From IMG/VR virus record IMGVR_UViG_3300023707_000001: a DNA stretch of 64,000 nucleotides; one strand, 5' to 3'. The stretch's first letter is position 1. Each line of letters starts with the position of its first letter. A program made the translations under genes and the position numbers. The notes beneath the pieces were generated by a model. The model was not told the origin of the DNA and ran no database searches. It worked only from the letters and a program-made list of their open reading frames with translations. Shown here piece after piece: positions 1-64,000 of the stretch. Source of the DNA: a virus (taxonomy: Duplodnaviria; Heunggongvirae; Uroviricota; Caudoviricetes).

Positions 1-3000
1 GGCAACGTAGTACCCAACCCGGATTATATTTTCTCACCGGAAAATATCGAGCCAGGAAGAATGGCCAAGGCTGGCGACATCTTCTATGTGCAAAAAGGCG
101 TAATGAAAAACACCGCAACCGGCGGTATGAGTTTCGTCGTGGACGGAATGACCGGTGATATTCGTTTTGACGGCATACGTTTCGATAACAAGGGGAAACT
201 GCAAACAAATAGAAACCTTGTTACGCCGGCACTTAAGAGCAATACATATGCCATGCTTGCTGGTGCAAAAGAGATTTCCATTGATAGCGCTATCGGCAGA
301 GAATATGCAAAGCTAAAGGATACGGCCGGTACAGATAAGCTCATTGCCCTGATGTTTTATCAGTATGGCAAAGCATATCAAGGAGACGCTGACGGAAAAC
401 TCAAAGACCTGAATGTATGGGTCGGCACACGTGCGGAAGCAGAAGAATTCTTAGGCAATAACCCATATGTTGGTTCCGTAGTTCCACAGAGCACACCCAA
501 AACTCTGGGAGATTGGAGAAAAATATCCACTCAGAACCAATATACTGACACAACGGAAGTTTCCGATGTTGTAAAAAACAAGTTCGGTAAAGAACTTGAA
601 GAAGGCGGTCTCGCAAGCTTTAATAAAGCAGTGGCTTCGTCCAATGCTACAAAGCAGGCAGACTCAGCAAGTAACTGGCTCCGTAATCTGGACTATGATA
701 AGGCAATAGCGTCACTAGAATACCTGTCGCAGCTTAACTACGAGGTAAATGGGCGCAATATAACGGGCGGAATTTCTGAATATGCCGTAAACTATCTCGG
801 AAAGGCACTGACCAGCAAAAAAGCGTTAACGGATACCTTTAAGATGTTTAAGCCTAATAAGGCTAATGAGGTATTAACGCAAACAATAGCAAATGCAACG
901 TATTCAGCTGGATATCTGTACTCGGTCCAAGATATTCTGAAAAAGTCAACCGAGCTTGCATTGCAGCTTGCAGGTAGTGGCGACGAAAAGAAAAATGTCC
1001 GAAATTATTACTTCAGGCAGATTTACGAAAACGCACTCTCTGTACTTGCTGAAGAAGTTGGCAAAATAAACGGCGTTAACTATACACCTGCACAGGCTTA
1101 CGGACAGTTAATGAAGGGCGAGATGCGGACAGGAAAGCAAGCTCGCTCCGCACTTTTGGATATTTCCAGCATTATGCCAGCAAAAGCCAGAGCAGTGGCT
1201 GGACTTAACACGCCTACCGGCACGTTCTTTGAGATTGACCCACATGAGACGGAGCCACACTGGGTAAGCCGTCTTGATAAAATGCTGCAGACGGACAATC
1301 GCGCAACCGCTGTCCGTAAACTCGGTGGGCTGATTGCAAAGCAGTATGGAGAAGTAGGCGGGGAAGTAAGAGAACTGCCAAAGAGACTTGCTGGGATGGT
1401 TACTGAACCATCTGCAATGATGCTCGAAATCAATAAAACGTTGCAGCTGATTCAGAAAAAAGTTCCCGGACTTCTCAGACAACCGGAAACAAAGTACATC
1501 GATACGATAAATGGCCCCGCCCCCATTGTGGAAGCTAAAAAGCTTCTCACCAAGAAAAAACGGGAAGCCATTGAAAAAAAGATGTACGATATCAGTGGTA
1601 TCGCAAATGGGGCAAATGGTAACGCCTCACTTGAAAACCTGGTTGACCAGATAACCGAGTCGCTTTTTGCCCAGACAAGCCGTTTTGATTTGGTCGGCAA
1701 TAAAGTAAGCGACGATGCGTTAAGCGAACTGATATCGCATGGATATTCTTCCTGGGAAGCGGAAGAAATTATCCGTGACCGTGATAAGCGTAAAGGCGCA
1801 ACGAAACGATACGTCCGCAACGCCCTGACACCAATCCTTAGTGGCGGCGGTCAGGTTGCCTACCGGTTCAATCCTGACACCATGCACCTTGAGCTTGTCG
1901 ACACGGCAACGAGCACTCCGTTCGACATGTCCAATATGCTGCCGAAAGAAAGGTACGACAGCAAAACAGGACGCTTTTATACGCAGTTTGGTCAGGCACA
2001 AATCGCAACGATAAAAACCCTGGGGCGCAGCGTTGACAAAAATGGCGAAACGGGCTTTAGAATGCTTTCGCAGATTGATGTGGCAGCAAATCACCTGTTC
2101 CGTTTTGCGCAGTATGCTACAAACTCTGGCCGTACCGGCAGTGAAAATATTGGTACGCTGCAGTGGGTAATGAAGAAGGCTATTGACCTTGTTCGCCCGG
2201 ATGGCGTAACGAGGTTCGACCACCAAGACCAGCGTTTCGGGTTAATGCTCGACTTCATGCCGCTCGTAAAAGAGTTTGGGTATTTCCAGTCGCTGGGTGC
2301 ATTCAATCAGTTGAACCTTAGTCAGAAGACAAAAGATGTTCTGCTGAACATGGCCGGCCGTCTTGAATACGAAAACCAAAACGCCAAGTTTGGTGCGGTT
2401 AAGGCACTTAAAGATGTAAAACCGGATGAGCTTGAAGCCATCTATAAGGATTTTGATGTTATCTTTGGCGCACTTGCCGAAGACACAGATTTTTCCAAGG
2501 CAGTCTTTGGTGCAATAGACGGCAGCGATAAAAAATATATTCAGTCAAGGCTTGCTCACTTAAACATTGCGGATATTAAGAACCCTGCAAAAGCACTGGC
2601 TTCCTTTACCACAACCGGCCTTGGAGCAACGACATTTGCAGGAAAAGATAATCGTTCTGTCGGCATTGCTGCAGCCAGAGCTCACTCCATGGATTTGGAT
2701 AGCTTCTATGAAGAAGATGATGAGTACAGAAAACTGGTTCGTGGCGGAAAAGCGCTCCTTACGGAAATGGAAGCGGCCAACATTGACAGAAACGGTTTGT
2801 ATGGCGCAGTCCGTACCCATGGCGTAAATATCGATACATCTGTATATGAAGCCGCAATAAACGCAAATCTGGACAAGCTTGCGGATTTGGAAGATGGTTC
2901 GGCCATAATCCGATTCCTTAACGAAAACGGCTCTATCGCCAATCCGCGATTGCAGCATTTGTTCCCTAAAAATATAAACCAGAAACACCAGACGGTTGGG

Positions 3001-6000
3001 CTTATTGATGTTGATGAGCTTCACGGCGTAGCGGTACGAAGCGCAATCGAAGCGGAAGAAAAAATCCGTCGCTCTACCGAAGAAGTTATTGAGATTGCCA
3101 AAAACGGCGGCAAGATTAACTTCAGCTACACAAATGAGGCCGACAAGCAAAAAGGCTGGGCGTATGTCCAGAGGGACGATATTATCGCCTGGGATAAAAG
3201 CTACGTTGGTGAGCCATCCAAGGTACGGGCAGACCGTGAAGGATTCCTGTATAAACGTTACTTTAGAGACGGCCGCGAAATCGACGAGGCTGAAATCAAT
3301 GAAGTATTAAACCGGCATGCTGGTGAGTTTGCAGAATATGGCCGCGACGTTACGTCCAGAAATAATGCAGAAATCAGGCAGAAGGCAGCAGGTATTCTTG
3401 CAAACGAAGGGTATAGCCTCCGCTATATTGTTAAATCAGGCAACCTGCTCAATTATCAGAAAGTAATTGATAACGGAGAAAAATCAGTAGCCGACTTCCT
3501 GACTATGCGCCTTGGCGGGTACGATAAAGAAATCGGTGCGCTTCTTAAGCCTGCGGATGATATAGGGACTCCCAGAACGCTTCGGCCAACAATGGAAGCA
3601 CTGAAGGACATTGACCACTTCAATAGCTTCCTTGTTGCAAATGGTTACCAGGGGATAACTCAGGCCTCACTCGATGCAATAGAATCGGTTAAGGGTGACT
3701 GGAATAAGTTCAGGAAAAAGGTATTCGATGAACAATCTGTATACTTCGACCGTGTAGCGGAAATCCTTCACTCGTCAGGTTTTATTAGCGATAGCGTCTA
3801 TAAGAACGGCGCCCTTGGTATAATCAGCACCGCTATGCAGGAGCAGATGAAAGGCTCCCACCGTGAAGGCGAGCGAATCGAAGCAAGGCTTGCTGATGCC
3901 ATCGAGGCAAAAGCCTGGGAAATTTTTAATACCGACGGCCGGGTTAAAAAAATTGATACCGCCTATAAGAGAGCTTCCGATGAAATCTTTACCCAGTTAA
4001 GGGATGCTGGGGTATTCAAAGATAAAGACGGAAATAACATTCTTGCAAACTTTGACCCGAAGGGCAAGAGGAAGTTCGACGGTGTCGTCCTAAGCAATGA
4101 CCTTTACAGTATCGATGTAGAAGCACTTGATGCAGTTATTAAGCCTTACGTAGAGCGCAACAAGATTACTGCGGACCAGGTTGATAAGAGCGTGCGAGCA
4201 ACTATCGCCGAAACGCTCAGAGATAGTGCGTCCATCATGATGGACAAAAAAGAAGCCGCTTATGCCGAGGGAAAATTATCGGAAAAGGCTTACGCAAAAG
4301 CCCAAAAAGATTTTGAAGATGCTAAGGAAAAGGCTGACCGTATCGCTGCCGGTGATAAAAACGAAGTCCTTGGTTATAACAAGACTTCCGGACTTGCTCC
4401 TGCAGCCGATGCAGACGAAGTTGGCTTAAACAATGGCCATAACAGCAAGGGTGTAAAAATGACTCGCCGTCTCGCGCAGAACCTCAACCAGGAGGTTATG
4501 GATGAGACGGGTCTTGACGCTATTCGGGTAGCCTATGAAAAAATGCTGCAGAATGCCTCGTCTGAAAGCGAACAGAGCGAAATCGTAGACCGGTTCAATC
4601 GTCGATATAAAGATTTTGGCATCTCTGCAAAATGGAATGCCGAAAATGGTACGCTTACTGCAGATTATGGCGAACCAGGAAAACTGCGCCGCGTCAATGC
4701 AGCCATCATCAAGAACATGGAAGAAGAGATAGTCCGTGGTCAGGGTTTTGGCGCAATCTGGGGTGAAGGCCTTAATGAAAGCGGTGTTCGTGGTGTTATT
4801 ATCGATGGCCATATCCACGAAGATGATTTACGTGAATTGAAAGAGCGCGGTATCAGTGAAGAATCTATCGGCACAATGATTAAAGCCTATGAGGAAGCTC
4901 ATGGTGCTAAGATTATTGGTATGAATAACTTCCTCAGCCAGTATTCCTATCAGGCCAGCGCAGCTGCCAATGAGTTTAATGTGCAGATGGCTAAGGCTGA
5001 AACGGACGCTGAAAAGGCCGAGCTCATTGAACGCTTCACAAAACAGAACCCGGACTTCTCATTGAGGCGTATCGGCGACCTGCACACGGATAGACAATAC
5101 ATTCAAAACGACCCGTTAAATCCCACAAACCGCAACATGATTATCGATTTGGGTGAAAACACAAAACAGCGATATGTTGCAGTTCCGTTGGAAAATCTTT
5201 CCGTAATGGATGCGTCAAGTGGCGCAGGGGTAGTTTCCAGTTCTGAAATCAGAAGTTCAATTGGTTCACTGGCTCACTATTATCACGAACGAGTTCATCG
5301 TGGAGCTACCGTAAGCGAATTCTATCAAGAGGAATTTGATAAGGGCGTCGATAAGCTGTTAAAAGCAGTTGTTAACCTTTCTGTTCACAAAGAAGGTGCG
5401 GCAGCCCAGGTAACCAGTGATTATATCACAGGGTCTGGTACGTTTAAGGCGGATATTATCCGTATGACGGCTGACAATACCTTTGAGACAATAACCCGTA
5501 ATGCGGCCGGGGAAATCACGTATGGCGGCAAGAAACAAGAATTCAGCTTGATGAATACCGCAACGGTTGATGGAATGAGCCTTGCCGAACATGCAAGACT
5601 TGGCCATAACATCAATGCTACATTCCTGGGTGAGGACTTCTTCCTTAATGCACTCCAGGATGACAGTATGAATAACATCTTTGCCGAACTTGGTATAAGT
5701 GACGGCAAGGCTACAGTTCATAACTATCTGGATAACATCAATAATGGCGGCGGTCTTGGTCTCCAGATGCGTCAGCCTGCAGAGTACAACACCTCTGTTG
5801 GCGGTTCCTACTTATTCCTCGATAGAACCTTATCCCGCAACCAGGCGCGTGTCACTCAGGCAACGCTTGCTGGCCAGAACGGCGATAAGGACGGCGACTT
5901 GGTATATGCGCTCCTTGCCCGTGCAGATGCCGAGATTCGGATAACAGGAATCAACGAGGAAGGTGAAGAGGTTGTACTGAAATCTTTCAATGCCCGTATC

Positions 6001-7707
6001 AACAATCTCCAGAAGGGGCTTATTGAGAAAAACATTGATGCAGTAAAAGCAGGAATTTCAAATATCGATAAATACTCTGATGTTCAGCTTAGTGTAAACT
6101 TTGCTGACGGTGACCCGTTTGAAGCTTATGCTCGTTCAGCTGAAACAATCGGAACATCGTCCCTCACCGGTATCAATCGTGACGTGCTCGCGCTGAACGA
6201 TTTGGATGAGGCCATTAGAGTTCGCAATGAAACTGCGGAAATAATGGTCGGCGGCGTGGTACGGAATTCCAGTAAACTTACCATCAGCGAACGCAATAAG
6301 CTCAATGAAGCATTTGAGCAGGAGATTCAGGGCAGTGAAGAATTCCAGAAAGCTATTGAACAGTATAATAGCAAATATGACAAAGATGTAACCCTTGAAA
6401 CTTTGTCGGCAGACGACCTGGCTACAAGATTAGACAAGAATAAAAAAACCAAAGAATTTGAAAAAATTGAAGGTATCGCAGACATATACTTGGAAAACAA
6501 GTACGGCGGTAAAACTGATTCGGAAGCTTATGGCCGGGAAGCAGAAATTCTTGCCAATCATGTAAATAAGCTGAATATCGACGATGAAATTGCGGCCCAT
6601 ATGGGCAGGGAGCGGGCAGGTATCTTCAACATGAATACCTATCGTACTACTCAGGTTGCTCATATTATCCGAGACCATGGACTTGATAATGGGCTTACAG
6701 ATGAAGACCTCAATATCATCAACCAGTTCATGGTTCACGTAAAAGAAGCTGGCCAGGCTCCAAAGAACGCAACGGCGAATGCTTCTACTCTGGAAGGACT
6801 CGATACGGCCCTGAAAGACTTCTGGGGTATTGGTACTGGCAGAAACGGTACAGTATATCAGAAGCAGGCCGACGCAACAAAACTTAACGAACTGATTGAC
6901 GAGGTTTATGCGGGCGGCATTAAGGAGTTTAAAAAGCTTCCTGACCGCATGAAGGACCCGGAAACGGGTACGGTAAGCGCTGAGCGCATCAAAGAAGCGT
7001 TCAGTCACCTACTTCCGGAAGGCAGTGCCCTGAGCGGTGAGCTTTACAAGGCCCTCCGCGTTGGTTATGCCATGGATATGTCCTACACTAACGTCGGCAC
7101 GCCCGATGAAGGGGATATGCTCTACAGGGCAAACCAGATAAAGGATAAGTGGGTTGAGTCAATCGGTTTTGATGATGCAAAAACCCGCCAGCTGGATATA
7201 TTAACCAACCCTGTCGGTTCCAGTTTCACCGATACGCCATATACACCCGATGAATTTATCGGCGACCTGCCGGAAGGGGAGGTTCCGATTGGCGACCAGG
7301 TTCGAGGGCTTATGAGCTCCATAAAGAAAAACTTTAAGGGGCATGGAGCAATCGCAGCACTTGGTTTAGCAGGTGTTACTATGGCCATGGGTATGGCGGG
7401 CGGAGCACCGACCGCTCCTCCTGCAACACAGGGACAGGCTAAGGGAATTCAGCAGGAAAATGCGGTTTACGAAATCCCAAGTACAATGAGTATGCAGGGC
7501 GTACAAAGTGGGGCAAACCAGTCTTATATCATCAATGTAAATGCTTCTACGGACAAAGGCCGGGACTTTGCAACAAACGTAATCAACCAGGCGTTTGCCA
7601 ATATGCCGCAATCGGCAGGAGGCAACACAATGACTATGAATATTAAAGACTCGTCTAGTAATATCGGCTACAGTGATATTGCTTCGTATGTCTCAAACAT
7701 GCTTTAA
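1..7707 (+). CDS. Giant single-polypeptide two-barrel (beta+beta'-like) RNA polymerase, probably virion-associated and possibly fused to a tape-measure protein; 5'-truncated
   Basis: Frame is open from base 1 (GNVVPNPDY...), so the true start is probably upstream. Motifs in order: LNENGSIANPRL (~2917-2952), SBHM/flap-like GWAYVQRDDII..VRADREG (3154-3243), QKVIDNGEKSV (K at 3460 and 3481), KEGAAAQVTSDYITGSG (5389-5439), MRQP (5767-5778), NGDKDGD (5878-5898). Confidence 0.72.
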   Translation, partial: GNVVPNPDYIFSPENIEPGRMAKAGDIFYVQKGVMKNTATGGMSFVVDGMTGDIRFDGIRFDNKGKLQTNRNLVTPALKSNTYAMLAGAKEISIDSAIGREYAKLKDTAGTDKLIALMFYQYGKAYQGDADGKLKDLNVWVGTRAEAEEFLGNNPYVGSVVPQSTPKTLGDWRKISTQNQYTDTTEVSDVVKNKFGKELEEGGLASFNKAVASSNATKQADSASNWLRNLDYDKAIASLEYLSQLNYEVNGRNITGGISEYAVNYLGKALTSKKALTDTFKMFKPNKANEVLTQTIANATYSAGYLYSVQDILKKSTELALQLAGSGDEKKNVRNYYFRQIYENALSVLAEEVGKINGVNYTPAQAYGQLMKGEMRTGKQARSALLDISSIMPAKARAVAGLNTPTGTFFEIDPHETEPHWVSRLDKMLQTDNRATAVRKLGGLIAKQYGEVGGEVRELPKRLAGMVTEPSAMMLEINKTLQLIQKKVPGLLRQPETKYIDTINGPAPIVEAKKLLTKKKREAIEKKMYDISGIANGANGNASLENLVDQITESLFAQTSRFDLVGNKVSDDALSELISHGYSSWEAEEIIRDRDKRKGATKRYVRNALTPILSGGGQVAYRFNPDTMHLELVDTATSTPFDMSNMLPKERYDSKTGRFYTQFGQAQIATIKTLGRSVDKNGETGFRMLSQIDVAANHLFRFAQYATNSGRTGSENIGTLQWVMKKAIDLVRPDGVTRFDHQDQRFGLMLDFMPLVKEFGYFQSLGAFNQLNLSQKTKDVLLNMAGRLEYENQNAKFGAVKALKDVKPDELEAIYKDFDVIFGALAEDTDFSKAVFGAIDGSDKKYIQSRLAHLNIADIKNPAKALASFTTTGLGATTFAGKDNRSVGIAAARAHSMDLDSFYEEDDEYRKLVRGGKALLTEMEAANIDRNGLYGAVRTHGVNIDTSVYEAAINANLDKLADLEDGSAIIRFLNENGSIANPRLQHLFPKNINQKHQTVGLIDVDELHGVAVRSAIEAEEKIRRSTEEVIEIAKNGGKINFSYTNEADKQKGWAYVQRDDIIAWDKSYVGEPSKVRADREGFLYKRYFRDGREIDEAEINEVLNRHAGEFAEYGRDVTSRNNAEIRQKAAGILANEGYSLRYIVKSGNLLNYQKVIDNGEKSVADFLTMRLGGYDKEIGALLKPADDIGTPRTLRPTMEALKDIDHFNSFLVANGYQGITQASLDAIESVKGDWNKFRKKVFDEQSVYFDRVAEILHSSGFISDSVYKNGALGIISTAMQEQMKGSHREGERIEARLADAIEAKAWEIFNTDGRVKKIDTAYKRASDEIFTQLRDAGVFKDKDGNNILANFDPKGKRKFDGVVLSNDLYSIDVEALDAVIKPYVERNKITADQVDKSVRATIAETLRDSASIMMDKKEAAYAEGKLSEKAYAKAQKDFEDAKEKADRIAAGDKNEVLGYNKTSGLAPAADADEVGLNNGHNSKGVKMTRRLAQNLNQEVMDETGLDAIRVAYEKMLQNASSESEQSEIVDRFNRRYKDFGISAKWNAENGTLTADYGEPGKLRRVNAAIIKNMEEEIVRGQGFGAIWGEGLNESGVRGVIIDGHIHEDDLRELKERGISEESIGTMIKAYEEAHGAKIIGMNNFLSQYSYQASAAANEFNVQMAKAETDAEKAELIERFTKQNPDFSLRRIGDLHTDRQYIQNDPLNPTNRNMIIDLGENTKQRYVAVPLENLSVMDASSGAGVVSSSEIRSSIGSLAHYYHERVHRGATVSEFYQEEFDKGVDKLLKAVVNLSVHKEGAAAQVTSDYITGSGTFKADIIRMTADNTFETITRNAAGEITYGGKKQEFSLMNTATVDGMSLAEHARLGHNINATFLGEDFFLNALQDDSMNNIFAELGISDGKATVHNYLDNINNGGGLGLQMRQPAEYNTSVGGSYLFLDRTLSRNQARVTQATLAGQNGDKDGDLVYALLARADAEIRITGINEEGEEVVLKSFNARINNLQKGLIEKNIDAVKAGISNIDKYSDVQLSVNFADGDPFEAYARSAETIGTSSLTGINRDVLALNDLDEAIRVRNETAEIMVGGVVRNSSKLTISERNKLNEAFEQEIQGSEEFQKAIEQYNSKYDKDVTLETLSADDLATRLDKNKKTKEFEKIEGIADIYLENKYGGKTDSEAYGREAEILANHVNKLNIDDEIAAHMGRERAGIFNMNTYRTTQVAHIIRDHGLDNGLTDEDLNIINQFMVHVKEAGQAPKNATANASTLEGLDTALKDFWGIGTGRNGTVYQKQADATKLNELIDEVYAGGIKEFKKLPDRMKDPETGTVSAERIKEAFSHLLPEGSALSGELYKALRVGYAMDMSYTNVGTPDEGDMLYRANQIKDKWVESIGFDDAKTRQLDILTNPVGSSFTDTPYTPDEFIGDLPEGEVPIGDQVRGLMSSIKKNFKGHGAIAALGLAGVTMAMGMAGGAPTAPPATQGQAKGIQQENAVYEIPSTMSMQGVQSGANQSYIINVNASTDKGRDFATNVINQAFANMPQSAGGNTMTMNIKDSSSNIGYSDIASYVSNML

Positions 7708-7714
7708 GATACAA

Positions 7715-7748
7715 GCGGACCAAAGCAATGACTTTGGTCCGTTTTTTT
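7715..7748 (+). terminator. Rho-independent terminator
   Basis: GCGGACCAAAG-caatga-CTTTGGTCCGT stem-loop with a T7 tract, just after the ORF1 stop. Confidence 0.8.
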
Positions 7749-7769
7749 ATATAAGTCGGAGGAAAGTAA

Positions 7770-10700
7770 ATGGTAACGGATAGTCTTAATCCTGCAATCG
7801 GGCTTCCCGATATGGGAGATTTTTATTACGATGCACCTGACCAGGAATCGTATTTTGGTGAAATGGATAGAAACTTGAACTCTATACGGCGGGATCGGGC
7901 CAATACTGCAGAAGCGTATAAGTTCTACCAAGAAGACCCTCCGCAGCCGGGAGCTGACGAAAAAGGCAAAGTATTTGTCTTCGACATTGAACTTGGCGGT
8001 AAAGGTATCGGTGATGACGATGAAACAGTTGCCGGTATTAAAGTCGATGATGGTGATACGCTTGCTATTCCTGTTGGGAGCATACATGCCGCTGACGAAA
8101 AGAGCGAAAAGTATTTAAGCTACGTAAAGGGCTATGTCAGCACACATAATACCAGCGGAGAAGCTACCTCAATCAATGTTCGTTTTGCCGGCGTTGATAC
8201 CAAGGAATTGCCGCACTACAGAAAAGTAGAAATGTCGGAACTAAACAGCAAGGAAGTAGAAACGGTTAACCTTGCTGAAGCCCTCGGCAATAAAGATTAT
8301 ATGGTATCCAAGTATAAGAGCTGGATGCAGGTTAGAAAAACCATCGATGAATCTTATGATGGGTATAAAACCAAGGGCACATTCTTTGACTACTCGGAAA
8401 GCAGCGACAGCACAGTAACCGTTGTAAAACTCGATGATGGAAAATACCACCAGTACTTTTCAGACGGAACAAACGGTTATGTGTTAATCGCTAATGATAC
8501 GAACAATTACTCTCCGGAAACAATTGCCGATGCCGGCCTCGCACGCGATGTCGTAGTAAATGCGCTGAACGATGCAGAGGCTATGCGTATCGTTATAGAC
8601 GGCACGCAGATTACTCGTGACGGCGGAAACATCAAAACGATGTTCAACACCGACTTGTATGGCACAGGGCTTGAAAATGAAGCTCACCGCATGCTCGATA
8701 TGATGTTTGATTCTTATACAAAGCACCAGCGTCCGGGATTTAATACATGGGGGCAAGATGCGTACGGCCGCTGCATTAGTGCTGTATATGTAAAAATCAA
8801 AGGCAAGTGGATTAACCTCAACAAACTTGTTATCGCCGACACGAACATGACGGAGATTAACAAGTATAACAATGGCGACCAGGCTTCTACGGTTATTGAC
8901 CTGGATAGCTATGAGTATGATGCAAAAGAATATGCCGACAGTCTTTACGCAGACTCGAAAAAATTTGATGACCGCGAAAAAGTACAAAAACAGTTATTCA
9001 ATCAAACCTGGGAAGCCTTAAAGGAATGGACGGTAACGATTGGCGATGTGACACTTTTTGTGCCGCCCACAAGTATCCGTACCCTCACCCAGACGAAAGC
9101 AGAACGCACTCCTCTTATTCGCGCAAAAGGCTCCATGGCCAAAAGCGGAACAAAGAGCCAGCGTATTATTGAAATGGATTTGTACTTCAACGAAGACCGT
9201 GGCATTAACGGATATGAGTACAAGACTAATACTCGTGCAGATAATAAGGGCAAGGAAATCACCTACTGGATGAACGGCCTTCGTGCACTCTATGCACAGT
9301 TCCGTGTAGCGCCATTCCTTCCCATTGAAAACAATTATATCAATACTGTCCTTGGGGTGGATGCGGTATCTCTGCTGAGCTTTTCCTGCGAGACGGTTCC
9401 GAACTTCCCGAAACTTATCCGGGCCACAATTCAGCTCTCGGAATTTGAATATCGCGTTTATATGCCTGAAATTCCTTACGACCCGGGCGATGATGACGAA
9501 AAAGAAGTAAGAAACTATTTCAGCAAACAGATTAACTATCCTCTCTTCCGCTACTATTATCAGCGCTTAATCCGAAACGGCGAAGAACTCAAGGATGTAA
9601 AGTTCATGGACGAAAAGTACATCAAAAGTACTTTTGGCAATAAGACCTGCCTTGTCCCTGCAAAGTTTGTAGACCCGTACATTCGTTTTTACGTGCCGAA
9701 CAAGAATCAGCTCGAAAGGCTGAAAAAGGCAAAACTTGAGCGCATGGCCAGACCGAATACGGTTCGTGATATTACGAAGGCAGAGCTCGACTTTGCCGGC
9801 GAGATGGCCAAGATTAAAAATGAAATCGACTACATCAATTCATCACAGTCTCCATTGGACAAGATAAACGATTATCTGAAAAATCCAGAGCTGGACGGAT
9901 ATGTTCTGGGTGGCATCAATACCAAGATTATGATTGGTAAGGTTGATTCAACCACTAACAGTTTTGTCCCGGACCCGGAAAAGACGCGAGAATTTGAACG
10001 ACTGCTTGGGGAAGCTGTTAACAATTATGACGTTGGCCTCACCTCACTTAAGCGGGAAGATGGTATGCCACTGTGCCAAAAACAGGGCACGGTAAGTTCC
10101 GGCGCGACCAATTCTGACGGCTCTGTGTACAGTGTAGACTTTGCAATGAACGTCGAGGTTCCGAATATCTCGGAAGATTCCCTGAACAATCTGAGAACCT
10201 TGTCGACGGTATCGGGTGTCGCATCAGCAGATGAAATCTTCAAGAACCGGTGCCTGCATTTCAGACTTTCCGTGGATATGGGCGAAAGCGATATTGAATA
10301 TGCTTCAATCAAGATTAGATGTGCAAAGCTTGGCCAAAATGAAGGACTATTCTATTTCGATACGTCTGCTGACACAAGCTTTTTGAACTTCCTTGCGGAA
10401 GCGAATAATAAACAGGGCGTTGGCGGCAACGAAGATGCGAACAGCGCAAAAGCGTCTGTTGATTTTGTTAGCGCTGCAACATTACAGTTTGAGCCGTATA
10501 ATGAAGACCAGGATTTTCTGGTTGAGGCTATTCACATCAATACCAGCAACACATTCTCGCAAATCACCCTGCAGGAAACAAACGGGTATGCACCGCAGTA
10601 TATGGGCGGTACGGATGTAACAATTCAGTTAAGTCTGTATACGCAGAGCAAAAAGGCGGCGTCATCCATTAACGCCCTCCCGCAGGTTTCGGCGGAGTTT

Positions 10701-13700
10701 GCTCGTAACTATCGTTTGGTTTTGGCGGCATGGCCGTTAAAAATCGAGACAGAGTTCACCAAGCTCTTTGGTATTACGGACGTAATGGTTGAGGCCTGCC
10801 AGGTTGATACCGTACCAAACTATCCCGGCCTTTACCATATCACCATGAGCCTTGTATCTGTTGACCGCTCACTGAGAAACCGTGAAGCAATGCAACAGAA
10901 GGACATGAAGAACTTCCACAACCTGTCTGTAGAAGGCATTGCTCGTGAACGCAGATGGTCGTATGGACAGATGTCCAAGTTCCTGTCTGAGGCGGAACTT
11001 TACCCAGACCTTGAACTTCCGACATTGGAAGAACTTGGAGAACAGGGGTTCAACTTTATCCGTTATTCCAACGAAAACCGTGTTTATCCGGACCCGGACT
11101 TCTACTTCACTTACAGCTACGTCTTAATGAGCCAGCTTATTCGTGAAGCCGTCCTGAACGCATTAAACTCGGATGCTTGTCAGACCTTAATGAAGGATAC
11201 GACGGGAAAGGAAATCGGCGGCAGCCTTACAAGCCATCTGGGAACCTGGGATAGAAACTACGAAATGTCCAAAGGATGGGATAAAGACCTTCAGGACGAG
11301 TTTTCAAATGATGACTTGATTCCCGCCCGCATGCTTTGCGATTTCCAAAACGTAGCAGATGATGAGCGCGACGAAATGTGGACCATCGCGCCAAACGTAA
11401 AAGTTGCGATGATGGAAAAGCGGATGCTTAACCGCATTAATGATGCGTCCAAGCAGAGCTACAAGGAAAAGAATGGCGCAGACATTCATTCGTCCACAAC
11501 ATATGACAATGCTGATGGAATAAAACAGCCTGGCAATAGTGAGGATGGGCTCAAGAAGGACAAAGATGGCAATGTCGTAGAAATGGAAGATACGCCGAAT
11601 GATAACAACCAGCTCACGAAAGAACAGAAGGCTGAAAACGGCGAAAAGCTTAAACAGCAGCAGAAAGATATTAAGGATGGAAAGTCTGCAGGAAAATACT
11701 CTTCTATTATCCACGAGAAAAACGAAGAGATTTCCAATCGAATCAATGGAGTAATCAAGCACATTGAAAATATCCCTGTCGAAAAAACGGACGACAGTAT
11801 CAGTGACCTCATGGAGGAACTTGTTGCTGCCTTTAACACTTGCCCCAAGTATGACGCAGTGATTGGTAAGTCTGGTGAGAGTTCTGCTTCTGGTGGTATG
11901 TTTGGTAAAATCCCTGCATTCCTGGATGCGGCGGCCGACGCAATTTGCAGCAATAATGGTGTAGATTATAGTTCGCAGAATGCAAACCATCTCAACCCAG
12001 CCGCTGCGGCATTTATAGGGAGTGTAGCAACTGGAGCCGGAGCCGGAGCAATTGTGGGGACGGTTGCGACTCCTGTAGGAACAGCGGTAGGTGCTGCAAC
12101 TGGTGCTGCGGTGGGGGCAGTTGGCGGCACTGTAGCAGCTGGTGCATCATTGGTCACAGGGTCGCATTCTAAAAATGATACGGCCCCATGGAGGCATAGC
12201 ACCAAATATCGTGGACGCCTCAAAATTGACGGAATTGAACAGGTTTGGGCGTTTGACGATGATGACCCCCAGCATGAATACAAAATTAATCTCCTGGCGG
12301 AAAATGCTACAGAGTTTGGCTTCTTCAACTTCAAGTATTACACGCCAGAAGAACTGGAAGACCGTTTTGGCTACTACGGGCATATCGAGCAGGATGAAAG
12401 CGTAGAAAACAGCGAGACTGTTGTTGAAGCACATCCGCGCATGGGTAAGTATCTGGCCGACCCGTACTATCGTTACGCGAACGAAGAAACGCAAAAAGAA
12501 TACGTACGCAAGTGCGTAACGGACTACAGCTTTGCGAAAAAGGCTTTCCTCCGTATCTGTATTCTTTACATGAAGGTGCTTGTAAGCTATAACGTATTCC
12601 CATCGTTTTCTTACGATGTTATGCGCGACGCATTAACGAATGAATCCAACATGAAGAAAATACTCAAAAGTGTTGGTGAGTTGCGGGCCAAAAAAGCAGC
12701 CGAAGCAAAAACAAAATCGGAAACCCAAAAGCAGTACGGTACATCCAAAAAATACTCGGCAAAGAAAAAGCCGGGTTCACTTGACCAAAATGCTGTTGGA
12801 GCAGTTTCTTATGTTGGGGACGAAGTTCCAAAGCAGGAAGCTCAAAAGACGGAACAAGACAAGGACAAACAGAATGCGTCAGCAGAACCCGATAAGGAAA
12901 CCAAAGATGCCAGCGCAGAGCGTGTTTCAAAAGAAGAGGAGACTGTAAGCAGGTACGCACAGAAAATCAACGAAAACAAAGAAGCCATTGATAACGGAAA
13001 AATATTCCTCATGGTTGCTATGGGTGTCGTTGACGGAGATAAGAATTTCCTTAAGTTGCTGCTTGAAAGAAAATATGATGCCTTAAATGCTATTGTTAGT
13101 GGAGCGTGCTCAGGGAATGTATCTCCCAACAAAAAAGACGGGGCATACGAAACCCGCCTCCGTAGTTTTGTTCGGGCCCTGGCCGGGGAAGATGTGATTG
13201 AAGAATCGCTGATTGCATCTGGCGAAACCGAAGCACCATCTGCAGTATTCAACAAAGATGAAGCAAGAAAGAACTGTGCTGCAGCAGCAGAAGACCCGAC
13301 GCTGTACATGGTGCATAGCTTCTACGATATGGTTGTGCATGATTGTCGCGGACGGATGCTCCGTGCATTCCCGACATTCTATATGTTCTTTATTGACGAA
13401 GGGCGTAAGATTGGCAGATTCAAACTGCACGACAATTTTTATAACACCAATGCGGTTTCAAGCATAACAATATCGCAGTCCAGGAAAAACCCGACAGACG
13501 TAGCAGAGATTGTAATGACCAACTTCTTCAACACCTTCACAACGGAAGATGAAGATTTGAATATGAACTACACGGCAAACTTTACCGATGTGTTCCGGTC
13601 ACTCTGGCTTCCTACGCTGCAGTCATATGCCATGGATGAAGAAGAGCGTCGCACAAACGCACCAAAACCGGAGCGCTTCAGATTGCGGCCCGGTGCAAGA

Positions 13701-16493
13701 ATTCATATTCGCCTTGGTTACGGTGCAGACGCCTCCCATCTGCCCATCAGCTTTAACGGTATGGTTGCCGAGGTTGAAACAGGCGATGTAGTAAAACTTA
13801 TCTGCCAGAGTGATGGCAGCGAAATCTGCAAACCAATCCTTTTGGAGAAAAAAGCGTCGGCGCTTCAAGGCATTGATGGCGTTGGCTGGTCCTCTGTTGC
13901 AGAAAACGGGGATACTCCTAAGGGTATCATGCGCAGTCTCATGTGCTTAAAGGGCGGCCTGATTAACTCCTACATGCATAATAAGGGCTGGGATGATGTG
14001 GCAAATATGTGGGGCGACCCCATTAATCCCCTCGGAATTTATCATTTTGGTAATCCTGATATGGAATATGGCGGCGACGCAGAACCTGTGCAGAACATCT
14101 TTGAGATTGGGCTTGAGTCAGGTTCCGAACGTTATTTAAGCACGCCTGGTGAAGACCATAAAGAGGGCGTAGCGGCTTCTATTAAAAACTATCTGATGGA
14201 TAAGAAAGTCGAAGTGGCAACTCAGCTTCAGTTTGAAGTGTTTGGTAAGACGGTTTGGGATGTAGCTAATATCTGCCGCAGTACCGACCCGGAATACTAC
14301 ACATCGGTACGCCCCTTCCATATGCGTTCCACGCTCTTTATGGGACGCGCGCATGATTATTATGCATACGATTACGAGCAAAGAGGCGGAGCCTGGATTG
14401 AAAAGCGCAAGCCGTATCAGCAGGCCCATATTTATACGTCTCTGACAGACATTATCGATAACCGACTGGCTGTGTCGCCGAAAGACATAAAAACCTGTGC
14501 AATCGGAATGTATGAAGTCGAAGGCTTTATGAATGCCAAGGTCCAGAAAAAGACTGACCCACAGTGGGTTGATGCAGCGATTTACCCAGAATATCAGAAA
14601 ACAATGTACGTCGATACCAAACTTTTTGGTGAAGCCTCAAGAAAACTTGGGCTTATAAGCGATGTAGTTGGCTGGTTTTCAAACGGTTTATTCAACAGCT
14701 ACCTTGACCGCGGTGCAGATAAAGACGGTGACATCCGAAGCCATCATGCACTTGCCGTCAAAATGACAATAAGCGCATTGAAAGATGCTATGAAGGAAAT
14801 GTACCAGGGCAATATCGTAATCATCGGTGACCCGACAGTGCAGCCAAATGATAGGATGATTCTGAATGACACCTACAATTACATAAACGGACAATGTCTT
14901 GTTCGTGATGTGGTGCAGGTGTTCTCGTGCGAAGATGGTTATCGGACGGTGCTCACGCCAGACTTAATCACTACACAGATAGGTACTCCGGCTGCAGGAG
15001 AAGCCAAAGAACAGAGTTATACCTGTCTTATCGAAAATGCGGCAATGGCTCCGGTTATTTCATTGGTCGGGGCAAAGTTGTTCCAGGCAAGCGCAACGAA
15101 GCTTACAGAATCTCTTGGGGCAATCAAAAACAGCAGTATCGTTTCCAAAGCTGCAGATTTTGCAAAAGCAGGTTCGGAAGCAATATCCAACAATAGCATT
15201 GTGCAAAAAGGCAAGGCGATTGCAGATGTTGGTGGTAAAGCATTAAAAGGGCTGAAACAGTTCGGAGAGGCTGCCGGTAAAGCCGTCAGGATTATTCGCA
15301 CATTGGGTTCGGCTGCAGAAGCAGTAGCTGGTGCCGCCAGTACTGCGGTAGGGACAGCTAGTAGTGCGGCCGGGGCTGTTGGTTCGGCAGTTGCTGGCAT
15401 CCTGTCGTCTCCGGCTGCTCTTGCGGCAGCAGCTGTTGTGCCGGTATACTTTGCACTGGGCTCGATTGAAGATATTGTCGCATCCAAATTCAACAGCCGA
15501 AAAACACTGGTTATATTCCCCCTGCAAAAATACAATAAGCCGTATGTTGGCGGAATTGATGGGCATGTTGGCTCTGTATATGGCGCTCCGAACTTTGGTT
15601 CGGAGGATGCAATTCAGTCGATGTTTACTAAGCTGAAAAATAGTGACGTCGGTGCTGCAGTAAACTTCCTCTTTGGAAAAGGAAGCATAATGGACATTCA
15701 CAAGTCTTTTGGTATGGATGAATGCCAAAAAATTGCCAACGATGAAGGGGTTGCACAGCTCGCTTATCGTCAGATAAACAATAGCCAAATCAACCACTTC
15801 AACAAAGCGTCGTTTAACCCGTTGCAGCCACGCATGGCTGTGCGCAGTTCAGACTCGGTTAAAAAGGCTCAGGAACTTTACGGTGTGCAGGGTAAAACGC
15901 CGGACGATATTAATGCGGATACAAAGATGAAAAATATGAAGAGCGTTATCCATGACGAAACGCTGAAAAGCTATATGACGAGTGGGTTCTTCCGTGTTGC
16001 CGCCCACGAAAGAGGTTTTACGGCAGACATTAGCGATAAGATAAAGTGCATCTGCATTAAAAATCCGGAGAATGAAGAGTATTACTACATTAATGCCGTA
16101 CTCGATAGTAATGGGTGCTATGACATACCATTTGTGAACAAAGACGCATTTGGTGTGTTGCATGATATTATTGCCAGAGCATTTGTATTAATGGCTGGCA
16201 CAGAGCAGGAACGTGACGCATACAAGTGGTACGAAGACAACAAGGATTCGTTCATCACATTAACATCTGCGTTAAAATGTGGTTCGACGAAGAGTTATGA
16301 GTCAACAGGCTTTTCGTTCATTCTGACATCATCGGATGATAAATCACACCATGCACTTTCCAGTGCGATTGATTTTATCAACCGGCAGATGGCGGAAACG
16401 CATAACAAGATGGAGGCGGTTCCTGAAGCAGTAATGGAGAAAAAGGAAAGCGGGAGAGATGTATTCATCGTAGTGCATCCTCCACAGAGGTAA
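7770..16493 (+). CDS. Giant baseplate hub/tail protein (2907 aa) with N-terminal staphylococcal nuclease (SNase) domain and C-terminal gp27/gpD-like hub region
   Basis: RBS GGAGG. SNase motifs DGDT (8049-8060), VRFAGVDTKE, DAYGRCISAVYV..INLNKLVI. Hub-like motifs LRPGARIHIRLGYG..FNGMVAEV and YQGNIVIIGDPTVQPND..VRDVVQVFSCEDGYRTVLTPD. Two Gly/Ala-rich hydrophobic stretches. Confidence 0.72.
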   Translation: MVTDSLNPAIGLPDMGDFYYDAPDQESYFGEMDRNLNSIRRDRANTAEAYKFYQEDPPQPGADEKGKVFVFDIELGGKGIGDDDETVAGIKVDDGDTLAIPVGSIHAADEKSEKYLSYVKGYVSTHNTSGEATSINVRFAGVDTKELPHYRKVEMSELNSKEVETVNLAEALGNKDYMVSKYKSWMQVRKTIDESYDGYKTKGTFFDYSESSDSTVTVVKLDDGKYHQYFSDGTNGYVLIANDTNNYSPETIADAGLARDVVVNALNDAEAMRIVIDGTQITRDGGNIKTMFNTDLYGTGLENEAHRMLDMMFDSYTKHQRPGFNTWGQDAYGRCISAVYVKIKGKWINLNKLVIADTNMTEINKYNNGDQASTVIDLDSYEYDAKEYADSLYADSKKFDDREKVQKQLFNQTWEALKEWTVTIGDVTLFVPPTSIRTLTQTKAERTPLIRAKGSMAKSGTKSQRIIEMDLYFNEDRGINGYEYKTNTRADNKGKEITYWMNGLRALYAQFRVAPFLPIENNYINTVLGVDAVSLLSFSCETVPNFPKLIRATIQLSEFEYRVYMPEIPYDPGDDDEKEVRNYFSKQINYPLFRYYYQRLIRNGEELKDVKFMDEKYIKSTFGNKTCLVPAKFVDPYIRFYVPNKNQLERLKKAKLERMARPNTVRDITKAELDFAGEMAKIKNEIDYINSSQSPLDKINDYLKNPELDGYVLGGINTKIMIGKVDSTTNSFVPDPEKTREFERLLGEAVNNYDVGLTSLKREDGMPLCQKQGTVSSGATNSDGSVYSVDFAMNVEVPNISEDSLNNLRTLSTVSGVASADEIFKNRCLHFRLSVDMGESDIEYASIKIRCAKLGQNEGLFYFDTSADTSFLNFLAEANNKQGVGGNEDANSAKASVDFVSAATLQFEPYNEDQDFLVEAIHINTSNTFSQITLQETNGYAPQYMGGTDVTIQLSLYTQSKKAASSINALPQVSAEFARNYRLVLAAWPLKIETEFTKLFGITDVMVEACQVDTVPNYPGLYHITMSLVSVDRSLRNREAMQQKDMKNFHNLSVEGIARERRWSYGQMSKFLSEAELYPDLELPTLEELGEQGFNFIRYSNENRVYPDPDFYFTYSYVLMSQLIREAVLNALNSDACQTLMKDTTGKEIGGSLTSHLGTWDRNYEMSKGWDKDLQDEFSNDDLIPARMLCDFQNVADDERDEMWTIAPNVKVAMMEKRMLNRINDASKQSYKEKNGADIHSSTTYDNADGIKQPGNSEDGLKKDKDGNVVEMEDTPNDNNQLTKEQKAENGEKLKQQQKDIKDGKSAGKYSSIIHEKNEEISNRINGVIKHIENIPVEKTDDSISDLMEELVAAFNTCPKYDAVIGKSGESSASGGMFGKIPAFLDAAADAICSNNGVDYSSQNANHLNPAAAAFIGSVATGAGAGAIVGTVATPVGTAVGAATGAAVGAVGGTVAAGASLVTGSHSKNDTAPWRHSTKYRGRLKIDGIEQVWAFDDDDPQHEYKINLLAENATEFGFFNFKYYTPEELEDRFGYYGHIEQDESVENSETVVEAHPRMGKYLADPYYRYANEETQKEYVRKCVTDYSFAKKAFLRICILYMKVLVSYNVFPSFSYDVMRDALTNESNMKKILKSVGELRAKKAAEAKTKSETQKQYGTSKKYSAKKKPGSLDQNAVGAVSYVGDEVPKQEAQKTEQDKDKQNASAEPDKETKDASAERVSKEEETVSRYAQKINENKEAIDNGKIFLMVAMGVVDGDKNFLKLLLERKYDALNAIVSGACSGNVSPNKKDGAYETRLRSFVRALAGEDVIEESLIASGETEAPSAVFNKDEARKNCAAAAEDPTLYMVHSFYDMVVHDCRGRMLRAFPTFYMFFIDEGRKIGRFKLHDNFYNTNAVSSITISQSRKNPTDVAEIVMTNFFNTFTTEDEDLNMNYTANFTDVFRSLWLPTLQSYAMDEEERRTNAPKPERFRLRPGARIHIRLGYGADASHLPISFNGMVAEVETGDVVKLICQSDGSEICKPILLEKKASALQGIDGVGWSSVAENGDTPKGIMRSLMCLKGGLINSYMHNKGWDDVANMWGDPINPLGIYHFGNPDMEYGGDAEPVQNIFEIGLESGSERYLSTPGEDHKEGVAASIKNYLMDKKVEVATQLQFEVFGKTVWDVANICRSTDPEYYTSVRPFHMRSTLFMGRAHDYYAYDYEQRGGAWIEKRKPYQQAHIYTSLTDIIDNRLAVSPKDIKTCAIGMYEVEGFMNAKVQKKTDPQWVDAAIYPEYQKTMYVDTKLFGEASRKLGLISDVVGWFSNGLFNSYLDRGADKDGDIRSHHALAVKMTISALKDAMKEMYQGNIVIIGDPTVQPNDRMILNDTYNYINGQCLVRDVVQVFSCEDGYRTVLTPDLITTQIGTPAAGEAKEQSYTCLIENAAMAPVISLVGAKLFQASATKLTESLGAIKNSSIVSKAADFAKAGSEAISNNSIVQKGKAIADVGGKALKGLKQFGEAAGKAVRIIRTLGSAAEAVAGAASTAVGTASSAAGAVGSAVAGILSSPAALAAAAVVPVYFALGSIEDIVASKFNSRKTLVIFPLQKYNKPYVGGIDGHVGSVYGAPNFGSEDAIQSMFTKLKNSDVGAAVNFLFGKGSIMDIHKSFGMDECQKIANDEGVAQLAYRQINNSQINHFNKASFNPLQPRMAVRSSDSVKKAQELYGVQGKTPDDINADTKMKNMKSVIHDETLKSYMTSGFFRVAAHERGFTADISDKIKCICIKNPENEEYYYINAVLDSNGCYDIPFVNKDAFGVLHDIIARAFVLMAGTEQERDAYKWYEDNKDSFITLTSALKCGSTKSYESTGFSFILTSSDDKSHHALSSAIDFINRQMAETHNKMEAVPEAVMEKKESGRDVFIVVHPPQR

Positions 16494-16496
16494 CAT

Positions 16497-16859
16497 ATGG
16501 GTGTCCTTGGCAATGCAATGAAAAATGGTGTTATTGGCGAAGCAATGCGCTCCGCCAATAAAGACCAACAAACTGTTGCCATGGTTATGAGTGCGGATGA
16601 GTCCAATAATCTGTGTTCTGTAGAGTACATGGATAGGGACGGCAATAAAGTAAAAATTGACAAGGCTATGGTAGACCTGCGGAATAAGGACTGGTTCCCT
16701 AAAAAAGGGGACATAGTCCTTATCCGTGTATCTGGCCGAACCGCACTGGTTGAGCAGCAGTATACAGAAGATTACAATGCGGATATCCGCAGTAAGCAGC
16801 AGTTAAGTAATGATGTCACCGCAGATGGTGACGGAACCGTTGCAGGTTCCATTTTTTGA
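16497..16859 (+). CDS. Baseplate spike N-terminal OB-fold (gp5/gpV-like) protein
   Basis: VAMVMSADESNNLCSVEY...WFPKKGDIVLI pattern; directly follows the hub gene. Confidence 0.55.
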   Translation: MGVLGNAMKNGVIGEAMRSANKDQQTVAMVMSADESNNLCSVEYMDRDGNKVKIDKAMVDLRNKDWFPKKGDIVLIRVSGRTALVEQQYTEDYNADIRSKQQLSNDVTADGDGTVAGSIF

Positions 16860-16865
16860 GGAATT

Positions 16866-17945
16866 ATGGCAGAAAACAAAACCGATAAATTTGCTTTAGA
16901 GGTTGGGGCTGTAAAACCCGACCTCCGAGCAAATATCAGCAAACTGAAAAAACGGGCGACCTATCCTGAAAGAGGCGCAGATTCAGCCATGGTAAGTAAT
17001 GATGGCAATGTATCTCTGCGACTGTTTGACAAGAAGATTAACCAGGCCGCATCTCAAAATTCGTCACAAAAAATGACGGACAAACAGAATATCACAATGT
17101 CGTTTGAAGAACGCCATGTAACAAACAGGTTTAGCCTGGAAGCATATGATTATATCTTCAATGGCCATAAACTTAATCCAAACCTGTGGGAATACAGTGA
17201 CTTCAAAAAATATGTCGATATGTATGGGCAGGAACATGCAGTTGGCGGTTTTACCATGATGGGCACAGTTCTTACGCCGTCATGGGATGAGCAGCTGCAC
17301 CGGTATGTGCTTATTCGCCGGCAGGCCCGTATGCCGTTCTTCTCGCCAAAGAATAACGTACCGGAAATTTTAAAGACACTGCAAATTGACGACCCGACAA
17401 AGGTTGCTTACAAATACGGTGTAAAACAGTCCTCCGAAACGGCCCAGCAGTATTACGAGCGCATAGGTAAGAACTTCGACAACAAGAAGTACTATACAGG
17501 TGCAACGGTATCGTATTCTGGTGGTGGTGCCGGCAGGGCAACATCGGAAATCGTCGAAAAAGCTGTGCAGTGGTGTATTAAGATTGCAAACGACGAAGAT
17601 GGGCAGATTCATCATTATTCACAGGCCAATAGAACAGGCCCGGATTACGATTGCACATCGTTTGTTTGCGCAGGGCTTCAGGCCGGTGGATTGGATATCC
17701 CGTTCTTGGGCGGTCCGTCTTTTGATGACCAGATTGTGAATTATGGCTTTGAACGGCTTCCGTTCCCAGGACTTGAAGGATTGCAGCGTGGCGATATTAT
17801 GAGCAGTCCGTCTCACGTTGAGTGGTATATTGGCAATAACCAGCGGTGCGGTGCGCATACAGATAGTAAGCCGGCCGAAAAGCAAATCAGCGTAGAAGAA
17901 TATTGGGATGGTGGCTGGACAGACATCTTCCGATATAAAGGATGA
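16866..17945 (+). CDS. Virion-associated peptidoglycan hydrolase with C-terminal NlpC/P60 domain
   Basis: YSQANRTGPDYDCTSFV (catalytic Cys), LQRGDI, HVEWYIG (catalytic His); Gly linker before the domain. Confidence 0.8.
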   Translation: MAENKTDKFALEVGAVKPDLRANISKLKKRATYPERGADSAMVSNDGNVSLRLFDKKINQAASQNSSQKMTDKQNITMSFEERHVTNRFSLEAYDYIFNGHKLNPNLWEYSDFKKYVDMYGQEHAVGGFTMMGTVLTPSWDEQLHRYVLIRRQARMPFFSPKNNVPEILKTLQIDDPTKVAYKYGVKQSSETAQQYYERIGKNFDNKKYYTGATVSYSGGGAGRATSEIVEKAVQWCIKIANDEDGQIHHYSQANRTGPDYDCTSFVCAGLQAGGLDIPFLGGPSFDDQIVNYGFERLPFPGLEGLQRGDIMSSPSHVEWYIGNNQRCGAHTDSKPAEKQISVEEYWDGGWTDIFRYKG

Positions 17946-17949
17946 TTAG

Positions 17950-19410
17950 ATGGCTGAAATACCTGAGTATAACAGAATCGATTACAAGAATGATTCCAGA
18001 ATTGTAATATATGCAAAGTCGGAAGCAATCAAGAAAGCTGGCGGAGATGTTTATGCGGGCGGAATAAACGCGCCCGCAATTAAGCCAAACAGCAAAATTG
18101 AGACGAAAGAGAAAATTAGCGGGGCTCAAAAATCTGACGGTGTCAAAGCGGTGACTACGCAAAACACGGCGTCTGGGAAATCAAGTGTGGTTTCCAATAG
18201 AAAATCCCAAGAGGAAAAGCTAAAGGCAGCTGAGGCCCGCAAGAAAAAACGGGACAAGGAATATCAGGAAAAAACAGCGCTTGCCAAAAAGAACAGTGAC
18301 AACGCAATCGAAAATGTACAAAAGTACATTGCCGATCAAGTAAAGCAGAGTACGGAAAAGAAAGAGAAAACCGTATCTTCTGCGGAAGCCTTGAAAGATA
18401 TGCAAAGTTCCGTAAAAAATATTTGGCAAGGAATTATTTCCCCTGTAAGCGACTCACTAAACCAAGCGGTCCAAAATGTAAAATCGGATGAGGCCGCCAA
18501 GCAGTTCGTGGACGAAATCCGTAAAGGCGCACAGGGTATCGGAAAGATTGAGGATTTCCTGAAAGGGAAAGATGGTTTTTCCGAGGAAGAGCTCTTAAAG
18601 CTGAGTACAAAAGCCCTTCTTGGATTACAGCAAGATATTCTGAGTCAGAACATGACGCATCAGGCAGTCCTGGATGGTATTGCTAAGCGTATTGCTGAAC
18701 AGGCAGGAAATATCGAAAAGCTGGCCAGTAGTGTAACGGAACAATATCTCCTACAGAAAGCCTACATCAATGCTTATCTGAAAAACACGTTTGGCAATCC
18801 TGAATTCATGGGCAAAGTGTCCAAGGAAATTGAGGGCAAAGTAACAGCCTATATCGATGCCTTGTCCAATGAAAAAATCAACATGGTGAATGAAAAAATC
18901 GACAGTGCAATCGACAATACATTTAGCCGTGTCACAAATACAATAGATACAACGACCAACAGGATAAATACGAAACTGGACGACTTGCTTAAGTTGGATA
19001 TCGTGAATGATATAAACTCCAAGCTCGAAAAGAGTATTTCTCTGGAATCGTTTGAAAAGAGGCTGAATGCAAATCCATTAACGCAAATCTTTGCGCCAAG
19101 CATTATGGCTATTTGTCAGGCTGGCCAGGTATCTGTTCTCAACTCCTTCAAACAGCCGAAGATGCTCGAAGCTATTAAGAAGGTTCAGGATAAGGTCAAG
19201 ATTGTTCAGGATAATCTTAAGAAGGCAAAAGACTTCATTGCCAACAAGACGAAGATGCTTAAAGAGTATGTGGATACGCTTAAGAAGAAGGCAACGGAAG
19301 CAGTTAAACAATTTGCCAACAAGGTTATTTCTGATATTAAGAGCAAGATTTCCGTCGCACTCGGCAATGCCATAAGTGGAGCGGTTTCAGGACTTGCTGC
19401 AGGTTTTTAG
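17950..19410 (+). CDS. Hypothetical coiled-coil virion protein
   Basis: 486-aa Lys-rich helical ORF tightly packed in the operon; no recognisable motif. Confidence 0.6.
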   Translation: MAEIPEYNRIDYKNDSRIVIYAKSEAIKKAGGDVYAGGINAPAIKPNSKIETKEKISGAQKSDGVKAVTTQNTASGKSSVVSNRKSQEEKLKAAEARKKKRDKEYQEKTALAKKNSDNAIENVQKYIADQVKQSTEKKEKTVSSAEALKDMQSSVKNIWQGIISPVSDSLNQAVQNVKSDEAAKQFVDEIRKGAQGIGKIEDFLKGKDGFSEEELLKLSTKALLGLQQDILSQNMTHQAVLDGIAKRIAEQAGNIEKLASSVTEQYLLQKAYINAYLKNTFGNPEFMGKVSKEIEGKVTAYIDALSNEKINMVNEKIDSAIDNTFSRVTNTIDTTTNRINTKLDDLLKLDIVNDINSKLEKSISLESFEKRLNANPLTQIFAPSIMAICQAGQVSVLNSFKQPKMLEAIKKVQDKVKIVQDNLKKAKDFIANKTKMLKEYVDTLKKKATEAVKQFANKVISDIKSKISVALGNAISGAVSGLAAGF

Positions 19411-19413
19411 GGG

Positions 19414-19953
19414 GTGGTGATAAAAGTGATAGATTTAGAAATGACAGAGAACGGCGATATTAACTGGTCCTCCGAACCCAGCATATCGACTTTCCGCTTG
19501 CGCTTTGCGCTGTCAGACTACAAAACGCAGCATATTCATTTCTTGTGTATGCCGACAAGCCGGAGGCAAAATGTTCCGCCAAAGAAAGGGCAGCATATTC
19601 AGTTCCGCTATGTAGAGCATGGTGATGAACTGAAACTGCAGACAGGACTTGTGCAGGAGCAGAAGGAAACACTTCAATCCTTATATATTGCCTTAAGAAC
19701 AGAACTTGGCGACGTAAATGACGATACGGTAGGTTCCGATTTTTATAAGGTGTCACATAAGATAATTACGGAAAGTAATGACCTGACCTATATTCGTGAC
19801 AGGGCGGGGGAAGTCGTGCAGAAATTCTTCCCCGGCACGCTGCTGGAGGCAGAGTATGTTATCTGCCCAGAGGCTGGCAACTTCAAATACCAGTCTGTAA
19901 AATTCACAATAAAAGATAAAAACAATGAGGTTATCGCCTCATTTGTATTCTAA
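19414..19953 (+). CDS. Putative gp25/gpW-like baseplate wedge protein
   Basis: C-terminal LYIALRTELGD...GSDF pattern; position before baseplate J once the NAD cassette is removed. GTG start uncertain. Confidence 0.45.
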   Translation: MVIKVIDLEMTENGDINWSSEPSISTFRLRFALSDYKTQHIHFLCMPTSRRQNVPPKKGQHIQFRYVEHGDELKLQTGLVQEQKETLQSLYIALRTELGDVNDDTVGSDFYKVSHKIITESNDLTYIRDRAGEVVQKFFPGTLLEAEYVICPEAGNFKYQSVKFTIKDKNNEVIASFVF

Positions 19954-19980
19954 GGGAGCAAAAAAGCTCCCTATTTTTTT
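19953..19980 (+). terminator. Rho-independent terminator
   Basis: AGGGAGC-aaaaaa-GCTCCCT followed by ATTTTTTT. Confidence 0.8.
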
Positions 19981-20011
19981 AAAAAAAATTGTAAGTAAGG
20001 ACACAAAACCA

Positions 20012-20040
20012 TTGACAAATGTAGTAATGTGTACTATGAT
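20012..20040 (+). promoter_or_regulatory. sigma70/sigmaA promoter of the NAD operon
   Basis: TTGACA (20012-20017), 17-bp spacer, TATGAT (20035-20040). Confidence 0.85.
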
Positions 20041-20060
20041 TAACGTAGTACAAGATACCA
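20022..20060. promoter_or_regulatory. Two tandem NrtR-type operators (GT-N7-AC)
   Basis: TAGTA-atgtg-TACTA (20022-20036, perfect palindrome overlapping the spacer and -10) and TAGTA-caaga-TACCA (20046-20060), directly upstream of an nrtR gene. Confidence 0.75.
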
Positions 20061-20078
20061 CATAGAGAGGTTAAAAAA

Positions 20079-20852
20079 ATGAAACAGTCACAGGAAGAGA
20101 AAGAATTTCTCAAGAGCTACAACGCAGCGCAGTACGAAAGGCCGTCGGTAACGGCAGACGTTGTTATCTTTACTATTGATAAGGATAATGACCTGAGTAT
20201 CCTGCTGATAAAACGCGGTGGCCATCCATACAAAGACCACTGGGCGATACCTGGCGGATTCTTGGAAGCAGGAAAAGAATCTATCGATGAAGCTGCGGCC
20301 CGCGAATTGTATGAGGAAACAGGGATAAAAGTTTCCGACGGTATTGAACTTCGGCAGCTTATCACGATGGGCGAACCGAACCGTGACCCAAGAACACATG
20401 TTGTAAGTGTAGTTTACACAGCATTGGTTCCTAAAGGGCTCTTACATATCAAAGCCGGAGACGATGCGAAAGAAGCACAGCTCTTCAAGATTCGCGATTG
20501 GTTCGACGAAGAGGGGAATATTAAGACTCGTTTTATCGGTGACAAGATTTCCCTTACCATGGACAACCTAGCGTTTGACCATGCCCGTATCGTAGAGGTT
20601 GCAATAGAAAGGCTTCGCGGCAGATTAAGTTACACGAATGATGCTTTTGCAATGCTTAAGGATAAAAAGTGCTTCAGAATTTACGAGCTTAAGAAGATTC
20701 ACGAAGCCATCCTGCAGAAAGTAATCGACCGGGCGAATTTCAGAAAGATGTTTATTCGAAACTTTGTCGATACGGGGAAGGTTCGAGAACTGGATAAAAG
20801 TGAGGTAAAGGGCGCAAAAACAGCAATGTATGCCCTGCTTGATAGTCAATAA
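20079..20852 (+). CDS. nrtR: NrtR-family Nudix + winged-helix transcriptional regulator (ADP-ribose sensor)
   Basis: YERPSVTADVVIF, Nudix box GGFLEAGKESIDEAAARELYEETGI, RDPR, LAFDHARI, wHTH IDRANFRK. Confidence 0.92.
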   Translation: MKQSQEEKEFLKSYNAAQYERPSVTADVVIFTIDKDNDLSILLIKRGGHPYKDHWAIPGGFLEAGKESIDEAAARELYEETGIKVSDGIELRQLITMGEPNRDPRTHVVSVVYTALVPKGLLHIKAGDDAKEAQLFKIRDWFDEEGNIKTRFIGDKISLTMDNLAFDHARIVEVAIERLRGRLSYTNDAFAMLKDKKCFRIYELKKIHEAILQKVIDRANFRKMFIRNFVDTGKVRELDKSEVKGAKTAMYALLDSQ

Positions 20853-21110
20853 CCCCCGCCTAGCGGCTTTGCGCTTGAGGCGGGAGCTTGCGGAAGCAAG
20901 CTCTGATTGACTAGCCTAAGTCTTAACTGACTACGTTGCTTTCGTTATCTCACCCGTGGGTGTTTATCCTAGCTTACGGCTCTGAGCAGGCTCTGTAAAA
21001 GTTCTGAGAGGTAGGAACGGTCAACCTGAGGACGGTCTGGCGTTAATCCAGACAAGCGATTACAACATTGGCGAAGGGTAGATTACTCTAATTTGAAGCT
21101 TTTGCTTCGG
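20825..21110 (+). ncRNA. omegaRNA (guide from the nrtR 3' end, scaffold ~20845-21110; ends approximate)
   Basis: ~280-bp structured non-coding region immediately 5' of iscB, with scaffold-like segments GACTAGCCTAAG..CTACGTT, CTCTG..GCTCTGTAAAAG and AACATTGGCGAAGG. Confidence 0.8.
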
Positions 21111-22424
21111 AAAGGAGGTACACGTTATGTTCGTGTACATCATTAACAAAAACGGACAGCCGCTAATGCCCTGCAAGCCTCAAAAAGCAAGAAAGCTCCT
21201 GAAGGCTGGCAAGGCGGAGGTTGTCAAATATGAGCCATTCACTATCAAGCTGAAATTTGGCTCAGCTGGCTACAAACAGCCGATAACTTTAGGTATTGAC
21301 GCCGGCTCCAAACATATTGGGGCTTCCGTGTCAACAGAAAAACAGGAATTATATGCTTCGGAAACAGTCATGCGTTCTGATGATGGCAAGGCTACTATCG
21401 TGAATCTTATAGCAAAACGCAGAGAGCTTCGACGTAACCGCAGAAACCGTAAGACCCGTTATCGCGAAGCAAGATTCTTAAACCATGTTCATCGCAAGCA
21501 CAAAGGCTGGCTTGCTCCAAGCGTAGAGAACAAAATCCATGTCCACCTAAAGCTGGTGGCGGATATCCACAAGATACTGCCCATCACTAAAGTAGTGGTG
21601 GAAGTTGCCCAGTTCGACATTCAGAAGATTAAGAATCCTGATATTTCCGGTGTCGAATATCAACAAGGTGAACAACTTGGTTGGGCTAACGTCAGGGAAT
21701 ATGTATTATTCCGCGACAATCACGAATGTCAGTGTTGCAAAGGCAGATCTGGAGATCCGATACTGAATGTGCATCACATTGAGTCGCGAAAAACTGGCGG
21801 CAACGCACCAAACAATCTGATAACTCTCTGCGAACATTGCCATCAGAGCTATCACCAAGGCAAAATTTCTTTACCTAAGTCGATACATCGCGGCATGAGT
21901 TTCCGAGATGCAGCTTTCATGGGCATCATGCGATGGGCATTCTACAATAGAATTAAGGCGTTATATCAAGACGTCAAACTAACTTATGGTTACATCACGA
22001 AAAATACTCGCATCAAGAATAACATTGCCAAGACACATACAGCTGACGCTTACTGTATCGCCGGGAACGTCAAAGCTAGACGGCTTAAACATGAGTATTT
22101 ACGTAAGCAAGTTCGCAGGCATAATCGCAAACTACATCGAGAAGTGCCAGCTAAAGGTGGTATTCGTCGATTGGCTCAAGCAGGGCATTTCGTAAGAGGC
22201 TTTTGCTTGAACGATACTGTGATGGCCAAAAATCAGCAGTGGTTTATTCGAGGCATGCGTCAAAAGGGCAGTTTTGTTCTAAGACATCTTGATGGCACAA
22301 AACTGGAAATTGCGCTTTCAAAAATAACATTTTTGAGACATAACAATTCTTATTTAATCGAGAGGAGAGAAGTGGCGCTTACCTCCACCCTGTAGAGGGT
22401 GGAGTCCCCGCGCCGCGATTTTAG
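20845..22424 (+). mobile_element. Non-autonomous IS200/IS605-family IscB (OMEGA) element, no tnpA
   Basis: Starts GTCAATAACCCCCGCC with hairpin CCCGCCT..AGGCGGG (20855-20884); right subterminal hairpin CTCCACCCT-gtag-AGGGTGGAG (22383-22404); contains omegaRNA and iscB. Ends inferred to within a few bp. Confidence 0.8.
21127..22395 (+). CDS. iscB: IscB RNA-guided endonuclease (split RuvC + HNH)
   Basis: PLMP motif, RuvC-I GIDAGSK, Arg-rich bridge RRELRRNRRNRK, RuvC-II VVEVAQFD, HNH CQCC..VHHI..GGNAPNNLITLCEHCH, RuvC-III HTADAYCIA; RBS AAAGGAGG. Confidence 0.95.
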   Translation: MFVYIINKNGQPLMPCKPQKARKLLKAGKAEVVKYEPFTIKLKFGSAGYKQPITLGIDAGSKHIGASVSTEKQELYASETVMRSDDGKATIVNLIAKRRELRRNRRNRKTRYREARFLNHVHRKHKGWLAPSVENKIHVHLKLVADIHKILPITKVVVEVAQFDIQKIKNPDISGVEYQQGEQLGWANVREYVLFRDNHECQCCKGRSGDPILNVHHIESRKTGGNAPNNLITLCEHCHQSYHQGKISLPKSIHRGMSFRDAAFMGIMRWAFYNRIKALYQDVKLTYGYITKNTRIKNNIAKTHTADAYCIAGNVKARRLKHEYLRKQVRRHNRKLHREVPAKGGIRRLAQAGHFVRGFCLNDTVMAKNQQWFIRGMRQKGSFVLRHLDGTKLEIALSKITFLRHNNSYLIERREVALTSTL

Positions 22425-22440
22425 ATGGAGGAAAATAGTC

Positions 22441-22998
22441 ATGGAAAATAAGAAAAAAGTATTAATCGTTGTGGATATGCAGAACGACTTTATCGACGGT
22501 GCGCTTGGAACAAAAGAAGCCCAGGCTATTGTCGACAATGTAGCCAAGAAGGTTGCGGAGGCAAAAAAGAACGACGATGTCGTTGTCTTCACACAGGATA
22601 CGCATACGGAAGACTACCTCAATACGCAGGAGGGTAAGAATCTGCCGGTGCCTCATTGCATTAAAGGAACAGATGGTTGGGAGATAACCAGCAAAATTGA
22701 CATTCCTAAAGAATGCCTGATGTACGAAAAAGGTTCCTTTGGTTCTGGTGAACTTGGCAAAGACCTTTCCGATAGCGAAGGGGAAATCAGTGCAATTGAA
22801 TTCGTTGGGCTCTGCACAGATATCTGCGTACTTTCCAACGTGGTTATCGCAAAGGCTGCGCTGCCAGAAGTCCCCATCACAGTAGATGCGGCATGCTGCG
22901 CGGGCGTAACACCGAAGAGCCACGATGAAGCTCTTGGTGCATTGCAGATGATTCAGGTAAAAGTCGTAAATCAAGGACAGGAACCCTGGAGGGCATAA
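22441..22998 (+). CDS. pncA: Nicotinamidase (isochorismatase family)
   Basis: VVDMQNDFIDGALG, TQDTH, PHCIKGTDGW, EKGSFGS, GLCTDICV; ATG 22441 with GGAGG RBS. Confidence 0.9.
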   Translation: MENKKKVLIVVDMQNDFIDGALGTKEAQAIVDNVAKKVAEAKKNDDVVVFTQDTHTEDYLNTQEGKNLPVPHCIKGTDGWEITSKIDIPKECLMYEKGSFGSGELGKDLSDSEGEISAIEFVGLCTDICVLSNVVIAKAALPEVPITVDAACCAGVTPKSHDEALGALQMIQVKVVNQGQEPWRA

Positions 22999-22999
22999 A

Positions 23000-23527
23000 A
23001 TGCGCGTCGGTATTTTTTTCGGGTGCTTCATCCCGTTACATAAGGGCCATGAAGAAATGATTCGCTTAGCAATGAAGGAAAATGACCACCTGATTCTTGG
23101 TATATGTGGATACGATAACGACCGAGGAAAGGGGTATCTTTCATTCAGAGAACGACTAAGGTTAATGACAAAACTTTTTGGCGACAAGGAAAATGTGACG
23201 CTTGCAGTTGTGGATGATAAGAAAGTCGGGCTCAAGGGAACATTTAGCGTGAACGCCTGGAAGCTTTGGTCGGACGAATTGTTTGAGAATGCCAAATTCA
23301 ATCCGAACGACAAGTCTCACCAGTACACCTGGTATTCTGGTGAGCCGGACTATCTGGAAAAGATACAGGAACTTTACCCGACCCACGAAATAAAACATAT
23401 ACCGAGGACGTTAATTCCTATTTCGGGAACTCAGATTAGAAACAATACAACTAAGTACAGGGAAGATGTTAATCCGCTTTTTGCAGTCTATCTTGCAGAG
23501 CGGGGATTGATGGAGGAAAAATTATGA
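23000..23527 (+). CDS. HxGH nucleotidyltransferase, probable NaMN/NMN adenylyltransferase (NadR/NadM-like)
   Basis: GCFIPLHKGH and ISGTQIR motifs; lies between pncA and pncB. Confidence 0.75.
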   Translation: MRVGIFFGCFIPLHKGHEEMIRLAMKENDHLILGICGYDNDRGKGYLSFRERLRLMTKLFGDKENVTLAVVDDKKVGLKGTFSVNAWKLWSDELFENAKFNPNDKSHQYTWYSGEPDYLEKIQELYPTHEIKHIPRTLIPISGTQIRNNTTKYREDVNPLFAVYLAERGLMEEKL

Positions 23528-24741
23528 AATTCAAACAGATTATTAACTCACTTCTGGAAACCGACCTTTACAAATTCAGCATGGGGCAGGCTATCTTCCA
23601 CCAGGCCAGCGAATTTGAAACGACCTGGTCATTTAAGTGCCGTAACAAGGATGTGTTCTTCACCCCTGAAATGGTTGAAGAAATCCGCGAACAGATTCGT
23701 GCGTTCTGCAATTTGAGTTTTACAGAAGATGAACTGGATTATCTTGCCAATATCAAATGGCTGAAAAAATCCTACATCAATCACCTCCGCTTGTGGCATC
23801 CGAACTTTGACAATTTCATTATTAAAGCGGGCGGAGAAAAAGGGCTTATCCTTGAAGCAAAAGGAACGCTTCTTGATACCTCCATGTATGAAATTCCGAC
23901 TCTGGCCATTGTCAATGAGGTGTATTTCCGGTTCCGTGACGACTACGCATTGCTCGTTGAAGATTCAAAGGCACGGACAAGAGCAAAGGCAGAAAAGCTC
24001 CAGATGGGGAAATACTGGCTGCCGGTATTCTCTGAATTTGGCCTTCGCCGCCGCCTTTGCGCAGAAGCACAGGAATATGCTGTAGAAACATTCTCGAAAC
24101 TGGATTGTCACGATGTATTGCGTTCGCATTTTGTCGGTACGTCCAATGTTTATCTGGCCAAGAAATATGGTGTAACTCCTGTCGGCACGATGGCGCATGA
24201 ATGGATTATGTGCATGGGACAGGGCAATCATCTTTACAATCCGGCATATTCCAACAAGGTAGCTCTTGAAGCTTGGGTAAGAGAATATGGCGTGGATAAT
24301 GGTATCGCTCTTACTGACACGATTACTACGGACTGCTTCTTGCGTGATTTCGACAAAACACTGGCAACGCTCTTTAGCGGTGTCCGTCACGATTCTGGCG
24401 ATCCGTTTGTGTGGGGCGATAAGATGATTGACCATTACACCCGCCTTGGTATTGACCCTGCAACAAAGACCCTGCTGTTCTCAGATTCTCTTGATTTTGA
24501 GAGAGCTGATAAAATTGCGCGTTATTTCCAGGGTAAGGCAAAAGTAGCTTTTGGTATTGGTACTTATATCTCAAACGATACCTACGCAACGCCGCTAAAC
24601 ATCGTTATGAAGGTTACGGAATGCAACGGAAGCCCGGTGGCCAAAATCTCCGATACGGAAGGTAAGGGAATGTGCAAGAGTCAGGAATATGTTGACTACC
24701 TGCAGCGTTCGATTGACTGGCGTCTGAAAAACAACGATTGA
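23524..24741 (+). CDS. pncB: Nicotinate phosphoribosyltransferase
   Basis: SLLETDLYKFSMGQ, EFGLRRR, GTSNV, GTMAHEW, GVRHDSGDP, FSDSLD, FGIGT, KISDTEGK. Confidence 0.95.
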   Translation: MKFKQIINSLLETDLYKFSMGQAIFHQASEFETTWSFKCRNKDVFFTPEMVEEIREQIRAFCNLSFTEDELDYLANIKWLKKSYINHLRLWHPNFDNFIIKAGGEKGLILEAKGTLLDTSMYEIPTLAIVNEVYFRFRDDYALLVEDSKARTRAKAEKLQMGKYWLPVFSEFGLRRRLCAEAQEYAVETFSKLDCHDVLRSHFVGTSNVYLAKKYGVTPVGTMAHEWIMCMGQGNHLYNPAYSNKVALEAWVREYGVDNGIALTDTITTDCFLRDFDKTLATLFSGVRHDSGDPFVWGDKMIDHYTRLGIDPATKTLLFSDSLDFERADKIARYFQGKAKVAFGIGTYISNDTYATPLNIVMKVTECNGSPVAKISDTEGKGMCKSQEYVDYLQRSIDWRLKNND

Positions 24742-24752
24742 GAGGAATAAAT

Positions 24753-25523
24753 ATGTATCCAGAATTTGACGCGGAAAAAGACAAACAAAAAATTATTGAT
24801 TTTATCAGAATGTGGTTTGCGATAAATGCAAGCCTGGACACAAAAGCTGTTATCGGAATTTCAGGCGGCAAGGATTCTTCTATTGCTGCAGCGCTCTGCG
24901 TAGAGGCGCTTGGAAAGGATAGTGTCGTCGGCGTACTTATGCCAAACGGTGTACAGGCAGATATTGACGATGCTCTGGCTTTGGTAAAACACCTTGATAT
25001 CAAATACCGCATTGTAAATATTGAGGCGCCTTACAAGGCTATGCTAAAGGCCATCCAGTACACAGAAACAGCAAGTGACAATAATTTTTACTTTTCCGTG
25101 ACCAGCCAGCTCACGCAAAATCTGGCTCCGAGACTTAGAATGGCAACTCTGTATGCAGTAGCGCAGGGGGTTCATGGCGGCGGCCGTGTAATTAACACCT
25201 GTAACCGTTCGGAAGATTATGTTGGCTATAGCACAAAATTTGGCGATAGCGCCGGCGACATATCTCCTCTTGGAGCATATACGGTTGATGAAATTCTCGC
25301 TATTGGCGATACGCTCGACCTGCCTGAAAAGCTCGTACATAAGGCGCCATCTGATGGCCTTTGCGGTAAGACCGATGAAGATAACCTTGGGTTTACTTAC
25401 GCAGTGCTTGATAAATACATCAAGACGGGAGAGTGTAAAGACGAAGTCACCCAGAAAAAGATTGACGAACTGCACGATAAAAACCTGCATAAACTGAAAC
25501 CACTACCAATGGTTGAGCGGTAA
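24753..25523 (+). CDS. nadE: NH3-dependent NAD+ synthetase
   Basis: GISGGKDSS, NLAPRLRMATLY, TCNRSEDYVGYSTKFGD, KAPSDGL..TDEDNLGFTY; no glutaminase domain. Start placed at ATG 24753. Confidence 0.95.
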   Translation: MYPEFDAEKDKQKIIDFIRMWFAINASLDTKAVIGISGGKDSSIAAALCVEALGKDSVVGVLMPNGVQADIDDALALVKHLDIKYRIVNIEAPYKAMLKAIQYTETASDNNFYFSVTSQLTQNLAPRLRMATLYAVAQGVHGGGRVINTCNRSEDYVGYSTKFGDSAGDISPLGAYTVDEILAIGDTLDLPEKLVHKAPSDGLCGKTDEDNLGFTYAVLDKYIKTGECKDEVTQKKIDELHDKNLHKLKPLPMVER

Positions 25524-25527
25524 GATA

Positions 25528-25567
25528 AAAAGCCTCTATCGAAATGATGGAGGCTTTTGTTTTGTTT
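25528..25567 (+). terminator. Rho-independent terminator closing the NAD operon
   Basis: AAAAGCCTC(t)ATC-gaaat-GAT(g)GAGGCTTTT followed by a T-rich tract. Confidence 0.75.
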
Positions 25568-25642
25568 CGTGGACTAAGGCGTTATGGGTGGTAATGACTG
25601 CACTAGATTAACTTCGGAAAACAATAAACGGAGAGGAAAACA

Positions 25643-26431
25643 ATGCGCACAGCTGAAGATATAAATTTAAGTATAAGAGAAAATTTTAAGAAAATCACAG
25701 GGCACAAGTACCGGCAGGGAAGTGCGCTTGGATTCATAACCGACGCAGTATCACGCGAAATGGAAAAGGCCCATCTTGAGATTGAGCGAAATAAGAACCC
25801 GCATATCTATACCAATCTTTACGGGGAAGACCTGGATAAGATGGGAACCTTTGTAAATATACCGCGCGAAGCCGGCGAAGACGATATGACCTATCTCTAC
25901 CGGATTATGAACTGGACTTATCTAAAAGCAGGAGCAACAAACATCGCGGTTAACGACTCCTTGCTTAATCTGGAGTATTCGTCCGATGCTCAGTATTATC
26001 CACAGATTCATGGAGCAGGCACGGGTGTTATTTACATCATCCCTATAAAATACGAGGACGATATTATGGCCAAGGCGCTTGCCGAGGTAAAAGACCGTGT
26101 GAAAAATGTTCTGTCCCCAGAATCATATACAGAGTACATCATTCCCACAGCAATCCCTGTTAATCTTATCTGCCACCTTGAGGTGAATGGAGGAGACGTT
26201 GCTTATATCAGGGATAAGATTACAAGTGCCATCAAAGACTACATTAACGGTATCGCACCGAATGATTATCTTTCTGTGGGGGAAATGAACCGTATTGGAC
26301 TTGCGGTTGACAATGTAGATTTCTTCTCTATTGATGGTGTTTACCTTAATGGGGAATACAATACGAACACAAAGATACTGCAAGAGTTGGAAACTAAGAT
26401 GTTGTTCCAGGAAATTAGCTGGGAGGATTAA
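25643..26431 (+). CDS. Baseplate J-like protein
   Basis: GEDLDKMG...R..GEDD..Y..RI and GAGTGVIYIIP...EVKDRV..V.P patterns; baseplate context. Confidence 0.7.
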   Translation: MRTAEDINLSIRENFKKITGHKYRQGSALGFITDAVSREMEKAHLEIERNKNPHIYTNLYGEDLDKMGTFVNIPREAGEDDMTYLYRIMNWTYLKAGATNIAVNDSLLNLEYSSDAQYYPQIHGAGTGVIYIIPIKYEDDIMAKALAEVKDRVKNVLSPESYTEYIIPTAIPVNLICHLEVNGGDVAYIRDKITSAIKDYINGIAPNDYLSVGEMNRIGLAVDNVDFFSIDGVYLNGEYNTNTKILQELETKMLFQEISWED

Positions 26432-26437
26432 TTATAA

Positions 26438-29400
26438 ATGAGCTTGTCTTTAGAAACCGTTTTGCCCAGCATGAAGCAGAGCTTCCCCAGCTGGTCAGAC
26501 ATTCGTAAGCGCACCGACAAATCGGTTGGCGGCGCATTGATAAAATCGTATGCCTGTGAAGCAGATTATATACAGGATGCAATTAATGAGTATCGCAAAC
26601 TGTTCTTCCTGCTTAATTACAAAGACCATGAGGAAGAGTTTGCAGACTATCTCTATATCGCAACTGTGGGTAAACAAAACGAGATAAGTGTCGTTGGTTT
26701 TCCGTGCCAGGTTACGGAAGATGATGACTTGTTCTATAACAACATGGACAAGATGGCCCTGTACAAAAATGGTTATCTGATGTTCCATGAAAATATCCTT
26801 CCGAATGGCGCTGAACAGAAAACGGTTCAGTACAAAACAGAGAACAAAAATGTGTATGAAGCAGAATTGCACAAAGAGCACATCTGGAATGCATTCGATG
26901 AGTTTGCTCTATTCGCAGGACTCACCAGATATGGAAATGAAACCAATAGTGAGCTTGCAGCACGTACCGTGCAGATATTCAAAGAATTTCCCAACCCGAC
27001 CGGTGACGGGCTGAGGAATGCTGTAAAAGACGCGATTGCTCCACACGAAAAAATCGAGGATGAAGCAATTGATATATACACGTTTGGTGATAAAAAATTC
27101 ACGCTGAGCCGTGAAGACCACAGGGCCATGTACGAAGACATGGTACAATTAAACCGAGATATTTTCCGGGCCAAGGTTTGGAACAGGGATATTTGGGAAC
27201 ATGGCTTCCAGAAAACGGATTACATTCCGCATGTTTGGGATGCCCCGATGGAAGCTGTGCAAAACGGCGTAGGATATAACGACTCCCTGCGGGCGGATTA
27301 TATTAAGCGTCTTGGCCAGAGTGAAACCACAGACATTGAAGTAAATGCGTACAAAAAAGACTTTGAACGTATTCGGCAGTATATCGGCCGCACAAATGTT
27401 GAAGCGTCCATCCAGCTCACGCTCACAAAATACACGGATGAAGTCAATCCGAAAAATGTAGAGTTTTGTGTGAGAGCTTACGATGTTAAAAAGATTGACA
27501 AGCCGGAAAACATTCATGTTCTTGGAACGCGGAAGCAGAATGGTGAAAAGCGTTACTATGTAGATGACCTCGATGTGGAAACCTATGGCGTAACCCGCGT
27601 AGAGGGCAATCACCTTGAAGAGAACGCTTCGTACAAACTGAAGTTCACACCAAAAGATACGTTTGCCGGCATGTCCATTGAAAAATGCGCACTGGTTTCC
27701 GATAGTGGCGAAAAGGATTTACGTAAAGAGTATTCGTATTACAAGATGCAGAACGGAAGCATCGTAAACCAAAATGTTGCAGCGCACGTTACTTCGACCG
27801 CTCAAATCACCATCAATCACAATGTTGAAGATTGCAGCACGGGTATTACGGTTGGCCATGGTGACTCAAAAGGCCTGTTCGGCGTCGATGTCACCGGCAT
27901 GGGAAAAGAGCTTGTCAACTACAGTGTTGCTTGCCGGCGTATTGATATAACTTCTTCAAGTTATATTGAAGGGCGCAATGGCTTTGAAATCAGTGAAGAC
28001 GGAAAATCATTCGAGAGTACCCGTCCAGATTCTCTTGGCCAAATTATCATTGGTGGCCAGGGGCGTGAAATGAGTTGTAACTCATATTCGTTCACACTGG
28101 ATAAGTCAGACATTCCTGCATTGCAGGGCGCAATTACCGTCACGGAAATCGTTGATGGGCAGGTTACGCAGATGACCTATCGCCAGCCGCAGGATATTGT
28201 GCGTGAATTCAAGAAGCGCTCGACGGTTCAGGTTATCATCCAAAAGTATGGGCAGAATCCTGTAAAAATCAAAAACATTGCCATGGCAAGCTATGACGTG
28301 AATGTTGGATTGTCTGATGGTACACCGCTTACGATGTCCGGAAAAACAATCCGCTTGCCGGAAAATGTTGACGGAAAAGTTCTGAATGTGGAAATCATTC
28401 CTTACACGGCGGCATACCCGGTAGTAGAATACCTGCATATCGGCGGCAGCCTGAAAGGCGCCAGATACGAAGTCGATTTCAACACGGACGGCCTCAAGAA
28501 CCCGAAACTGGATATCGACACGGACTGCAACATAACCTTGTATAAGAAGTCTGGCGGCAGCAGTATCCTCGTAGGCGACGAATACAAATATACAACAAAA
28601 GCACGCTTTAAGAATACGACTTCCGACCCCGGCCAGATTATTCTCGACCTGAGCGATTTTGCTTCCATCTCCAGTGCTAGTCAGAAGATAAAAGACCAGT
28701 ATAAGGGTATGAACAAGAAGTATATCGAACTTGCGCCAGGAGAAGAAATCTTCGAGATGGACATAACAGGTGAGGTTATCAGGCAGGTTACAAACAAACC
28801 AATCCTGTGGCATCTGTTTGGGGACGATACGAAGAATAAAGAATTGTATGCTACCCGAGGAACGAATGGATACATTCTGGTAAAAGACACGGAAAGCGGT
28901 GAAACGAAAAAGGTAACAATCCGATACGAGGATTTGGATGGCAGAGCAGACAGCTACCAGCTGACCGGGCTTTCACATGAACTTTCCGCAGAGTTTGTAA
29001 CAGCAAACGGTGAAATTCGTGAAACGGTAAACTCTGGTACGGGCTCAATCTTTGACCATCTTGGAATAACGTACAAACAGGCATCTGAGTATGTTGCTTA
29101 CAATACGTTCTCCATGATTCGGGAAAAGCAATCGGGAGTTGAACTGGTAAACACGTTTACGCCGGTTATGTCCATGACGGAACTGAAATACTATGTAATT
29201 GCTTCAACGAAAAATGCAAGAGAAGATAAGGTATGTTTTGAAACCTCTGGTGATAACTGGAGCCTGGGCGTAGATGAGAAGGGCATTTCCATTACGACAG
29301 TGTTGGAAACCAAAAACGCAGACTCTTGGATTATCAGTATCAATAATGTAAACAACAGGTATATCCTTGCCAACGAAGTCCCGCTGGAGGAAAGATATTT

Positions 29401-31471
29401 TATCGAGCAGGATAATATGTATCACGACCTGCGCGAATACATGGTATTTACCGAGCCGGGGCTTGTTGTCAATTACGAAATAGAGCCTGGCATCGAGGAG
29501 AACATTGTTGTAAAAGAGAAGCTCGTAAACAAGCTCAAGTTCTCAAATATCAACGACCTGAAGGTTTACCAGGGCAATGCGCTCTTGACCAGCGGGTACG
29601 AAGTGATGAAAGATGAGGGCCTTATCATATGGTCCGATGAACGGTATCTCGGCATCCCGCTGCGTATCGTTTATTCCATTAGACGGGCATCCACAGTATC
29701 TTATACAAAAGAGTATGAGGATAAACTGTATAATCTGGTAAACTTCTCCGCAGAGGCTTATAAGCTTATTGGTACAAATACTTATAAGAACTGCCCGGAT
29801 GGAGCACGATACAATCTTCGATTCGATGAAGAGCCGGATAAAATCATCACGGCATGCACGAATGCGTCGTTTAGTACATCTATCCTCAATGGCGTATTAA
29901 CCGCCGCCCGCATAACGGATGAAGATAAGATAGCGGTTCATAACGGCTATATTTATGACCAGGGGCGGGAGTATTACTACTTCAGTGATATTTTCAATGA
30001 CCGGGTAGATGCATTCAGTAACATCGAACTTCACGACGTAAGCAGGATGAATGGCGAATTGCTGTTCCATATGCGCTCCACAAACTACCTGCCGTACTCA
30101 AATATGAGGACTTCGGTTATGGCAAAGCTTTGTTCTGTAGACCTCACGAAGCGTCTGCCGAAGGGAATCAGTAAGGCTGCGCACCAAACAGCATGCGAAA
30201 GCTTTAACCTCTGGCACAATATAAATATGAAGGTTGCGCTGACAGAAAACGGCATGAATAGCTACGGTCTCAATTTCAAGTCGGCTGATAAAACAGGCGG
30301 ATATGCTGCGCTGGATATTACATCGTTTTATATCGAGGGGCATGCAATCTCGCTGTACATTGTCGGCGACTTGAAAGCAAGTATCGTTAAGGAGACGCAG
30401 GTTGATGGCCTGACCATGACGAAATCCATTTTCCTGGAGACAAAAGATGGATATGAGCTGGAGCGGGAAAAAGACCTCGCTTACGGCATCTGTGGCAAAC
30501 CTGAAAAAAATTGCAGATACTTCCTCGTGCTCTCAGGAACGAGCGGAACGATTGACGATATTGTGTCTCTTCCGTACACCGACCTGAAAGGGATTAAAGA
30601 ATCACACAGGAAGAACATTAATAAGCTGAACTTTAACATTGCCGAAAAGATGCCCGAAAAATACGAATGTGATTTGGAATTCGATATTGCGGGTGCTGCT
30701 TACAAAGACTTGAATATTCACAGCCAGACAAAAGAGATTGAGACGTCGGCAAACGTTGAATATGGTCTTACCTTGGCAGAATCCATTGACCTTGAGCAGT
30801 GTCTGATATCCAGGATGCAGCTTAAGAAGGGCACACTCATAACGACACTTGACGGCGGAAGCGCAAGAACGCCAGTATTCTTTACGCATACAAAGTCGTC
30901 CATCTATGCACTCTATGTAAAAGTGAACGACATTATTGAGGGGCAGTACAAAGGATTTACAATCAAATTGTACGGCTCAAACACGAGAAGCGGCGGATAT
31001 ACTCTGCTTGCTACGGAGGAAAATGCAAATCTGCTTTCAATACCACACAACCTCGTTCGGAATTACTACTATGTCGAAGTTATTGCGAATAAAAACAAAG
31101 TAATTCATAGCATAGATGTTTATGCAAGATACGCAGAAACGGAAGATGGCGGCATGTTGGCGCCGACAAGAATTAGTCAGGGAACATTCATTAGCAAGAT
31201 TTACGATATGGGTGAAAAAGCAAATTATATTCTGAAAGATATTTGTTACAAAACAAATAATCAGGATGAATATGTAGAGTTCTATATCAGAGGTGCTCGT
31301 GAAGGAAAAAGCAATCTGGTATTTACGCCGTGGAGAAAATATGCGGCAAATAGCGATAAGCTCAAAGAGATTCGTTATGATGACTATTCTCTGTTCCAGT
31401 TTAAAATCAATGTTAATAGCCCAACGGTTACATTGACGGTTGATAAATTTAGAATGGTGGTTGCATCTTAA
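26438..31471 (+). CDS. Large baseplate/virion structural protein (1677 aa)
   Basis: Follows baseplate J; wedge-like WNAFDEFALFAGLTRYGNETNSEL motif; beta-rich. Confidence 0.55.
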   Translation: MSLSLETVLPSMKQSFPSWSDIRKRTDKSVGGALIKSYACEADYIQDAINEYRKLFFLLNYKDHEEEFADYLYIATVGKQNEISVVGFPCQVTEDDDLFYNNMDKMALYKNGYLMFHENILPNGAEQKTVQYKTENKNVYEAELHKEHIWNAFDEFALFAGLTRYGNETNSELAARTVQIFKEFPNPTGDGLRNAVKDAIAPHEKIEDEAIDIYTFGDKKFTLSREDHRAMYEDMVQLNRDIFRAKVWNRDIWEHGFQKTDYIPHVWDAPMEAVQNGVGYNDSLRADYIKRLGQSETTDIEVNAYKKDFERIRQYIGRTNVEASIQLTLTKYTDEVNPKNVEFCVRAYDVKKIDKPENIHVLGTRKQNGEKRYYVDDLDVETYGVTRVEGNHLEENASYKLKFTPKDTFAGMSIEKCALVSDSGEKDLRKEYSYYKMQNGSIVNQNVAAHVTSTAQITINHNVEDCSTGITVGHGDSKGLFGVDVTGMGKELVNYSVACRRIDITSSSYIEGRNGFEISEDGKSFESTRPDSLGQIIIGGQGREMSCNSYSFTLDKSDIPALQGAITVTEIVDGQVTQMTYRQPQDIVREFKKRSTVQVIIQKYGQNPVKIKNIAMASYDVNVGLSDGTPLTMSGKTIRLPENVDGKVLNVEIIPYTAAYPVVEYLHIGGSLKGARYEVDFNTDGLKNPKLDIDTDCNITLYKKSGGSSILVGDEYKYTTKARFKNTTSDPGQIILDLSDFASISSASQKIKDQYKGMNKKYIELAPGEEIFEMDITGEVIRQVTNKPILWHLFGDDTKNKELYATRGTNGYILVKDTESGETKKVTIRYEDLDGRADSYQLTGLSHELSAEFVTANGEIRETVNSGTGSIFDHLGITYKQASEYVAYNTFSMIREKQSGVELVNTFTPVMSMTELKYYVIASTKNAREDKVCFETSGDNWSLGVDEKGISITTVLETKNADSWIISINNVNNRYILANEVPLEERYFIEQDNMYHDLREYMVFTEPGLVVNYEIEPGIEENIVVKEKLVNKLKFSNINDLKVYQGNALLTSGYEVMKDEGLIIWSDERYLGIPLRIVYSIRRASTVSYTKEYEDKLYNLVNFSAEAYKLIGTNTYKNCPDGARYNLRFDEEPDKIITACTNASFSTSILNGVLTAARITDEDKIAVHNGYIYDQGREYYYFSDIFNDRVDAFSNIELHDVSRMNGELLFHMRSTNYLPYSNMRTSVMAKLCSVDLTKRLPKGISKAAHQTACESFNLWHNINMKVALTENGMNSYGLNFKSADKTGGYAALDITSFYIEGHAISLYIVGDLKASIVKETQVDGLTMTKSIFLETKDGYELEREKDLAYGICGKPEKNCRYFLVLSGTSGTIDDIVSLPYTDLKGIKESHRKNINKLNFNIAEKMPEKYECDLEFDIAGAAYKDLNIHSQTKEIETSANVEYGLTLAESIDLEQCLISRMQLKKGTLITTLDGGSARTPVFFTHTKSSIYALYVKVNDIIEGQYKGFTIKLYGSNTRSGGYTLLATEENANLLSIPHNLVRNYYYVEVIANKNKVIHSIDVYARYAETEDGGMLAPTRISQGTFISKIYDMGEKANYILKDICYKTNNQDEYVEFYIRGAREGKSNLVFTPWRKYAANSDKLKEIRYDDYSLFQFKINVNSPTVTLTVDKFRMVVAS

Positions 31472-33336
31472 TGCAGGAAATCTTTCAGACAAATGGCCGC
31501 GTAGAAGGCTTGAATGGCATGCACTTCTATGAGCAGGACATTGTTATGCTTAACTACATATATACCGGCGATGTAGTAATTGACGCAGAGGTTGATTACT
31601 GCATGCCCGGTTTTGGCTTTGTGTTTGCTTCATACGGCATTGGATTAACCAGTGCTGATGAGGCGCGCAGTGCCATTCTGGCAAAAGTCGGCAGCCTGGA
31701 TTTCTCCGTATACAAGAAAAACCTTGGTACGCAAAGCAGGCTTTACAACAGCAGCTGTCCGCTAAAGCCAGATAAAAAGACACACAAGCTGAGATTCAGA
31801 AAAACAGGAACATATGTTTACTGCTACGAGCTTGTTGGCGATAAAGAGCAGGAGCTATCACACTGTAATACAAAAGTCGATATTGATAAATTCTTTATAG
31901 GGGTATATTCCAATAAAGGCAATACGCTTCGAGTGATGGACGTTTACGATAACCGTCCGCAGTATTGGTTCACGAGTATCCAAAACACAAATGGCGGAAG
32001 AATCTCATTCGAGCAGAATGCCTTTAAGGTGGAAAATGCGGAAAAGGATGCCGAAATTGAACAGGAATTAATATTCCTCAAAAGAGGCAGATACTTCCTG
32101 GACTATAAAGAGGAAGCCGTAAACGACGACCTCGATAAGCGGGTATACATCTTTGATTCAACTGAACCTAGAATTAAAGCCCCAGAGAAAACGAAGTTGA
32201 AGTTCGACGAATTGCGTTATGGGAAAATTCCATACTTTGATATGGATAGGGATGGATACGTAAACATTCTTTGGCAGATTGCTTCCGGCCGCATATCCAA
32301 TATCGCAATCAAAGATGATTGCCGGCAAGATTTTGTAACAACAGATGAGTCTGCAGAGGAAAAAGAAGGAAGTTACATCCTCTTAAAACTGAAAGGGATA
32401 AAGGGGGCAAAATGGGTAGGCGTTATTGAAAAGACGCCGGCCGCAGCATTAACCCAAAAAATCCCATACAGTCTTTTTAGCTATGACGGCATGACGCTCG
32501 ATATGGATGTGTCCCATGTAAAACTGGAAAGGCCATACAATTATGCATTCGAGTACATCGATGTAGATACCTGGAAGTTGACAATTACAGAGGTTGGAGA
32601 GGACGAAGATGTTGTATACGAACATGTCTATCATTCCAAAAACACATCGGCCAGAATATTTGACAGCATAACGGCAACCATATCCAGCTTCACGCTGATT
32701 AAGGAAGACGGGGAAGAAACGGATGTGATTAACCGCAGAACAATTCGCAAAATTGTCCCTGCAGCCGTTAAGGGCCCCATTATTGTCACGGATAGCGACA
32801 ATATTCCACTTGACCTTTCTGCCTCGTACCGTATACTCCCGGATGGCCGGGCAATCTTTACCAATTATGAACGTGAGATTTTTGACGTAGCGGAATCGCT
32901 GGTACTGGATAAAATTCCGAGCGATGGAGCGGATATTGTACTGTATGGTATTCGTGGTGATGTCGATAGGACTAAGCTGTATCATGTCCGGGACGAAGCG
33001 ATTGTAACCGACATTAGCGCAGCATCACAGCGATACGACTTGATAAGCGGTGACCTGTTCCAGCTTATAGATGGTCAAATCATAAAGCTGGACGACAGTG
33101 TTCTGCATAACGGATATAAAACATTTATCGTGGACTACTTAAAAGATGACAGCTATTGCATAAACATGTCCGAAGATGGCATGGAATATGTGGTCGATAT
33201 TGTTACAAAATCCGGCGTCGTAAATACGCTTTACGATATGGCAGAAGATGGCCGTGTCAGGGCCTACAAGATTGACGAAACAATAAAACCTGGAGATAAC
33301 AGTTACTTAGTATTGAGAAAGGATGAGTTAAGCTGA
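31471..33336 (+). CDS. Putative virion structural protein
   Basis: 621-aa ORF coupled to the previous gene (TAATG overlap). Confidence 0.5.
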   Translation: MQEIFQTNGRVEGLNGMHFYEQDIVMLNYIYTGDVVIDAEVDYCMPGFGFVFASYGIGLTSADEARSAILAKVGSLDFSVYKKNLGTQSRLYNSSCPLKPDKKTHKLRFRKTGTYVYCYELVGDKEQELSHCNTKVDIDKFFIGVYSNKGNTLRVMDVYDNRPQYWFTSIQNTNGGRISFEQNAFKVENAEKDAEIEQELIFLKRGRYFLDYKEEAVNDDLDKRVYIFDSTEPRIKAPEKTKLKFDELRYGKIPYFDMDRDGYVNILWQIASGRISNIAIKDDCRQDFVTTDESAEEKEGSYILLKLKGIKGAKWVGVIEKTPAAALTQKIPYSLFSYDGMTLDMDVSHVKLERPYNYAFEYIDVDTWKLTITEVGEDEDVVYEHVYHSKNTSARIFDSITATISSFTLIKEDGEETDVINRRTIRKIVPAAVKGPIIVTDSDNIPLDLSASYRILPDGRAIFTNYEREIFDVAESLVLDKIPSDGADIVLYGIRGDVDRTKLYHVRDEAIVTDISAASQRYDLISGDLFQLIDGQIIKLDDSVLHNGYKTFIVDYLKDDSYCINMSEDGMEYVVDIVTKSGVVNTLYDMAEDGRVRAYKIDETIKPGDNSYLVLRKDELS

Positions 33337-35108
33337 AAATATATCCATCTCCGCATGTTGTGCGGGCAACAAAAAAACCTGGCTTTTTAGACATCCCGCT
33401 CTCACACGTTGAAAAAGACTACCATCCCCAGAAAATTGTTGTCGAAGTAGAACCCGATTTTTCCGTGGGGAAAGAAACTTATGTTGCTCCATACCAATGG
33501 TTTACGACCCGAAACTTTATTGCATTTGACGAGAACAGGCAGGCAGTTGACCTGCCACTCCGTCACAGCAATCACCGGTTTATTTATGAGCCGGCCGGAT
33601 ATAAGGAATTTACACCAGAAGAATTTACATTCTCCTGTATGGTGAAACGCGATGACCGTTATTCCAGTATCAACGACTACAATATGCATATTGGTGTTCT
33701 GAATCAGACAGGAGCAAAAGATTTTGCTTCAACGATTATTGCGATATTCGGTGACGCCTCTTACCGTGGGGTATCACCAGCCAACGTAAAAGTAAATGGC
33801 CGTGACACCAACCCGGAAAGCCTCCTTGTAAAAGATACGGAAAATCTTGACTGGATTATCATTCAGTCAAAAGACGGTGTGCAAACCAAGGACGGCAGCA
33901 TTGCTGAGCTTGATTACGAAACCATAATGAAGAACGGGTGCAATGTTTGGGTTACACTCTCGGATGAAGGCATGGCTGCCTTTATGGATAAGAGCAAGGA
34001 TGCTTACACGATAAAGGCGGAAGACCTTGGTGTGAATGAACTCGGTGGAAAAACGGAGTATTCATTCTTCGCAGATTACGGGTATGTAATAAAAGAGAAT
34101 GTTAATTACGATGAAAACCTGAACACGGGCGCACTGAGCGTTATCCTTGACGGAAACGGAAAGAGTGCTCCAATGGCAATACTGGAAAAACCGGACCGAG
34201 GATACATTGTAATCTCCCATGAAAAGATTTTTTCGGAAAGAAACATCAAAACTTACGCACCGCTGATTTACAACATTTTGGTTTCCTGTTTTCTCAACGG
34301 GTATACGAGAACAAGGACGCAGTATTTGTGGATAACCAATGACGTTGTTGATTATATCGGTTCAACCAATACTCCATTGAGGAGAAAACACCCGGCTGTA
34401 AATATCCGAAAAGAAGTTGACTCTAAAATAGAAAATTTCCGCATCGTCGAGTATAGTATCGATAAAGCAGACGTAATGCTTGACATGATTGATAAAAACG
34501 GCGAAGTGTATTTCAGCAAGCTCTTGATAACAGACCCTCCGCGTCAAAACGGAGATATATCCGTATATACAACGCAGGGGACAGTTATGCTGCATAAACA
34601 GACACAGTATAGCCTTATTGAAGATGAGGTGCATCTGCTTACGGAAATCAATGACGAAAATTGTTATGTCACGGTGGAACCGTTCGTATCATCTTCCAAC
34701 CGACTGGTTTTAAGCAAGCCAAAACGGATGAAGATTGAGTACATTGATATGACCTATGATGTATATGCCCTTCCGATTGGCGTAGATGGTGAATCGGAAG
34801 TTATGCTGATAGAGCGCAGCAAATGGCAAACCATGGGCGCCGCAGTTAGAATAGCGAGTGTACATGTTGAATTTGTTGGCGAGCCTGCAGCATATGATAT
34901 CCGTCAGCTCGGAGGAGGCCTCCCTGCAGAATATACAGATTATGAAATGATGGATGTTGGGCATATTAAAGGGCGGCCATACCGTGTTGGTGTAAGCGCC
35001 GTTATAGAACTGCCGAAAAATTATCGTGAATACGATGCAAGAATCAAAGAGTCAGTAGACCGCTACAAAGTGGCCGCAGACCAAATTTATGTAACTTACA
35101 AGAATTGA
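33333..35108 (+). CDS. Putative virion/baseplate protein (probable CTG start MKIYP...; alternative GTG at 33360)
   Basis: In-frame CTG overlaps the upstream TGA stop, with GAAAGGA upstream; C-terminal YDIRQLGGGLP..GRPYR motif. Confidence 0.5.
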   Translation: MKIYPSPHVVRATKKPGFLDIPLSHVEKDYHPQKIVVEVEPDFSVGKETYVAPYQWFTTRNFIAFDENRQAVDLPLRHSNHRFIYEPAGYKEFTPEEFTFSCMVKRDDRYSSINDYNMHIGVLNQTGAKDFASTIIAIFGDASYRGVSPANVKVNGRDTNPESLLVKDTENLDWIIIQSKDGVQTKDGSIAELDYETIMKNGCNVWVTLSDEGMAAFMDKSKDAYTIKAEDLGVNELGGKTEYSFFADYGYVIKENVNYDENLNTGALSVILDGNGKSAPMAILEKPDRGYIVISHEKIFSERNIKTYAPLIYNILVSCFLNGYTRTRTQYLWITNDVVDYIGSTNTPLRRKHPAVNIRKEVDSKIENFRIVEYSIDKADVMLDMIDKNGEVYFSKLLITDPPRQNGDISVYTTQGTVMLHKQTQYSLIEDEVHLLTEINDENCYVTVEPFVSSSNRLVLSKPKRMKIEYIDMTYDVYALPIGVDGESEVMLIERSKWQTMGAAVRIASVHVEFVGEPAAYDIRQLGGGLPAEYTDYEMMDVGHIKGRPYRVGVSAVIELPKNYREYDARIKESVDRYKVAADQIYVTYKN

Positions 35109-37078
35109 GGCATCAAATGATAGAAAATAAATTAAAGGTGATAGACTTCTCTGCAGCCTTGCGGTCAGAACCTCTTAATTACAACTTTGATATCGTAAAG
35201 GGATGGGTTGACCGTGAACGCCTCCGCACAGGAGGTTACGGATTGGTAGAAGGTTTTGATATCTCCTATGCGGGAAATTATTTCGTGGATATTGGTGAAG
35301 GTATTCTAATTGACATGGCCGGCGAAGAAATCATTGTGCCGCCCACCAGACTTCAGTTCGCACCGCCCATGTATGAAAGAATTACAGAACGTGTACAGGT
35401 ATCGGAAGATGGTGAAATTCTGCTCAAGTATACGCCCTATTCTCCATCCGCAGAAGGACTGATATTTGTAAATGCTTATCGGGCAACCAATTACAAACCG
35501 GAAGAGCTTGTCATTAGGGAACCGAGTGGTACGCTCGGCAACCTGAAAGCTATCAATGTAGATGGCAGAAAGATTGGCGTTACTACTCGTGCTGCCGGCC
35601 TGATTGTCGAAGTAGAGTATTGCTACTGCAATGACCGTGTGGATGCCATTATGATTAATGATAAGGCCCAGTACAGCACAGAGTTTGGTATTAATGCAGA
35701 GTCGCCAAGTGCTGCCAACGTAAATCTCGATAAAAGATTCTTAATTGCTTTTGCGCACTGGATTATCGGCGAGACGATTGATGTGGAATTTATCGTTGAC
35801 GATAGAACATACCGAAAGGTATACGTTGACCGATTAAACCGCCTCTTCTTAAACGGCAAACTTTACCAGGAACCACGCTTTATCTATTTTGTGGAGCCGG
35901 AATCTCCCGAAGAAAATGATATCTGGTATGACTACGACAGCAATACCTTAAACATCTGGTCCAGAACAAATGGTGTATGGGGCTGGCGCATTATGAACGA
36001 TTTTACGAATGTGCCGCTTAGAACCATAAAAATGTGGACGGTAAAAGAATTCCCTGAAGACGGCCAGACCTTCCTGTTCGATGAAAGCGAAACGAATCTT
36101 CGGTTTATCCCCAACACGAATGCACTGGAAATCACCATTGACCAGCAGGTTGTTATGGCTGACCAGTTTACTGAGGTAGTGCAGGCGGGAACAAAACCAT
36201 ATTTATCATCCGGTATCGGCTTCAAGCTGGTTGAGCCTTTGGACAGGCCAACTGTTGTACAGTGCGTAGTTCATCATGTTGTAAAAAATGCTCCGTTAAA
36301 AAACGTGTTCCAGCGGGCGGCAATTTTTACGGCAGAGAACTTCTTCCCGTATAATGCAGCAATAAACCCGGACAAGATTTTTGTAACTGACCTTCCGTAT
36401 GCGATTAAGGCAAGTCAGCTTGAGGTATTTGTGGATGGCCGCAGACTGATTCGCGACCTGGACTTTGCTGAAATGGTAGATGGTGAAAAGAACGCTACTG
36501 ATTCGGACAAGGATGTTACAACAAAATACTTCCGCATCATGTGTCCAATTGAGGATGGGCAACAGGTTTCTTATAAAATTTCCCGTTATGTCTGGAGCTA
36601 TGACCAGCTTAACGAAATGATGAACGAGATTGAACAGAAGGCTGATAAGGCCCTGAAAGACCTGACCACACTCAATGATAAGGTTGATACGATGTCTGAT
36701 AATATCGGCAAAGTATTGGACTCCTTAAAAGAGAGAATGGAAAATGCGGAAGCAAAACTTGAAACGCTGAAAGAGTACAGAAAGACATCGGAAAAGATAA
36801 AGGTAGACGACCTGGCTGACGATTTACGCAAAGGCGTTATCAAGTCTCGCGCACAGATGGTATTTAACGCTTCCAATATTGATAACACAATTGCGGATTG
36901 CAAAAAAGAAGATTATGTACATATCGTGTGTGTTAATAACGAAGGTGTCGTACCGCTCAATGAGGATTCCGAGTATAGTCTCGTCTATGTAGAAGACGGC
37001 GCGATTATTGATTTGGAATCCGAATGGATGTCTCCGGATAATACTTTGTATGTAAACATTATCCGCATAGGACGATGA
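35105..37078 (+). CDS. Putative tail fibre/baseplate-attachment protein with coiled coil
   Basis: GYGLVEGFD, PEENDIWYD, LEVFVDGRRL modules; C-terminal coiled coil. Start TTG 35105 or ATG 35117. Confidence 0.5.
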   Translation: MRHQMIENKLKVIDFSAALRSEPLNYNFDIVKGWVDRERLRTGGYGLVEGFDISYAGNYFVDIGEGILIDMAGEEIIVPPTRLQFAPPMYERITERVQVSEDGEILLKYTPYSPSAEGLIFVNAYRATNYKPEELVIREPSGTLGNLKAINVDGRKIGVTTRAAGLIVEVEYCYCNDRVDAIMINDKAQYSTEFGINAESPSAANVNLDKRFLIAFAHWIIGETIDVEFIVDDRTYRKVYVDRLNRLFLNGKLYQEPRFIYFVEPESPEENDIWYDYDSNTLNIWSRTNGVWGWRIMNDFTNVPLRTIKMWTVKEFPEDGQTFLFDESETNLRFIPNTNALEITIDQQVVMADQFTEVVQAGTKPYLSSGIGFKLVEPLDRPTVVQCVVHHVVKNAPLKNVFQRAAIFTAENFFPYNAAINPDKIFVTDLPYAIKASQLEVFVDGRRLIRDLDFAEMVDGEKNATDSDKDVTTKYFRIMCPIEDGQQVSYKISRYVWSYDQLNEMMNEIEQKADKALKDLTTLNDKVDTMSDNIGKVLDSLKERMENAEAKLETLKEYRKTSEKIKVDDLADDLRKGVIKSRAQMVFNASNIDNTIADCKKEDYVHIVCVNNEGVVPLNEDSEYSLVYVEDGAIIDLESEWMSPDNTLYVNIIRIGR

Positions 37079-37103
37079 CCTGATTTTGGAGGTAATGTAG
37101 GAC

Positions 37104-37553
37104 ATGGAAAAACCCTCAATAACATGGTTTGTTCGGCGCGAGCAGGAAGATAATTACGAAGAAACAAGTGACTTCTATGCTGGCTCGTACAATCAGGAGG
37201 ATAACCTGGAAATAGAGTTCATGATTTGGAACAATCGGTATGGTACAGAGCGTGTCGCGGATTTGAAGGATTTCGGCATCACGGTATCATTTGACCACGA
37301 AGAGGACGGGAGCCTGCTTAAGTACTGTCAGTTTGTATTAAACGGTGGTTACTGGCTCACGCCACAAGTGGCAGGCAATGAAGCCACGGTACAATTTCCG
37401 AAGGATACTATATTAAGTGGCGCAATCAATAATGGGGAGTTGGGTAACTCTGAAAATTACCTGACGCTCAAAATGATCTTGGCTGTTCCGTCAGGAAAGA
37501 AACTGAAGATGAACGATATCAAGGGCATGACTTTTAGTGTTACAAACTTATAA
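37104..37553 (+). CDS. Hypothetical virion protein
   Basis: 149 aa, GGAGG RBS, in operon. Confidence 0.55.
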   Translation: MEKPSITWFVRREQEDNYEETSDFYAGSYNQEDNLEIEFMIWNNRYGTERVADLKDFGITVSFDHEEDGSLLKYCQFVLNGGYWLTPQVAGNEATVQFPKDTILSGAINNGELGNSENYLTLKMILAVPSGKKLKMNDIKGMTFSVTNL

Positions 37554-37558
37554 AGGGG

Positions 37559-38638
37559 ATGCTGTTCTTGAATAATAAAACCACAATTGGTTTTAATGAC
37601 AATTATCCTTACGGGAATGGCGGAGCAAGCGTCACAGATAGGGTTATTACCGATAAGATGTTGTCTGATTTGGAGCTTCGTCTGGCGGCAGAAGGCCTTC
37701 CGGACAAGCTCAATCAAAAAACACTTGTACTTGACCCTACAACCGGGCAAATTGTAATTGGTGACGGGTCAGGAAATCCCAAAGTAATATCCTGCATAAA
37801 GGTAATTGGTACATTAGACGACCTGCCTGTAACCGGCCTTAATGACATGCTTTATGTCGCCATTTTTGAAAAAGCATTCGCTATTTGGGATAGCAGCAAC
37901 AATGCTTATGTAAAAATGGGAACCGGCGATTCGGGAAGTACCGCGCTGGATAAATCGGTTGAAACATATCCGTCGGTTGCAAATTTCCCGCTCGAAGGCG
38001 AAAAAGACAAACTGTATGTTACATATAGCGGCAAGAGCTACTTCTTTGTTGATGGAAAGTACCGCCCCTTGTTTAGTGGAGGTGTGGATGCTTACACGAA
38101 AGAGGAAGCAGACGAGCTTTTCGCAAAGGAAGAAGTTCTTGGACAAAAGGCAGACGCAGAGTCAGTTTACACAAAGAATGAAGTAGATGACCTTTTAAGC
38201 ACGGTTCAAGCTGAAAAAGGTGAGCAGGGCGAAAAGGGAGACCAAGGTGACCCGGGTAAATCTGCTTATGACATTGCTTCGGAGGCCGGATTTGACGGAA
38301 GCGAAGAAGAATGGCTGGAGTCTCTGCGTGGCGAGCAAGGTGCAGATGGTATTTCTGGACGAGATGGTGCGTCCGCTTACGAGATTGCCAAGAATAACGG
38401 CTTTACTGGGACAGAAGAGGAATGGCTCGAATCCTTAAAGTCGGATGCTGACGTTTCAGTTGTTACACCAGACGATATTGACGCACTCTTTAATGAAAGG
38501 GAAGAGCAGAAGCTGGAAGATGTTCTCTCCGTCGCTTCTCTTGAAGAGGTCGATGCCTTGTTCAAGAATAAGCCAGTCATGGAAGTAGAACCTCTGCGCA
38601 TCGCTTCCCTTGAAGAAATAGATGCTCTTTTTCAATAA
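37559..38638 (+). CDS. Collagen-like fibre protein
   Basis: G-X-Y repeats; two SAY(D/E)IA..GF.G(S/T)EEEWLESL modules; three C-terminal (D/E)(I/V)DALF repeats. Confidence 0.7.
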   Translation: MLFLNNKTTIGFNDNYPYGNGGASVTDRVITDKMLSDLELRLAAEGLPDKLNQKTLVLDPTTGQIVIGDGSGNPKVISCIKVIGTLDDLPVTGLNDMLYVAIFEKAFAIWDSSNNAYVKMGTGDSGSTALDKSVETYPSVANFPLEGEKDKLYVTYSGKSYFFVDGKYRPLFSGGVDAYTKEEADELFAKEEVLGQKADAESVYTKNEVDDLLSTVQAEKGEQGEKGDQGDPGKSAYDIASEAGFDGSEEEWLESLRGEQGADGISGRDGASAYEIAKNNGFTGTEEEWLESLKSDADVSVVTPDDIDALFNEREEQKLEDVLSVASLEEVDALFKNKPVMEVEPLRIASLEEIDALFQ

Positions 38639-38666
38639 AATAAAAACGAAAGGAACGGAGTGAAAC

Positions 38667-40097
38667 ATGGATACTCGTCCAGAGGAAGTAACTGAAGAAA
38701 ATATTGATGAAAAATTAATCAACTACGCCGACCTTAGACGTTTTGGTGAAAATATAAATAGGCATTATGCCTCCGTTGGCGTCTTAAAAGCAAAGGCCAA
38801 TATCACCGAAGTGTATACCCGCAAGGAAATCGATGATAAGCTGGCTGATATTTCTGTTGGCGAAGGCGTTAAGGGTGACAAAGGTGACCCCGGAGAACAG
38901 GGCCCAAAAGGTGACCCTGGCCAAGACGGACAAAACGGCCGTGATGGTACAGATGGGAAATCCGCCTTTGAAATCGCAAAAGAGAATGGCTTTGCAGGGA
39001 GCGAAGCAGAGTGGCTGAAATCACTGCAGGGAACCCCTGGCACAAATGGAGTTTCGGGACAAGATGGTGAGTCTGCTTACGAAATTGCCGTAAGAAATGG
39101 TTTTAAGGGCACAGAAAAAGAATGGCTGGAGTCCTTAAAGGGAGAAGGCGGCACGCCTGCAGACCCCATCGATACAACAAATTTTGTACAGAAGAATGAA
39201 CTGGAAGGATATGCTACGAAGGAAGACATCCCCGATGTTACCGGACTTGCCAAGAAAAGTGACATCCCGGATGTATCCAACTTAGCAAAAAAGAGCGATA
39301 TTCCTGATGTATCAAACCTTGCTACAAAGGATGATATTCCTGACCTTACAGGCTATGCTAAAGCTGAAGATATTCCCAAGCAGAAAACATTGGCGGAGCT
39401 GGGCGGCGTAACACAGACCGGCGTTGAGGCAATCATTCAGGCAAAAGATTTTACATCCACTGACGTTGTAAGGCAAATGATTGAAGCTGCCATTGCTGAG
39501 GCCTTGAAGAATAATGGTGGCAATAGTGGCAGTGGCGAGAGCGGTAGCGGCGGTAATAGTGGCAGCGACACTCCAGAACCGGAGCCTACTCCGCAACCAT
39601 CACTGCCTCAATTTGATGAAAGCGACTACGCATGGACGCACTACTTTGTAGTTCCGGCCGGCTGTCATTTTATAACTGACCATGCCAGCACCTTCTTCGG
39701 TGACCCGCTAACACCGGAAGACCTGTTTGGTCCCAACTATGACATGAAGAATGCTACAACCGAAATTCGTGTACTTGGTACATTGAGAGATAACGAAAAC
39801 ACCGAAACGGTGGTTGATGACGCCATTAAAGGGCGCACAATCGGTTACGACTTCACCGAGTATTATAAAGAGGGCTTAAGGGTGCCGCTGGATGCTGCCG
39901 AAGGGGTAGACGTGGATGGCTTCTGTAAAGAGCTCGATAGGGTTTGCCGTTGGAACGATGGCGCCATTAGCCACGACGGTGAAGAGATAATGGAAACAAC
40001 CTTGATGACTTCCGGATGTGGACTCCTATATATCATCCGTAAGCTGAAAGATGGCAAGACGTTCCCCGAGTATACAATTGGTGAAAAACTCAAATAA
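38667..40097 (+). CDS. Collagen-like fibre protein with 12-aa tandem repeats
   Basis: G-X-Y repeats, two SA(F/Y)EIA..NGF.G.E.EWL.SL modules, (L/Y)AxKxDIPD repeats, Gly/Ser-Pro linker, distinct C-terminal domain. Confidence 0.7.
   Translation: MDTRPEEVTEENIDEKLINYADLRRFGENINRHYASVGVLKAKANITEVYTRKEIDDKLADISVGEGVKGDKGDPGEQGPKGDPGQDGQNGRDGTDGKSAFEIAKENGFAGSEAEWLKSLQGTPGTNGVSGQDGESAYEIAVRNGFKGTEKEWLESLKGEGGTPADPIDTTNFVQKNELEGYATKEDIPDVTGLAKKSDIPDVSNLAKKSDIPDVSNLATKDDIPDLTGYAKAEDIPKQKTLAELGGVTQTGVEAIIQAKDFTSTDVVRQMIEAAIAEALKNNGGNSGSGESGSGGNSGSDTPEPEPTPQPSLPQFDESDYAWTHYFVVPAGCHFITDHASTFFGDPLTPEDLFGPNYDMKNATTEIRVLGTLRDNENTETVVDDAIKGRTIGYDFTEYYKEGLRVPLDAAEGVDVDGFCKELDRVCRWNDGAISHDGEEIMETTLMTSGCGLLYIIRKLKDGKTFPEYTIGEKLK
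39210..39377 (+). repeat. Degenerate 36-bp (12-aa) coding tandem repeat, ~4.7 copies
   Basis: YATKEDIPDVTG / LAKKSDIPDVSN / LAKKSDIPDVSN / LATKDDIPDLTG / YAKAEDIP. Confidence 0.9.
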
Positions 40098-40123
40098 GAA
40101 GTAAAGGAAAAGGAGCTCGTTGA

Positions 40124-40717
40124 ATGTATTCGAATAACGACGAACCGACAAAAAGCTTTAACGAGCTTCAATCCGATATACTCGGGGAGAAGCTTACAAG
40201 CAACCCATTGATGACAGCGCACAAGCTGGTCGGAAAAAACAAAGCTTTAAATACGAAACAGAAAACCATAGTCAATGCTATTAATGAAGTGTTGGCAACT
40301 ATGGAAAGAATTGAAGCAGCCACAGATAAAGACCTGAAATCGATGTATTCGTATTTGGGCTCGTTTAACACGAAACCAACTCTTATCAATGAGTTAAGTT
40401 CGAGGGATGCAGACTCCGTATTGTCGCTTGCAATGAAAGCTTACGATGATGTCCAAGAAATAAAAGATATTGCAAAAGATGATTATGAGGATGTGTTCCA
40501 TGTCGGTGAAGGGGAAACACAGTCTGTATTCAAATTATCCTACAAACCTATTGGTAAAATCCGTATGTATATCGACGGCATAAGATACTTCCATGATTGC
40601 ATCTCATATAATGCGGAAACAAACGAAGTGACTTGGATTAACGACTCGTCAAAAACTGAAGGGTTCGACATTACAGACGCAGACGTTGTTTTTGAATACG
40701 ACTGTATAAAAGAATAA
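40124..40717 (+). CDS. Putative tail-fibre-associated protein
   Basis: LNTKQKTIVNAINEV fibre-type motif; IRMYIDGIRY module; AAGGAG RBS. Confidence 0.55.
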   Translation: MYSNNDEPTKSFNELQSDILGEKLTSNPLMTAHKLVGKNKALNTKQKTIVNAINEVLATMERIEAATDKDLKSMYSYLGSFNTKPTLINELSSRDADSVLSLAMKAYDDVQEIKDIAKDDYEDVFHVGEGETQSVFKLSYKPIGKIRMYIDGIRYFHDCISYNAETNEVTWINDSSKTEGFDITDADVVFEYDCIKE

Positions 40718-40722
40718 AGAAG

Positions 40723-41046
40723 GTGGCAACAATTTTCCTCACAAGATTAAAACAGATTACAAAAGGCGAAAAAGCGATATTTCGCATGGAGCAGGTTGAT
40801 GATGGAAAGAGTAAGCTCACCGGGAGCCTGTTGCTTGGCATAGGTGCTGTCGAAAGAAACAAGGAGTATTCAGTAGGAGAAAACCTGTTTAATGCAGGGA
40901 ATAGCATCGACTTCGGGTCAATTCTTGAATGTGTTAAGGCAGGAAAAACAGGCGATACTCCTATCACTATCCCAGACAATGCAAAAACTGGAGACGTCTT
41001 TAGTGACGGAGAAGTTGAATGGAGGCTCACAAAAGTCTACATTTGA
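40723..41046 (+). CDS. Small protein with a carbohydrate-binding-like C-terminus
   Basis: YSVGE...LECVKAGKTG..P....DGEVEW resembles fibre-associated modules; GTG start. Confidence 0.4.
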   Translation: MATIFLTRLKQITKGEKAIFRMEQVDDGKSKLTGSLLLGIGAVERNKEYSVGENLFNAGNSIDFGSILECVKAGKTGDTPITIPDNAKTGDVFSDGEVEWRLTKVYI

Positions 41047-41081
41047 TAAAACATCATAATGCAAAAGCAGCATTGGATAAA

Positions 41082-41135
41082 AATACAAAACTGCCGTCCA
41101 CATACAATATGTAATGGGGAGGCAGTTTTTGTATT
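41082..41135 (+). terminator. Long inverted repeat, probable terminator
   Basis: AATACAAAACTGCC (41082-41095) pairs with GGCAGTTTTTGTATT (41121-41135) with one bulge. Confidence 0.65.
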
Positions 41136-41147
41136 ATGCAGTTTTCT

Positions 41148-41176
41148 CCAATAGCGCTCTACTTAATGGTAATACC
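41148..41176 (+). promoter_or_regulatory. Candidate phage-specific promoter, copy 1
   Basis: CCAATAGCGC-N7-AATGGTAATACC; a near-identical copy is at 55664-55691 and both follow terminators. Confidence 0.5.
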
Positions 41177-41220
41177 TGAAAAGAGGATTTGCCGATGAAA
41201 CAGAAAGGATTGGTGGCGAT

Positions 41221-41904
41221 TTGGCTACGAAAACTCGCGGTATACGCAAAGTTAGCGAAAACGTTCTCGCTCCTGGCAGAGCGATAATTATTACCGAAAA
41301 AGATAAAGACAAGTACAAGTGGGGAGACATCCCTGTCGGCTCGAAATTTATCGACACAGCCACGGGAATCGAAATGGTCAAACTCGAAGGCGAGAGCGAC
41401 TGGGTTCCCGCAGGTGTTAAAAATGATGGAACGATTTGTATTTCCAAGGACTCCGTAATCACTTGTGAAATTTACACAATCACGGAAATAGATAAAGATA
41501 AAAGAACATTCCGGTATCATAACGAAGATGGTGAGTATAGGAACTCAACAATGGTTTATGATGAGGAAACCGAAGAGCTGACCTATTTGTTTAAAGTTGA
41601 AAAGGGCGATTTTCAGCCGGGACGAAACCTGCTGCAGGTAACCCTTAATGATGCACTGACCCGTTCCGCTGCATCGGGCGGCTTGGTTGAAATCACAAAC
41701 CGCCACTTTGGTTTCGTTGAAAACCTGGAAGTTGGCGATGAACTCACTGTTATTTATATCCATAAAATCAATATCGGCAATCCATATCCGAGAATTTTCT
41801 ACGGGGGCACGGTTCCTGTTGATGCGGAAGATGGAGACCTCTGGCTTGATACATCTTCGGCACCGTATAACGGAAATGAGATAGTTGAGGTACAAGGGGA
41901 ATAA
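41221..41904 (+). CDS. Putative tail-fibre-associated protein (N-terminal domain paralogous to 47889)
   Basis: TTG start; RGIRKVSENVLAPGRAII..IPVGS..VKLEG; P.DAEDGDLWLDT fibre motif. Confidence 0.55.
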   Translation: MATKTRGIRKVSENVLAPGRAIIITEKDKDKYKWGDIPVGSKFIDTATGIEMVKLEGESDWVPAGVKNDGTICISKDSVITCEIYTITEIDKDKRTFRYHNEDGEYRNSTMVYDEETEELTYLFKVEKGDFQPGRNLLQVTLNDALTRSAASGGLVEITNRHFGFVENLEVGDELTVIYIHKINIGNPYPRIFYGGTVPVDAEDGDLWLDTSSAPYNGNEIVEVQGE

Positions 41905-41906
41905 AA

Positions 41907-43199
41907 ATGAGTGAAAGAAAGAAAAAGAAAACAGCCCTTATAAGGGAGCATATGCTTGAGCCGGATTTTCGCAAGAAGATTCGTCTCAACGACAAACTGA
42001 TTGGGCTTGACGACCTTACCCCCGAAATTCGTAAGAAGATAACCAATATTGCTTTGAATGAGGGAACGGCGTATGACGATAATGAACTCCGTGAGCGAAT
42101 TACAAATCTGGAAAACGGAGGAACTACGCTTGGTGAAGTATTCGTAAAAGACCTGGACAAGGTTTCCCGCAAAGACCTGGATTATAATGCTCAGGTGGCA
42201 TATGACAGAGCAAATGAAGTCCCGGAACTGCAGGAGAAGAAAGCGGATAAAGAATATGTGGATGAAAACTTCCGCAAGAAGGCTATCCCAGTAATTCAGG
42301 GCGACTTTGACCCACTGCTGCAGAAAAAGCTTAATGATATGCAGGCAAATCTTAACAGTATCATGGCAAATTTTGATTCCAATAGCGGTGCAGTAACCTC
42401 CGTCCAAGCCCTCGAAGAGGCAGTTAAAAACCTTAGTACGACGAAGGTTGAAAAGACCTACGTGGATAAAACCTTCCGTAAGGCTATTGACCAAATTTCG
42501 TTGTCTGATGTGGATAGCACTATCGCAGAGCCTGTCAATTCAATCCCGCAGATGCAGAAAAAATTGGATGACGCGGCAATGCTGTCAGACCTGGAAAACT
42601 ACCGGCCAAAAGCAGATCAAATCCGAATGGAAGATATGACAAACGATTTGCGCGATAAGCTTAAGAAAGTTTTCGATAGTGCGGACGATGCTAAGAAGGC
42701 CGCAGAAGAGTCATTCAAAGAAAACTTTGATTCCTATGGTATAACCCAGATACTCGACCGTTATGGTGACCTTATCTGTACAGACCCTGTTAACCCGCAT
42801 GTAATTGCTGGTGTTGACCAGATGAGTGACATGGAAAGAAAGTTCAAAGGTATTTATCCGTTCAGTCTTGCCGTAAACATCACAAAGTATATCGGGACGT
42901 ATGGTATCGGGGAGTCCAATCCATTGGGCGGCCGCATGAGTTTTTCCGGAGCTATCAATTATCTGTACGATTTGATTATGAAGACGTCCGGTGATGAAAG
43001 CCCGTTTGGCCTGTTCTTGAACTCTGGTAAAAAAGATATTAAGAAGCTCCGGGATGAATTGGATGCCTTAACGGAAACGGTCGAAACTATGCAGGGCGAT
43101 ATTGAAGACCTGCAGACGGAAAACACTGCACTGAAAGAGCGCGTCAAAAAACTGGAAGATAGCAGTAGCAGCGGAAGCGACAGCGGTGGAAAAAAATAA
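41907..43199 (+). CDS. Coiled-coil fibre-like protein
   Basis: YDDNELRERITNLE; repeated (F/Y)R...I...D(L/M)...L..KL units; C-terminal coiled coil. Confidence 0.55.
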   Translation: MSERKKKKTALIREHMLEPDFRKKIRLNDKLIGLDDLTPEIRKKITNIALNEGTAYDDNELRERITNLENGGTTLGEVFVKDLDKVSRKDLDYNAQVAYDRANEVPELQEKKADKEYVDENFRKKAIPVIQGDFDPLLQKKLNDMQANLNSIMANFDSNSGAVTSVQALEEAVKNLSTTKVEKTYVDKTFRKAIDQISLSDVDSTIAEPVNSIPQMQKKLDDAAMLSDLENYRPKADQIRMEDMTNDLRDKLKKVFDSADDAKKAAEESFKENFDSYGITQILDRYGDLICTDPVNPHVIAGVDQMSDMERKFKGIYPFSLAVNITKYIGTYGIGESNPLGGRMSFSGAINYLYDLIMKTSGDESPFGLFLNSGKKDIKKLRDELDALTETVETMQGDIEDLQTENTALKERVKKLEDSSSSGSDSGGKK

Positions 43200-43217
43200 G
43201 AAAGAGCAGGATAAGCA

Positions 43218-43847
43218 ATGAGATTACTTAGGTACGATGCAAAAAAGAAACGGTGGATACAGCTGTTTGCCGATTCTGCCTTGGATAAGTATAAAAACCT
43301 TTCGGATGTCGTTGATAAAAAAGCGGCACGAGATAATCTCGAACTGGATGAATATTATTGGAATAAAGCGGCGTTGAAAGACGGCGCCGCTGTCAATTCC
43401 ATCCATAACGTATGTGTTATCCAGGATGAGAAAGCTCAGTTTGTAACGAAGGCAGATAAAGAAAACTGGAACCAGAAGGTAGACCGGCCAATCGTAAAAT
43501 CCACTGCGGATGAAGAACTTCCCGAAATGACGGAAGGCCAGATGGTTTACAACCGCGCTACGGATACCATCAAGGTTAAGATTGACGGTAAAATTCGCGA
43601 TTTTGAAAACAACCGCGAAATCCATGGCACAGCAAATTTTGCAGGAATGGGAAATGAAGTTAAGATTGAACATCATCTGGAAACCATTCACGGCGTAAAA
43701 ATAACGCCAAAATTTGTTGGCATATCATGTGTCACCAACCCTGGAGGAATGTTAGGTGAAACATGGACGAGAAAAGACGATACGTATTTTTATGTAGGGA
43801 ATACAGGTAGTTATCAAGGGCCATTTGAATATATGGTTTACTACTAA
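43218..43847 (+). CDS. Tail-fibre-like protein
   Basis: NLSDVVDKKAARDNLEL and QFVTKADKENWNQK, both common fibre motifs. Confidence 0.6.
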   Translation: MRLLRYDAKKKRWIQLFADSALDKYKNLSDVVDKKAARDNLELDEYYWNKAALKDGAAVNSIHNVCVIQDEKAQFVTKADKENWNQKVDRPIVKSTADEELPEMTEGQMVYNRATDTIKVKIDGKIRDFENNREIHGTANFAGMGNEVKIEHHLETIHGVKITPKFVGISCVTNPGGMLGETWTRKDDTYFYVGNTGSYQGPFEYMVYY

Positions 43848-43869
43848 GGTTTTTTTGGAGGAAATAATT

Positions 43870-45144
43870 TTGAGACAACTACCAACAGCGGCAAGCTTAC
43901 TTTTAACGGAAAACTGCAACTTGCGATGCACTTATTGTTTTGAGAAACACAACAAAACAAAAATGAGCAAAGAGGTTGGACGAAAGGCAATCGACTGGCT
44001 TTCGGATAATGCTGTGAAAACAGGCCTGGATGAGTTTTCCGTTCTCCTCTTTGGGGGAGAACCGCTACTCAATATCGACACGATTGAGGAAGTGTTAGAA
44101 TACGGCGTAAAAGTCGCAGACGAAAAAGGACTCCGCTTTACGGCGTCAATGGTTACGAATGCCACAGTAATGAATGACCATATTTATAGCGTACTCCGTA
44201 AATACCGCGACATGGTTAATCTTGGCATACAGCTTTCTGTGGATGGAATTCCTGAAGTACAGGACAGATACAGATTGACGGTTGCCGGAAAAGGCTCGTG
44301 GCATATGGTTGAAAAGAATCTGCCAAGATTCAAGGAGCTTTACGATAACAACCCGGACGATAACCGCCTGTCCATTCATGGCTGCATCAATAAGGAAACA
44401 ATGCCATTCCTGTATGAGAATTACAACTTCTTCCGTAAGGAATTAGGGTTCAAGCGTATCTGGTTCCTTCCGATAGCCGAGGAAAAATGGGATGCGTCAG
44501 ATGTAAAGCTCTATCAGGAAAACAGCCAAAAAATCTTCAACGACTGTGTCGCAGATTTGCTGCAGAGCATGGACTATCAGGAAGCTCTCAATTATGCGCC
44601 GTTTGATAAGTTTGCAAATGGTCTGGAGTGTCGCCCGGACGCACCGTGCGGCGCCGGCAGAAGTTTTGTCACAATAACCGCAACGGGCGAAATTTATCCA
44701 TGCCATCAAATCTACTTCAATGACCCGGAAAAAGATACGCTGATTGGCAATGTGATGGGCGATGGAGAACTGGATGAAGACAGACGAAGAATTTTCCTTG
44801 AATACGAAGAGGAAGATATTGGATGTCAGGATTGCCCAAATACACAGTGCTACAGATGTCTTGCTACAAACTATGTAAACAACGGAGGCATTCTCTCTCA
44901 AATTAGGGGGCTGTATTGTGCCCTGTCTGGTATCGACAGATATTTCCAAGGCAAAATGTTGGAGGTTGTACGGAAATTGCGTCTGGCATCACAGGGCGAC
45001 GATGAAGTGCAGGACTGCTTGTGTAATTCCCGAAGTGCAACGTCAGTTAATGGCTGCGATATCGTAAATAACAAAGACTTGTGTCAGTCGGGAAACAATC
45101 CTAAAGCGCCGGGATGCCTCTGCGACGTAGATAGCGGATTTTAA
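43870..45144 (+). CDS. Radical SAM/SPASM-domain enzyme (peptide-maturase type) with Cys-rich tail
   Basis: CNLRCTYC, FGGEPLL, SVDG, SPASM CGAG..GEIYPCH..CQDC....CYRC..C; TTG start after GGAGGA. Confidence 0.9.
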   Translation: MRQLPTAASLLLTENCNLRCTYCFEKHNKTKMSKEVGRKAIDWLSDNAVKTGLDEFSVLLFGGEPLLNIDTIEEVLEYGVKVADEKGLRFTASMVTNATVMNDHIYSVLRKYRDMVNLGIQLSVDGIPEVQDRYRLTVAGKGSWHMVEKNLPRFKELYDNNPDDNRLSIHGCINKETMPFLYENYNFFRKELGFKRIWFLPIAEEKWDASDVKLYQENSQKIFNDCVADLLQSMDYQEALNYAPFDKFANGLECRPDAPCGAGRSFVTITATGEIYPCHQIYFNDPEKDTLIGNVMGDGELDEDRRRIFLEYEEEDIGCQDCPNTQCYRCLATNYVNNGGILSQIRGLYCALSGIDRYFQGKMLEVVRKLRLASQGDDEVQDCLCNSRSATSVNGCDIVNNKDLCQSGNNPKAPGCLCDVDSGF

Positions 45145-45171
45145 CAGAATAATGAATAAGAGGACGATAGG

Positions 45172-45957
45172 ATGGCTTTAAGAAGCTTAAAAAACACATA
45201 CAGCCGAATGGTTGATGATATAAGACAAAGCGGGCCAGCCAATAATGATTGGAAGGATTTGGCAACCTTAAAGGACCGGCTTGACAAAATGTATAAGTAT
45301 CGCAATAACGAGATAATCGATAGCGACCCCAGAAATTCAAATGATGATACGCCAGGACAGATTCATAATGTGTGTACGCAACATTATTACAAAAGCTTCA
45401 AGGACTTCCAGCAGAAAATGGGAGTGGATTACAGCCTGTCCATCGGTGATATCGACAATGCTCTCGATAGTATGCCGTATTGTACATGCAATGGCCGGTC
45501 TATGCAAGCATGCAAATGTGTGGCCCGAGATGCTGGCGATCATTGTTCGTGCAATGTAAGAGCGCCTATTGGGTGCGCTTGCGTATACCGCAACGGTGGC
45601 AAGTATGGCAGCCCGTGTGCAATAAATAGCTACAATTTTGGATGCAGCTGTGTAAGCCGGGCGGCTACTAGAGATTGTGATTGCAACGGTCGTTGCTCCT
45701 GTAATGTGGTGAATGAATACACCATGAAAACATATAGACAGAAGCTAAACGACGAAGGCATTACGGAAACCTGCCGTTGTGTATCAAGGCAGCTTGGCGA
45801 TGTATGCCTGTGTCACGCCAGAACTGTTGCAGCACAACCCCCTACTCATAGGCATACAATGGGGTGTAATACAAAGTATAATGTGCCGCAAAAATATTGT
45901 GACTGCGTACAGAGAACGTCATCAATATCGTGTGAATACCACGAAATACATTTATAA
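45172..45957 (+). CDS. Cys-rich CxCxxR-repeat protein, putative radical-SAM substrate
   Basis: Nine exact CxCxxR motifs plus CSCNVV, about 24 Cys in 261 aa, after a ~100-aa Cys-poor N-terminus; GAGGA RBS. Confidence 0.75.
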   Translation: MALRSLKNTYSRMVDDIRQSGPANNDWKDLATLKDRLDKMYKYRNNEIIDSDPRNSNDDTPGQIHNVCTQHYYKSFKDFQQKMGVDYSLSIGDIDNALDSMPYCTCNGRSMQACKCVARDAGDHCSCNVRAPIGCACVYRNGGKYGSPCAINSYNFGCSCVSRAATRDCDCNGRCSCNVVNEYTMKTYRQKLNDEGITETCRCVSRQLGDVCLCHARTVAAQPPTHRHTMGCNTKYNVPQKYCDCVQRTSSISCEYHEIHL

Positions 45958-45986
45958 GTAGTTAGTTAAGTAGTTAAGGAGTTAAT

Positions 45987-46880
45987 ATGCTGGAAAGATA
46001 CGTCATTCACGTTACCAAAGCATGCAATATGGATTGTTTTTACTGCTACGAGCAGGACAAAACAAGCAAGTATACAAAAGAGGAAGTTCTTGGCACCGTT
46101 GAAAAAATCGCCGCAAATTGCAAAGACAAAGAATTTGGTGTGGAATTTCTTGGCGGTGAGCCAATGCTTGCTTTTGATATTATCAAGGCGGTATATGAAT
46201 ATTTGGAGGAAAATTACAAGGGCCGCGTCAGGGATTACGTCATCACAACAAACGGCACAATACTGACGGATGATATGTTGGCATACCTACAGGAAAATCC
46301 TAAAATCGTATATGCTGTTAGCCTGGACGGTACGAAGTGGGCAAACCAGCTTCGCCGTTTTAAGGGCGGGGCCGGAGCATTTGAGCCGGTTGTGGCAAAC
46401 TTAAAGAAAGCAATCAACGGGCTTTCCGATGAACAGATAAGCGTACATATGGTAACGCATCCATTTAATGTCGGCAACATATTTAATAGCATTAAGTTTA
46501 TTCATAGCATGGGTGTTAAATACATCGGTGTTGGTACAGTGGAAAGTACAATGCTTATTGATGCGATGTACTGTGAAAGATTCGTTCAGGAAATGGATAA
46601 AGTAAGCCAGGCTATTGTTAGTGGTGAGCTGGCCGGGGTGGAGATAGATATTCTAAACACCGTTAAGCCTGTTGATGATGTGCGTACGTACATTAAAGAT
46701 GATACCGGCAAGGTAATCGGCGAAAGCTATGGTAGAAGCAAGGACGATATAACGTATACGAATGAATTTAACAGCGTGCGTACGGCATCGCCGATTGGGG
46801 ATGTAATTGTTTCGCTGCGCAGATGCGTTTATGAAAATCACCAGTATAGACTCGGAGGAAATAATGATAAAATCGCTTGA
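45987..46880 (+). CDS. Radical SAM enzyme without SPASM domain
   Basis: CNMDCFYC, FLGGEPML, TTNGT, VSLDG; AAGGAG RBS. Confidence 0.88.
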   Translation: MLERYVIHVTKACNMDCFYCYEQDKTSKYTKEEVLGTVEKIAANCKDKEFGVEFLGGEPMLAFDIIKAVYEYLEENYKGRVRDYVITTNGTILTDDMLAYLQENPKIVYAVSLDGTKWANQLRRFKGGAGAFEPVVANLKKAINGLSDEQISVHMVTHPFNVGNIFNSIKFIHSMGVKYIGVGTVESTMLIDAMYCERFVQEMDKVSQAIVSGELAGVEIDILNTVKPVDDVRTYIKDDTGKVIGESYGRSKDDITYTNEFNSVRTASPIGDVIVSLRRCVYENHQYRLGGNNDKIA

Positions 46881-47853
46881 ACACATCAAAGGACTTTGGG
46901 CAAAGTTAGACAAAAACGAAAAGCTGAGCATATACATCAATATCCCGTTCTGTAAATGTCAGTGCAGGTATTGCCTTTATAAAGGAGAGCCGGGCGCGGG
47001 GGACGAAGAACATCGAAAGTTTGTATACGATTACCTGATTCCGTCAATCAAAAGATTCCATGACTTATTCGATGAGCATGAAATCGAAACGATATACTTC
47101 GGTGGCGGAACACCAAATGCAATCCCCATAAAATACATTATGGATATATGCGATGCAACAGCATGCTTCAATCGAGCAAAGAATAGAATTATTGAAATGA
47201 ATCCGGCGTACTGCTCCGTTCAGGACGTAGAACTGTTAACCGATTTTGGTTTTACACTGATTACGTTCGGCGTTCAGTCGTTCTGCAAAGAAGCTCTTAA
47301 TTTCCAGCAAAGGCCATACTGCAGCGAGGATAAAATCACAAAACTTGGCAAGGCTATCCAGTCTCTTGGCGGAAAGTTCAGTCTGGACATCATGTGCTAT
47401 TTGCTAAAGTATGACAAGAGCGACCTTGAGATATTCAAACAGGATGTTGAGATTGCGAAAAGAACGAACGCGGACTTTGTAACGATATACCCGGAGCTGA
47501 ACCTAATCCTGAATGATGAACAGGCAGCAAACGATTTTGTGCAATGCGTAAAGAATGTTGACTGGAGCGGATATTGGCTGGACGATGATACTACCAATAT
47601 AGAAAAGACGCACAGATTGATAACTCGGATGGTTAAGGACAAATACAGTGAAGAAGAATTCTATGAAAGCATCCTTCCTTATTATGCGGACGACTTCCCA
47701 TACGCAACACAAAACATTGTTAGTTTTGGCGCAGGAAATGGTAAGCATGATGTAATGTCCTATGTGCCGGGAGAATTCTATTATGTAGAAGTCAACCTGG
47801 GAACCAATACACCAATATACAATATGAAATTCGAAGAAGGGGAACCGCAATAG
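46864..47853 (+). CDS. HemN-like radical SAM enzyme
   Basis: IYINIPFCKCQCRYC, TIYFGGGTPN, EMNP, FGVQSF; ATG 46864 after GGAGGA. Confidence 0.85.
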   Translation: MIKSLEHIKGLWAKLDKNEKLSIYINIPFCKCQCRYCLYKGEPGAGDEEHRKFVYDYLIPSIKRFHDLFDEHEIETIYFGGGTPNAIPIKYIMDICDATACFNRAKNRIIEMNPAYCSVQDVELLTDFGFTLITFGVQSFCKEALNFQQRPYCSEDKITKLGKAIQSLGGKFSLDIMCYLLKYDKSDLEIFKQDVEIAKRTNADFVTIYPELNLILNDEQAANDFVQCVKNVDWSGYWLDDDTTNIEKTHRLITRMVKDKYSEEEFYESILPYYADDFPYATQNIVSFGAGNGKHDVMSYVPGEFYYVEVNLGTNTPIYNMKFEEGEPQ

Positions 47854-47888
47854 AACCCCTCCATCGAAAAAGAAATGGAGGAGCATAA

Positions 47889-48911
47889 ATGTCCAAGCCT
47901 CAGGGTGTCCATAAAGTCAGCGAAAACATTGTTCAGCTGGGAAGAGGAGTAATCTATACAGAAGAACTGGACAATATCGATATGGAAAAAGTCCCAGATG
48001 GTTCTATTTGGGTGAATGTAGACAATGGTGGTTTGGCGGTAAAGTTGAGAGGGAGCGATTCATTCACAGAGCTCCCAATCGGCCTTGCTGACGCTGATGA
48101 TGACGAAAGTCAGAAACTGCTGGAAGAGTTTGTAAAAAAGTATGCAAACGCCGATATCCAGCACAAGCACATCGAGGAAGATGTCCTAAAAAATAAAGAG
48201 AAGATACAAGAGTTAAAATCTCTGCTTGAAAAACTGCAAGAGCAAATTCACAACATAAACATATACGCCCTATACGAAAGTTTGACTGACAGGTTTACAG
48301 AGCAGGGAAACGAAATTATAACACTGCGAAGGGAAAAACTCGATAAGAAGGACCTAAAGCTCTTTGTTACAATAGACCAGATGGAACCGATTATCCAGGA
48401 AAGGACAGCGCAGTTTGCAAGCAGAAAAGAGCTTGCTGAAATAAAAACCGACTTCAACAATGTCGTAAAGACCTTTGCAACAAAAGATGAGCTGGATAAA
48501 AAGCTGTTTGAAAAAACACAGCCACTGGCTCAAGAGAAAGACGTTCAAACGTTAGGGGAGCAGTTAAAAACGCTTATTCAGGAAGTAGAGGAAATCAAGC
48601 TTGATAACCAGGAGAAAGCAAAAGAGCTAGATGAAAAGTTTGGGGATATTGACGATAAGCTTATTGAGCTCGACGCAGCAACCGGAGATAAGGTTATCAA
48701 ATCGCTTACACTGGAAGCTGGACAAACCAAGCCATGCGAAATTGACGAAGGAAAGCAATATCGCATAATGCAAGTTTATATCAAAAAGCCGAGCGAGGAC
48801 TTGTGGTCATTCGATACAGAGCAAATTGATGTTGCAGCTGATGAGAATGGGGCAGTTAATGTTACAAACAAGTCATCGAATGAACTTGATTGTTTACTGA
48901 TACTGATGTAA
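47889..48911 (+). CDS. Coiled-coil fibre-associated protein (N-terminal domain paralogous to 41221)
   Basis: QGVHKVSENIVQLGRGVI..VPDGS..VKLRG followed by a long coiled coil. Confidence 0.55.
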   Translation: MSKPQGVHKVSENIVQLGRGVIYTEELDNIDMEKVPDGSIWVNVDNGGLAVKLRGSDSFTELPIGLADADDDESQKLLEEFVKKYANADIQHKHIEEDVLKNKEKIQELKSLLEKLQEQIHNINIYALYESLTDRFTEQGNEIITLRREKLDKKDLKLFVTIDQMEPIIQERTAQFASRKELAEIKTDFNNVVKTFATKDELDKKLFEKTQPLAQEKDVQTLGEQLKTLIQEVEEIKLDNQEKAKELDEKFGDIDDKLIELDAATGDKVIKSLTLEAGQTKPCEIDEGKQYRIMQVYIKKPSEDLWSFDTEQIDVAADENGAVNVTNKSSNELDCLLILM

Positions 48912-48914
48912 TAG

Positions 48915-50000
48915 GTGATAACAATGAAATCAAAAGCTACAGCACTTCATGTTGCAGAATTGAATGAGAGAGTCTTGGATAACGCAAGAAATGTAAGACG
49001 CTGTCTCGAAATGGTTGAAGAAATAGCCATACAGATTAACGAAGCGATTGAAAGCTACCGTAATTTTAAGCGGGATAAGAAAGTTTGCATGGATGCCGTT
49101 AATCTGGAGGTAACAAACCGAGAACTCCAGTACGGAGTAATTGAAAAGCAGATGGCCGGTATCCAAAAAGCTGCCCGTGAGATGGAGGACATGCGGGAGA
49201 GCTTTGAAGAAACCAGAGCAACTGTGGTGGAGAATTCGTCAACCATCACAGATATTACGAAAAACATTGAACAGCTAAAAAACGACGTCACAAAAGAATT
49301 TGCAAAGAAGATAAGCACATCTGGCGGCACGATATATGGTGACCTGACCGTAACCGGCATGGTTAATGGCCGTGCTGAGAAAGCAAAGGAAGCGGAAAGT
49401 GTCGAGTGGGATGCTGTGCAAAACAGGCCGGAATATTATCCGCCCGCACAACATAACCATGATGACCTTTATCCTGCAATCAATGGTGAGCGGGCCGAAG
49501 GTAAATGGAATATCGATATTTCTGGTAAGGCAGATAAGGCTGGCGATGCAGACCGAGCCGATAATGCCGACCATGCAGCAGTTGCAGATAAGATTGATTG
49601 GGCAGGTATTGAGAACAAACCAGAAAATTACCCGCCGGCAGAGCATAACCACGATGCCTTGTATCCATCCATAAAAGGTGAACGTGCAGAAGGTGTCTGG
49701 AATATTGATATCGACGGTGAGGCAAAAAGGGCCAAATCCGACAGCGAAGGCAATATTATCACTGCAACCTATGTGAAAAAAACTGACATGGGGGAACTGC
49801 AGAAAGAAATCGGCAAAATTTCGACGGAGATAAAAGAATCCTTAAAGGGGACATCTGTTGAAAACGAAACGCCGGATGAAAAAATCACGCTGCGCTGTGA
49901 AGTTGAAAATGGCATGCTCACGGTTGTTCCTTATGTGAATGGGGAGCGGGCCTACATTACTTCCAGTGTTATTGCCTGTGAAGACACCAGTGAAGAATAA
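48915..50000 (+). CDS. Tail fibre protein with duplicated HNH(D)-containing repeat
   Basis: GGTIYGDLTVTG; two W..(V/I).N.PE.YPPA.HNHD.LYP.I.GERAEG.WNIDI.G.A units 64 aa apart; DSEGNIITATY motif. Confidence 0.7.
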   Translation: MITMKSKATALHVAELNERVLDNARNVRRCLEMVEEIAIQINEAIESYRNFKRDKKVCMDAVNLEVTNRELQYGVIEKQMAGIQKAAREMEDMRESFEETRATVVENSSTITDITKNIEQLKNDVTKEFAKKISTSGGTIYGDLTVTGMVNGRAEKAKEAESVEWDAVQNRPEYYPPAQHNHDDLYPAINGERAEGKWNIDISGKADKAGDADRADNADHAAVADKIDWAGIENKPENYPPAEHNHDALYPSIKGERAEGVWNIDIDGEAKRAKSDSEGNIITATYVKKTDMGELQKEIGKISTEIKESLKGTSVENETPDEKITLRCEVENGMLTVVPYVNGERAYITSSVIACEDTSEE

Positions 50001-50013
50001 TAAAGAAAAACAT

Positions 50014-50041
50014 AACGCGGTCTTGTTTAGACCGCCGTTTG
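50014..50041 (+). terminator. Possible weak terminator hairpin
   Basis: GCGGTCT-tgttt-AGACCGC with AACG/CGTT extension; poor U tract. Confidence 0.4.
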
Positions 50042-50080
50042 TGTGCGTAATATTCCGACAAGAAAGATAAAATAAGAAAG

Positions 50081-53000
50081 TTGGTGTACCTTTTGAGTTT
50101 GCCATACAGTCGCAAATTTAATAGCGGCAGACAATCAGAGCAGCTTCTCAATGAGGAACTGCATAAAATATATGAATCGGTAAAACACCTGACGGATACG
50201 CCGCCCAAGATGGAGGTTCCACAGGCAAAGCTGCATCGTGCAATATGGCATGATATGGAAACCAACCAGCTCAAATGGTGGGATCAGGGGTCGAGTAAGT
50301 GGCGCAAGTATTTTGAGCGAGAGTTCAAACTTACGGAAAACATTATGTCGACGCTGCCGCCAGAGGACCCTGTCAGAGGCGAACTTTGGATATACAATGG
50401 CGTACTGTGTTATTACGATGGCATTAACTGGGCGCCCATAAAAGCCCTCTTGCAGGACGGCTCGCAGTTTAGCTTGGACGTGTTTAGAAACTTTCTTTTG
50501 GTTAGTCCTCTTTGGAGAATTGGTAACACAATCGTCGAGGATGACGAAATTGAAAGCTACAAAACAGAGTTAAGAAAATATCTGCAGGGCGTGCTGGACG
50601 GAGAAACGGATTCTATGATAACCGGCGATGGAGAGAAATACTCCATTGACCAGCACCAGTGTATAGAAAATCCTCCGCAAGTACCGGCAATCCCGTTCAA
50701 TAAAAAGGCGCAGCTCCTTGTGCCGAATATCGACAACGCAAGGATATTCCTGGACCACGAACTGGATACGGAAAAATTCGAAGAAGTATCCAAGGTGTGC
50801 ATCCAGTACGATAAGAGAGACCTTATCAATTCGACTCCTTCGCTTGTTCATATAAACCCTGGCCGAATGACCAGGATTGTAAAGCGCATTATCAAGATTG
50901 ACCGAGATAACCCGCGCATCCAAATTCCTGCAGCGGATACGGAGTTTTACGGCTTCCATGAAAGTCAGTATTTTGGCGACCTGCTTCTTCCTGACCAGGA
51001 GAAAAAGGAAGATGACGGAACGGTATCGGTAGAACCGAAGGATTACACCATCGTCGAAGATGGTATCCTTTTGTCTTACAATGCTTCTCAGAACTACGAC
51101 TATGTTCTTGCAATCACCTATGAATTTTCATGGATGAAAAGCACAGGCCGCATGGATAAGTCCTGTTCCAAAGATGCCACAAATGCTTATTTCGTAGATA
51201 AGTACAACGGGCCGTTCAATGTCTTTGTGGAAGGCTATAACTACGAAGACCCATACTATGAAACCGACAGCATGTCGCAGACCATAAAGACGAAGGAAGA
51301 TACCAGAGAACTTGAAGTATCCCTCCTGCACGTACCAAAACGTGAGTATGGTTACATGCGCACAATAAACGTTGCCGGCGAAGGAATAATCCGCCCGCTG
51401 CGTGATTATAAAAACCCGTTAGTCTTTGTAAATGGTGAAGCCCTGTCGGAACAGAACGGGGACATCATTATCGAAAGTGACGGCCTCATCCGCGTAAGAG
51501 ACGCAAAAGACGATATGGCATGGTGTATCGTTGACCTTTTCGAGGAAGCGAATGAGAAAAACGAATTCAAGGACTACACTCCTACAGTTGTTACGGGCAA
51601 GGTTGGCAATGACAATCTGATTAGCTATGACGCCAGTGTTGTTCCCGACCAGAAAACCTGTGTGCTGTTTATCGATGGCCTTTTGGTTAAGAAGGAAGCC
51701 ATTGAATACGACCGTGCAAATTGCAAAATCGATGTAGAGGGCGGCCTTACTGCAGGGCAGGAATACATCCTTGTCGAGGATAAATATGGATGGCTTTACA
51801 ATGAAGAAGCATTGCAGCCGGCCCTGTCTGTTGGTAAATTCTCCGACTCACTCGTTTATTTTAACAACCATTTGATTTGCAACAACGTTGCGATTGATAC
51901 TTCGGACGAACCTTATACCGCAGAGGTTTATCCAGACGGAACGAAAGTTTACAAACCGTATCCGGGTGTGTTTAACGAAATCAAAAACTTCAAGTCGATT
52001 TATGATGACGTTATTGAGATGGACACCATGGATGACCTGGATGCTTTGATTAAAGCAAATACGGGCAGACATGAACTGGATATCGAACGCGAGGTTGAAA
52101 AACAGGTTCGCGAAGAGTTGGCAGACAAAGGAATGTCTGACGGGCAAATTACATCCGAAGTTGAAAAAGCTAAAAGACGGCGGGTGTTCCACAGTGGAGT
52201 TCTTTACTATATAAAGGATACCAAAGATGGATATGTTGGCGAAAAGAACAACTTTGATGAGAAGTACCCGTGCAAAATCCAGAAGGTGTTCTCAAATGAC
52301 GATACCGATGCCATTCGGGAAATCCAGCGCGATAGTATAGGAAACATTGTTCAAATAGCAAACAGCCGTTATCGCATTTTCGACATCAAAGCAGATAAAT
52401 GGGTTCCTATGGCCATGGAGGATATTCCAAAGGTAAAAGCCTTTGCATATTCTTACGAGAACATGCCGCGTTCCATTCGACTGCTTCTGCCGTACAGCAA
52501 CAAGGATGTCATTCAGACATATGCATTTAATCTTGCTAACGCTATCGAGCATCCGTTAATCATTAAGTCGGTTGATGTTCGGGACGAAGATAAGATATAT
52601 GTAAATGGCCAGTATGTCTTTGGCGCCAATAGCCTCAGAGTGTGGTGCAACGGGATAAGACAGTATCCGAACACTGCGCCGACAGGTGACCCACCAAACG
52701 GCATTATTGAATCGCTTGATGGCAAATCATTTAAGCTCCCGGAAAAGTTCACCGGAATGGTAACGTATGTTATCGAGCTTCCGGAGAAAAATCAGGCTCA
52801 GTCCTGCAGTATGGAAATTCTTGACCGGAACAACGTACTTCCTGACCACATCAATATGTATAAAACCAAAATGCCGTTATTCCCTGGCAGGGTAACGATT
52901 TACGTTAATGGCATAAGACTGGGGTCAGACCAGTACAGCATCATGGATAACCATACGCTCTTAATTGATAACGAAGAGCCTCTGCTTGGAAGTACAAAGA

Positions 53001-53434
53001 ATTTCCCATCTGAAACATTCGTTGCAAATAATAAGCGACATACCATTCATTGGCCTACGGACGATAAACTTCTTGTAGAAGTTCGACAGGATGACCGTGT
53101 GGAAACCACTTTTGAATGTAAAGGGCACCCAGTCTTTGAGCTGCCAATTCTGAAGTATGGCATTGACCCGACTATCCTGGAGGCAGCTGACGAAATCATG
53201 ATTTTCGTTAACGGCCTGTACTTTGGTCCGACAAAGAATGAAGGGTATTCGATTAATATATCCCGAGGGGCAGTTTCTGTAACCCAGGAAGAAATTCTCG
53301 AAATCATGAACCATGACGAAGAGGACATCTTCCTAAAAGGAAATGAAGAGTATTACGAGCACAGTTACAAGGCCGTTACAAACGGACAGCCTTATGAACA
53401 GAAAAACGCCTTATTAACACTGGAATGGAGATAA
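50081..53434 (+). CDS. Large putative virion structural protein (~1117 aa)
   Basis: Repeated (V/I)(F/Y/W)x(N/D)G modules; in the structural cluster; TTG start uncertain. Confidence 0.55.
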   Translation: MVYLLSLPYSRKFNSGRQSEQLLNEELHKIYESVKHLTDTPPKMEVPQAKLHRAIWHDMETNQLKWWDQGSSKWRKYFEREFKLTENIMSTLPPEDPVRGELWIYNGVLCYYDGINWAPIKALLQDGSQFSLDVFRNFLLVSPLWRIGNTIVEDDEIESYKTELRKYLQGVLDGETDSMITGDGEKYSIDQHQCIENPPQVPAIPFNKKAQLLVPNIDNARIFLDHELDTEKFEEVSKVCIQYDKRDLINSTPSLVHINPGRMTRIVKRIIKIDRDNPRIQIPAADTEFYGFHESQYFGDLLLPDQEKKEDDGTVSVEPKDYTIVEDGILLSYNASQNYDYVLAITYEFSWMKSTGRMDKSCSKDATNAYFVDKYNGPFNVFVEGYNYEDPYYETDSMSQTIKTKEDTRELEVSLLHVPKREYGYMRTINVAGEGIIRPLRDYKNPLVFVNGEALSEQNGDIIIESDGLIRVRDAKDDMAWCIVDLFEEANEKNEFKDYTPTVVTGKVGNDNLISYDASVVPDQKTCVLFIDGLLVKKEAIEYDRANCKIDVEGGLTAGQEYILVEDKYGWLYNEEALQPALSVGKFSDSLVYFNNHLICNNVAIDTSDEPYTAEVYPDGTKVYKPYPGVFNEIKNFKSIYDDVIEMDTMDDLDALIKANTGRHELDIEREVEKQVREELADKGMSDGQITSEVEKAKRRRVFHSGVLYYIKDTKDGYVGEKNNFDEKYPCKIQKVFSNDDTDAIREIQRDSIGNIVQIANSRYRIFDIKADKWVPMAMEDIPKVKAFAYSYENMPRSIRLLLPYSNKDVIQTYAFNLANAIEHPLIIKSVDVRDEDKIYVNGQYVFGANSLRVWCNGIRQYPNTAPTGDPPNGIIESLDGKSFKLPEKFTGMVTYVIELPEKNQAQSCSMEILDRNNVLPDHINMYKTKMPLFPGRVTIYVNGIRLGSDQYSIMDNHTLLIDNEEPLLGSTKNFPSETFVANNKRHTIHWPTDDKLLVEVRQDDRVETTFECKGHPVFELPILKYGIDPTILEAADEIMIFVNGLYFGPTKNEGYSINISRGAVSVTQEEILEIMNHDEEDIFLKGNEEYYEHSYKAVTNGQPYEQKNALLTLEWR

Positions 53435-53441
53435 CAGACGT

Positions 53442-55616
53442 ATGACAATGGTAAAACCGGGGCACACAAGCCTCAACATGCAAGATATATCAGAAGACCT
53501 GCGTGTCGTGCATCGCCATGTAACAAAGGTAGCACCAACCACAATTGACCCCGAAACGGGAAAAGTCATTGACATGCGTGAAGAAGGAAGCATCGATAAA
53601 CCGGTGCTTCCGGAATTCCGCAAAAAGATTGTCAAGGCAGATGATGTAGACCAGGTTGCAGGTGTGGATGCAGACCGCATTGCCGTAGCGGTAAGCGAGG
53701 ACGACCGTACGACAATTAATAATGCATTAAATCTTGGTGGCCGGCCGGCAGATGATTTCACTTCTGCTGAAGAAGGACAGAAGATAAAGCGCATGACAAC
53801 GGAGGTCACGAAGCATTACGGTGACGATATTGCTTCCATCCGTGATGAACTCTATCAGCTGAAACATGCTCTGGAAAAGAACGGCCTTGTTCATCTGACA
53901 AATGAACATTTTGGCTATAACGATACGTTCCGCAACGGCTATCTGCCGTATGAATATGAAGAACTTGGCCGCCCAACGATTGACTGCCCGGCAGCAAACA
54001 AGATTCGTCTGGATGAAGAAGCGGTTGCAAAGATTGACGAGGGCGACTATATTGCCATCTACTTCCGTGACGAAGAAAAGGTGGATGTCATTCAGGTTGC
54101 AGAAATTGGCCCGGACGGCCAGACGCTTACGCTGGATGAAGGTATGACGCACGGCAACCTTACAAAGGAAAACATTATTGTATACAAGAGCTTTGGTGTT
54201 TCCCGTGACGGCAACTTCTACTTCGCCCGCGATGTAGAATTCAAGGTTGGCGATGAAAATATCTGGACTGGTCTCGACGATGACACGACTACGACACTTT
54301 ACCGTCCTGTAACGGAAGAGCAGAGTTCCTATGGTTATGGCTTCCGTATCCCGGAAACAAAGCAGGGCTTCCTCACCAAGTTCCAGATTTACACCCATGC
54401 AATCGGCAATCCGACACTGACCTGTTATATCTTTGACGAACAGGATATTGGTAACTTCAAGAACCCTGTTCAGGCAGAGAACCTTTACAAGAGCGGGGAT
54501 GTAAATGCAGACGGCGAACCCAAGATGCACTTCTTTGCAAAGTCTAAGCCGGTCAGCCTTGACCCGACACTTGGAGAGCATATTGTAACATTTGACTTCT
54601 GGAATGCAGATTCGGAGTCTTACCCTCTGATTCAGAGAAAAGACACGCCGACCAATCGCGTACGTTATGTTGCGGTTATCTGCGGAACGTTTGTCGATAG
54701 TAACAACTATGCTAATATCCGCTTTATTATGAATAGCAGCGAAGAGGGCGGCGACCTGGAAACAAACAACAAGGTTTACCGTTATTCCGAGCAGCTTGAT
54801 ACAGCTGTTGCGTCGGCGCTGTCCCATGACCCGAAAGACAACAACAAGGATATGTACTATGCGGTTATTATGCGCGAAGCAATCCGCCATGAAATGGATG
54901 CGCAGACTCGTGGGTTGTACTCGGCAATTATTACAAGCCCGAAAGGCATGCCAGTATCCAGAGCAAGACTTACTATGCGTGTTAAGCGCGAAGGTGGCCT
55001 TTGGGATGCAAACATCACAGAACCTGGCGTATATGGTATCAGCGAGCGCGTAGCTTTCCCCGTTGAAGTGTTCAATAACTTCCCGACCAAGAAAGCATCG
55101 TTTAGAACGACAGATACGCTTGGTTTGCAGGATGATATTCGCCTGCCGATGGAACTTCGCACGGATGATAAAATCTTTACGAGAAAGCCGGACACGATTA
55201 TCGGCAGCAATATCGTAAAGGGTTCCCCGAACAACACCTCCATCATTCCTGCAGAGCCTATCATGGTTAAGCCGAACGACATGGTATACCGTAATGCATA
55301 TCAGGTTTCCGTAAAAGGCAAACTCTATGAGTATGATGAAGAGAAGAAGAAATTCATCGTAACGTCACAGAATAAAGTATTCTTGAAGCCGATTGCGGTA
55401 ATCCCGGACGGCTGCAAGGATAAAAAGGATGTATACTCTGACCGGATTATCTGGGAGGGCGATTTCCGCACAGAAGCAGGAAACCCGCTTTACTTCAACG
55501 AGTTGGAACTCCAGGTATTCTGGCACAAACCAGCATTCTCGGAACTGAATATGGTTGCAAACGAGCAGATGGGTATTATCCATGACCTCGTATTCTCAAC
55601 CGACCGTACCGTGTAA
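53442..55616 (+). CDS. Putative virion structural protein
   Basis: 724 aa; fibre-like NALNLGGRPADDF motif; beta-rich C-terminus. Confidence 0.5.
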   Translation: MTMVKPGHTSLNMQDISEDLRVVHRHVTKVAPTTIDPETGKVIDMREEGSIDKPVLPEFRKKIVKADDVDQVAGVDADRIAVAVSEDDRTTINNALNLGGRPADDFTSAEEGQKIKRMTTEVTKHYGDDIASIRDELYQLKHALEKNGLVHLTNEHFGYNDTFRNGYLPYEYEELGRPTIDCPAANKIRLDEEAVAKIDEGDYIAIYFRDEEKVDVIQVAEIGPDGQTLTLDEGMTHGNLTKENIIVYKSFGVSRDGNFYFARDVEFKVGDENIWTGLDDDTTTTLYRPVTEEQSSYGYGFRIPETKQGFLTKFQIYTHAIGNPTLTCYIFDEQDIGNFKNPVQAENLYKSGDVNADGEPKMHFFAKSKPVSLDPTLGEHIVTFDFWNADSESYPLIQRKDTPTNRVRYVAVICGTFVDSNNYANIRFIMNSSEEGGDLETNNKVYRYSEQLDTAVASALSHDPKDNNKDMYYAVIMREAIRHEMDAQTRGLYSAIITSPKGMPVSRARLTMRVKREGGLWDANITEPGVYGISERVAFPVEVFNNFPTKKASFRTTDTLGLQDDIRLPMELRTDDKIFTRKPDTIIGSNIVKGSPNNTSIIPAEPIMVKPNDMVYRNAYQVSVKGKLYEYDEEKKKFIVTSQNKVFLKPIAVIPDGCKDKKDVYSDRIIWEGDFRTEAGNPLYFNELELQVFWHKPAFSELNMVANEQMGIIHDLVFSTDRTV

Positions 55617-55621
55617 ACAGG

Positions 55622-55655
55622 AAGCCGCCCGAACAAATCCGGGCGGCTTTTTATT
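55622..55655 (+). terminator. Rho-independent terminator
   Basis: AAGCCGCCCG-aacaaatc-CGGGCGGCTT followed by TTTATT. Confidence 0.85.
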
Positions 55656-55663
55656 AAATCAAC

Positions 55664-55691
55664 CCAATAACGCAGAACAAATGGTAATACC
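55664..55691 (+). promoter_or_regulatory. Candidate phage-specific promoter, copy 2
   Basis: CCAATAACGC-N6-AATGGTAATACC, matching 41148-41176. Confidence 0.5.
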
Positions 55692-55722
55692 AACGATAGC
55701 AGTTAATTTTAGGGAGGGCCGT

Positions 55723-56577
55723 ATGGCGACGATAACAAACTCTGACGAACTTGTCAGCAATATAAAACACCTGACGACACCTATTAATCTCCCATCCAAT
55801 ACATTTAGTGAGAAAATGGACGCAGGTGAAGTTAATGGGTTATTCGAGGGAATCGAAATATGCCTGAATAATCTGTATGAAAAATTACGCATGCTGGAAG
55901 ACCTTCACGATTTTAGCGAAGAATATATAAAGAATGAATTCAATAAAGTAAAACCTGCGCTGGATGACGCAATCGTTAAGCTCGGTGATGCAGCCGAGGA
56001 CTATGCAAACACGACAACAAAGGCAAACCTTTTAACCTTCCGTGGAGGCACAATCGTTACAGACCGTGACGGAACCGCAATTAACTCCGCTCAGGTAATC
56101 GATGGAAAGATTATTATGGCCGGCGCAGCAAAAATATCGGAAGCGACGCCGACAAGAGCGGTTGTTGGTTCTACGGACATTGTGTATAGGCGCAGTGAAA
56201 TGCCTGCAGATAACTACAAGTCGTTTTATGTAATGGAGTCTTACCCTGTAAGGCCGGTAGAAGAATACATTGACTTTTTCTTTGCGCGGCCCACGATAAT
56301 CAACTTCATTAAGGCATCGGCATTCAATGCGGAGCTCAGCAATATCACAATATATAAATCGAATAATGAGATACTGGAAGTAAGCGGTGAAAACATGGTA
56401 TTCCCGGAATGCACGGCAATTGGTATCCACGTCGAGCTAAAAGGCGGAAAAATAGAGCCTGTCCGTATGGAAGTAACCGGGGATAAGGATACATTTAGCA
56501 GCCTTGAGAATGTGTACGAAGAAGATGCGCTCAACAGTATATTTGAAAAACATATAAAAGATAATGGCGGTGTATGA
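55723..56577 (+). CDS. Hypothetical virion protein
   Basis: ATG 55723 with AGGGAGG RBS; the track start at 55555 overlaps the previous gene and terminator. Confidence 0.6.
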   Translation: MATITNSDELVSNIKHLTTPINLPSNTFSEKMDAGEVNGLFEGIEICLNNLYEKLRMLEDLHDFSEEYIKNEFNKVKPALDDAIVKLGDAAEDYANTTTKANLLTFRGGTIVTDRDGTAINSAQVIDGKIIMAGAAKISEATPTRAVVGSTDIVYRRSEMPADNYKSFYVMESYPVRPVEEYIDFFFARPTIINFIKASAFNAELSNITIYKSNNEILEVSGENMVFPECTAIGIHVELKGGKIEPVRMEVTGDKDTFSSLENVYEEDALNSIFEKHIKDNGGV

Positions 56578-57296
56578 TGTATATTAATCTACTGACTGCC
56601 CAGCATATCCCCGATGAGGCCGTTATAAAAGAAACGGATACAGGGCTTCTGTATTTTGAGGGAAACAGCTGGAAGTACCTGACCAAAAAAGAATATAAGG
56701 TTTTGGAGGACGGGGCGTACGGTACGAAAAAAATCGGGAAGAAAACGTACGCCGACCTTCCTGAAAACGAAATCGTGCCGGCCGAAAAAGCCTCCACAAA
56801 GTCCTTTCGTTATTACACGAACTTCTTCGGATTAAACGAACTGATTGTTGGTGACCGAAAGTTTTACAATACAAACGGCCTGGTTACAGAAGACATTGCA
56901 GTTGAAAAAGGAAAACCTGTGCGCCTGAAAGCAGATATGAGGCCGCAGGATTTTACCAGTGTAGAATTTTCCATTATCGACGGAACAGAAGAAGTTCCCA
57001 TCCTTTTAAGTGGAGAGGATAAAGTAGTTGACGAAAAGGTGTTTTTTAATTGCGGTACACGTATGAATGGAGAAGATAAGATATACCGCAAAGATTTTCG
57101 GCCACTTACCAGGGAACCGGACAATGGCGACTTTTTCAGCGACAGTATCCTTACAGTCTCCTATACGCCGGATAGCAGATACCATACTTATGTGCCAAAA
57201 CATGACACGGTAAAGGTAAAAGTCGTTATCCGTGTTTATACGGAAGGCGCTATCACACCGGAAATTTCTAACCTAACACTTACGCAGGGGGGTTGA
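56574..57296 (+). CDS. Hypothetical protein
   Basis: ATGA overlap with the previous gene. Confidence 0.55.
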   Translation: MMYINLLTAQHIPDEAVIKETDTGLLYFEGNSWKYLTKKEYKVLEDGAYGTKKIGKKTYADLPENEIVPAEKASTKSFRYYTNFFGLNELIVGDRKFYNTNGLVTEDIAVEKGKPVRLKADMRPQDFTSVEFSIIDGTEEVPILLSGEDKVVDEKVFFNCGTRMNGEDKIYRKDFRPLTREPDNGDFFSDSILTVSYTPDSRYHTYVPKHDTVKVKVVIRVYTEGAITPEISNLTLTQGG

Positions 57297-58786
57297 AGAT
57301 GCCAACAACAGAATTATTGGACGGTTCGCTGGAACTTCAAAAAGACCTGTACAGCATTGTGGTTCCGGAAGAAAGCGTTATCAAAACCAGTGATTTCCGC
57401 AAAGAGTATGCGAAAATGATTGCGTCAGCTCCGTTCTTAGATGAGAAGCGGGCGGATGAGATTGCAGGCAGCAAGGAAGATGAGCCGATTTTTGCCATTA
57501 AAAAACTGCATGCGGAAGATCAACCAAAGCGCATGGACTTGGTACAGATGACTACGGATGTATCAATGGATTTAGCGACCGCTGATTATAAAATAATCGA
57601 TACGGCAAACAAATACACCATGCTGATAGCGGGGACAATCAATCGCATGAACGCAGTAAGAGAAAGGCTCATGCGTGATAAGGAACGACTGGAAGATATT
57701 AATTTTATAACATCTGCCTATAAAGGGCTTAGCAATGCGGCCATGATTACAGAAGATATGTGTTCCGGCTCCTATCTTTACCATGATGGTGTGTATGGTG
57801 CATTCTGTCCGTACGGCCCAGTGGAAACAAAACAAGAGATACAGATTCTGTCGGTAGAGGGAAATGGTTATGTAGGCAATGGCCATGTTTTGAGTGCCGG
57901 CGATGCATACCTGGAAGAAACGGATAATCGTGGGAAAATCGAGTACATCGCAGACAGCAGCCCGATGACCGTATTTGAATACTCCAGAATCTGCAGCAAT
58001 GACAAATCGCAGTACCAGTCCAACGATGACAGCGTATATGATGTAAACCAGGATGACAAGGATGTAACCTGCATTATCACGGCTATGAGCAAAGGAGAGG
58101 GCGGTATCAATATGCTCGATATTGATTCTCCAAACGATGATATAAAAATCAAAGACATCCTTATCTCTGGCAACAATATTAGTTACAGAAGCGTACTGCA
58201 GTCGGAAATCGACTTCCGCACGGATATGTACCACTCTGTAAATCAAATTGCAGGAAGCAAGAAGGTATGCTTCCCCACCACGCGGTATGTAAAAATCGTG
58301 CTGACATCCAGTCATTGTGAACCAGGCGAACAGCTCGGATACAGCGAAGTAGATGTTAGTGGCCAAAAGCCCGTCACGGTAATCCGCAGATTAAAAGGGG
58401 CTATCAGAAAAGTAATTCAGATAGGCAGCCTGAATGCGTATCGCTGTGAATACGAAAACGGGACAATCCTTACAAGTGACCTTGCTCCGGAGGGCGGCTG
58501 CAGGACAGTAGCCCTGTTTGCCAATGAGTACATCCCGTTTGGCATGGAAGACCCTGAAACAGCCATCACCTATGAGCTTCACATAAACGGTGAAAAACAC
58601 AACGTTGTTCCCATTAACGGCAACCGGCCGGGATATAAAATGATTTCCTGTACGGAAAGTCAGTTCGAGGACAGCAACGTAAAGTTCGTTGGTGAAAAAA
58701 TCAACACGGTGCAGGTTCGCATTAATATCCGAAGCGACGGCGACCTTACACCGCTAGTCGGAAATCTTAAACTTTGTATAGGGTAG
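57293..58786 (+). CDS. Hypothetical virion protein
   Basis: 497 aa, coupled overlap; N-terminal helix then beta-rich region. Confidence 0.55.
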   Translation: MKMPTTELLDGSLELQKDLYSIVVPEESVIKTSDFRKEYAKMIASAPFLDEKRADEIAGSKEDEPIFAIKKLHAEDQPKRMDLVQMTTDVSMDLATADYKIIDTANKYTMLIAGTINRMNAVRERLMRDKERLEDINFITSAYKGLSNAAMITEDMCSGSYLYHDGVYGAFCPYGPVETKQEIQILSVEGNGYVGNGHVLSAGDAYLEETDNRGKIEYIADSSPMTVFEYSRICSNDKSQYQSNDDSVYDVNQDDKDVTCIITAMSKGEGGINMLDIDSPNDDIKIKDILISGNNISYRSVLQSEIDFRTDMYHSVNQIAGSKKVCFPTTRYVKIVLTSSHCEPGEQLGYSEVDVSGQKPVTVIRRLKGAIRKVIQIGSLNAYRCEYENGTILTSDLAPEGGCRTVALFANEYIPFGMEDPETAITYELHINGEKHNVVPINGNRPGYKMISCTESQFEDSNVKFVGEKINTVQVRINIRSDGDLTPLVGNLKLCIG

Positions 58787-58790
58787 GACA

Positions 58791-59981
58791 ATGTATATAG
58801 AACGATTAAAGAAACTAAAAGAGCTTAAAGAGCTTACGGAACGTGCCCTGCTGCAGCAAGGTGAGTTTCCAGACAAAGCATATGTAAAGCAACTGCTTTC
58901 CAGCATGGATACGCGCTATGCAATCTTTGATTACGACAAGGTTGCGCCGGACACAAAATTCGACTTGGAGAAAATGGTCAATGACCTGCGCTGTATCGAA
59001 AAAGACCTGAAAATAATCTATGAAATCATAGACGAACTAACCAGAGAGCGTTATATCCGTCTGGAAGCGTTTGTTAATGGCTATCTATCATCACTGGAAG
59101 AAGTAGCGGACCGGGCCGACAAAAAGGCGATGGAGGAAATCGAAGCTACATCACTTGGCGCTTCCATGGTATATTTTACCAATAATATCATGTCAGCATA
59201 TATGGAAGATACCACGGCATATATTGACGTGGGAACTATTCACTGCAGTCCGCAAAGCAAACTTTGTGGTTCCATTATCGGTTCTGGATTCAATGTGGAA
59301 GATGTCGTATTCCAGGTTGTGGATAAAAAGTTTTCCCCATACTCGGTAAACCGGAGCACTATGAAAGTTGGCGGAGAATTACAGAAGAACACATACACTT
59401 ATGCAATTAATGACAACTATCCTGTTGGAAAAGCGTTTAAGCTCCCAAACTCTGCGATTGTTGCAAGTGAGAAAAACCTGTATGAGGTGTATGGCGGCCG
59501 CGGATATGTAAAGGGCGTTTCCAGTAAATATACAGGCCTTGTGTCGGCAAACGAATTGCAAAACAGCGTAGTAAACGAAACAACAACGTATTCCTTCTAC
59601 CTGAGCGATGCAACCAGAATTACGTTCGATTTTTCCATTGAGCCGACTTACAAAAACTTTGAAAACTACGACATGCAAAACCTGAAGCGCGGAAAGGTAT
59701 ATCACTTTGAGTTTACCATGCCAGCAGGAACCGCATTTTCGTGGGCGCATGACGGAACGGTATTTGCCACAAAAGAAAAAACGGCGGTCAGTGGAACAGA
59801 GCTATGCATCGTAGAGCATACACTGGCCAACGACTTTATTATCTATGAATATGCTCCCGGCGACAAAGTTGTGTATGACAATGTAAAGGTAATTATCCAT
59901 AATGTGAAGCAGGAAGTATTCCACATTGACTCCATTGCGATAAAGGAAATTTGTGAAACGGGGGTAGCTGTGTCGGTATGA
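58791..59981 (+). CDS. Hypothetical virion protein
   Basis: 396 aa, in operon. Confidence 0.55.
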   Translation: MYIERLKKLKELKELTERALLQQGEFPDKAYVKQLLSSMDTRYAIFDYDKVAPDTKFDLEKMVNDLRCIEKDLKIIYEIIDELTRERYIRLEAFVNGYLSSLEEVADRADKKAMEEIEATSLGASMVYFTNNIMSAYMEDTTAYIDVGTIHCSPQSKLCGSIIGSGFNVEDVVFQVVDKKFSPYSVNRSTMKVGGELQKNTYTYAINDNYPVGKAFKLPNSAIVASEKNLYEVYGGRGYVKGVSSKYTGLVSANELQNSVVNETTTYSFYLSDATRITFDFSIEPTYKNFENYDMQNLKRGKVYHFEFTMPAGTAFSWAHDGTVFATKEKTAVSGTELCIVEHTLANDFIIYEYAPGDKVVYDNVKVIIHNVKQEVFHIDSIAIKEICETGVAVSV

Positions 59982-60202
59982 TTTTGTATAATTTACGTTA
60001 CCGTGGCCCATATGAATATGAAAAGTTTATCCTCAACGTACTGCAGTATCATAATGAGATATTGCGTATGAAAAAAGAGCTCGGTGAACAAAATGATAAA
60101 AACATAGCGGAGCTCACTGCAAAGCTTGATAAAATCTGCAATAAATTTGATGAGCTGAGTGAGGAGCTGCTGGTGCTGCGAGAAAAGGCCACGGCGGTAT
60201 AA
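59978..60202 (+). CDS. Small coiled-coil protein
   Basis: ATGA overlap; RYRGPYEYEK followed by a heptad pattern. Confidence 0.55.
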   Translation: MILYNLRYRGPYEYEKFILNVLQYHNEILRMKKELGEQNDKNIAELTAKLDKICNKFDELSEELLVLREKATAV

Positions 60203-60223
60203 TGGATTAGCGAGGAAATAAAA

Positions 60224-61267
60224 TTGATTGATAAACCAACAACAAGCGAAGTCATGGATATTTTTAACGAAGCGTACGACGACGCCAAAAAGATTGGCCA
60301 GGACATCCGTGACACCAAAAAAGTATTGAGTGAGAAGCTGGAACTGCTTAGCGCACAGGTGGAGTATATGGCAGGCCAGGTGTCGCTGGCAGGCGAGCAA
60401 AAGGGTATCGTGGAGGAAAAAATCTTCTTGGCAGATGCCGATAAGGTAGGCCGTTATGACCAATTCGGTATGACCATCCATCCAAAATTCGTAAAAGACC
60501 CGAGAGACCTTTTCAATTTCAAATCGACAAAGGGCTATCTCTTTAAGGGAAATGTCGTCACAAAAATCAATGGGGAGGAAGACCTTGAGTATACGGAATG
60601 CTTAAAACAGGACACCGTCCCCAGTAAAAAGTATAAAATCAAAGAGTATGATGACAGCAACCTTGTTTTAACGATTCTCCCAAATCTCAAGGCTCCGCTC
60701 GGAAGTCTGCAGTTTAATATGCTGGAAATCATGCCGTATCTTCCCGGCTCGTTCAACATTGAGTCAATCAAGGTTTATTCCCGTGATAATCTTGAGGTGG
60801 AAACGCAGGCACTTGAGCACGGTATCATCCGTGTCGGCCCGCAGCGCATTATCTTTTCGGGCAAGACAGAGCTGGGAAAAATCGAGATAAGGGTACGCCT
60901 GCTTTATAAAAATGCAGCAGGGAAATACCCGTTCGGATTAAAGCATCTGTATGTGCAGGAAGCAGACTTTGAGGATAACTGCTACGTGTTTGTCCGAGCA
61001 GATAAACCCAAAGCGGTTTCCTATATCTACGACAATGTCGTAATCAAAAACCAGTATGGCGTGGATACAAACGCATCCAGTAAAGAGTACGGCATCCACT
61101 ACTACGCATTTTTTGACGGGGAAACGCCTGACCGCGAAATGGAAGTATCCAAGCCGGCCAGCTTGAATTACATTGCGACCAACACAAAAACCGTATTTAT
61201 CAGAATTCCTGTGGAAACATCCCTGATGGCCATAACGCCAAATATCTCCACGGAAACCATAAACTAA
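60224..61267 (+). CDS. Hypothetical virion protein
   Basis: TTG start with GAGG RBS; last gene before a terminator. Confidence 0.55.
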   Translation: MIDKPTTSEVMDIFNEAYDDAKKIGQDIRDTKKVLSEKLELLSAQVEYMAGQVSLAGEQKGIVEEKIFLADADKVGRYDQFGMTIHPKFVKDPRDLFNFKSTKGYLFKGNVVTKINGEEDLEYTECLKQDTVPSKKYKIKEYDDSNLVLTILPNLKAPLGSLQFNMLEIMPYLPGSFNIESIKVYSRDNLEVETQALEHGIIRVGPQRIIFSGKTELGKIEIRVRLLYKNAAGKYPFGLKHLYVQEADFEDNCYVFVRADKPKAVSYIYDNVVIKNQYGVDTNASSKEYGIHYYAFFDGETPDREMEVSKPASLNYIATNTKTVFIRIPVETSLMAITPNISTETIN

Positions 61268-61272
61268 GAACA

Positions 61273-61299
61273 GCGTCCGTTTTTCGGACGTTTTTCTTT
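61273..61299 (+). terminator. Rho-independent terminator ending the structural module
   Basis: GCGTCCG-ttttt-CGGACGT followed by TTTTCTTT. Confidence 0.75.
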
Positions 61300-61347
61300 C
61301 CTTCTTATCCGAAATCAGAAAATTCTCAAAAAATTTCCCCAAAGGTA

Positions 61348-61376
61348 TTGCATCTTCTTAATGAATATGTTAATAT
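61348..61376 (+). promoter_or_regulatory. Probable sigma70-type promoter of the replication module
   Basis: TTGCAT, 17-bp spacer, TAATAT preceded by an extended -10 TG. Confidence 0.5.
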
Positions 61377-61416
61377 GTAATTAAGAAAAGGTAAGTAAGA
61401 ATAGGAGAAAAAGGCT

Positions 61417-62082
61417 ATGGAAATTACAGATGCAGAGTTTTTCTTTAAAAACTACGTGGGGTATCACCCAGAAGAAGAATGGATGTACGAAAGCACAAAA
61501 GGCATGATTGAGCATTATGTGGAGTCCGGACTGAAAGACAGGCTGCTTGATATCTATGAAGCCTGTGCGGAAGACGGGGTGCTCACTGCTGACAATATCC
61601 CGCACCATTTATGGCAGGATGGGAATATACTGATTCCTGGACAGTTTTATCTACACCCGGAACTTACGCTTATGCAGCGGGCGCCAGAAATAAATATTTT
61701 TACAGGCGAGGCTGTAGTAAAGGAACATTACAGGGAAATAAAGGAACTGTACACCCTAAACGACGTCCTGATTTACGCCAGCAAGCTGCTCCGCCGGGAT
61801 ACGCTTCTGAAAGACGAGAACCAGGATATAGGTGCTGTAAAACACCTTCTGAAACGATACGCACGGCAGGAAGCCGAGCTTGGTATCATGGCCCTCGATA
61901 TGGTGATGTTTCTGATTCGCCACCACAAAGGCGAAAGGATAGAGCTTATCAATATTTCGCAGGGAGAAGATGAAGTAGCACTGCAGGTCAGGGCATATGC
62001 AGAAAAATTAAAGTCGATGAACAGACACAGAATAATATGGAGAGGAAATATTAAATGCTGTCAGAAGGATACATCGAAGTAG
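61417..62082 (+). CDS. Hypothetical protein, first gene of the replication operon
   Basis: AGGAG RBS; overlaps the primase start. Confidence 0.6.
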   Translation: MEITDAEFFFKNYVGYHPEEEWMYESTKGMIEHYVESGLKDRLLDIYEACAEDGVLTADNIPHHLWQDGNILIPGQFYLHPELTLMQRAPEINIFTGEAVVKEHYREIKELYTLNDVLIYASKLLRRDTLLKDENQDIGAVKHLLKRYARQEAELGIMALDMVMFLIRHHKGERIELINISQGEDEVALQVRAYAEKLKSMNRHRIIWRGNIKCCQKDTSK

Positions 62083-63116
62083 GCGGGAAGTGCGGCAACT
62101 ACTTCACGAGAAATATGGTCTACCCGCTTAGCGGGCGGCAACAGGCCTTTACGGACTTAAAAAAGAAAACGGGCGGCAGGGATATGTATTACTGCACCTA
62201 TGTATTTGACAATAAAGAGCGAAAAGAAGGTACACGGTACTTTTCTCCCCTCTATTTCGATATTGATGGGGACATCCAGACGGATGATGGTTTTGAGCGT
62301 GTAAGACTGGCAACGCTGTCACTGGCAACGATTCTGAATCTGGAATTGCGCTTAAAGGTAAATGAAATGAAGTTCTACTTTTCAGGAGGAAAAGGATTTC
62401 ATGTTTTTATCGACCCGCGGGTGCTCGGTGTAAAGCCGACATCAAAACTCCCCATGCTCTATAAGTCCTTTATCAGCTATATCAGCACAAAGATTGAAAA
62501 CAGTGCCCTGCTTGATACAAGGATTTATGACAATCGCCGCCTGATTCGCTTTCCCAATACGGTAAACGATAAGACGGGATTGTATAAGATTCCAGTAACA
62601 TATAATCAGCTTAGAACCTTAACGAGGGCGCAGATTCTGGAACTTGCCAAAACGCCGCAACAGGAATATGTAACGTCAGCAGCACTTAATCCCGAAGCAA
62701 GCAGCCGTTTTGTTGACAAGCTCCGTGAAATCATACAGAGTGTGCCGCAGAAAACAACAGGGAATATCCATATCCCAAGCAGCGTACAGAAGCTTCCGTT
62801 ATGTGTAAAGTATCTGCTTACAACAGCGGTAAATAAAGGCGGGCGCAATAATACACTGGCGCTTATAGCTTCCCTTTTGGTCCAGAATGGTTACGTGGGA
62901 GATGTGGCCATAGGAATCTTACAGAAGTGGAATCTGAACAATGAAGAACCTCTGACAGACCATGAGCTTATCACGACATACAACAGCGCCGAGAGAATGG
63001 CAAAAGCTGGCCGTGGATACGGATGTTCTTCAATTAGACAACAAGGGGTTTTTGCACCTCGGGAGGTTTGCCCGAAATGCAAAATTTTCATTAGTAAACA
63101 AAAGCAAGGGGCTTGA
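62055..63116 (+). CDS. Archaeo-eukaryotic primase (AEP/Prim-Pol) with PriCT-like domain
   Basis: LYFDID, FSGGKGFHV, RLIRFPNTVNDKTG; PriCT-like GGRNN..WN...PL...EL...NSA; C-terminal YGC..CPKC. Confidence 0.85.
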   Translation: MLSEGYIEVGGKCGNYFTRNMVYPLSGRQQAFTDLKKKTGGRDMYYCTYVFDNKERKEGTRYFSPLYFDIDGDIQTDDGFERVRLATLSLATILNLELRLKVNEMKFYFSGGKGFHVFIDPRVLGVKPTSKLPMLYKSFISYISTKIENSALLDTRIYDNRRLIRFPNTVNDKTGLYKIPVTYNQLRTLTRAQILELAKTPQQEYVTSAALNPEASSRFVDKLREIIQSVPQKTTGNIHIPSSVQKLPLCVKYLLTTAVNKGGRNNTLALIASLLVQNGYVGDVAIGILQKWNLNNEEPLTDHELITTYNSAERMAKAGRGYGCSSIRQQGVFAPREVCPKCKIFISKQKQGA

Positions 63117-63121
63117 TAGGG

Positions 63122-64000
63122 ATGGCAGAAGAAAACGTAACAGAAGTAAAAGAGCAGGAGGCTGACCTGGGTTTCTTGGATAACGCTTTCGTGGAAGAAC
63201 TCAATGTCCATGATGCGCAGGAAATCGGAACCGTTGATAAATACGCAGTGCAGCCAATCGATGTATTTGAGGCATCCAGACAGTACATCGAAGATTTTGA
63301 TAATACATGTCAGAATGAGGGAACAGGCTATGAGGCGCCAAACTTCCCGATTTGGTCGCAAAAAATGGAAGGGCTTATGAACGGCTTTTACATCTTTGCG
63401 GGATACTCAAACAGTGGTAAGTCTGCAACTTGTATGAATATAGCAATGGACTACGCCTTAAACGAAGACAATCACCTGTATCTTATCTATTATTCCTTGG
63501 ACGACACGAAAGAAGACATCTACTCCCGCATTATTGCTATGCGGTCGCGCATTCCTATTTCTATTGTCCGGAAGCCGAAGCGTTACGAAAAGATGATTGA
63601 AGAAGGCGTGGAAGATTCCGCTCACTACAGAGAAATGCTGGAACTGCGCAAGGAAGCTGTGAAAAACATCATGGACTATTCCCATAAGTTCATGGTTAAG
63701 GATAGCGAAGATATTGACTGCATTGAAAAACTGCTCAACCATGCAAAGATGGTAAAGAGCTATCTGCAGACCCGCGATCCGCAGGCAAACGTAATCATTG
63801 TAATTGACTCCCTTATGGATATCAATATCGATTCCAAGAACTACAGGGAAGAAAAAGACCGCAATACGGCAATTTCTCAGCTTGTCAAACACTATGCAAC
63901 GACGGAGATTAAGTGCCCTATCTTTGGTACGGCTCACGTTCGCAAAAACTCCGGCCGTCGTATTACCATCAGCGACCTGAAAGAATCCGGCCGCTACGAA
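63122..64000 (+). CDS. dnaB: DnaB-like replicative helicase, 3'-truncated (absent from the ORF track because it has no stop in the window)
   Basis: Open from ATG 63122 to the window end; Walker A AGYSNSGKS, YYSLDD, Walker B VIIVIDSL, SDLKESG. Confidence 0.85.
   Translation, partial: MAEENVTEVKEQEADLGFLDNAFVEELNVHDAQEIGTVDKYAVQPIDVFEASRQYIEDFDNTCQNEGTGYEAPNFPIWSQKMEGLMNGFYIFAGYSNSGKSATCMNIAMDYALNEDNHLYLIYYSLDDTKEDIYSRIIAMRSRIPISIVRKPKRYEKMIEEGVEDSAHYREMLELRKEAVKNIMDYSHKFMVKDSEDIDCIEKLLNHAKMVKSYLQTRDPQANVIIVIDSLMDINIDSKNYREEKDRNTAISQLVKHYATTEIKCPIFGTAHVRKNSGRRITISDLKESGRYE

Follow-up and report, generated by a model that had tools for sequence, protein, structure and literature searches.

A Selenomonas-type NAD+ salvage operon with an added NadR-type adenylyltransferase in a large phage

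Depletion of NAD+ is among the commonest bacterial anti-phage strategies, and since 2024 proof has been obtained for three pathways by which phages rebuild NAD+. None of them uses the nicotinic-acid route, which in large Bacillota phages is the route most frequently observed. Complete Preiss-Handler clusters in jumbo phages were published in 2024, with a role in NAD+ supply or in countering NAD+ depletion proposed from sequence alone (PMC11662467). A preliminary description of the locus analysed here had presented it as a candidate new anti-defence pathway; this claim of novelty does not stand, as the idea was already in print in that 2024 study. In the literature searched, we found no anti-defence activity or rescue experiment for the deamidating route. 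In bacteria, NrtR binds operator sites with a GT-N7-AC consensus and a 21-bp palindrome, and ADP-ribose releases the protein from the DNA (PMC2330246).

The locus lies within a 64-kb window, by which we mean the whole stretch of DNA that was analysed, surrounded by genes for tail and baseplate, in a phage whose genome measures roughly 220-240 kb and whose habitat is, broadly, the animal gut. The interval 20012-25567 corresponds to a transcription unit running from a consensus promoter (20012) to a terminator (25558); all features below are on the + strand, the palindromic operators being given without a strand. It contains pncA, an HxGH adenylyltransferase gene, pncB and nadE, on the same strand and closely spaced. 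In agreement with the earlier account of four tightly coupled genes, all are intact and retain their catalytic motifs. A terminator-like hairpin and T-run (19953-19972) ends the upstream phage gene and insulates the 5' side of the cassette, and an intrinsic-terminator-like hairpin of 14 pairs with a T-run (25528-25558) closes the operon, which is probably a self-contained, NrtR-controlled 'moron'.

The promoter is of the sigma-70/sigma-A type (TTGACA-17-TATGAT, 20012-20040; 11 of 12 matches) and is conserved in the sister phages L002-L005 and in Selenomonas ruminantium S137. Two candidate NrtR operators accompany it. The first (GTAGTA-N5-TACTAT, with the GT-N7-AC core; 20021-20037) overlaps the promoter spacer and the -10 element, and the second (GTAGTA-N5-TACCAC; 20045-20061) lies just 3' of the -10 element. 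Exact operator matches occur in the 64-kb window only at these two sites; with one mismatch allowed there are 6 strand-matches, against 0.86 expected by chance. The operator position is kept across phage lineages whose NrtR proteins are only 36-61% identical. The first gene of the operon (20079-20852), overlooked in the preliminary description, is predicted to encode an NrtR-type regulator, with an N-terminal Nudix domain in which the RELYEETG box is intact and a C-terminal NrtR winged-helix domain (Pfam NUDIX, 1e-19; NrtR_WHD, 2.9e-6). The protein aligns over its full length to the solved NrtRs 2FML (2.8e-32) and 3GZ5, and scores 133 bits against NF050029, under the 400-bit cut-off. Both sequence features of the NrtR family are present: Nudix and winged-helix domains in one protein, and palindromic operators at an NAD-gene promoter. 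By analogy, the phage NrtR may respond to ADP-ribose, and since bacterial NrtR is released from DNA by this ligand, a link to the products of NADases becomes more plausible.

Between nrtR and pncA lies a non-autonomous IS200/605-type insertion (20844-22409, boundaries approximate) that had likewise been missed. It comprises an omega (HEARO) RNA (20845-21086; Rfam RF02033, 116.6 bits against a cut-off of 83), an IscB RNA-guided nuclease gene (21127-22395; NF040563, 376 bits against 175; Pfam RRXRR, 3e-63, plus HNH) and a terminal hairpin (22383-22404). With the HEARO RNA immediately 5' of IscB (RRXRR/RuvC and HNH) on the same strand, the composition is that of an IscB/omega-RNA (OMEGA) element. 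The insertion is missing from four sister phages; homology to these IscB-free relatives stops at 20831 and restarts at 22453, and the points of divergence from contigs of other contexts are 20843-45 and 22399-22409. The last codons and the stop of nrtR fall within the element. We suggest that it would have arrived later, at the nrtR-pncA junction in this phage, without breaking a gene.

The product of pncA (22441-22998) belongs to the isochorismatase family (8e-25) and is a predicted nicotinamidase, converting nicotinamide to nicotinate and NH3. Its true start is probably the ATG at 22441, behind GGAGGA, the GTG at 22399 being merely the start of the open reading frame. Among solved structures, that of Pyrococcus horikoshii PncA (1ILW) is the best match, and both its Asp-Lys-Cys triad and its Asp/His/His metal site have aligned counterparts in the phage protein; the score against the NCBIfam nicotinamidase model falls short of the cut-off. 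The pncB gene (23524-24741) encodes a nicotinate phosphoribosyltransferase, for which nicotinate, PRPP and ATP are the substrates and NaMN the product; it scores 471 bits on NF003704 (cut-off 379) and 414 on TIGR01514 (cut-off 270). The nadE product (24753-25523) is a member of the single-domain, NH3-dependent NAD synthetase family (TIGR00552, 170 bits against 64) with an SGGKDS ATP loop; the frame opens at TTG 24738, and translation probably starts at ATG 24753, behind GAGGA. Its best PDB match is 3FIU (7e-33), which we take to be the Francisella tularensis NMN synthetase, followed by the ordinary NAD synthetases 2E18 (3e-30) and 3P52 (7e-29).

The phage order nrtR-pncA-pncB-nadE is also that of an operon in Selenomonas chromosomes, with protein identities of 83-85% for PncB, 66-75% for NadE, 64-69% for NrtR and 58-62% for PncA. 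In the PncB tree the phage sequence branches from within Selenomonas (support 100 and 96), and the promoter and operators of S. ruminantium S137 are nearly identical to those of the phage. Judged from these sequences, the whole unit (promoter, operators, nrtR, pncA, pncB and nadE) is a Selenomonas-type chromosomal operon, so that the preliminary description was right on origin when it offered, as its alternative, a cassette acquired from a bacterium. Because the operators are near-identical, the host NrtR should recognise those of the phage. Regulator and operators inherited from a host operon provide no evidence of adaptation to defence. Defence-type SIR2 proteins were found in 5 of 24 Selenomonas genomes. 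The Selenomonas operon contains no adenylyltransferase, nor did we find a relative of the phage enzyme in the Selenomonas host genomes, which encode NadD elsewhere. An ancestor of the phage genus would thus have copied nrtR-pncA-pncB-nadE from a host resembling Selenomonas, complete with the promoter and both operators; the acquisition of a stand-alone adenylyltransferase of the NadR family, placed between pncA and pncB, would have followed.

This added enzyme (23000-23527; 175 aa) is a stand-alone NadR-type nucleotide adenylyltransferase domain with HKGH (HxGH) and ISGTQIR (ISGTxIR) motifs and no kinase domain. Its best matches are TIGR01526, PDB 6GYE (Lactococcus lactis NadR, 4e-22) and phrog_3462; it also matches 9X6F, probably the NARP3 enzyme, at 1.6e-8. 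We considered and rejected an identity as NadD, as there was no NadD match and the best matches were NadR NMN-adenylyltransferase models and structures. A search of the rest of the 108-kb contig found no NadD homologue. Characterised NadR adenylyltransferase domains, from E. coli, Haemophilus influenzae and L. lactis, prefer NMN. Since the phage enzyme belongs to this family, its use of NaMN, and with it the conversion of NaMN to NaAD, is something we infer, and the step may depend on host NadD. The four-step route of the preliminary description therefore stands in its gene content and in the predicted chemistry from nicotinamide through nicotinate and NaMN eventually to NAD+, and needs correction in that its adenylyltransferase is of the NadR type, not NadD.

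The best explanation, to which we assign a probability of about 0.5, is that a host-derived, NrtR-controlled operon with an added adenylyltransferase rebuilds NAD+ in four steps. PncA would release nicotinate and NH3 from nicotinamide, PncB would form NaMN, the phage adenylyltransferase would convert NaMN to NaAD, and NadE would amidate NaAD with NH3 to give NAD+. Infected cells would thereby rebuild NAD+ from nicotinamide independently of host NadD. NrtR, encoded either by the phage or by the host (64-69% identical), would repress transcription at both operators, and ADP-ribose, the other product of NAD+ cleavage, would free NrtR and raise transcription. The presumed benefit to the phage is to offset NAD+ loss caused by defence NADases or by infection itself; that the benefit is specifically anti-defence we hold only tentatively, at a little short of even odds. 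It counts against this explanation that the route costs more ATP than NARP2.

A plain auxiliary metabolic cassette, providing more NAD+ to a phage that is large and replicates for long in a gut habitat rich in niacin, with NrtR as inherited homeostatic control and no link to NADase defence, likewise falls somewhat below an even chance. This reading concerns benefit, not enzymology, and so overlaps with the other explanations. In its favour, capture from the host was wholesale, regulation included, and the jumbo-phage literature treats its clusters as general NAD synthesis (PMC11662467). The survey of phage genomes that had been proposed earlier shows a cassette conserved in many large phages: at least 135 IMG/VR contigs bear related cassettes, the majority of which include an adenylyltransferase of their own, of NadD or NadR type, and well-supported branches force at least 6 switches between viruses and bacteria, showing repeated acquisition of similar cassettes from Bacillota hosts. 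However, variants of the cassette have taken up ADP-ribose-handling enzymes (a PARG-like TIGR02452 protein, a NudE/AdpP-like Nudix and an NrtR whose Nudix box is intact). Moreover, nicotinamide and ADP-ribose, the very pair that defence NADases produce, are here the substrate and the inducer, and experiments have shown for three other phage NAD pathways that they counter these defences.

It is rather unlikely that the locus instead serves two parallel branches, in which the adenylyltransferase keeps the NMN to NAD+ reaction, with NMN supplied for example by an NAD-dependent DNA ligase during replication, and PncA, PncB and NadE rely on host NadD for NaMN to NaAD, with no autonomous four-step pathway. 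The best matches listed above are to NadR NMN adenylyltransferase domains, NadD is available in Selenomonas, and an NAD-dependent ligase is encoded in one sister phage record; yet neither this contig nor two of the three relatives yielded a ligase. Butyrivibrio chromosomes have the order nrtR-pncA-adenylyltransferase-pncB-nadE, with a homologue of the phage enzyme in the corresponding place, together with a separate NadD, an arrangement that a non-redundant NMN role of the adenylyltransferase explains equally well. On the other side, phage cassettes have either a NadD-type or a NadR-type enzyme within the pncA-nadE block, never both, and on one 467-kb viral contig (L032) the adenylyltransferase is fused to NadE. 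In addition, some phages (L051/L052 and L029) have two NadR-type enzymes, of which one adjoins PnuC and a kinase while the second belongs to the pncA-nadE block, which suggests different roles. An adenylyltransferase lies within 3 kb of pncB at 49 of 70 viral and 6 of 50 bacterial loci, an enrichment that reflects few independent lineages (5 well-supported pairs; sign test not significant).

An inducible, deamidating 'fourth NARP' goes beyond the four-step explanation. Here NrtR, at the start of infection that of the host, would silence the operon, ADP-ribose from SIR2, TIR or SEFIR cleavage would induce it, and four phage steps, including a NadR-family enzyme re-tooled for NaMN, would return nicotinamide to NAD+; we regard this full scheme as quite unlikely. 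Highly unlikely, in our view, is an order of the Francisella type, a complete pathway through NMN rather than NaAD in which NadE, acting as NMN synthetase, turns NaMN into NMN, from which the NadR-type enzyme forms NAD+. Such a route is documented for Francisella (PMC3376133), 3FIU is the best solved relative of phage NadE, and the partner enzyme comes from an NMN-preferring family. Nevertheless, the lead of 3FIU over 2E18 and 3P52 is slight, the 66-75% identical Selenomonas NadE works in genomes with NadD and without a NadR-type enzyme, and in most phage cassettes the same NadE family adjoins a NadD-type enzyme.

Finally, an artefact, either mis-assembled bacterial and phage DNA or a decaying, functionless passenger, is suggested by the strong similarity to a bacterial operon and by the insertion element within the unit, and is largely refuted, its probability being negligible: all frames are open with catalytic residues retained, the pncA ribosome-binding site survived the insertion, and every junction is bridged. 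Contigs from the independent runs X3 and X4 tile 19400-26500 without mismatch, a single 5093-nt contig covers 21109-26201, and both junctions of the insertion element are spanned by contigs from independent runs with zero mismatch, at a depth of about 2600 in one DNA run. The contigs from RNA libraries cannot prove transcription. Four sister phage contigs of 79-224 kb have the same gene order and the same phage flanking genes, and a chimeric assembly was rejected.

The locus is a clean test case, with a known donor operon and a regulator whose bacterial ligand, ADP-ribose, is an NADase product. As the adenylyltransferase is the single gene added by the phage, its contribution is testable by deletion. 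Use of NaMN by this enzyme, if true, would be a new specificity for the family, and the 'fourth NARP', if true, would mean that the phage counters a defence by sensing what that defence itself produces. If neither holds, the locus is a further example of an already catalogued auxiliary metabolic cluster.

Compared with experimentally proven NAD+-rebuilding systems, the cassette does not match the gene sets of NARP1, NARP2 or NARP3 and has only an Nmnat-like component in common with them. The earlier statement that its route differs from NARP1 and NARP2 thus holds. NARP1 (Adps and Namat) resembles the proposed role in rebuilding NAD+ from the products of NADase defence; it uses ADP-ribose directly, through ADPR-PP, whereas the phosphoribosyltransferase here scores as a true PncB, and no PRPP-synthetase-like (Prs-like) gene was found in the contig. 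NARP2 (Nampt and Nmnat; NadV/NatV of Vibrio phage KVP40) also leads from nicotinamide to NAD+ with an HxGH adenylyltransferase. It is experimentally proven and takes two steps through NMN without deamidation, whereas the present cassette is known from sequence; no Nampt was found in this contig, whose sole NAPRTase-family gene is the PncB equivalog. NARP3 (PnuC and bifunctional NadR; Sci Adv 2026, PMC13464706) resembles the cassette in that the phage adenylyltransferase shows homology to the N-terminal domain of NadR-like enzymes. In NARP3 the substrate is nicotinamide riboside, in contrast to nicotinamide or nicotinate here, and neither PnuC nor a ribosylnicotinamide kinase domain was found in the contig.

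Francisella tularensis, with its NMN synthetase NadE and NadM, likewise combines a short NH3-dependent NadE with an NMN-type adenylyltransferase; phage NadE, however, is orthologous to a NadE of Selenomonas, where NadD is also present, and the partner of the phage protein is of the NadR type, not NadM. Bacterial NrtR-regulated salvage operons (Rodionov et al, 2008; PMC2330246) have the same gene order, regulator family, promoter-overlapping operators and GT-N7-AC core, and differ from the present operon in that the latter is phage-borne, in a tail/baseplate module, with an extra NadR-type adenylyltransferase that lacks a Selenomonas counterpart. The 'NAD-jumbo phage' Preiss-Handler clusters (PMC11662467; Microbiome 2024), for example pncB-nadD-nadE of Kuafu_71, are also found in large gut phages and group pncB, an adenylyltransferase gene and nadE, often with pncA. 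In the locus described here, by comparison, a stand-alone NadR-type domain replaces NadD, the NrtR regulator and two operators are kept, an IscB element interrupts the operon, the likely host is from Bacillota rather than Bacteroidota, and the donor can be named: Selenomonas.

The observation of the NAD cassette is solid. A single, near-consensus promoter (TTGACA-17-TATGAT, 20012-40) lies between two terminators, one on the 5' side of the cassette (19953-72) and one at its 3' end (25528-58), in agreement with the interval first proposed (20012-25567). Promoter and 3' terminator enclose a gene resembling nrtR (20079-20852; Pfam domains NUDIX, with its Nudix box intact, and NrtR_WHD; aligned over its full length with the NrtR structures 2FML and 3GZ5), a HEARO/omega RNA (20845-21086; 116.6 bits, gathering score 83), IscB (21127-22395; NF040563, 376 bits against 175), pncA (22441-22998), a 175-aa HxGH adenylyltransferase (23000-23527), pncB (23524-24741) and nadE (24753-25523). 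The four enzymes named in the preliminary description are therefore all present in one unit, but the NrtR regulator and the IscB/omega-RNA insertion had gone unlisted. Both pncB and nadE pass curated NCBIfam cut-offs, and alignment of PncA to the P. horikoshii nicotinamidase shows that the catalytic triad and metal ligands are kept. Translation of pncA and nadE probably starts at ATGs preceded by GGAGGA and GAGGA, respectively, rather than at the GTG (pncA) and TTG (nadE) that open the raw ORFs further upstream. Within nrtR, an Rfam hit to snoZ6 reached only 27 bits, less than the gathering threshold, and was set aside as a chance match.

The assembly junctions, over which some caution had been voiced, are bridged by contigs of independent public animal-faeces runs, which cover 19400-26500 without any mismatch; the runs include one metatranscriptome library, whose contigs are no proof of transcription. 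One 5093-nt contig spans IscB to past nadE and another joins nrtR to the omega RNA. In the animal-faeces DNA run X4 contig depth over the same region was ~2600, so the phage can reach an extremely high abundance in its habitat. The parent IMG/VR record is of the linear class (108,102 bp; CheckV completeness estimate 47%), and all long ORFs of the window lie on one strand. By PHROG, genes around the cassette resemble those for tail fibres, baseplate proteins and a primase. Since the gene directly 3' of it (25643-26431) weakly matches baseplate proteins, the NAD operon is a moron within the tail/baseplate module. Around the locus the window is collinear with four sister contigs (79-224 kb; CheckV completeness 78-95% for the three records checked). 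Megablast found no match to the cassette among 50,697 phage records.

The IscB/omega-RNA element (20844-22409) sits exactly at the nrtR-pncA junction and is missing from the four sister phages, in which nrtR abuts pncA. Homology to the sisters stops at 20831 and restarts at 22453, and contigs of different genomic context part from the window sequence at 20843-45 and 22399-22409, which sets the size of the element at ~1.57 kb. The pncA ribosome-binding site was kept after insertion, and the new nrtR stop codon falls within the element. Insertion in this phage is recent. The same faecal samples contain related elements in other settings; phage records gave only weak partial matches, and we found no TnpA near IscB, no further copies in four Selenomonas genomes or elsewhere in the contig, and no joint of an IscB-free allele in the sequencing runs. 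Because its guide would be read from the 3' end of nrtR, the element could serve for homing into phage genomes that lack IscB.

The suggestion that the cassette was taken from a bacterium is borne out. Selenomonas ruminantium, S. caprae and Selenomonas sp. encode the nearest bacterial PncB proteins (83-85% identity), and on Selenomonas chromosomes the order is likewise nrtR-pncA-pncB-nadE, with nothing between pncA and pncB (phage identity 64-69% for NrtR, 58-62% for PncA and 66-75% for NadE). In a FastTree phylogeny of 161 sequences, PncB of the window and the four sisters falls inside the Selenomonas clade (support 100), adjoining S. ruminantium strain S137 (support 96), whose promoter and twin operators are nearly the same as those of the phage. 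The Selenomonas genomes encode NadD elsewhere and a second, two-domain NadE, but no relative of the phage adenylyltransferase. Taken together, the shared order, the nesting of PncB, the S137 control region and the missing adenylyltransferase show that the phage took a whole host operon and then added one gene. A comparison of ~58 kb of the window with 24 Selenomonas genomes provided no confirmation from CRISPR spacers or prophage DNA, so the host assignment is based on gene transfer; there were only four borderline matches (31-52 nt, E 0.001-0.004), and the two inspected lie outside repeat arrays.

Regulation was also inherited from the host. Candidate operators, GTAGTA-N5-TACTAT (20021-37) and GTAGTA-N5-TACCAC (20045-61), overlap the -10 element or lie just after it. 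No other exact match to the palindrome occurs in the 64-kb window, which contains no additional NrtR sites above chance level. Twin sites occupy the equivalent position in phage lineages with NrtR merely 36-61% identical, and this phylogenetic footprint confirms the pair. The published NrtR operator is a 21-bp palindrome with a GT-N7-AC core, and ADP-ribose frees NrtR from DNA (Rodionov et al. 2008, PMC2330246). Judged by sequence, the twin palindromes fit both this operator and its ADP-ribose response.

The added enzyme is a NadR-type NMN-adenylyltransferase domain rather than NadD, its best models and structures being TIGR01526, PDB 6GYE (4e-22) and phrog_3462, and it lacks the kinase domain. 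Among 1.84 billion representative proteins only 15 matches reach E<=1e-30 and 102 reach E<=1e-10, the next relatives being full-length NadR proteins, and it therefore belongs to a small stand-alone subfamily. Ten relatives scanned with Pfam showed the transferase domain alone, plus one with a kinase.

Like cassettes are widespread in phage genomes, with at least 135 IMG/VR contigs encoding PncB 68-93% identical to that of the window, and several forms are seen among the best 80 of these. The commonest is PncA-DUF5662-PncB-NadD-like-NadE, at times preceded by a PARG-like TIGR02452 protein; a PncB-NadE-Nudix form, whose Nudix resembles ADP-ribose pyrophosphatase, also occurs. TIGR02452 is a microbial poly/mono-ADP-ribose glycohydrolase fold. 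At L060:6083-6865, and also in L006 and L059, this protein lies directly 5' of pncA, after a C5 DNA methyltransferase. DUF5662, of unknown function, lies beside or between pncA and pncB in ~45 of 80 viral cassettes (for example L060:7430-7996, L007:11634-12101 and L029:7463-7984) and in none of 80 bacterial loci, making it a candidate phage-specific pathway partner. An adenylyltransferase is found near pncB in 49/70 viral against 6/50 bacterial loci with at least 2.5 kb on each side, an excess that is consistent in direction but not significant, because there are only 5 well-supported independent contrasts. The PncB tree requires at least six viral/bacterial switches, though some labels may be binning errors. 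The 'Odoribacter' MAG contig L091 carries a phage-type PncB-NadE-Nudix block nearly identical to that of 14 viral contigs, and PncB of the 'viral' L028/L031 is almost identical to that of Agathobacter genomes L101/L102; both sets of labels are probably wrong.

Which route the added enzyme serves is less certain. We put at about 50% the reading that it adenylylates NaMN, in which case NaMN would pass through NaAD to NAD+ wholly on phage proteins. Three observations favour this. First, a 467-kb viral contig encodes a 411-aa fusion of a NadR-type adenylyltransferase to NadE (L032:13682-14917), of which we know of no description. Second, paralogues are partitioned: L051/L052 and L029 have a second NadR-type enzyme beside PnuC and a kinase, besides the adenylyltransferase within the pncA..nadE block. 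Third, NadR-type enzymes occur in nine of the best 80 loci, and in no cassette do NadD-type and NadR-type genes share that block. The 'super-cassette' of L051:2998-9961 and L052 runs NrtR, a small radical-SAM protein, NadR-type adenylyltransferase, PnuC, AAA_33 kinase, PncA, second adenylyltransferase, a NUMOD3 homing-endonuclease-like gene, PncB and NadE, joining a NARP3-like module and the deamidating route under one NrtR promoter.

The NadR adenylyltransferase family is known to prefer NMN, and a tentative second reading is that the added enzyme keeps this specificity as a separate branch while host NadD serves the deamidated one. Butyrivibrio chromosomes (L111:4220-7989, strain INlla18; L114, L148, L158) have the same five-gene order, nrtR-pncA-(NadR-type adenylyltransferase)-pncB-nadE, plus a separate NadD; this also favours the second reading and gives the phage gene order a precedent in bacteria. 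Conversion of NaMN to NMN by NadE is improbable: the best PDB match of phage NadE, by a small margin, is 3FIU, presumably the Francisella tularensis NMN synthetase, but the Selenomonas orthologue of phage NadE coexists with NadD and without an NMN adenylyltransferase.

SIR2, TIR and SEFIR effectors yield two products, nicotinamide and ADP-ribose, of which the first is the substrate of the cassette and the second its predicted inducer. Cassette variants have recruited enzymes that handle ADP-ribose, and 5 of 24 Selenomonas genomes encode defence-type SIR2 domains. The case that these points make for an anti-defence role is circumstantial, and the regulation came from the host. One Selenomonas genome has a 1006-aa SIR2_2-domain frame (L187, G020:C10:192988-193392). 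The 108-kb contig was searched for NAD-ligase, macro domain, Prs, Nampt, PnuC, a PARG-like gene, NadD and a second Nudix, and none was found. One of three sister records encodes a NAD-dependent DNA ligase (L193, G030:C1:24896-25594; 664-aa frame), which is absent from the most complete sister (224 kb, 95%).

Overall, the initial interpretation is partly supported, but the pathway is not a new idea: a 2024 Microbiome paper describes 174 'NAD-jumbo phages' whose salvage or Preiss-Handler pathways are complete, with a pncB-nadD-nadE cluster as one example, and proposes, without experiments, a counter to NAD+ depletion (PMC11662467). The 2024 preprint defining NARP1 and NARP2 makes no mention of PncA, NadE or nicotinic acid. 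NARP3 combines PnuC with NadR, whereas our phage contig lacks PnuC; NaMN is left undiscussed in the NARP3 paper (PMC13464706). Unlike the NAD-jumbo phage cluster with its nadD, the present cassette has a NadR-type enzyme as a candidate for the NadD role. This candidate, together with a Selenomonas origin traceable down to the operators, a predicted ADP-ribose-type regulator and a recent IscB insertion, is specific to the locus and makes the cassette a convenient experimental entry point.

Follow-up and report, generated by a model that had tools for sequence, protein, structure and literature searches.

Radical-SAM enzymes beside a cysteine-repeat protein among the tail-tip genes of phages of anaerobes

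Why should a phage carry three radical-SAM (rSAM) enzymes around a cysteine-rich repeat protein among its tail-fibre genes, and do these enzymes act on their neighbour? The question is raised by a stretch of 64,000 nucleotides of DNA from a giant (jumbo) caudovirus (IMG/VR record IMGVR_UViG_3300023707_000001), which is termed the window throughout this text. An initial annotation of this DNA had proposed a RiPP-like maturation system acting on a component of the virion. Here, this proposal is considered in the light of profile, structure and neighbourhood comparisons.

Layout and tail setting of the cassette

The four genes of 43870-47853, all on the plus strand, agree in coordinates and kind with the initial annotation. 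They encode rSAM1, a PapB/CteB-type radical-SAM/SPASM enzyme (43870-45144, 424 aa); a CxCxxR-repeat protein, the presumed substrate, called the CxC protein below (45172-45957, 261 aa); rSAM2, a second core enzyme of the radical-SAM type which lacks a SPASM domain (45987-46880, 297 aa); and rSAM3, a HemN-like (class-C-like) radical-SAM enzyme (46864-47853, 329 aa). Directly upstream lies the plus-strand gene of a short fibre-like protein (43218-43847, 209 aa), followed after 22 nt by rSAM1, whose TTG start codon stands 7 nt 3' of GGAGG. The tight spacing described earlier was seen again, with gaps of 27 nt between rSAM1 and the CxC protein, 29 nt between the latter and rSAM2, and 35 nt between rSAM3 and the next gene, as well as an overlap of 17 nt between rSAM2 and rSAM3. 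A strong terminator or promoter consensus was not found inside 43870-47853, and the first clean hairpin is located 3' of the cassette at 50017-50035.

The placement in a tail-fibre operon also holds, mainly through homologues of the upstream gene among the tail-fibre proteins of prophages. In addition, two collagen-repeat fibre-like proteins are encoded upstream in the same co-directional block (37559-40097, plus strand; PHROG tail-fibre/collagen-like matches of 1e-14 to 1e-27), and two plus-strand genes of 340 and 361 aa lie between rSAM3 and the hairpin (47889-50035 with the hairpin), the second of which (48915-50000) shows a weak match to fibre PHROGs. None of the ORFs adjoining the cassette in the window matches a peptidase or transporter in Pfam.

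The 209-aa protein has no Pfam match and is 45% identical to the product of the gene at the same position in the related locus L001. Its C-terminal 70-80 residues or so (about 43605-43844) form a beta-sandwich, here called the foot domain, which stands 5' of rSAM1 in nearly all related loci. Pfam and PDB sequence searches with this domain gave no match. Homologous sequences end the Pfam Phage_tail_fib proteins of the prophages L010 and L011 as well as a 1022-aa YomG/Prophage_tail protein of L014, and a 105-aa protein of L012 is a further homologue; the C-terminal domain common to the window protein and the prophage tail-fibre proteins was found with an E-value of 9e-16. The Phage_tail_fib N-domain at the orthologous position scores 209 bits in L011 and 37 bits in L010 and has also been recorded in L013. 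Whatever tail protein stands upstream of the cassette carries the foot domain as a fusion. The AF2 model of the 209-aa protein reaches a pLDDT of 80-95 for residues 130-209, and its best fold matches are the C-terminal tips of phage fibres and tailspikes (Z 7.8-6.5, where values below 8 may mean a common beta-sandwich), among them the R2 pyocin fibre 6cu2 (Z 7.6, rmsd 2.1, 73 aligned residues), as well as H-type lectins (Z 5.8-6.1). As modelled, the domain appears to resemble the “foot” domains of fibre tips, the fold match being middling.

The enzymes and the repeat protein

rSAM1 has a Pfam Radical_SAM match above cut-off (3.6e-13) and a SPASM match of 18.4 bits, under the Pfam cut-off of 21.5. 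Its CX3CX2C motif consists of Cys16, Cys20 and Cys23, and the SPASM set for two auxiliary clusters is represented by Cys260, 278, 319, 322, 327, 330 and 350; all of these except Cys319 are invariant in 32 orthologues. The C-terminal tail contains CLCNSR (383-388) and CLCDVD (416-421), and Cys416 and Cys418, conserved at 90% or more among the 32 orthologues, give the enzyme a CxC motif of its own. An N-terminal RRE is absent.

The best NCBIfam matches of rSAM1 are all to thioether maturases of Cys peptides (PapB, SCIFF, QhpD, CcpM, CXXX and CefB), and the protein stays below the curated cut-off of every NCBIfam family matched. The top match, PapB (NF047865), covers profile positions 4-326 of 330 (205.2 bits, 1.5e-60); membership was rejected against the cut-off of 340. 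Assignment to the SCIFF maturases (TIGR03974, CteB) fails at 146 bits against 425, with an alignment that begins at profile position 98 and a missing RRE region; the top PDB match, CteB 5wgg (2.9e-32), is likewise aligned from CteB residue 98. A CXXX-repeat maturase (TIGR04115) was dismissed at 109.7 bits against 350, the target here having CxC pairs 10-11 residues apart. The enzyme also matches anSME (TIGR03942, 3.7e-23; PDB 4k36 and 4k37), an identity rejected at 82 bits against 349: the substrate motif C/S-x-P/A-x-R does not occur, since the Arg of the repeat follows the second Cys at +3 and the first at +5, and the Pro/Ala position is absent.

rSAM2 (Radical_SAM 8.9e-18, above the Pfam cut-off) contains six Cys only, three of them in CX3CX2C. 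It matches the CteB core over residues 5-153 only (4.1e-16), its best NCBIfam matches, PapB and HxsB, are below the curated cut-offs, and it is 49% identical to its orthologue in prophage L010. rSAM3 (Radical_SAM 3.8e-08, above cut-off) gives NCBIfam matches to STM4012, HemW, ChuW and HemN (1e-16 to 1e-21, all below cut-off) and PDB matches to HemN 1olt (1.6e-08) and the methyltransferase NocN (6.7e-05). Membership in these families was rejected (HemW 70 bits against the TIGR00539 cut-off of 205; STM4012 77 bits), and by its profile scores rSAM3 is classed as a relative, not a member, of the HemN/HemW/class C radical-SAM methyltransferases.

A recount of the repeat region bore out the ten motifs listed earlier for the 261-aa CxC protein: 20 of its 24 Cys are in ten CxC motifs, nine being CxCxxR and one CSCNVV. 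In 20,000 shuffles of residues 101-261, CxCxxR occurred 0.25 times on average and four times at most, and the DNA of the region contains no tandem repeat. Matches to the protein are absent in Pfam, PHROG and NCBIfam. Its family comprises 33 clusters or representatives at 50% identity, with sizes of 170-612 aa and 10-37 CxCxxR(T) units spaced by about 10-11 residues; the Cys pairs are invariant, the Arg nearly so, and 85-88% of all Cys sit in these regularly spaced pairs. At every repeat position, a conserved acidic residue, as expected for a Cys-X3-Asp/Glu acceptor, is absent. The CxC protein was accordingly rejected as a PapA-type short ranthipeptide precursor by its length of 261 aa, its CxCxxR motif and the lack of a conserved acidic residue. 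Larger relatives measure 464-612 aa and carry up to 37 units, and some contain further regions, such as a Cys-free insert of ~150 aa in P0033 or a Cys-poor C-terminal domain of ~340 aa in P0024. Relatives of this size, some with globular inserts, fit a protein product better than a secreted peptide.

Residues 1-105 of the CxC protein form a conserved helical N-domain and residues 104-254 the Cys-repeat region. The former is modelled by AF2 with a pLDDT of 77-95 and the latter with about 30, as would be expected if folding of the repeats needs cross-links or partners. An N-terminal hydrophobic stretch is not visible. The N-terminal region had been called leader-like; a conserved region does precede the repeats, but the term leader is doubtful because this region is a confidently folded domain in which no RRE was detected.

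Recurrence of the module in other genomes

From conserved gene content, the predicted core module has four parts: a tail protein with the foot domain, rSAM1, the CxC protein and rSAM2. It was found beside tail-tip genes in about 20 other phages and prophages of anaerobes, in the tail modules of jumbo and T4-like phages, PBSX/Mu-like myoviruses and SPbeta-like siphoviruses. Twelve loci, drawn from neighbourhood look-ups as well as from scans of genomes, were examined (the window, L001, the P0017 locus, L007, the P0030 locus (L008/L009), L010, L011, L012, L013, L014, L017 and L018). An rSAM2-type gene adjoins the CxC protein in all twelve, and so does an rSAM1-type gene wherever the contig covers enough of the 5' side, the contig of L007 ending within the upstream gene. 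The initial annotation had named missing co-occurrence with rSAM enzymes elsewhere as grounds for refutation. The refutation failed: rSAM1 and rSAM2 orthologues adjoin every CxC-protein relative with readable neighbours, and tail-tip or fibre genes surround them in each case.

Among the 11 evaluable IMG/VR loci, defined by an rSAM1 orthologue of at least 36% identity, a CxC-rich ORF is present in all (with at least five CxCxxR in ten), an rSAM2 orthologue in ten and the foot domain in nine, directly upstream in eight of these. At 25 IMG/VR loci whose SPASM enzymes are all distant, neither a CxCxxR ORF (0/25) nor the foot domain (0/25) was found; CxC-rich ORFs without the Arg do occur beside distant SPASM enzymes of viral contigs. 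Between jumbo phage and prophages, the enzymes are 45-49% identical and the CxC protein about 30%, as would follow from the repeat protein being the part that adapts.

In the PBSX/Mu-like prophages, the module is located 3' of Baseplate_J, Mu Gp48 and a Phage_tail_fib N-domain protein and 5' of holin and lysin; in the siphovirus prophage it follows a Tal-like YomG protein, and in the T4-like jumbo phage Mtd_N proteins. rSAM3 occurs at four of about 20 loci, all similar to the jumbo phage (L001, the P0017 locus, L020 and probably L007, whose candidate is a 351-aa gene in the corresponding place, truncated where the contig ends and called without Pfam), and is absent from the prophage loci. This distribution marks it as a putative accessory of the jumbo-like clade outside the core module. 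The earlier statement that no peptidase or exporter is adjacent is true of the window by Pfam but does not extend to the family: a Pfam Peptidase_C39_2 protein (above cut-off) stands 3' of rSAM2 in L014, and L001 has a U32-like neighbour. All hosts identified are anaerobic Firmicutes, and cultured carriers of the cassette are Desulfitobacterium chlororespirans, Vallitalea okinawensis and Clostridium sp. LBM24168. The CxC-protein family was found in none of the isolated phages of INPHARED, and the literature searched yielded no paper describing this rSAM/CxC fibre module.

Possible products and their meaning

It is very likely that the rSAM enzymes act on the CxC protein as enzymes on a substrate. 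The association of this protein with the virion is probable, and thioether chemistry is slightly favoured. Our best explanation, enzymatic cross-linking, probably by thioethers, of a fibre-associated CxC protein, appears to us evenly poised between right and wrong. The wider proposal that phages of anaerobes build a host-recognition part from a CxCxxR protein, each unit of which is stapled by dedicated radical-SAM enzymes, is put forward tentatively. The RiPP-like maturation of a virion component suggested earlier is partly supported by the co-occurrence with rSAM enzymes, their thioether-maturase kind and the long relatives; its leader is doubtful.

During late gene expression in an anaerobic host, rSAM1 would abstract hydrogen and link Cys thiols to carbons of nearby residues, so that each unit of ~10 residues would become a small thioether ring, comparable to the action of QhpD on QhpC and of PapB and CteB on peptides. 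rSAM2 may introduce a second kind of link or modification and, in the jumbo-like clade, rSAM3 may add a methyl or methylene group. The product, a rigid, redox-insensitive rod or knot, would remain in protein form at the fibre tip, its N-domain probably docked to the conserved foot domain, a small and putatively lectin-like part of the upstream tail protein. In reducing habitats, where disulfides cannot persist, thioethers would take their place, and a portable module with a docking foot domain could plug into myovirus, siphovirus and jumbo-phage tails.

The nearest known systems by NCBIfam and PDB matches, PapB/PapA (freyrasin) and CteB/CteA (SCIFF, thermocellin), have in common with the cassette CX3CX2C, the full SPASM Cys set and an adjoining multi-site Cys-repeat substrate, the scores here being far below the family cut-offs. 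Their substrates are peptides of 40-60 aa, whereas proteins of 170-610 aa with a folded N-domain are found here, together with CxCxxR(T) without a conserved Asp/Glu, no RRE, an obligatory second SPASM-less rSAM enzyme, a phage tail module and no exporter. QhpD, a SPASM enzyme and the third-best NCBIfam match of rSAM1 (2.7e-40, 138 bits against a cut-off of 453), forms several Cys thioethers within QhpC, a subunit that stays in a protein complex. QhpC is a small enzyme subunit with Cys-Asp/Glu links, in contrast to a virion tail module with another motif. The NCBIfam CXXX-repeat and Cys-every-fifth (CefB) systems likewise place a SPASM maturase beside a protein with periodic Cys, but the repeat here is CxCxxR(T) with a period of about 10-11, and only the present family has the N-domain and the foot-domain partner. 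Tfa proteins of Mu and P2 are tail-fibre assembly proteins that stay on the fibre tip and are encoded just downstream of the fibre gene; the likeness lies in this gene position and in a product binding the fibre tip. The tip of T4 gp37 offers another likeness, a two-residue ligand motif repeated at regular intervals in a distal element of the fibre. Neither has a sequence or fold relation to the cassette, and both systems are without enzymes.

Some features count against the thioether reading and the best explanation. No conserved acidic or obvious acceptor residue matches the Cys-X3-Asp/Glu of PapB, the spacing is unlike the Cys-Thr link of CteB, and we know of no thioether precedent for the conserved partner Arg. 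The scores of rSAM1 are far below all curated cut-offs, paired Cys could equally bind metals, the foot-domain match has a Z below 8, and the prophage slot between tail fibre and lysis genes is a common cargo site, with a C39-like neighbour in one relative.

This slot, a tail-lysis junction known to receive cargo, also suggests a reading of the cassette as mere phage cargo that yields a released RiPP: a multi-core precursor whose N-domain leader is cut off and whose modified core is freed at lysis. Enzymes of RiPP-maturase type, a conserved N-terminal region before the repeats and the Peptidase_C39_2 protein of L014 point the same way. However, a peptidase is present at one of about 20 loci and a transporter at none, the N-domain is a folded domain of 70-105 aa, and the products would be 150-500 residues long with embedded globular domains. 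Cargo also needs no dedicated upstream tail-protein domain, yet one accompanies the cassette on myovirus, siphovirus and jumbo backbones alike, and in jumbo phages the cassette lies deep among structural genes. We consider it unlikely that a product is released as a bacteriocin, signal or anti-defence peptide.

Quite unlikely is a fibre element whose CxC pairs serve as ligands of metal ions or Fe-S centres along the (trimeric) fibre; the rSAM enzymes would then have some other target, for example a cofactor, the foot domain or a further tail protein, or would only assist in metal loading. Arg, which does not ligate metals, follows the second Cys by three residues almost without exception, and metal loading does not need two or three dedicated, strictly co-inherited rSAM enzymes whose nearest relatives all modify Cys-rich peptides. 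The HxH motifs that hold iron in the T4 gp37 tip are a precedent for such an element, to which the regular pairing of most Cys and the failure of AF2 to fold the repeat region alone would conform; the conserved CxC in the flexible tail of rSAM1 could share metal with the substrate. Other radical chemistry on the CxC protein, namely formylglycine or dehydro Cys as formed by anSME, or C-C, C-N or methylene bridges between Cys and Arg, is suggested by the anSME matches, by an Arg at a fixed distance after Cys as in the sulfatase motif and by the HemN-like C1-transferase. It is very unlikely, as the sulfatase motif has its Arg at +4 and a Pro/Ala, and the thioether-maturase matches are far stronger (205 against 82 bits).

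The existence of cultured carriers makes the question open to direct testing. If the cross-linking of a fibre-associated CxC protein is true, it would represent radical-SAM cross-linking of a structural or host-binding protein of a virus, for which no description was found in the literature searched, and would carry RiPP-type enzymology beyond secreted peptides into the assembly of virions. It would add a new substrate motif, CxCxxR(T), and possibly a new acceptor residue. Furthermore, it would account for the stability of extracellular phage parts in habitats that are anoxic and reducing, and a portable fibre-tip module would be of interest for host-range biology.

The five-gene block and its radical-SAM enzymes

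All large open reading frames (ORFs) of the window are located on the plus strand, including three giant ones of 2548, 2907 and 1677 aa (61-7707, 7770-16493 and 26438-31471), a gene for a 422-aa protein which matches HNH-endonuclease PHROGs (21127-22395; 2.8e-61) and, near the latter, a nicotinamide phosphoribosyltransferase-like gene (23524-24741). Two collagen-like or tail-fibre proteins with strong PHROG matches (37559-38638 and 38667-40097) are encoded upstream of five tightly packed genes on the same strand at 43218-47853. These comprise a 209-aa protein with a C-terminal “foot” domain (43218-43847), the PapB/CteB-like radical-SAM/SPASM enzyme rSAM1 (43870-45144, with GGAGG upstream of its TTG start), a 261-aa protein with CxC repeats (45172-45957), the SPASM-less enzyme rSAM2 (45987-46880) and the HemN-like enzyme rSAM3 (46864-47853). 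The parent IMG/VR record has a length of 108 kb and a CheckV-estimated completeness of 47%. As the identical CxC protein is also found on a 340-kb contig, the virus is a jumbo phage. A DNA search of the block at 43870-47853 against GenBank phages gave no match.

All three enzymes carry the Pfam Radical_SAM domain, and no further genes of this type are present among the whole virus record. Their NCBIfam neighbours, all with scores far under the curated cut-offs, are PapB (1.5e-60), SCIFF/CteB, QhpD, CcpM, CXXX-repeat and CefB maturases for rSAM1, the core of PapB and HxsB for rSAM2, and the HemN/HemW/ChuW group for rSAM3. The closest solved structure to rSAM1 is CteB (2.9e-32); since the alignment begins at CteB residue 98, rSAM1 lacks the N-terminal peptide-recognition element (RRE). 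Only the CteB core is aligned by rSAM2, in which the auxiliary-cluster cysteines are absent, and the PDB matches of rSAM3 are HemN and the methyltransferase NocN.

The C-terminal tail of rSAM1 contains a motif with the consensus GNNPxNPDCLCDxR, both cysteines of which are conserved in at least 90% of 32 orthologues. The window enzyme has CLCDVD at this site and an additional CLCNSR upstream, common to the enzyme of a jumbo-type relative (L001). At the sequence level, the tail CxC ties rSAM1 to its presumed CxC substrate independently of gene order, and it could act as a pseudo-substrate, be modified by the enzyme itself or belong to a shared set of ligands.

Searches of GenBank phage isolates with rSAM1 detected only relatives of about 30% identity and no orthologue. 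Of 340 rSAM1 relatives with E below 1e-30, those at 1e-79 or lower are regarded as clear orthologues. Metagenomic orthologues are numerous (E ≤1e-79 throughout the best 120 clusters listed), and orthologues in genomes are rare: among 399 other Clostridia species that were sampled, at least 1 has one. Inteins occur in this group of enzymes: one with a LAGLIDADG endonuclease splits the rSAM2 orthologue of a T4-like jumbo phage (L018:10345-12267), and intein domains are also present in a 734-aa rSAM1 orthologue (P0143).

The CxC-repeat protein family

The CxCxxR repeats reported in the initial annotation stand up to statistical scrutiny. Of the ten CxC motifs in the 261-aa protein, nine conform to CxCxxR, far beyond the expectation from shuffling of its Cys-rich part (mean 0.25, maximum 4 CxCxxR in 20,000 trials). 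The DNA of the gene is no tandem repeat, which rules out an artefact of this kind, and the residue spacing rules out a sulfatase motif. An exhaustive profile search yielded a family of 33 representative clusters, in whose alignments the cysteine pairs and most arginines are invariant and the residues in between variable. Across 38 members, 584 CxC motifs were counted, which hold 85-88% of all cysteines, have a modal spacing of 10-11 residues, carry Asn, Val or Gln at position +3 and are followed by Arg at +5 in 64-90% of cases; half of the units in the prophage clade show Thr at +6.

In the AlphaFold2 (AF2) model, residues 1-105 are helical and confidently predicted (pLDDT 77-95), and the repeat region has a pLDDT of about 30. 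A fold search with the N-terminal domain matched no known fold (Z ≤4.3), and the ESM Atlas gave no usable match. Neither the CxC protein nor the additional domains found in its long relatives matched anything in Pfam or PHROGs, and the C-terminal domain of one family representative (P0024) has no match among PDB sequences. A tblastn search of GenBank phages with a prophage-clade member (P0161) found no match, whereby the low-complexity filter may mask such a repeat.

Conservation of the cassette and its foot domain

The proposed association with radical-SAM genes also extends to other genomes: wherever the neighbourhood of a relative could be read, it comprises this set of genes. In L001 (48% identity), the five genes recur in unchanged order, and all five are likewise present at the locus of cluster P0017. 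In L001, rSAM3 is followed by a Peptidase_U32-like protein (L001:12881-13819; 27.5 bits, over the cut-off); the window has no counterpart, and the 340-aa protein encoded downstream of the cassette is unrelated to it.

Distant members of the CxC family are found in Clostridia prophages. In a Peptostreptococcaceae MAG (L010) and a Tissierella prophage (L011), the order runs from tape measure and sheath initiator through Baseplate_J, (Mu Gp48) and a short protein bearing the Pfam tail-collar fibre N-domain to rSAM1, CxC protein and rSAM2, followed by holin and amidase in L011 and by two ORFs without Pfam match in L010. This order also occurs at the locus of cluster P0030 (L008/L009), in Desulfitobacterium chlororespirans (L012) and in a further MAG (L017). 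Clostridium sp. LBM24168 (L013) has the same setting but the order rSAM1-rSAM2-CxC. In Vallitalea okinawensis (L014), the cassette includes a CxC protein of 464 aa and is preceded by the 1022-aa YomG/Prophage_tail protein of an SPbeta-like siphovirus; in the T4-like jumbo phage it comes after Mtd_N-domain proteins. Identities between jumbo phage and prophages amount to 45% for rSAM1, 49% for rSAM2 and about 30% for the CxC protein. All identified hosts are anaerobic Firmicutes. A Peptidase_C39_2-like protein, without counterpart in the window, is encoded after rSAM2 in L014 (L014:11731-12354; 26.1 bits, over the cut-off). The Desulfitobacterium tail module harbors a gene for a 62-aa ferredoxin-like (Fer4) protein between the sheath and tube genes (L012:183-371), a possible electron donor to the radical-SAM enzymes.

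The product of whichever gene precedes rSAM1 ends in a counterpart of the final 70-80 or so residues of the 209-aa protein; it is a short fibre protein (L010, L011, L013), a 105-168-aa protein (L012, L009, L017), a 210-aa protein (L018) or the 1022-aa Tal-like protein (L014). The fusion of this foot domain to varied upstream tail genes is directly seen. The domain has no match in Pfam or among PDB sequences and is modelled by AF2 as a beta-sandwich (pLDDT 80-95). The best fold matches are domains at the very C-terminal end of phage fibres and tailspikes, namely a Klebsiella phage depolymerase (Z 7.8), the R2 pyocin fibre (Z 7.6, rmsd 2.1 over 73 residues), the Pam1 tailspike (Z 7.5) and AP22 gp53 (Z 6.5), with H-type lectins next; because these Z values are middling, the assignment is regarded as a lead.

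For a systematic count, IMG/VR was scanned with the rSAM1 alignment and the resulting 41 loci were scored by script, whereas a scan with the CxC alignment returned none. Eleven orthologue loci were evaluable (rSAM1 identity of at least 36% and sufficient flanking sequence). A CxC-rich ORF with up to 37 units is present in all 11, with five or more CxCxxR in 10; an rSAM2 orthologue is found in 10 and the foot domain in 9, directly upstream in 8. The accessory rSAM3 is also present in one of them (L020). Another of the 11, L033, with three tandem CxCxxR-repeat paralogues (400, 329 and 536 aa) upstream of rSAM1 and rSAM2 (L033:2-3812) and the foot domain downstream, is a rearranged, multi-substrate form of the module. 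At the 25 loci whose SPASM enzymes are all distant (≤29% identity), neither a CxCxxR ORF nor a foot domain was detected. Other CxC-rich ORFs without the arginine are present at several of these 25 and at the three loci of 33-34% identity, which suggests a wider set of phage radical-SAM and Cys-repeat pairs. In viral contigs, at L031/L032:9204-10310, L038:9100-9885, L040:10505-11113 and L045:9022-9990, distant SPASM genes (23-34% identity) are accompanied by ORFs with 17-28 CxC motifs and no arginine.

Proposed role of the CxC protein

As two radical-SAM enzymes are strictly co-inherited with the repeat protein and rSAM1 is related to thioether maturases of Cys-containing peptides, the CxC protein is very likely the substrate of the cassette enzymes. 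Thioether formation is our best guess for the chemistry. The repeats differ from known systems: PapB follows an Asp/Glu acceptor rule, whereas the conserved residue of the CxC units is Arg and no Asp or Glu is conserved, and the Cys-to-Thr spacing of CteB is unlike theirs. A radical chemistry other than thioether formation is a rival to be weighed, as is an array of CxC units binding metal, for which the HxH-iron needle of T4 gp37 offers an analogy.

A further alternative is a RiPP released upon lysis, in line with the C39-like neighbour at one locus (L014) and the tendency of the tail-lysis junction to acquire cargo genes. We favour a fibre-associated protein over such a released peptide because the cassette lies at the fibre position of four distinct tail architectures, the upstream tail protein bears a dedicated foot domain, exporters are missing, and the products are large (up to 612 aa), variable in repeat number and interrupted by embedded Cys-free domains. 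A precedent for SPASM-made thioethers within a protein subunit is QhpD/QhpC. A possible rationale is that thioethers, unlike disulfides, would stay intact under the reducing conditions of anoxic environments. A literature search turned up no account of radical-SAM enzymes within tail-fibre modules of phages; the radical-SAM superfamily is already known, and the novelty lies in the substrate family, the presumed docking domain and the proposed biological target.
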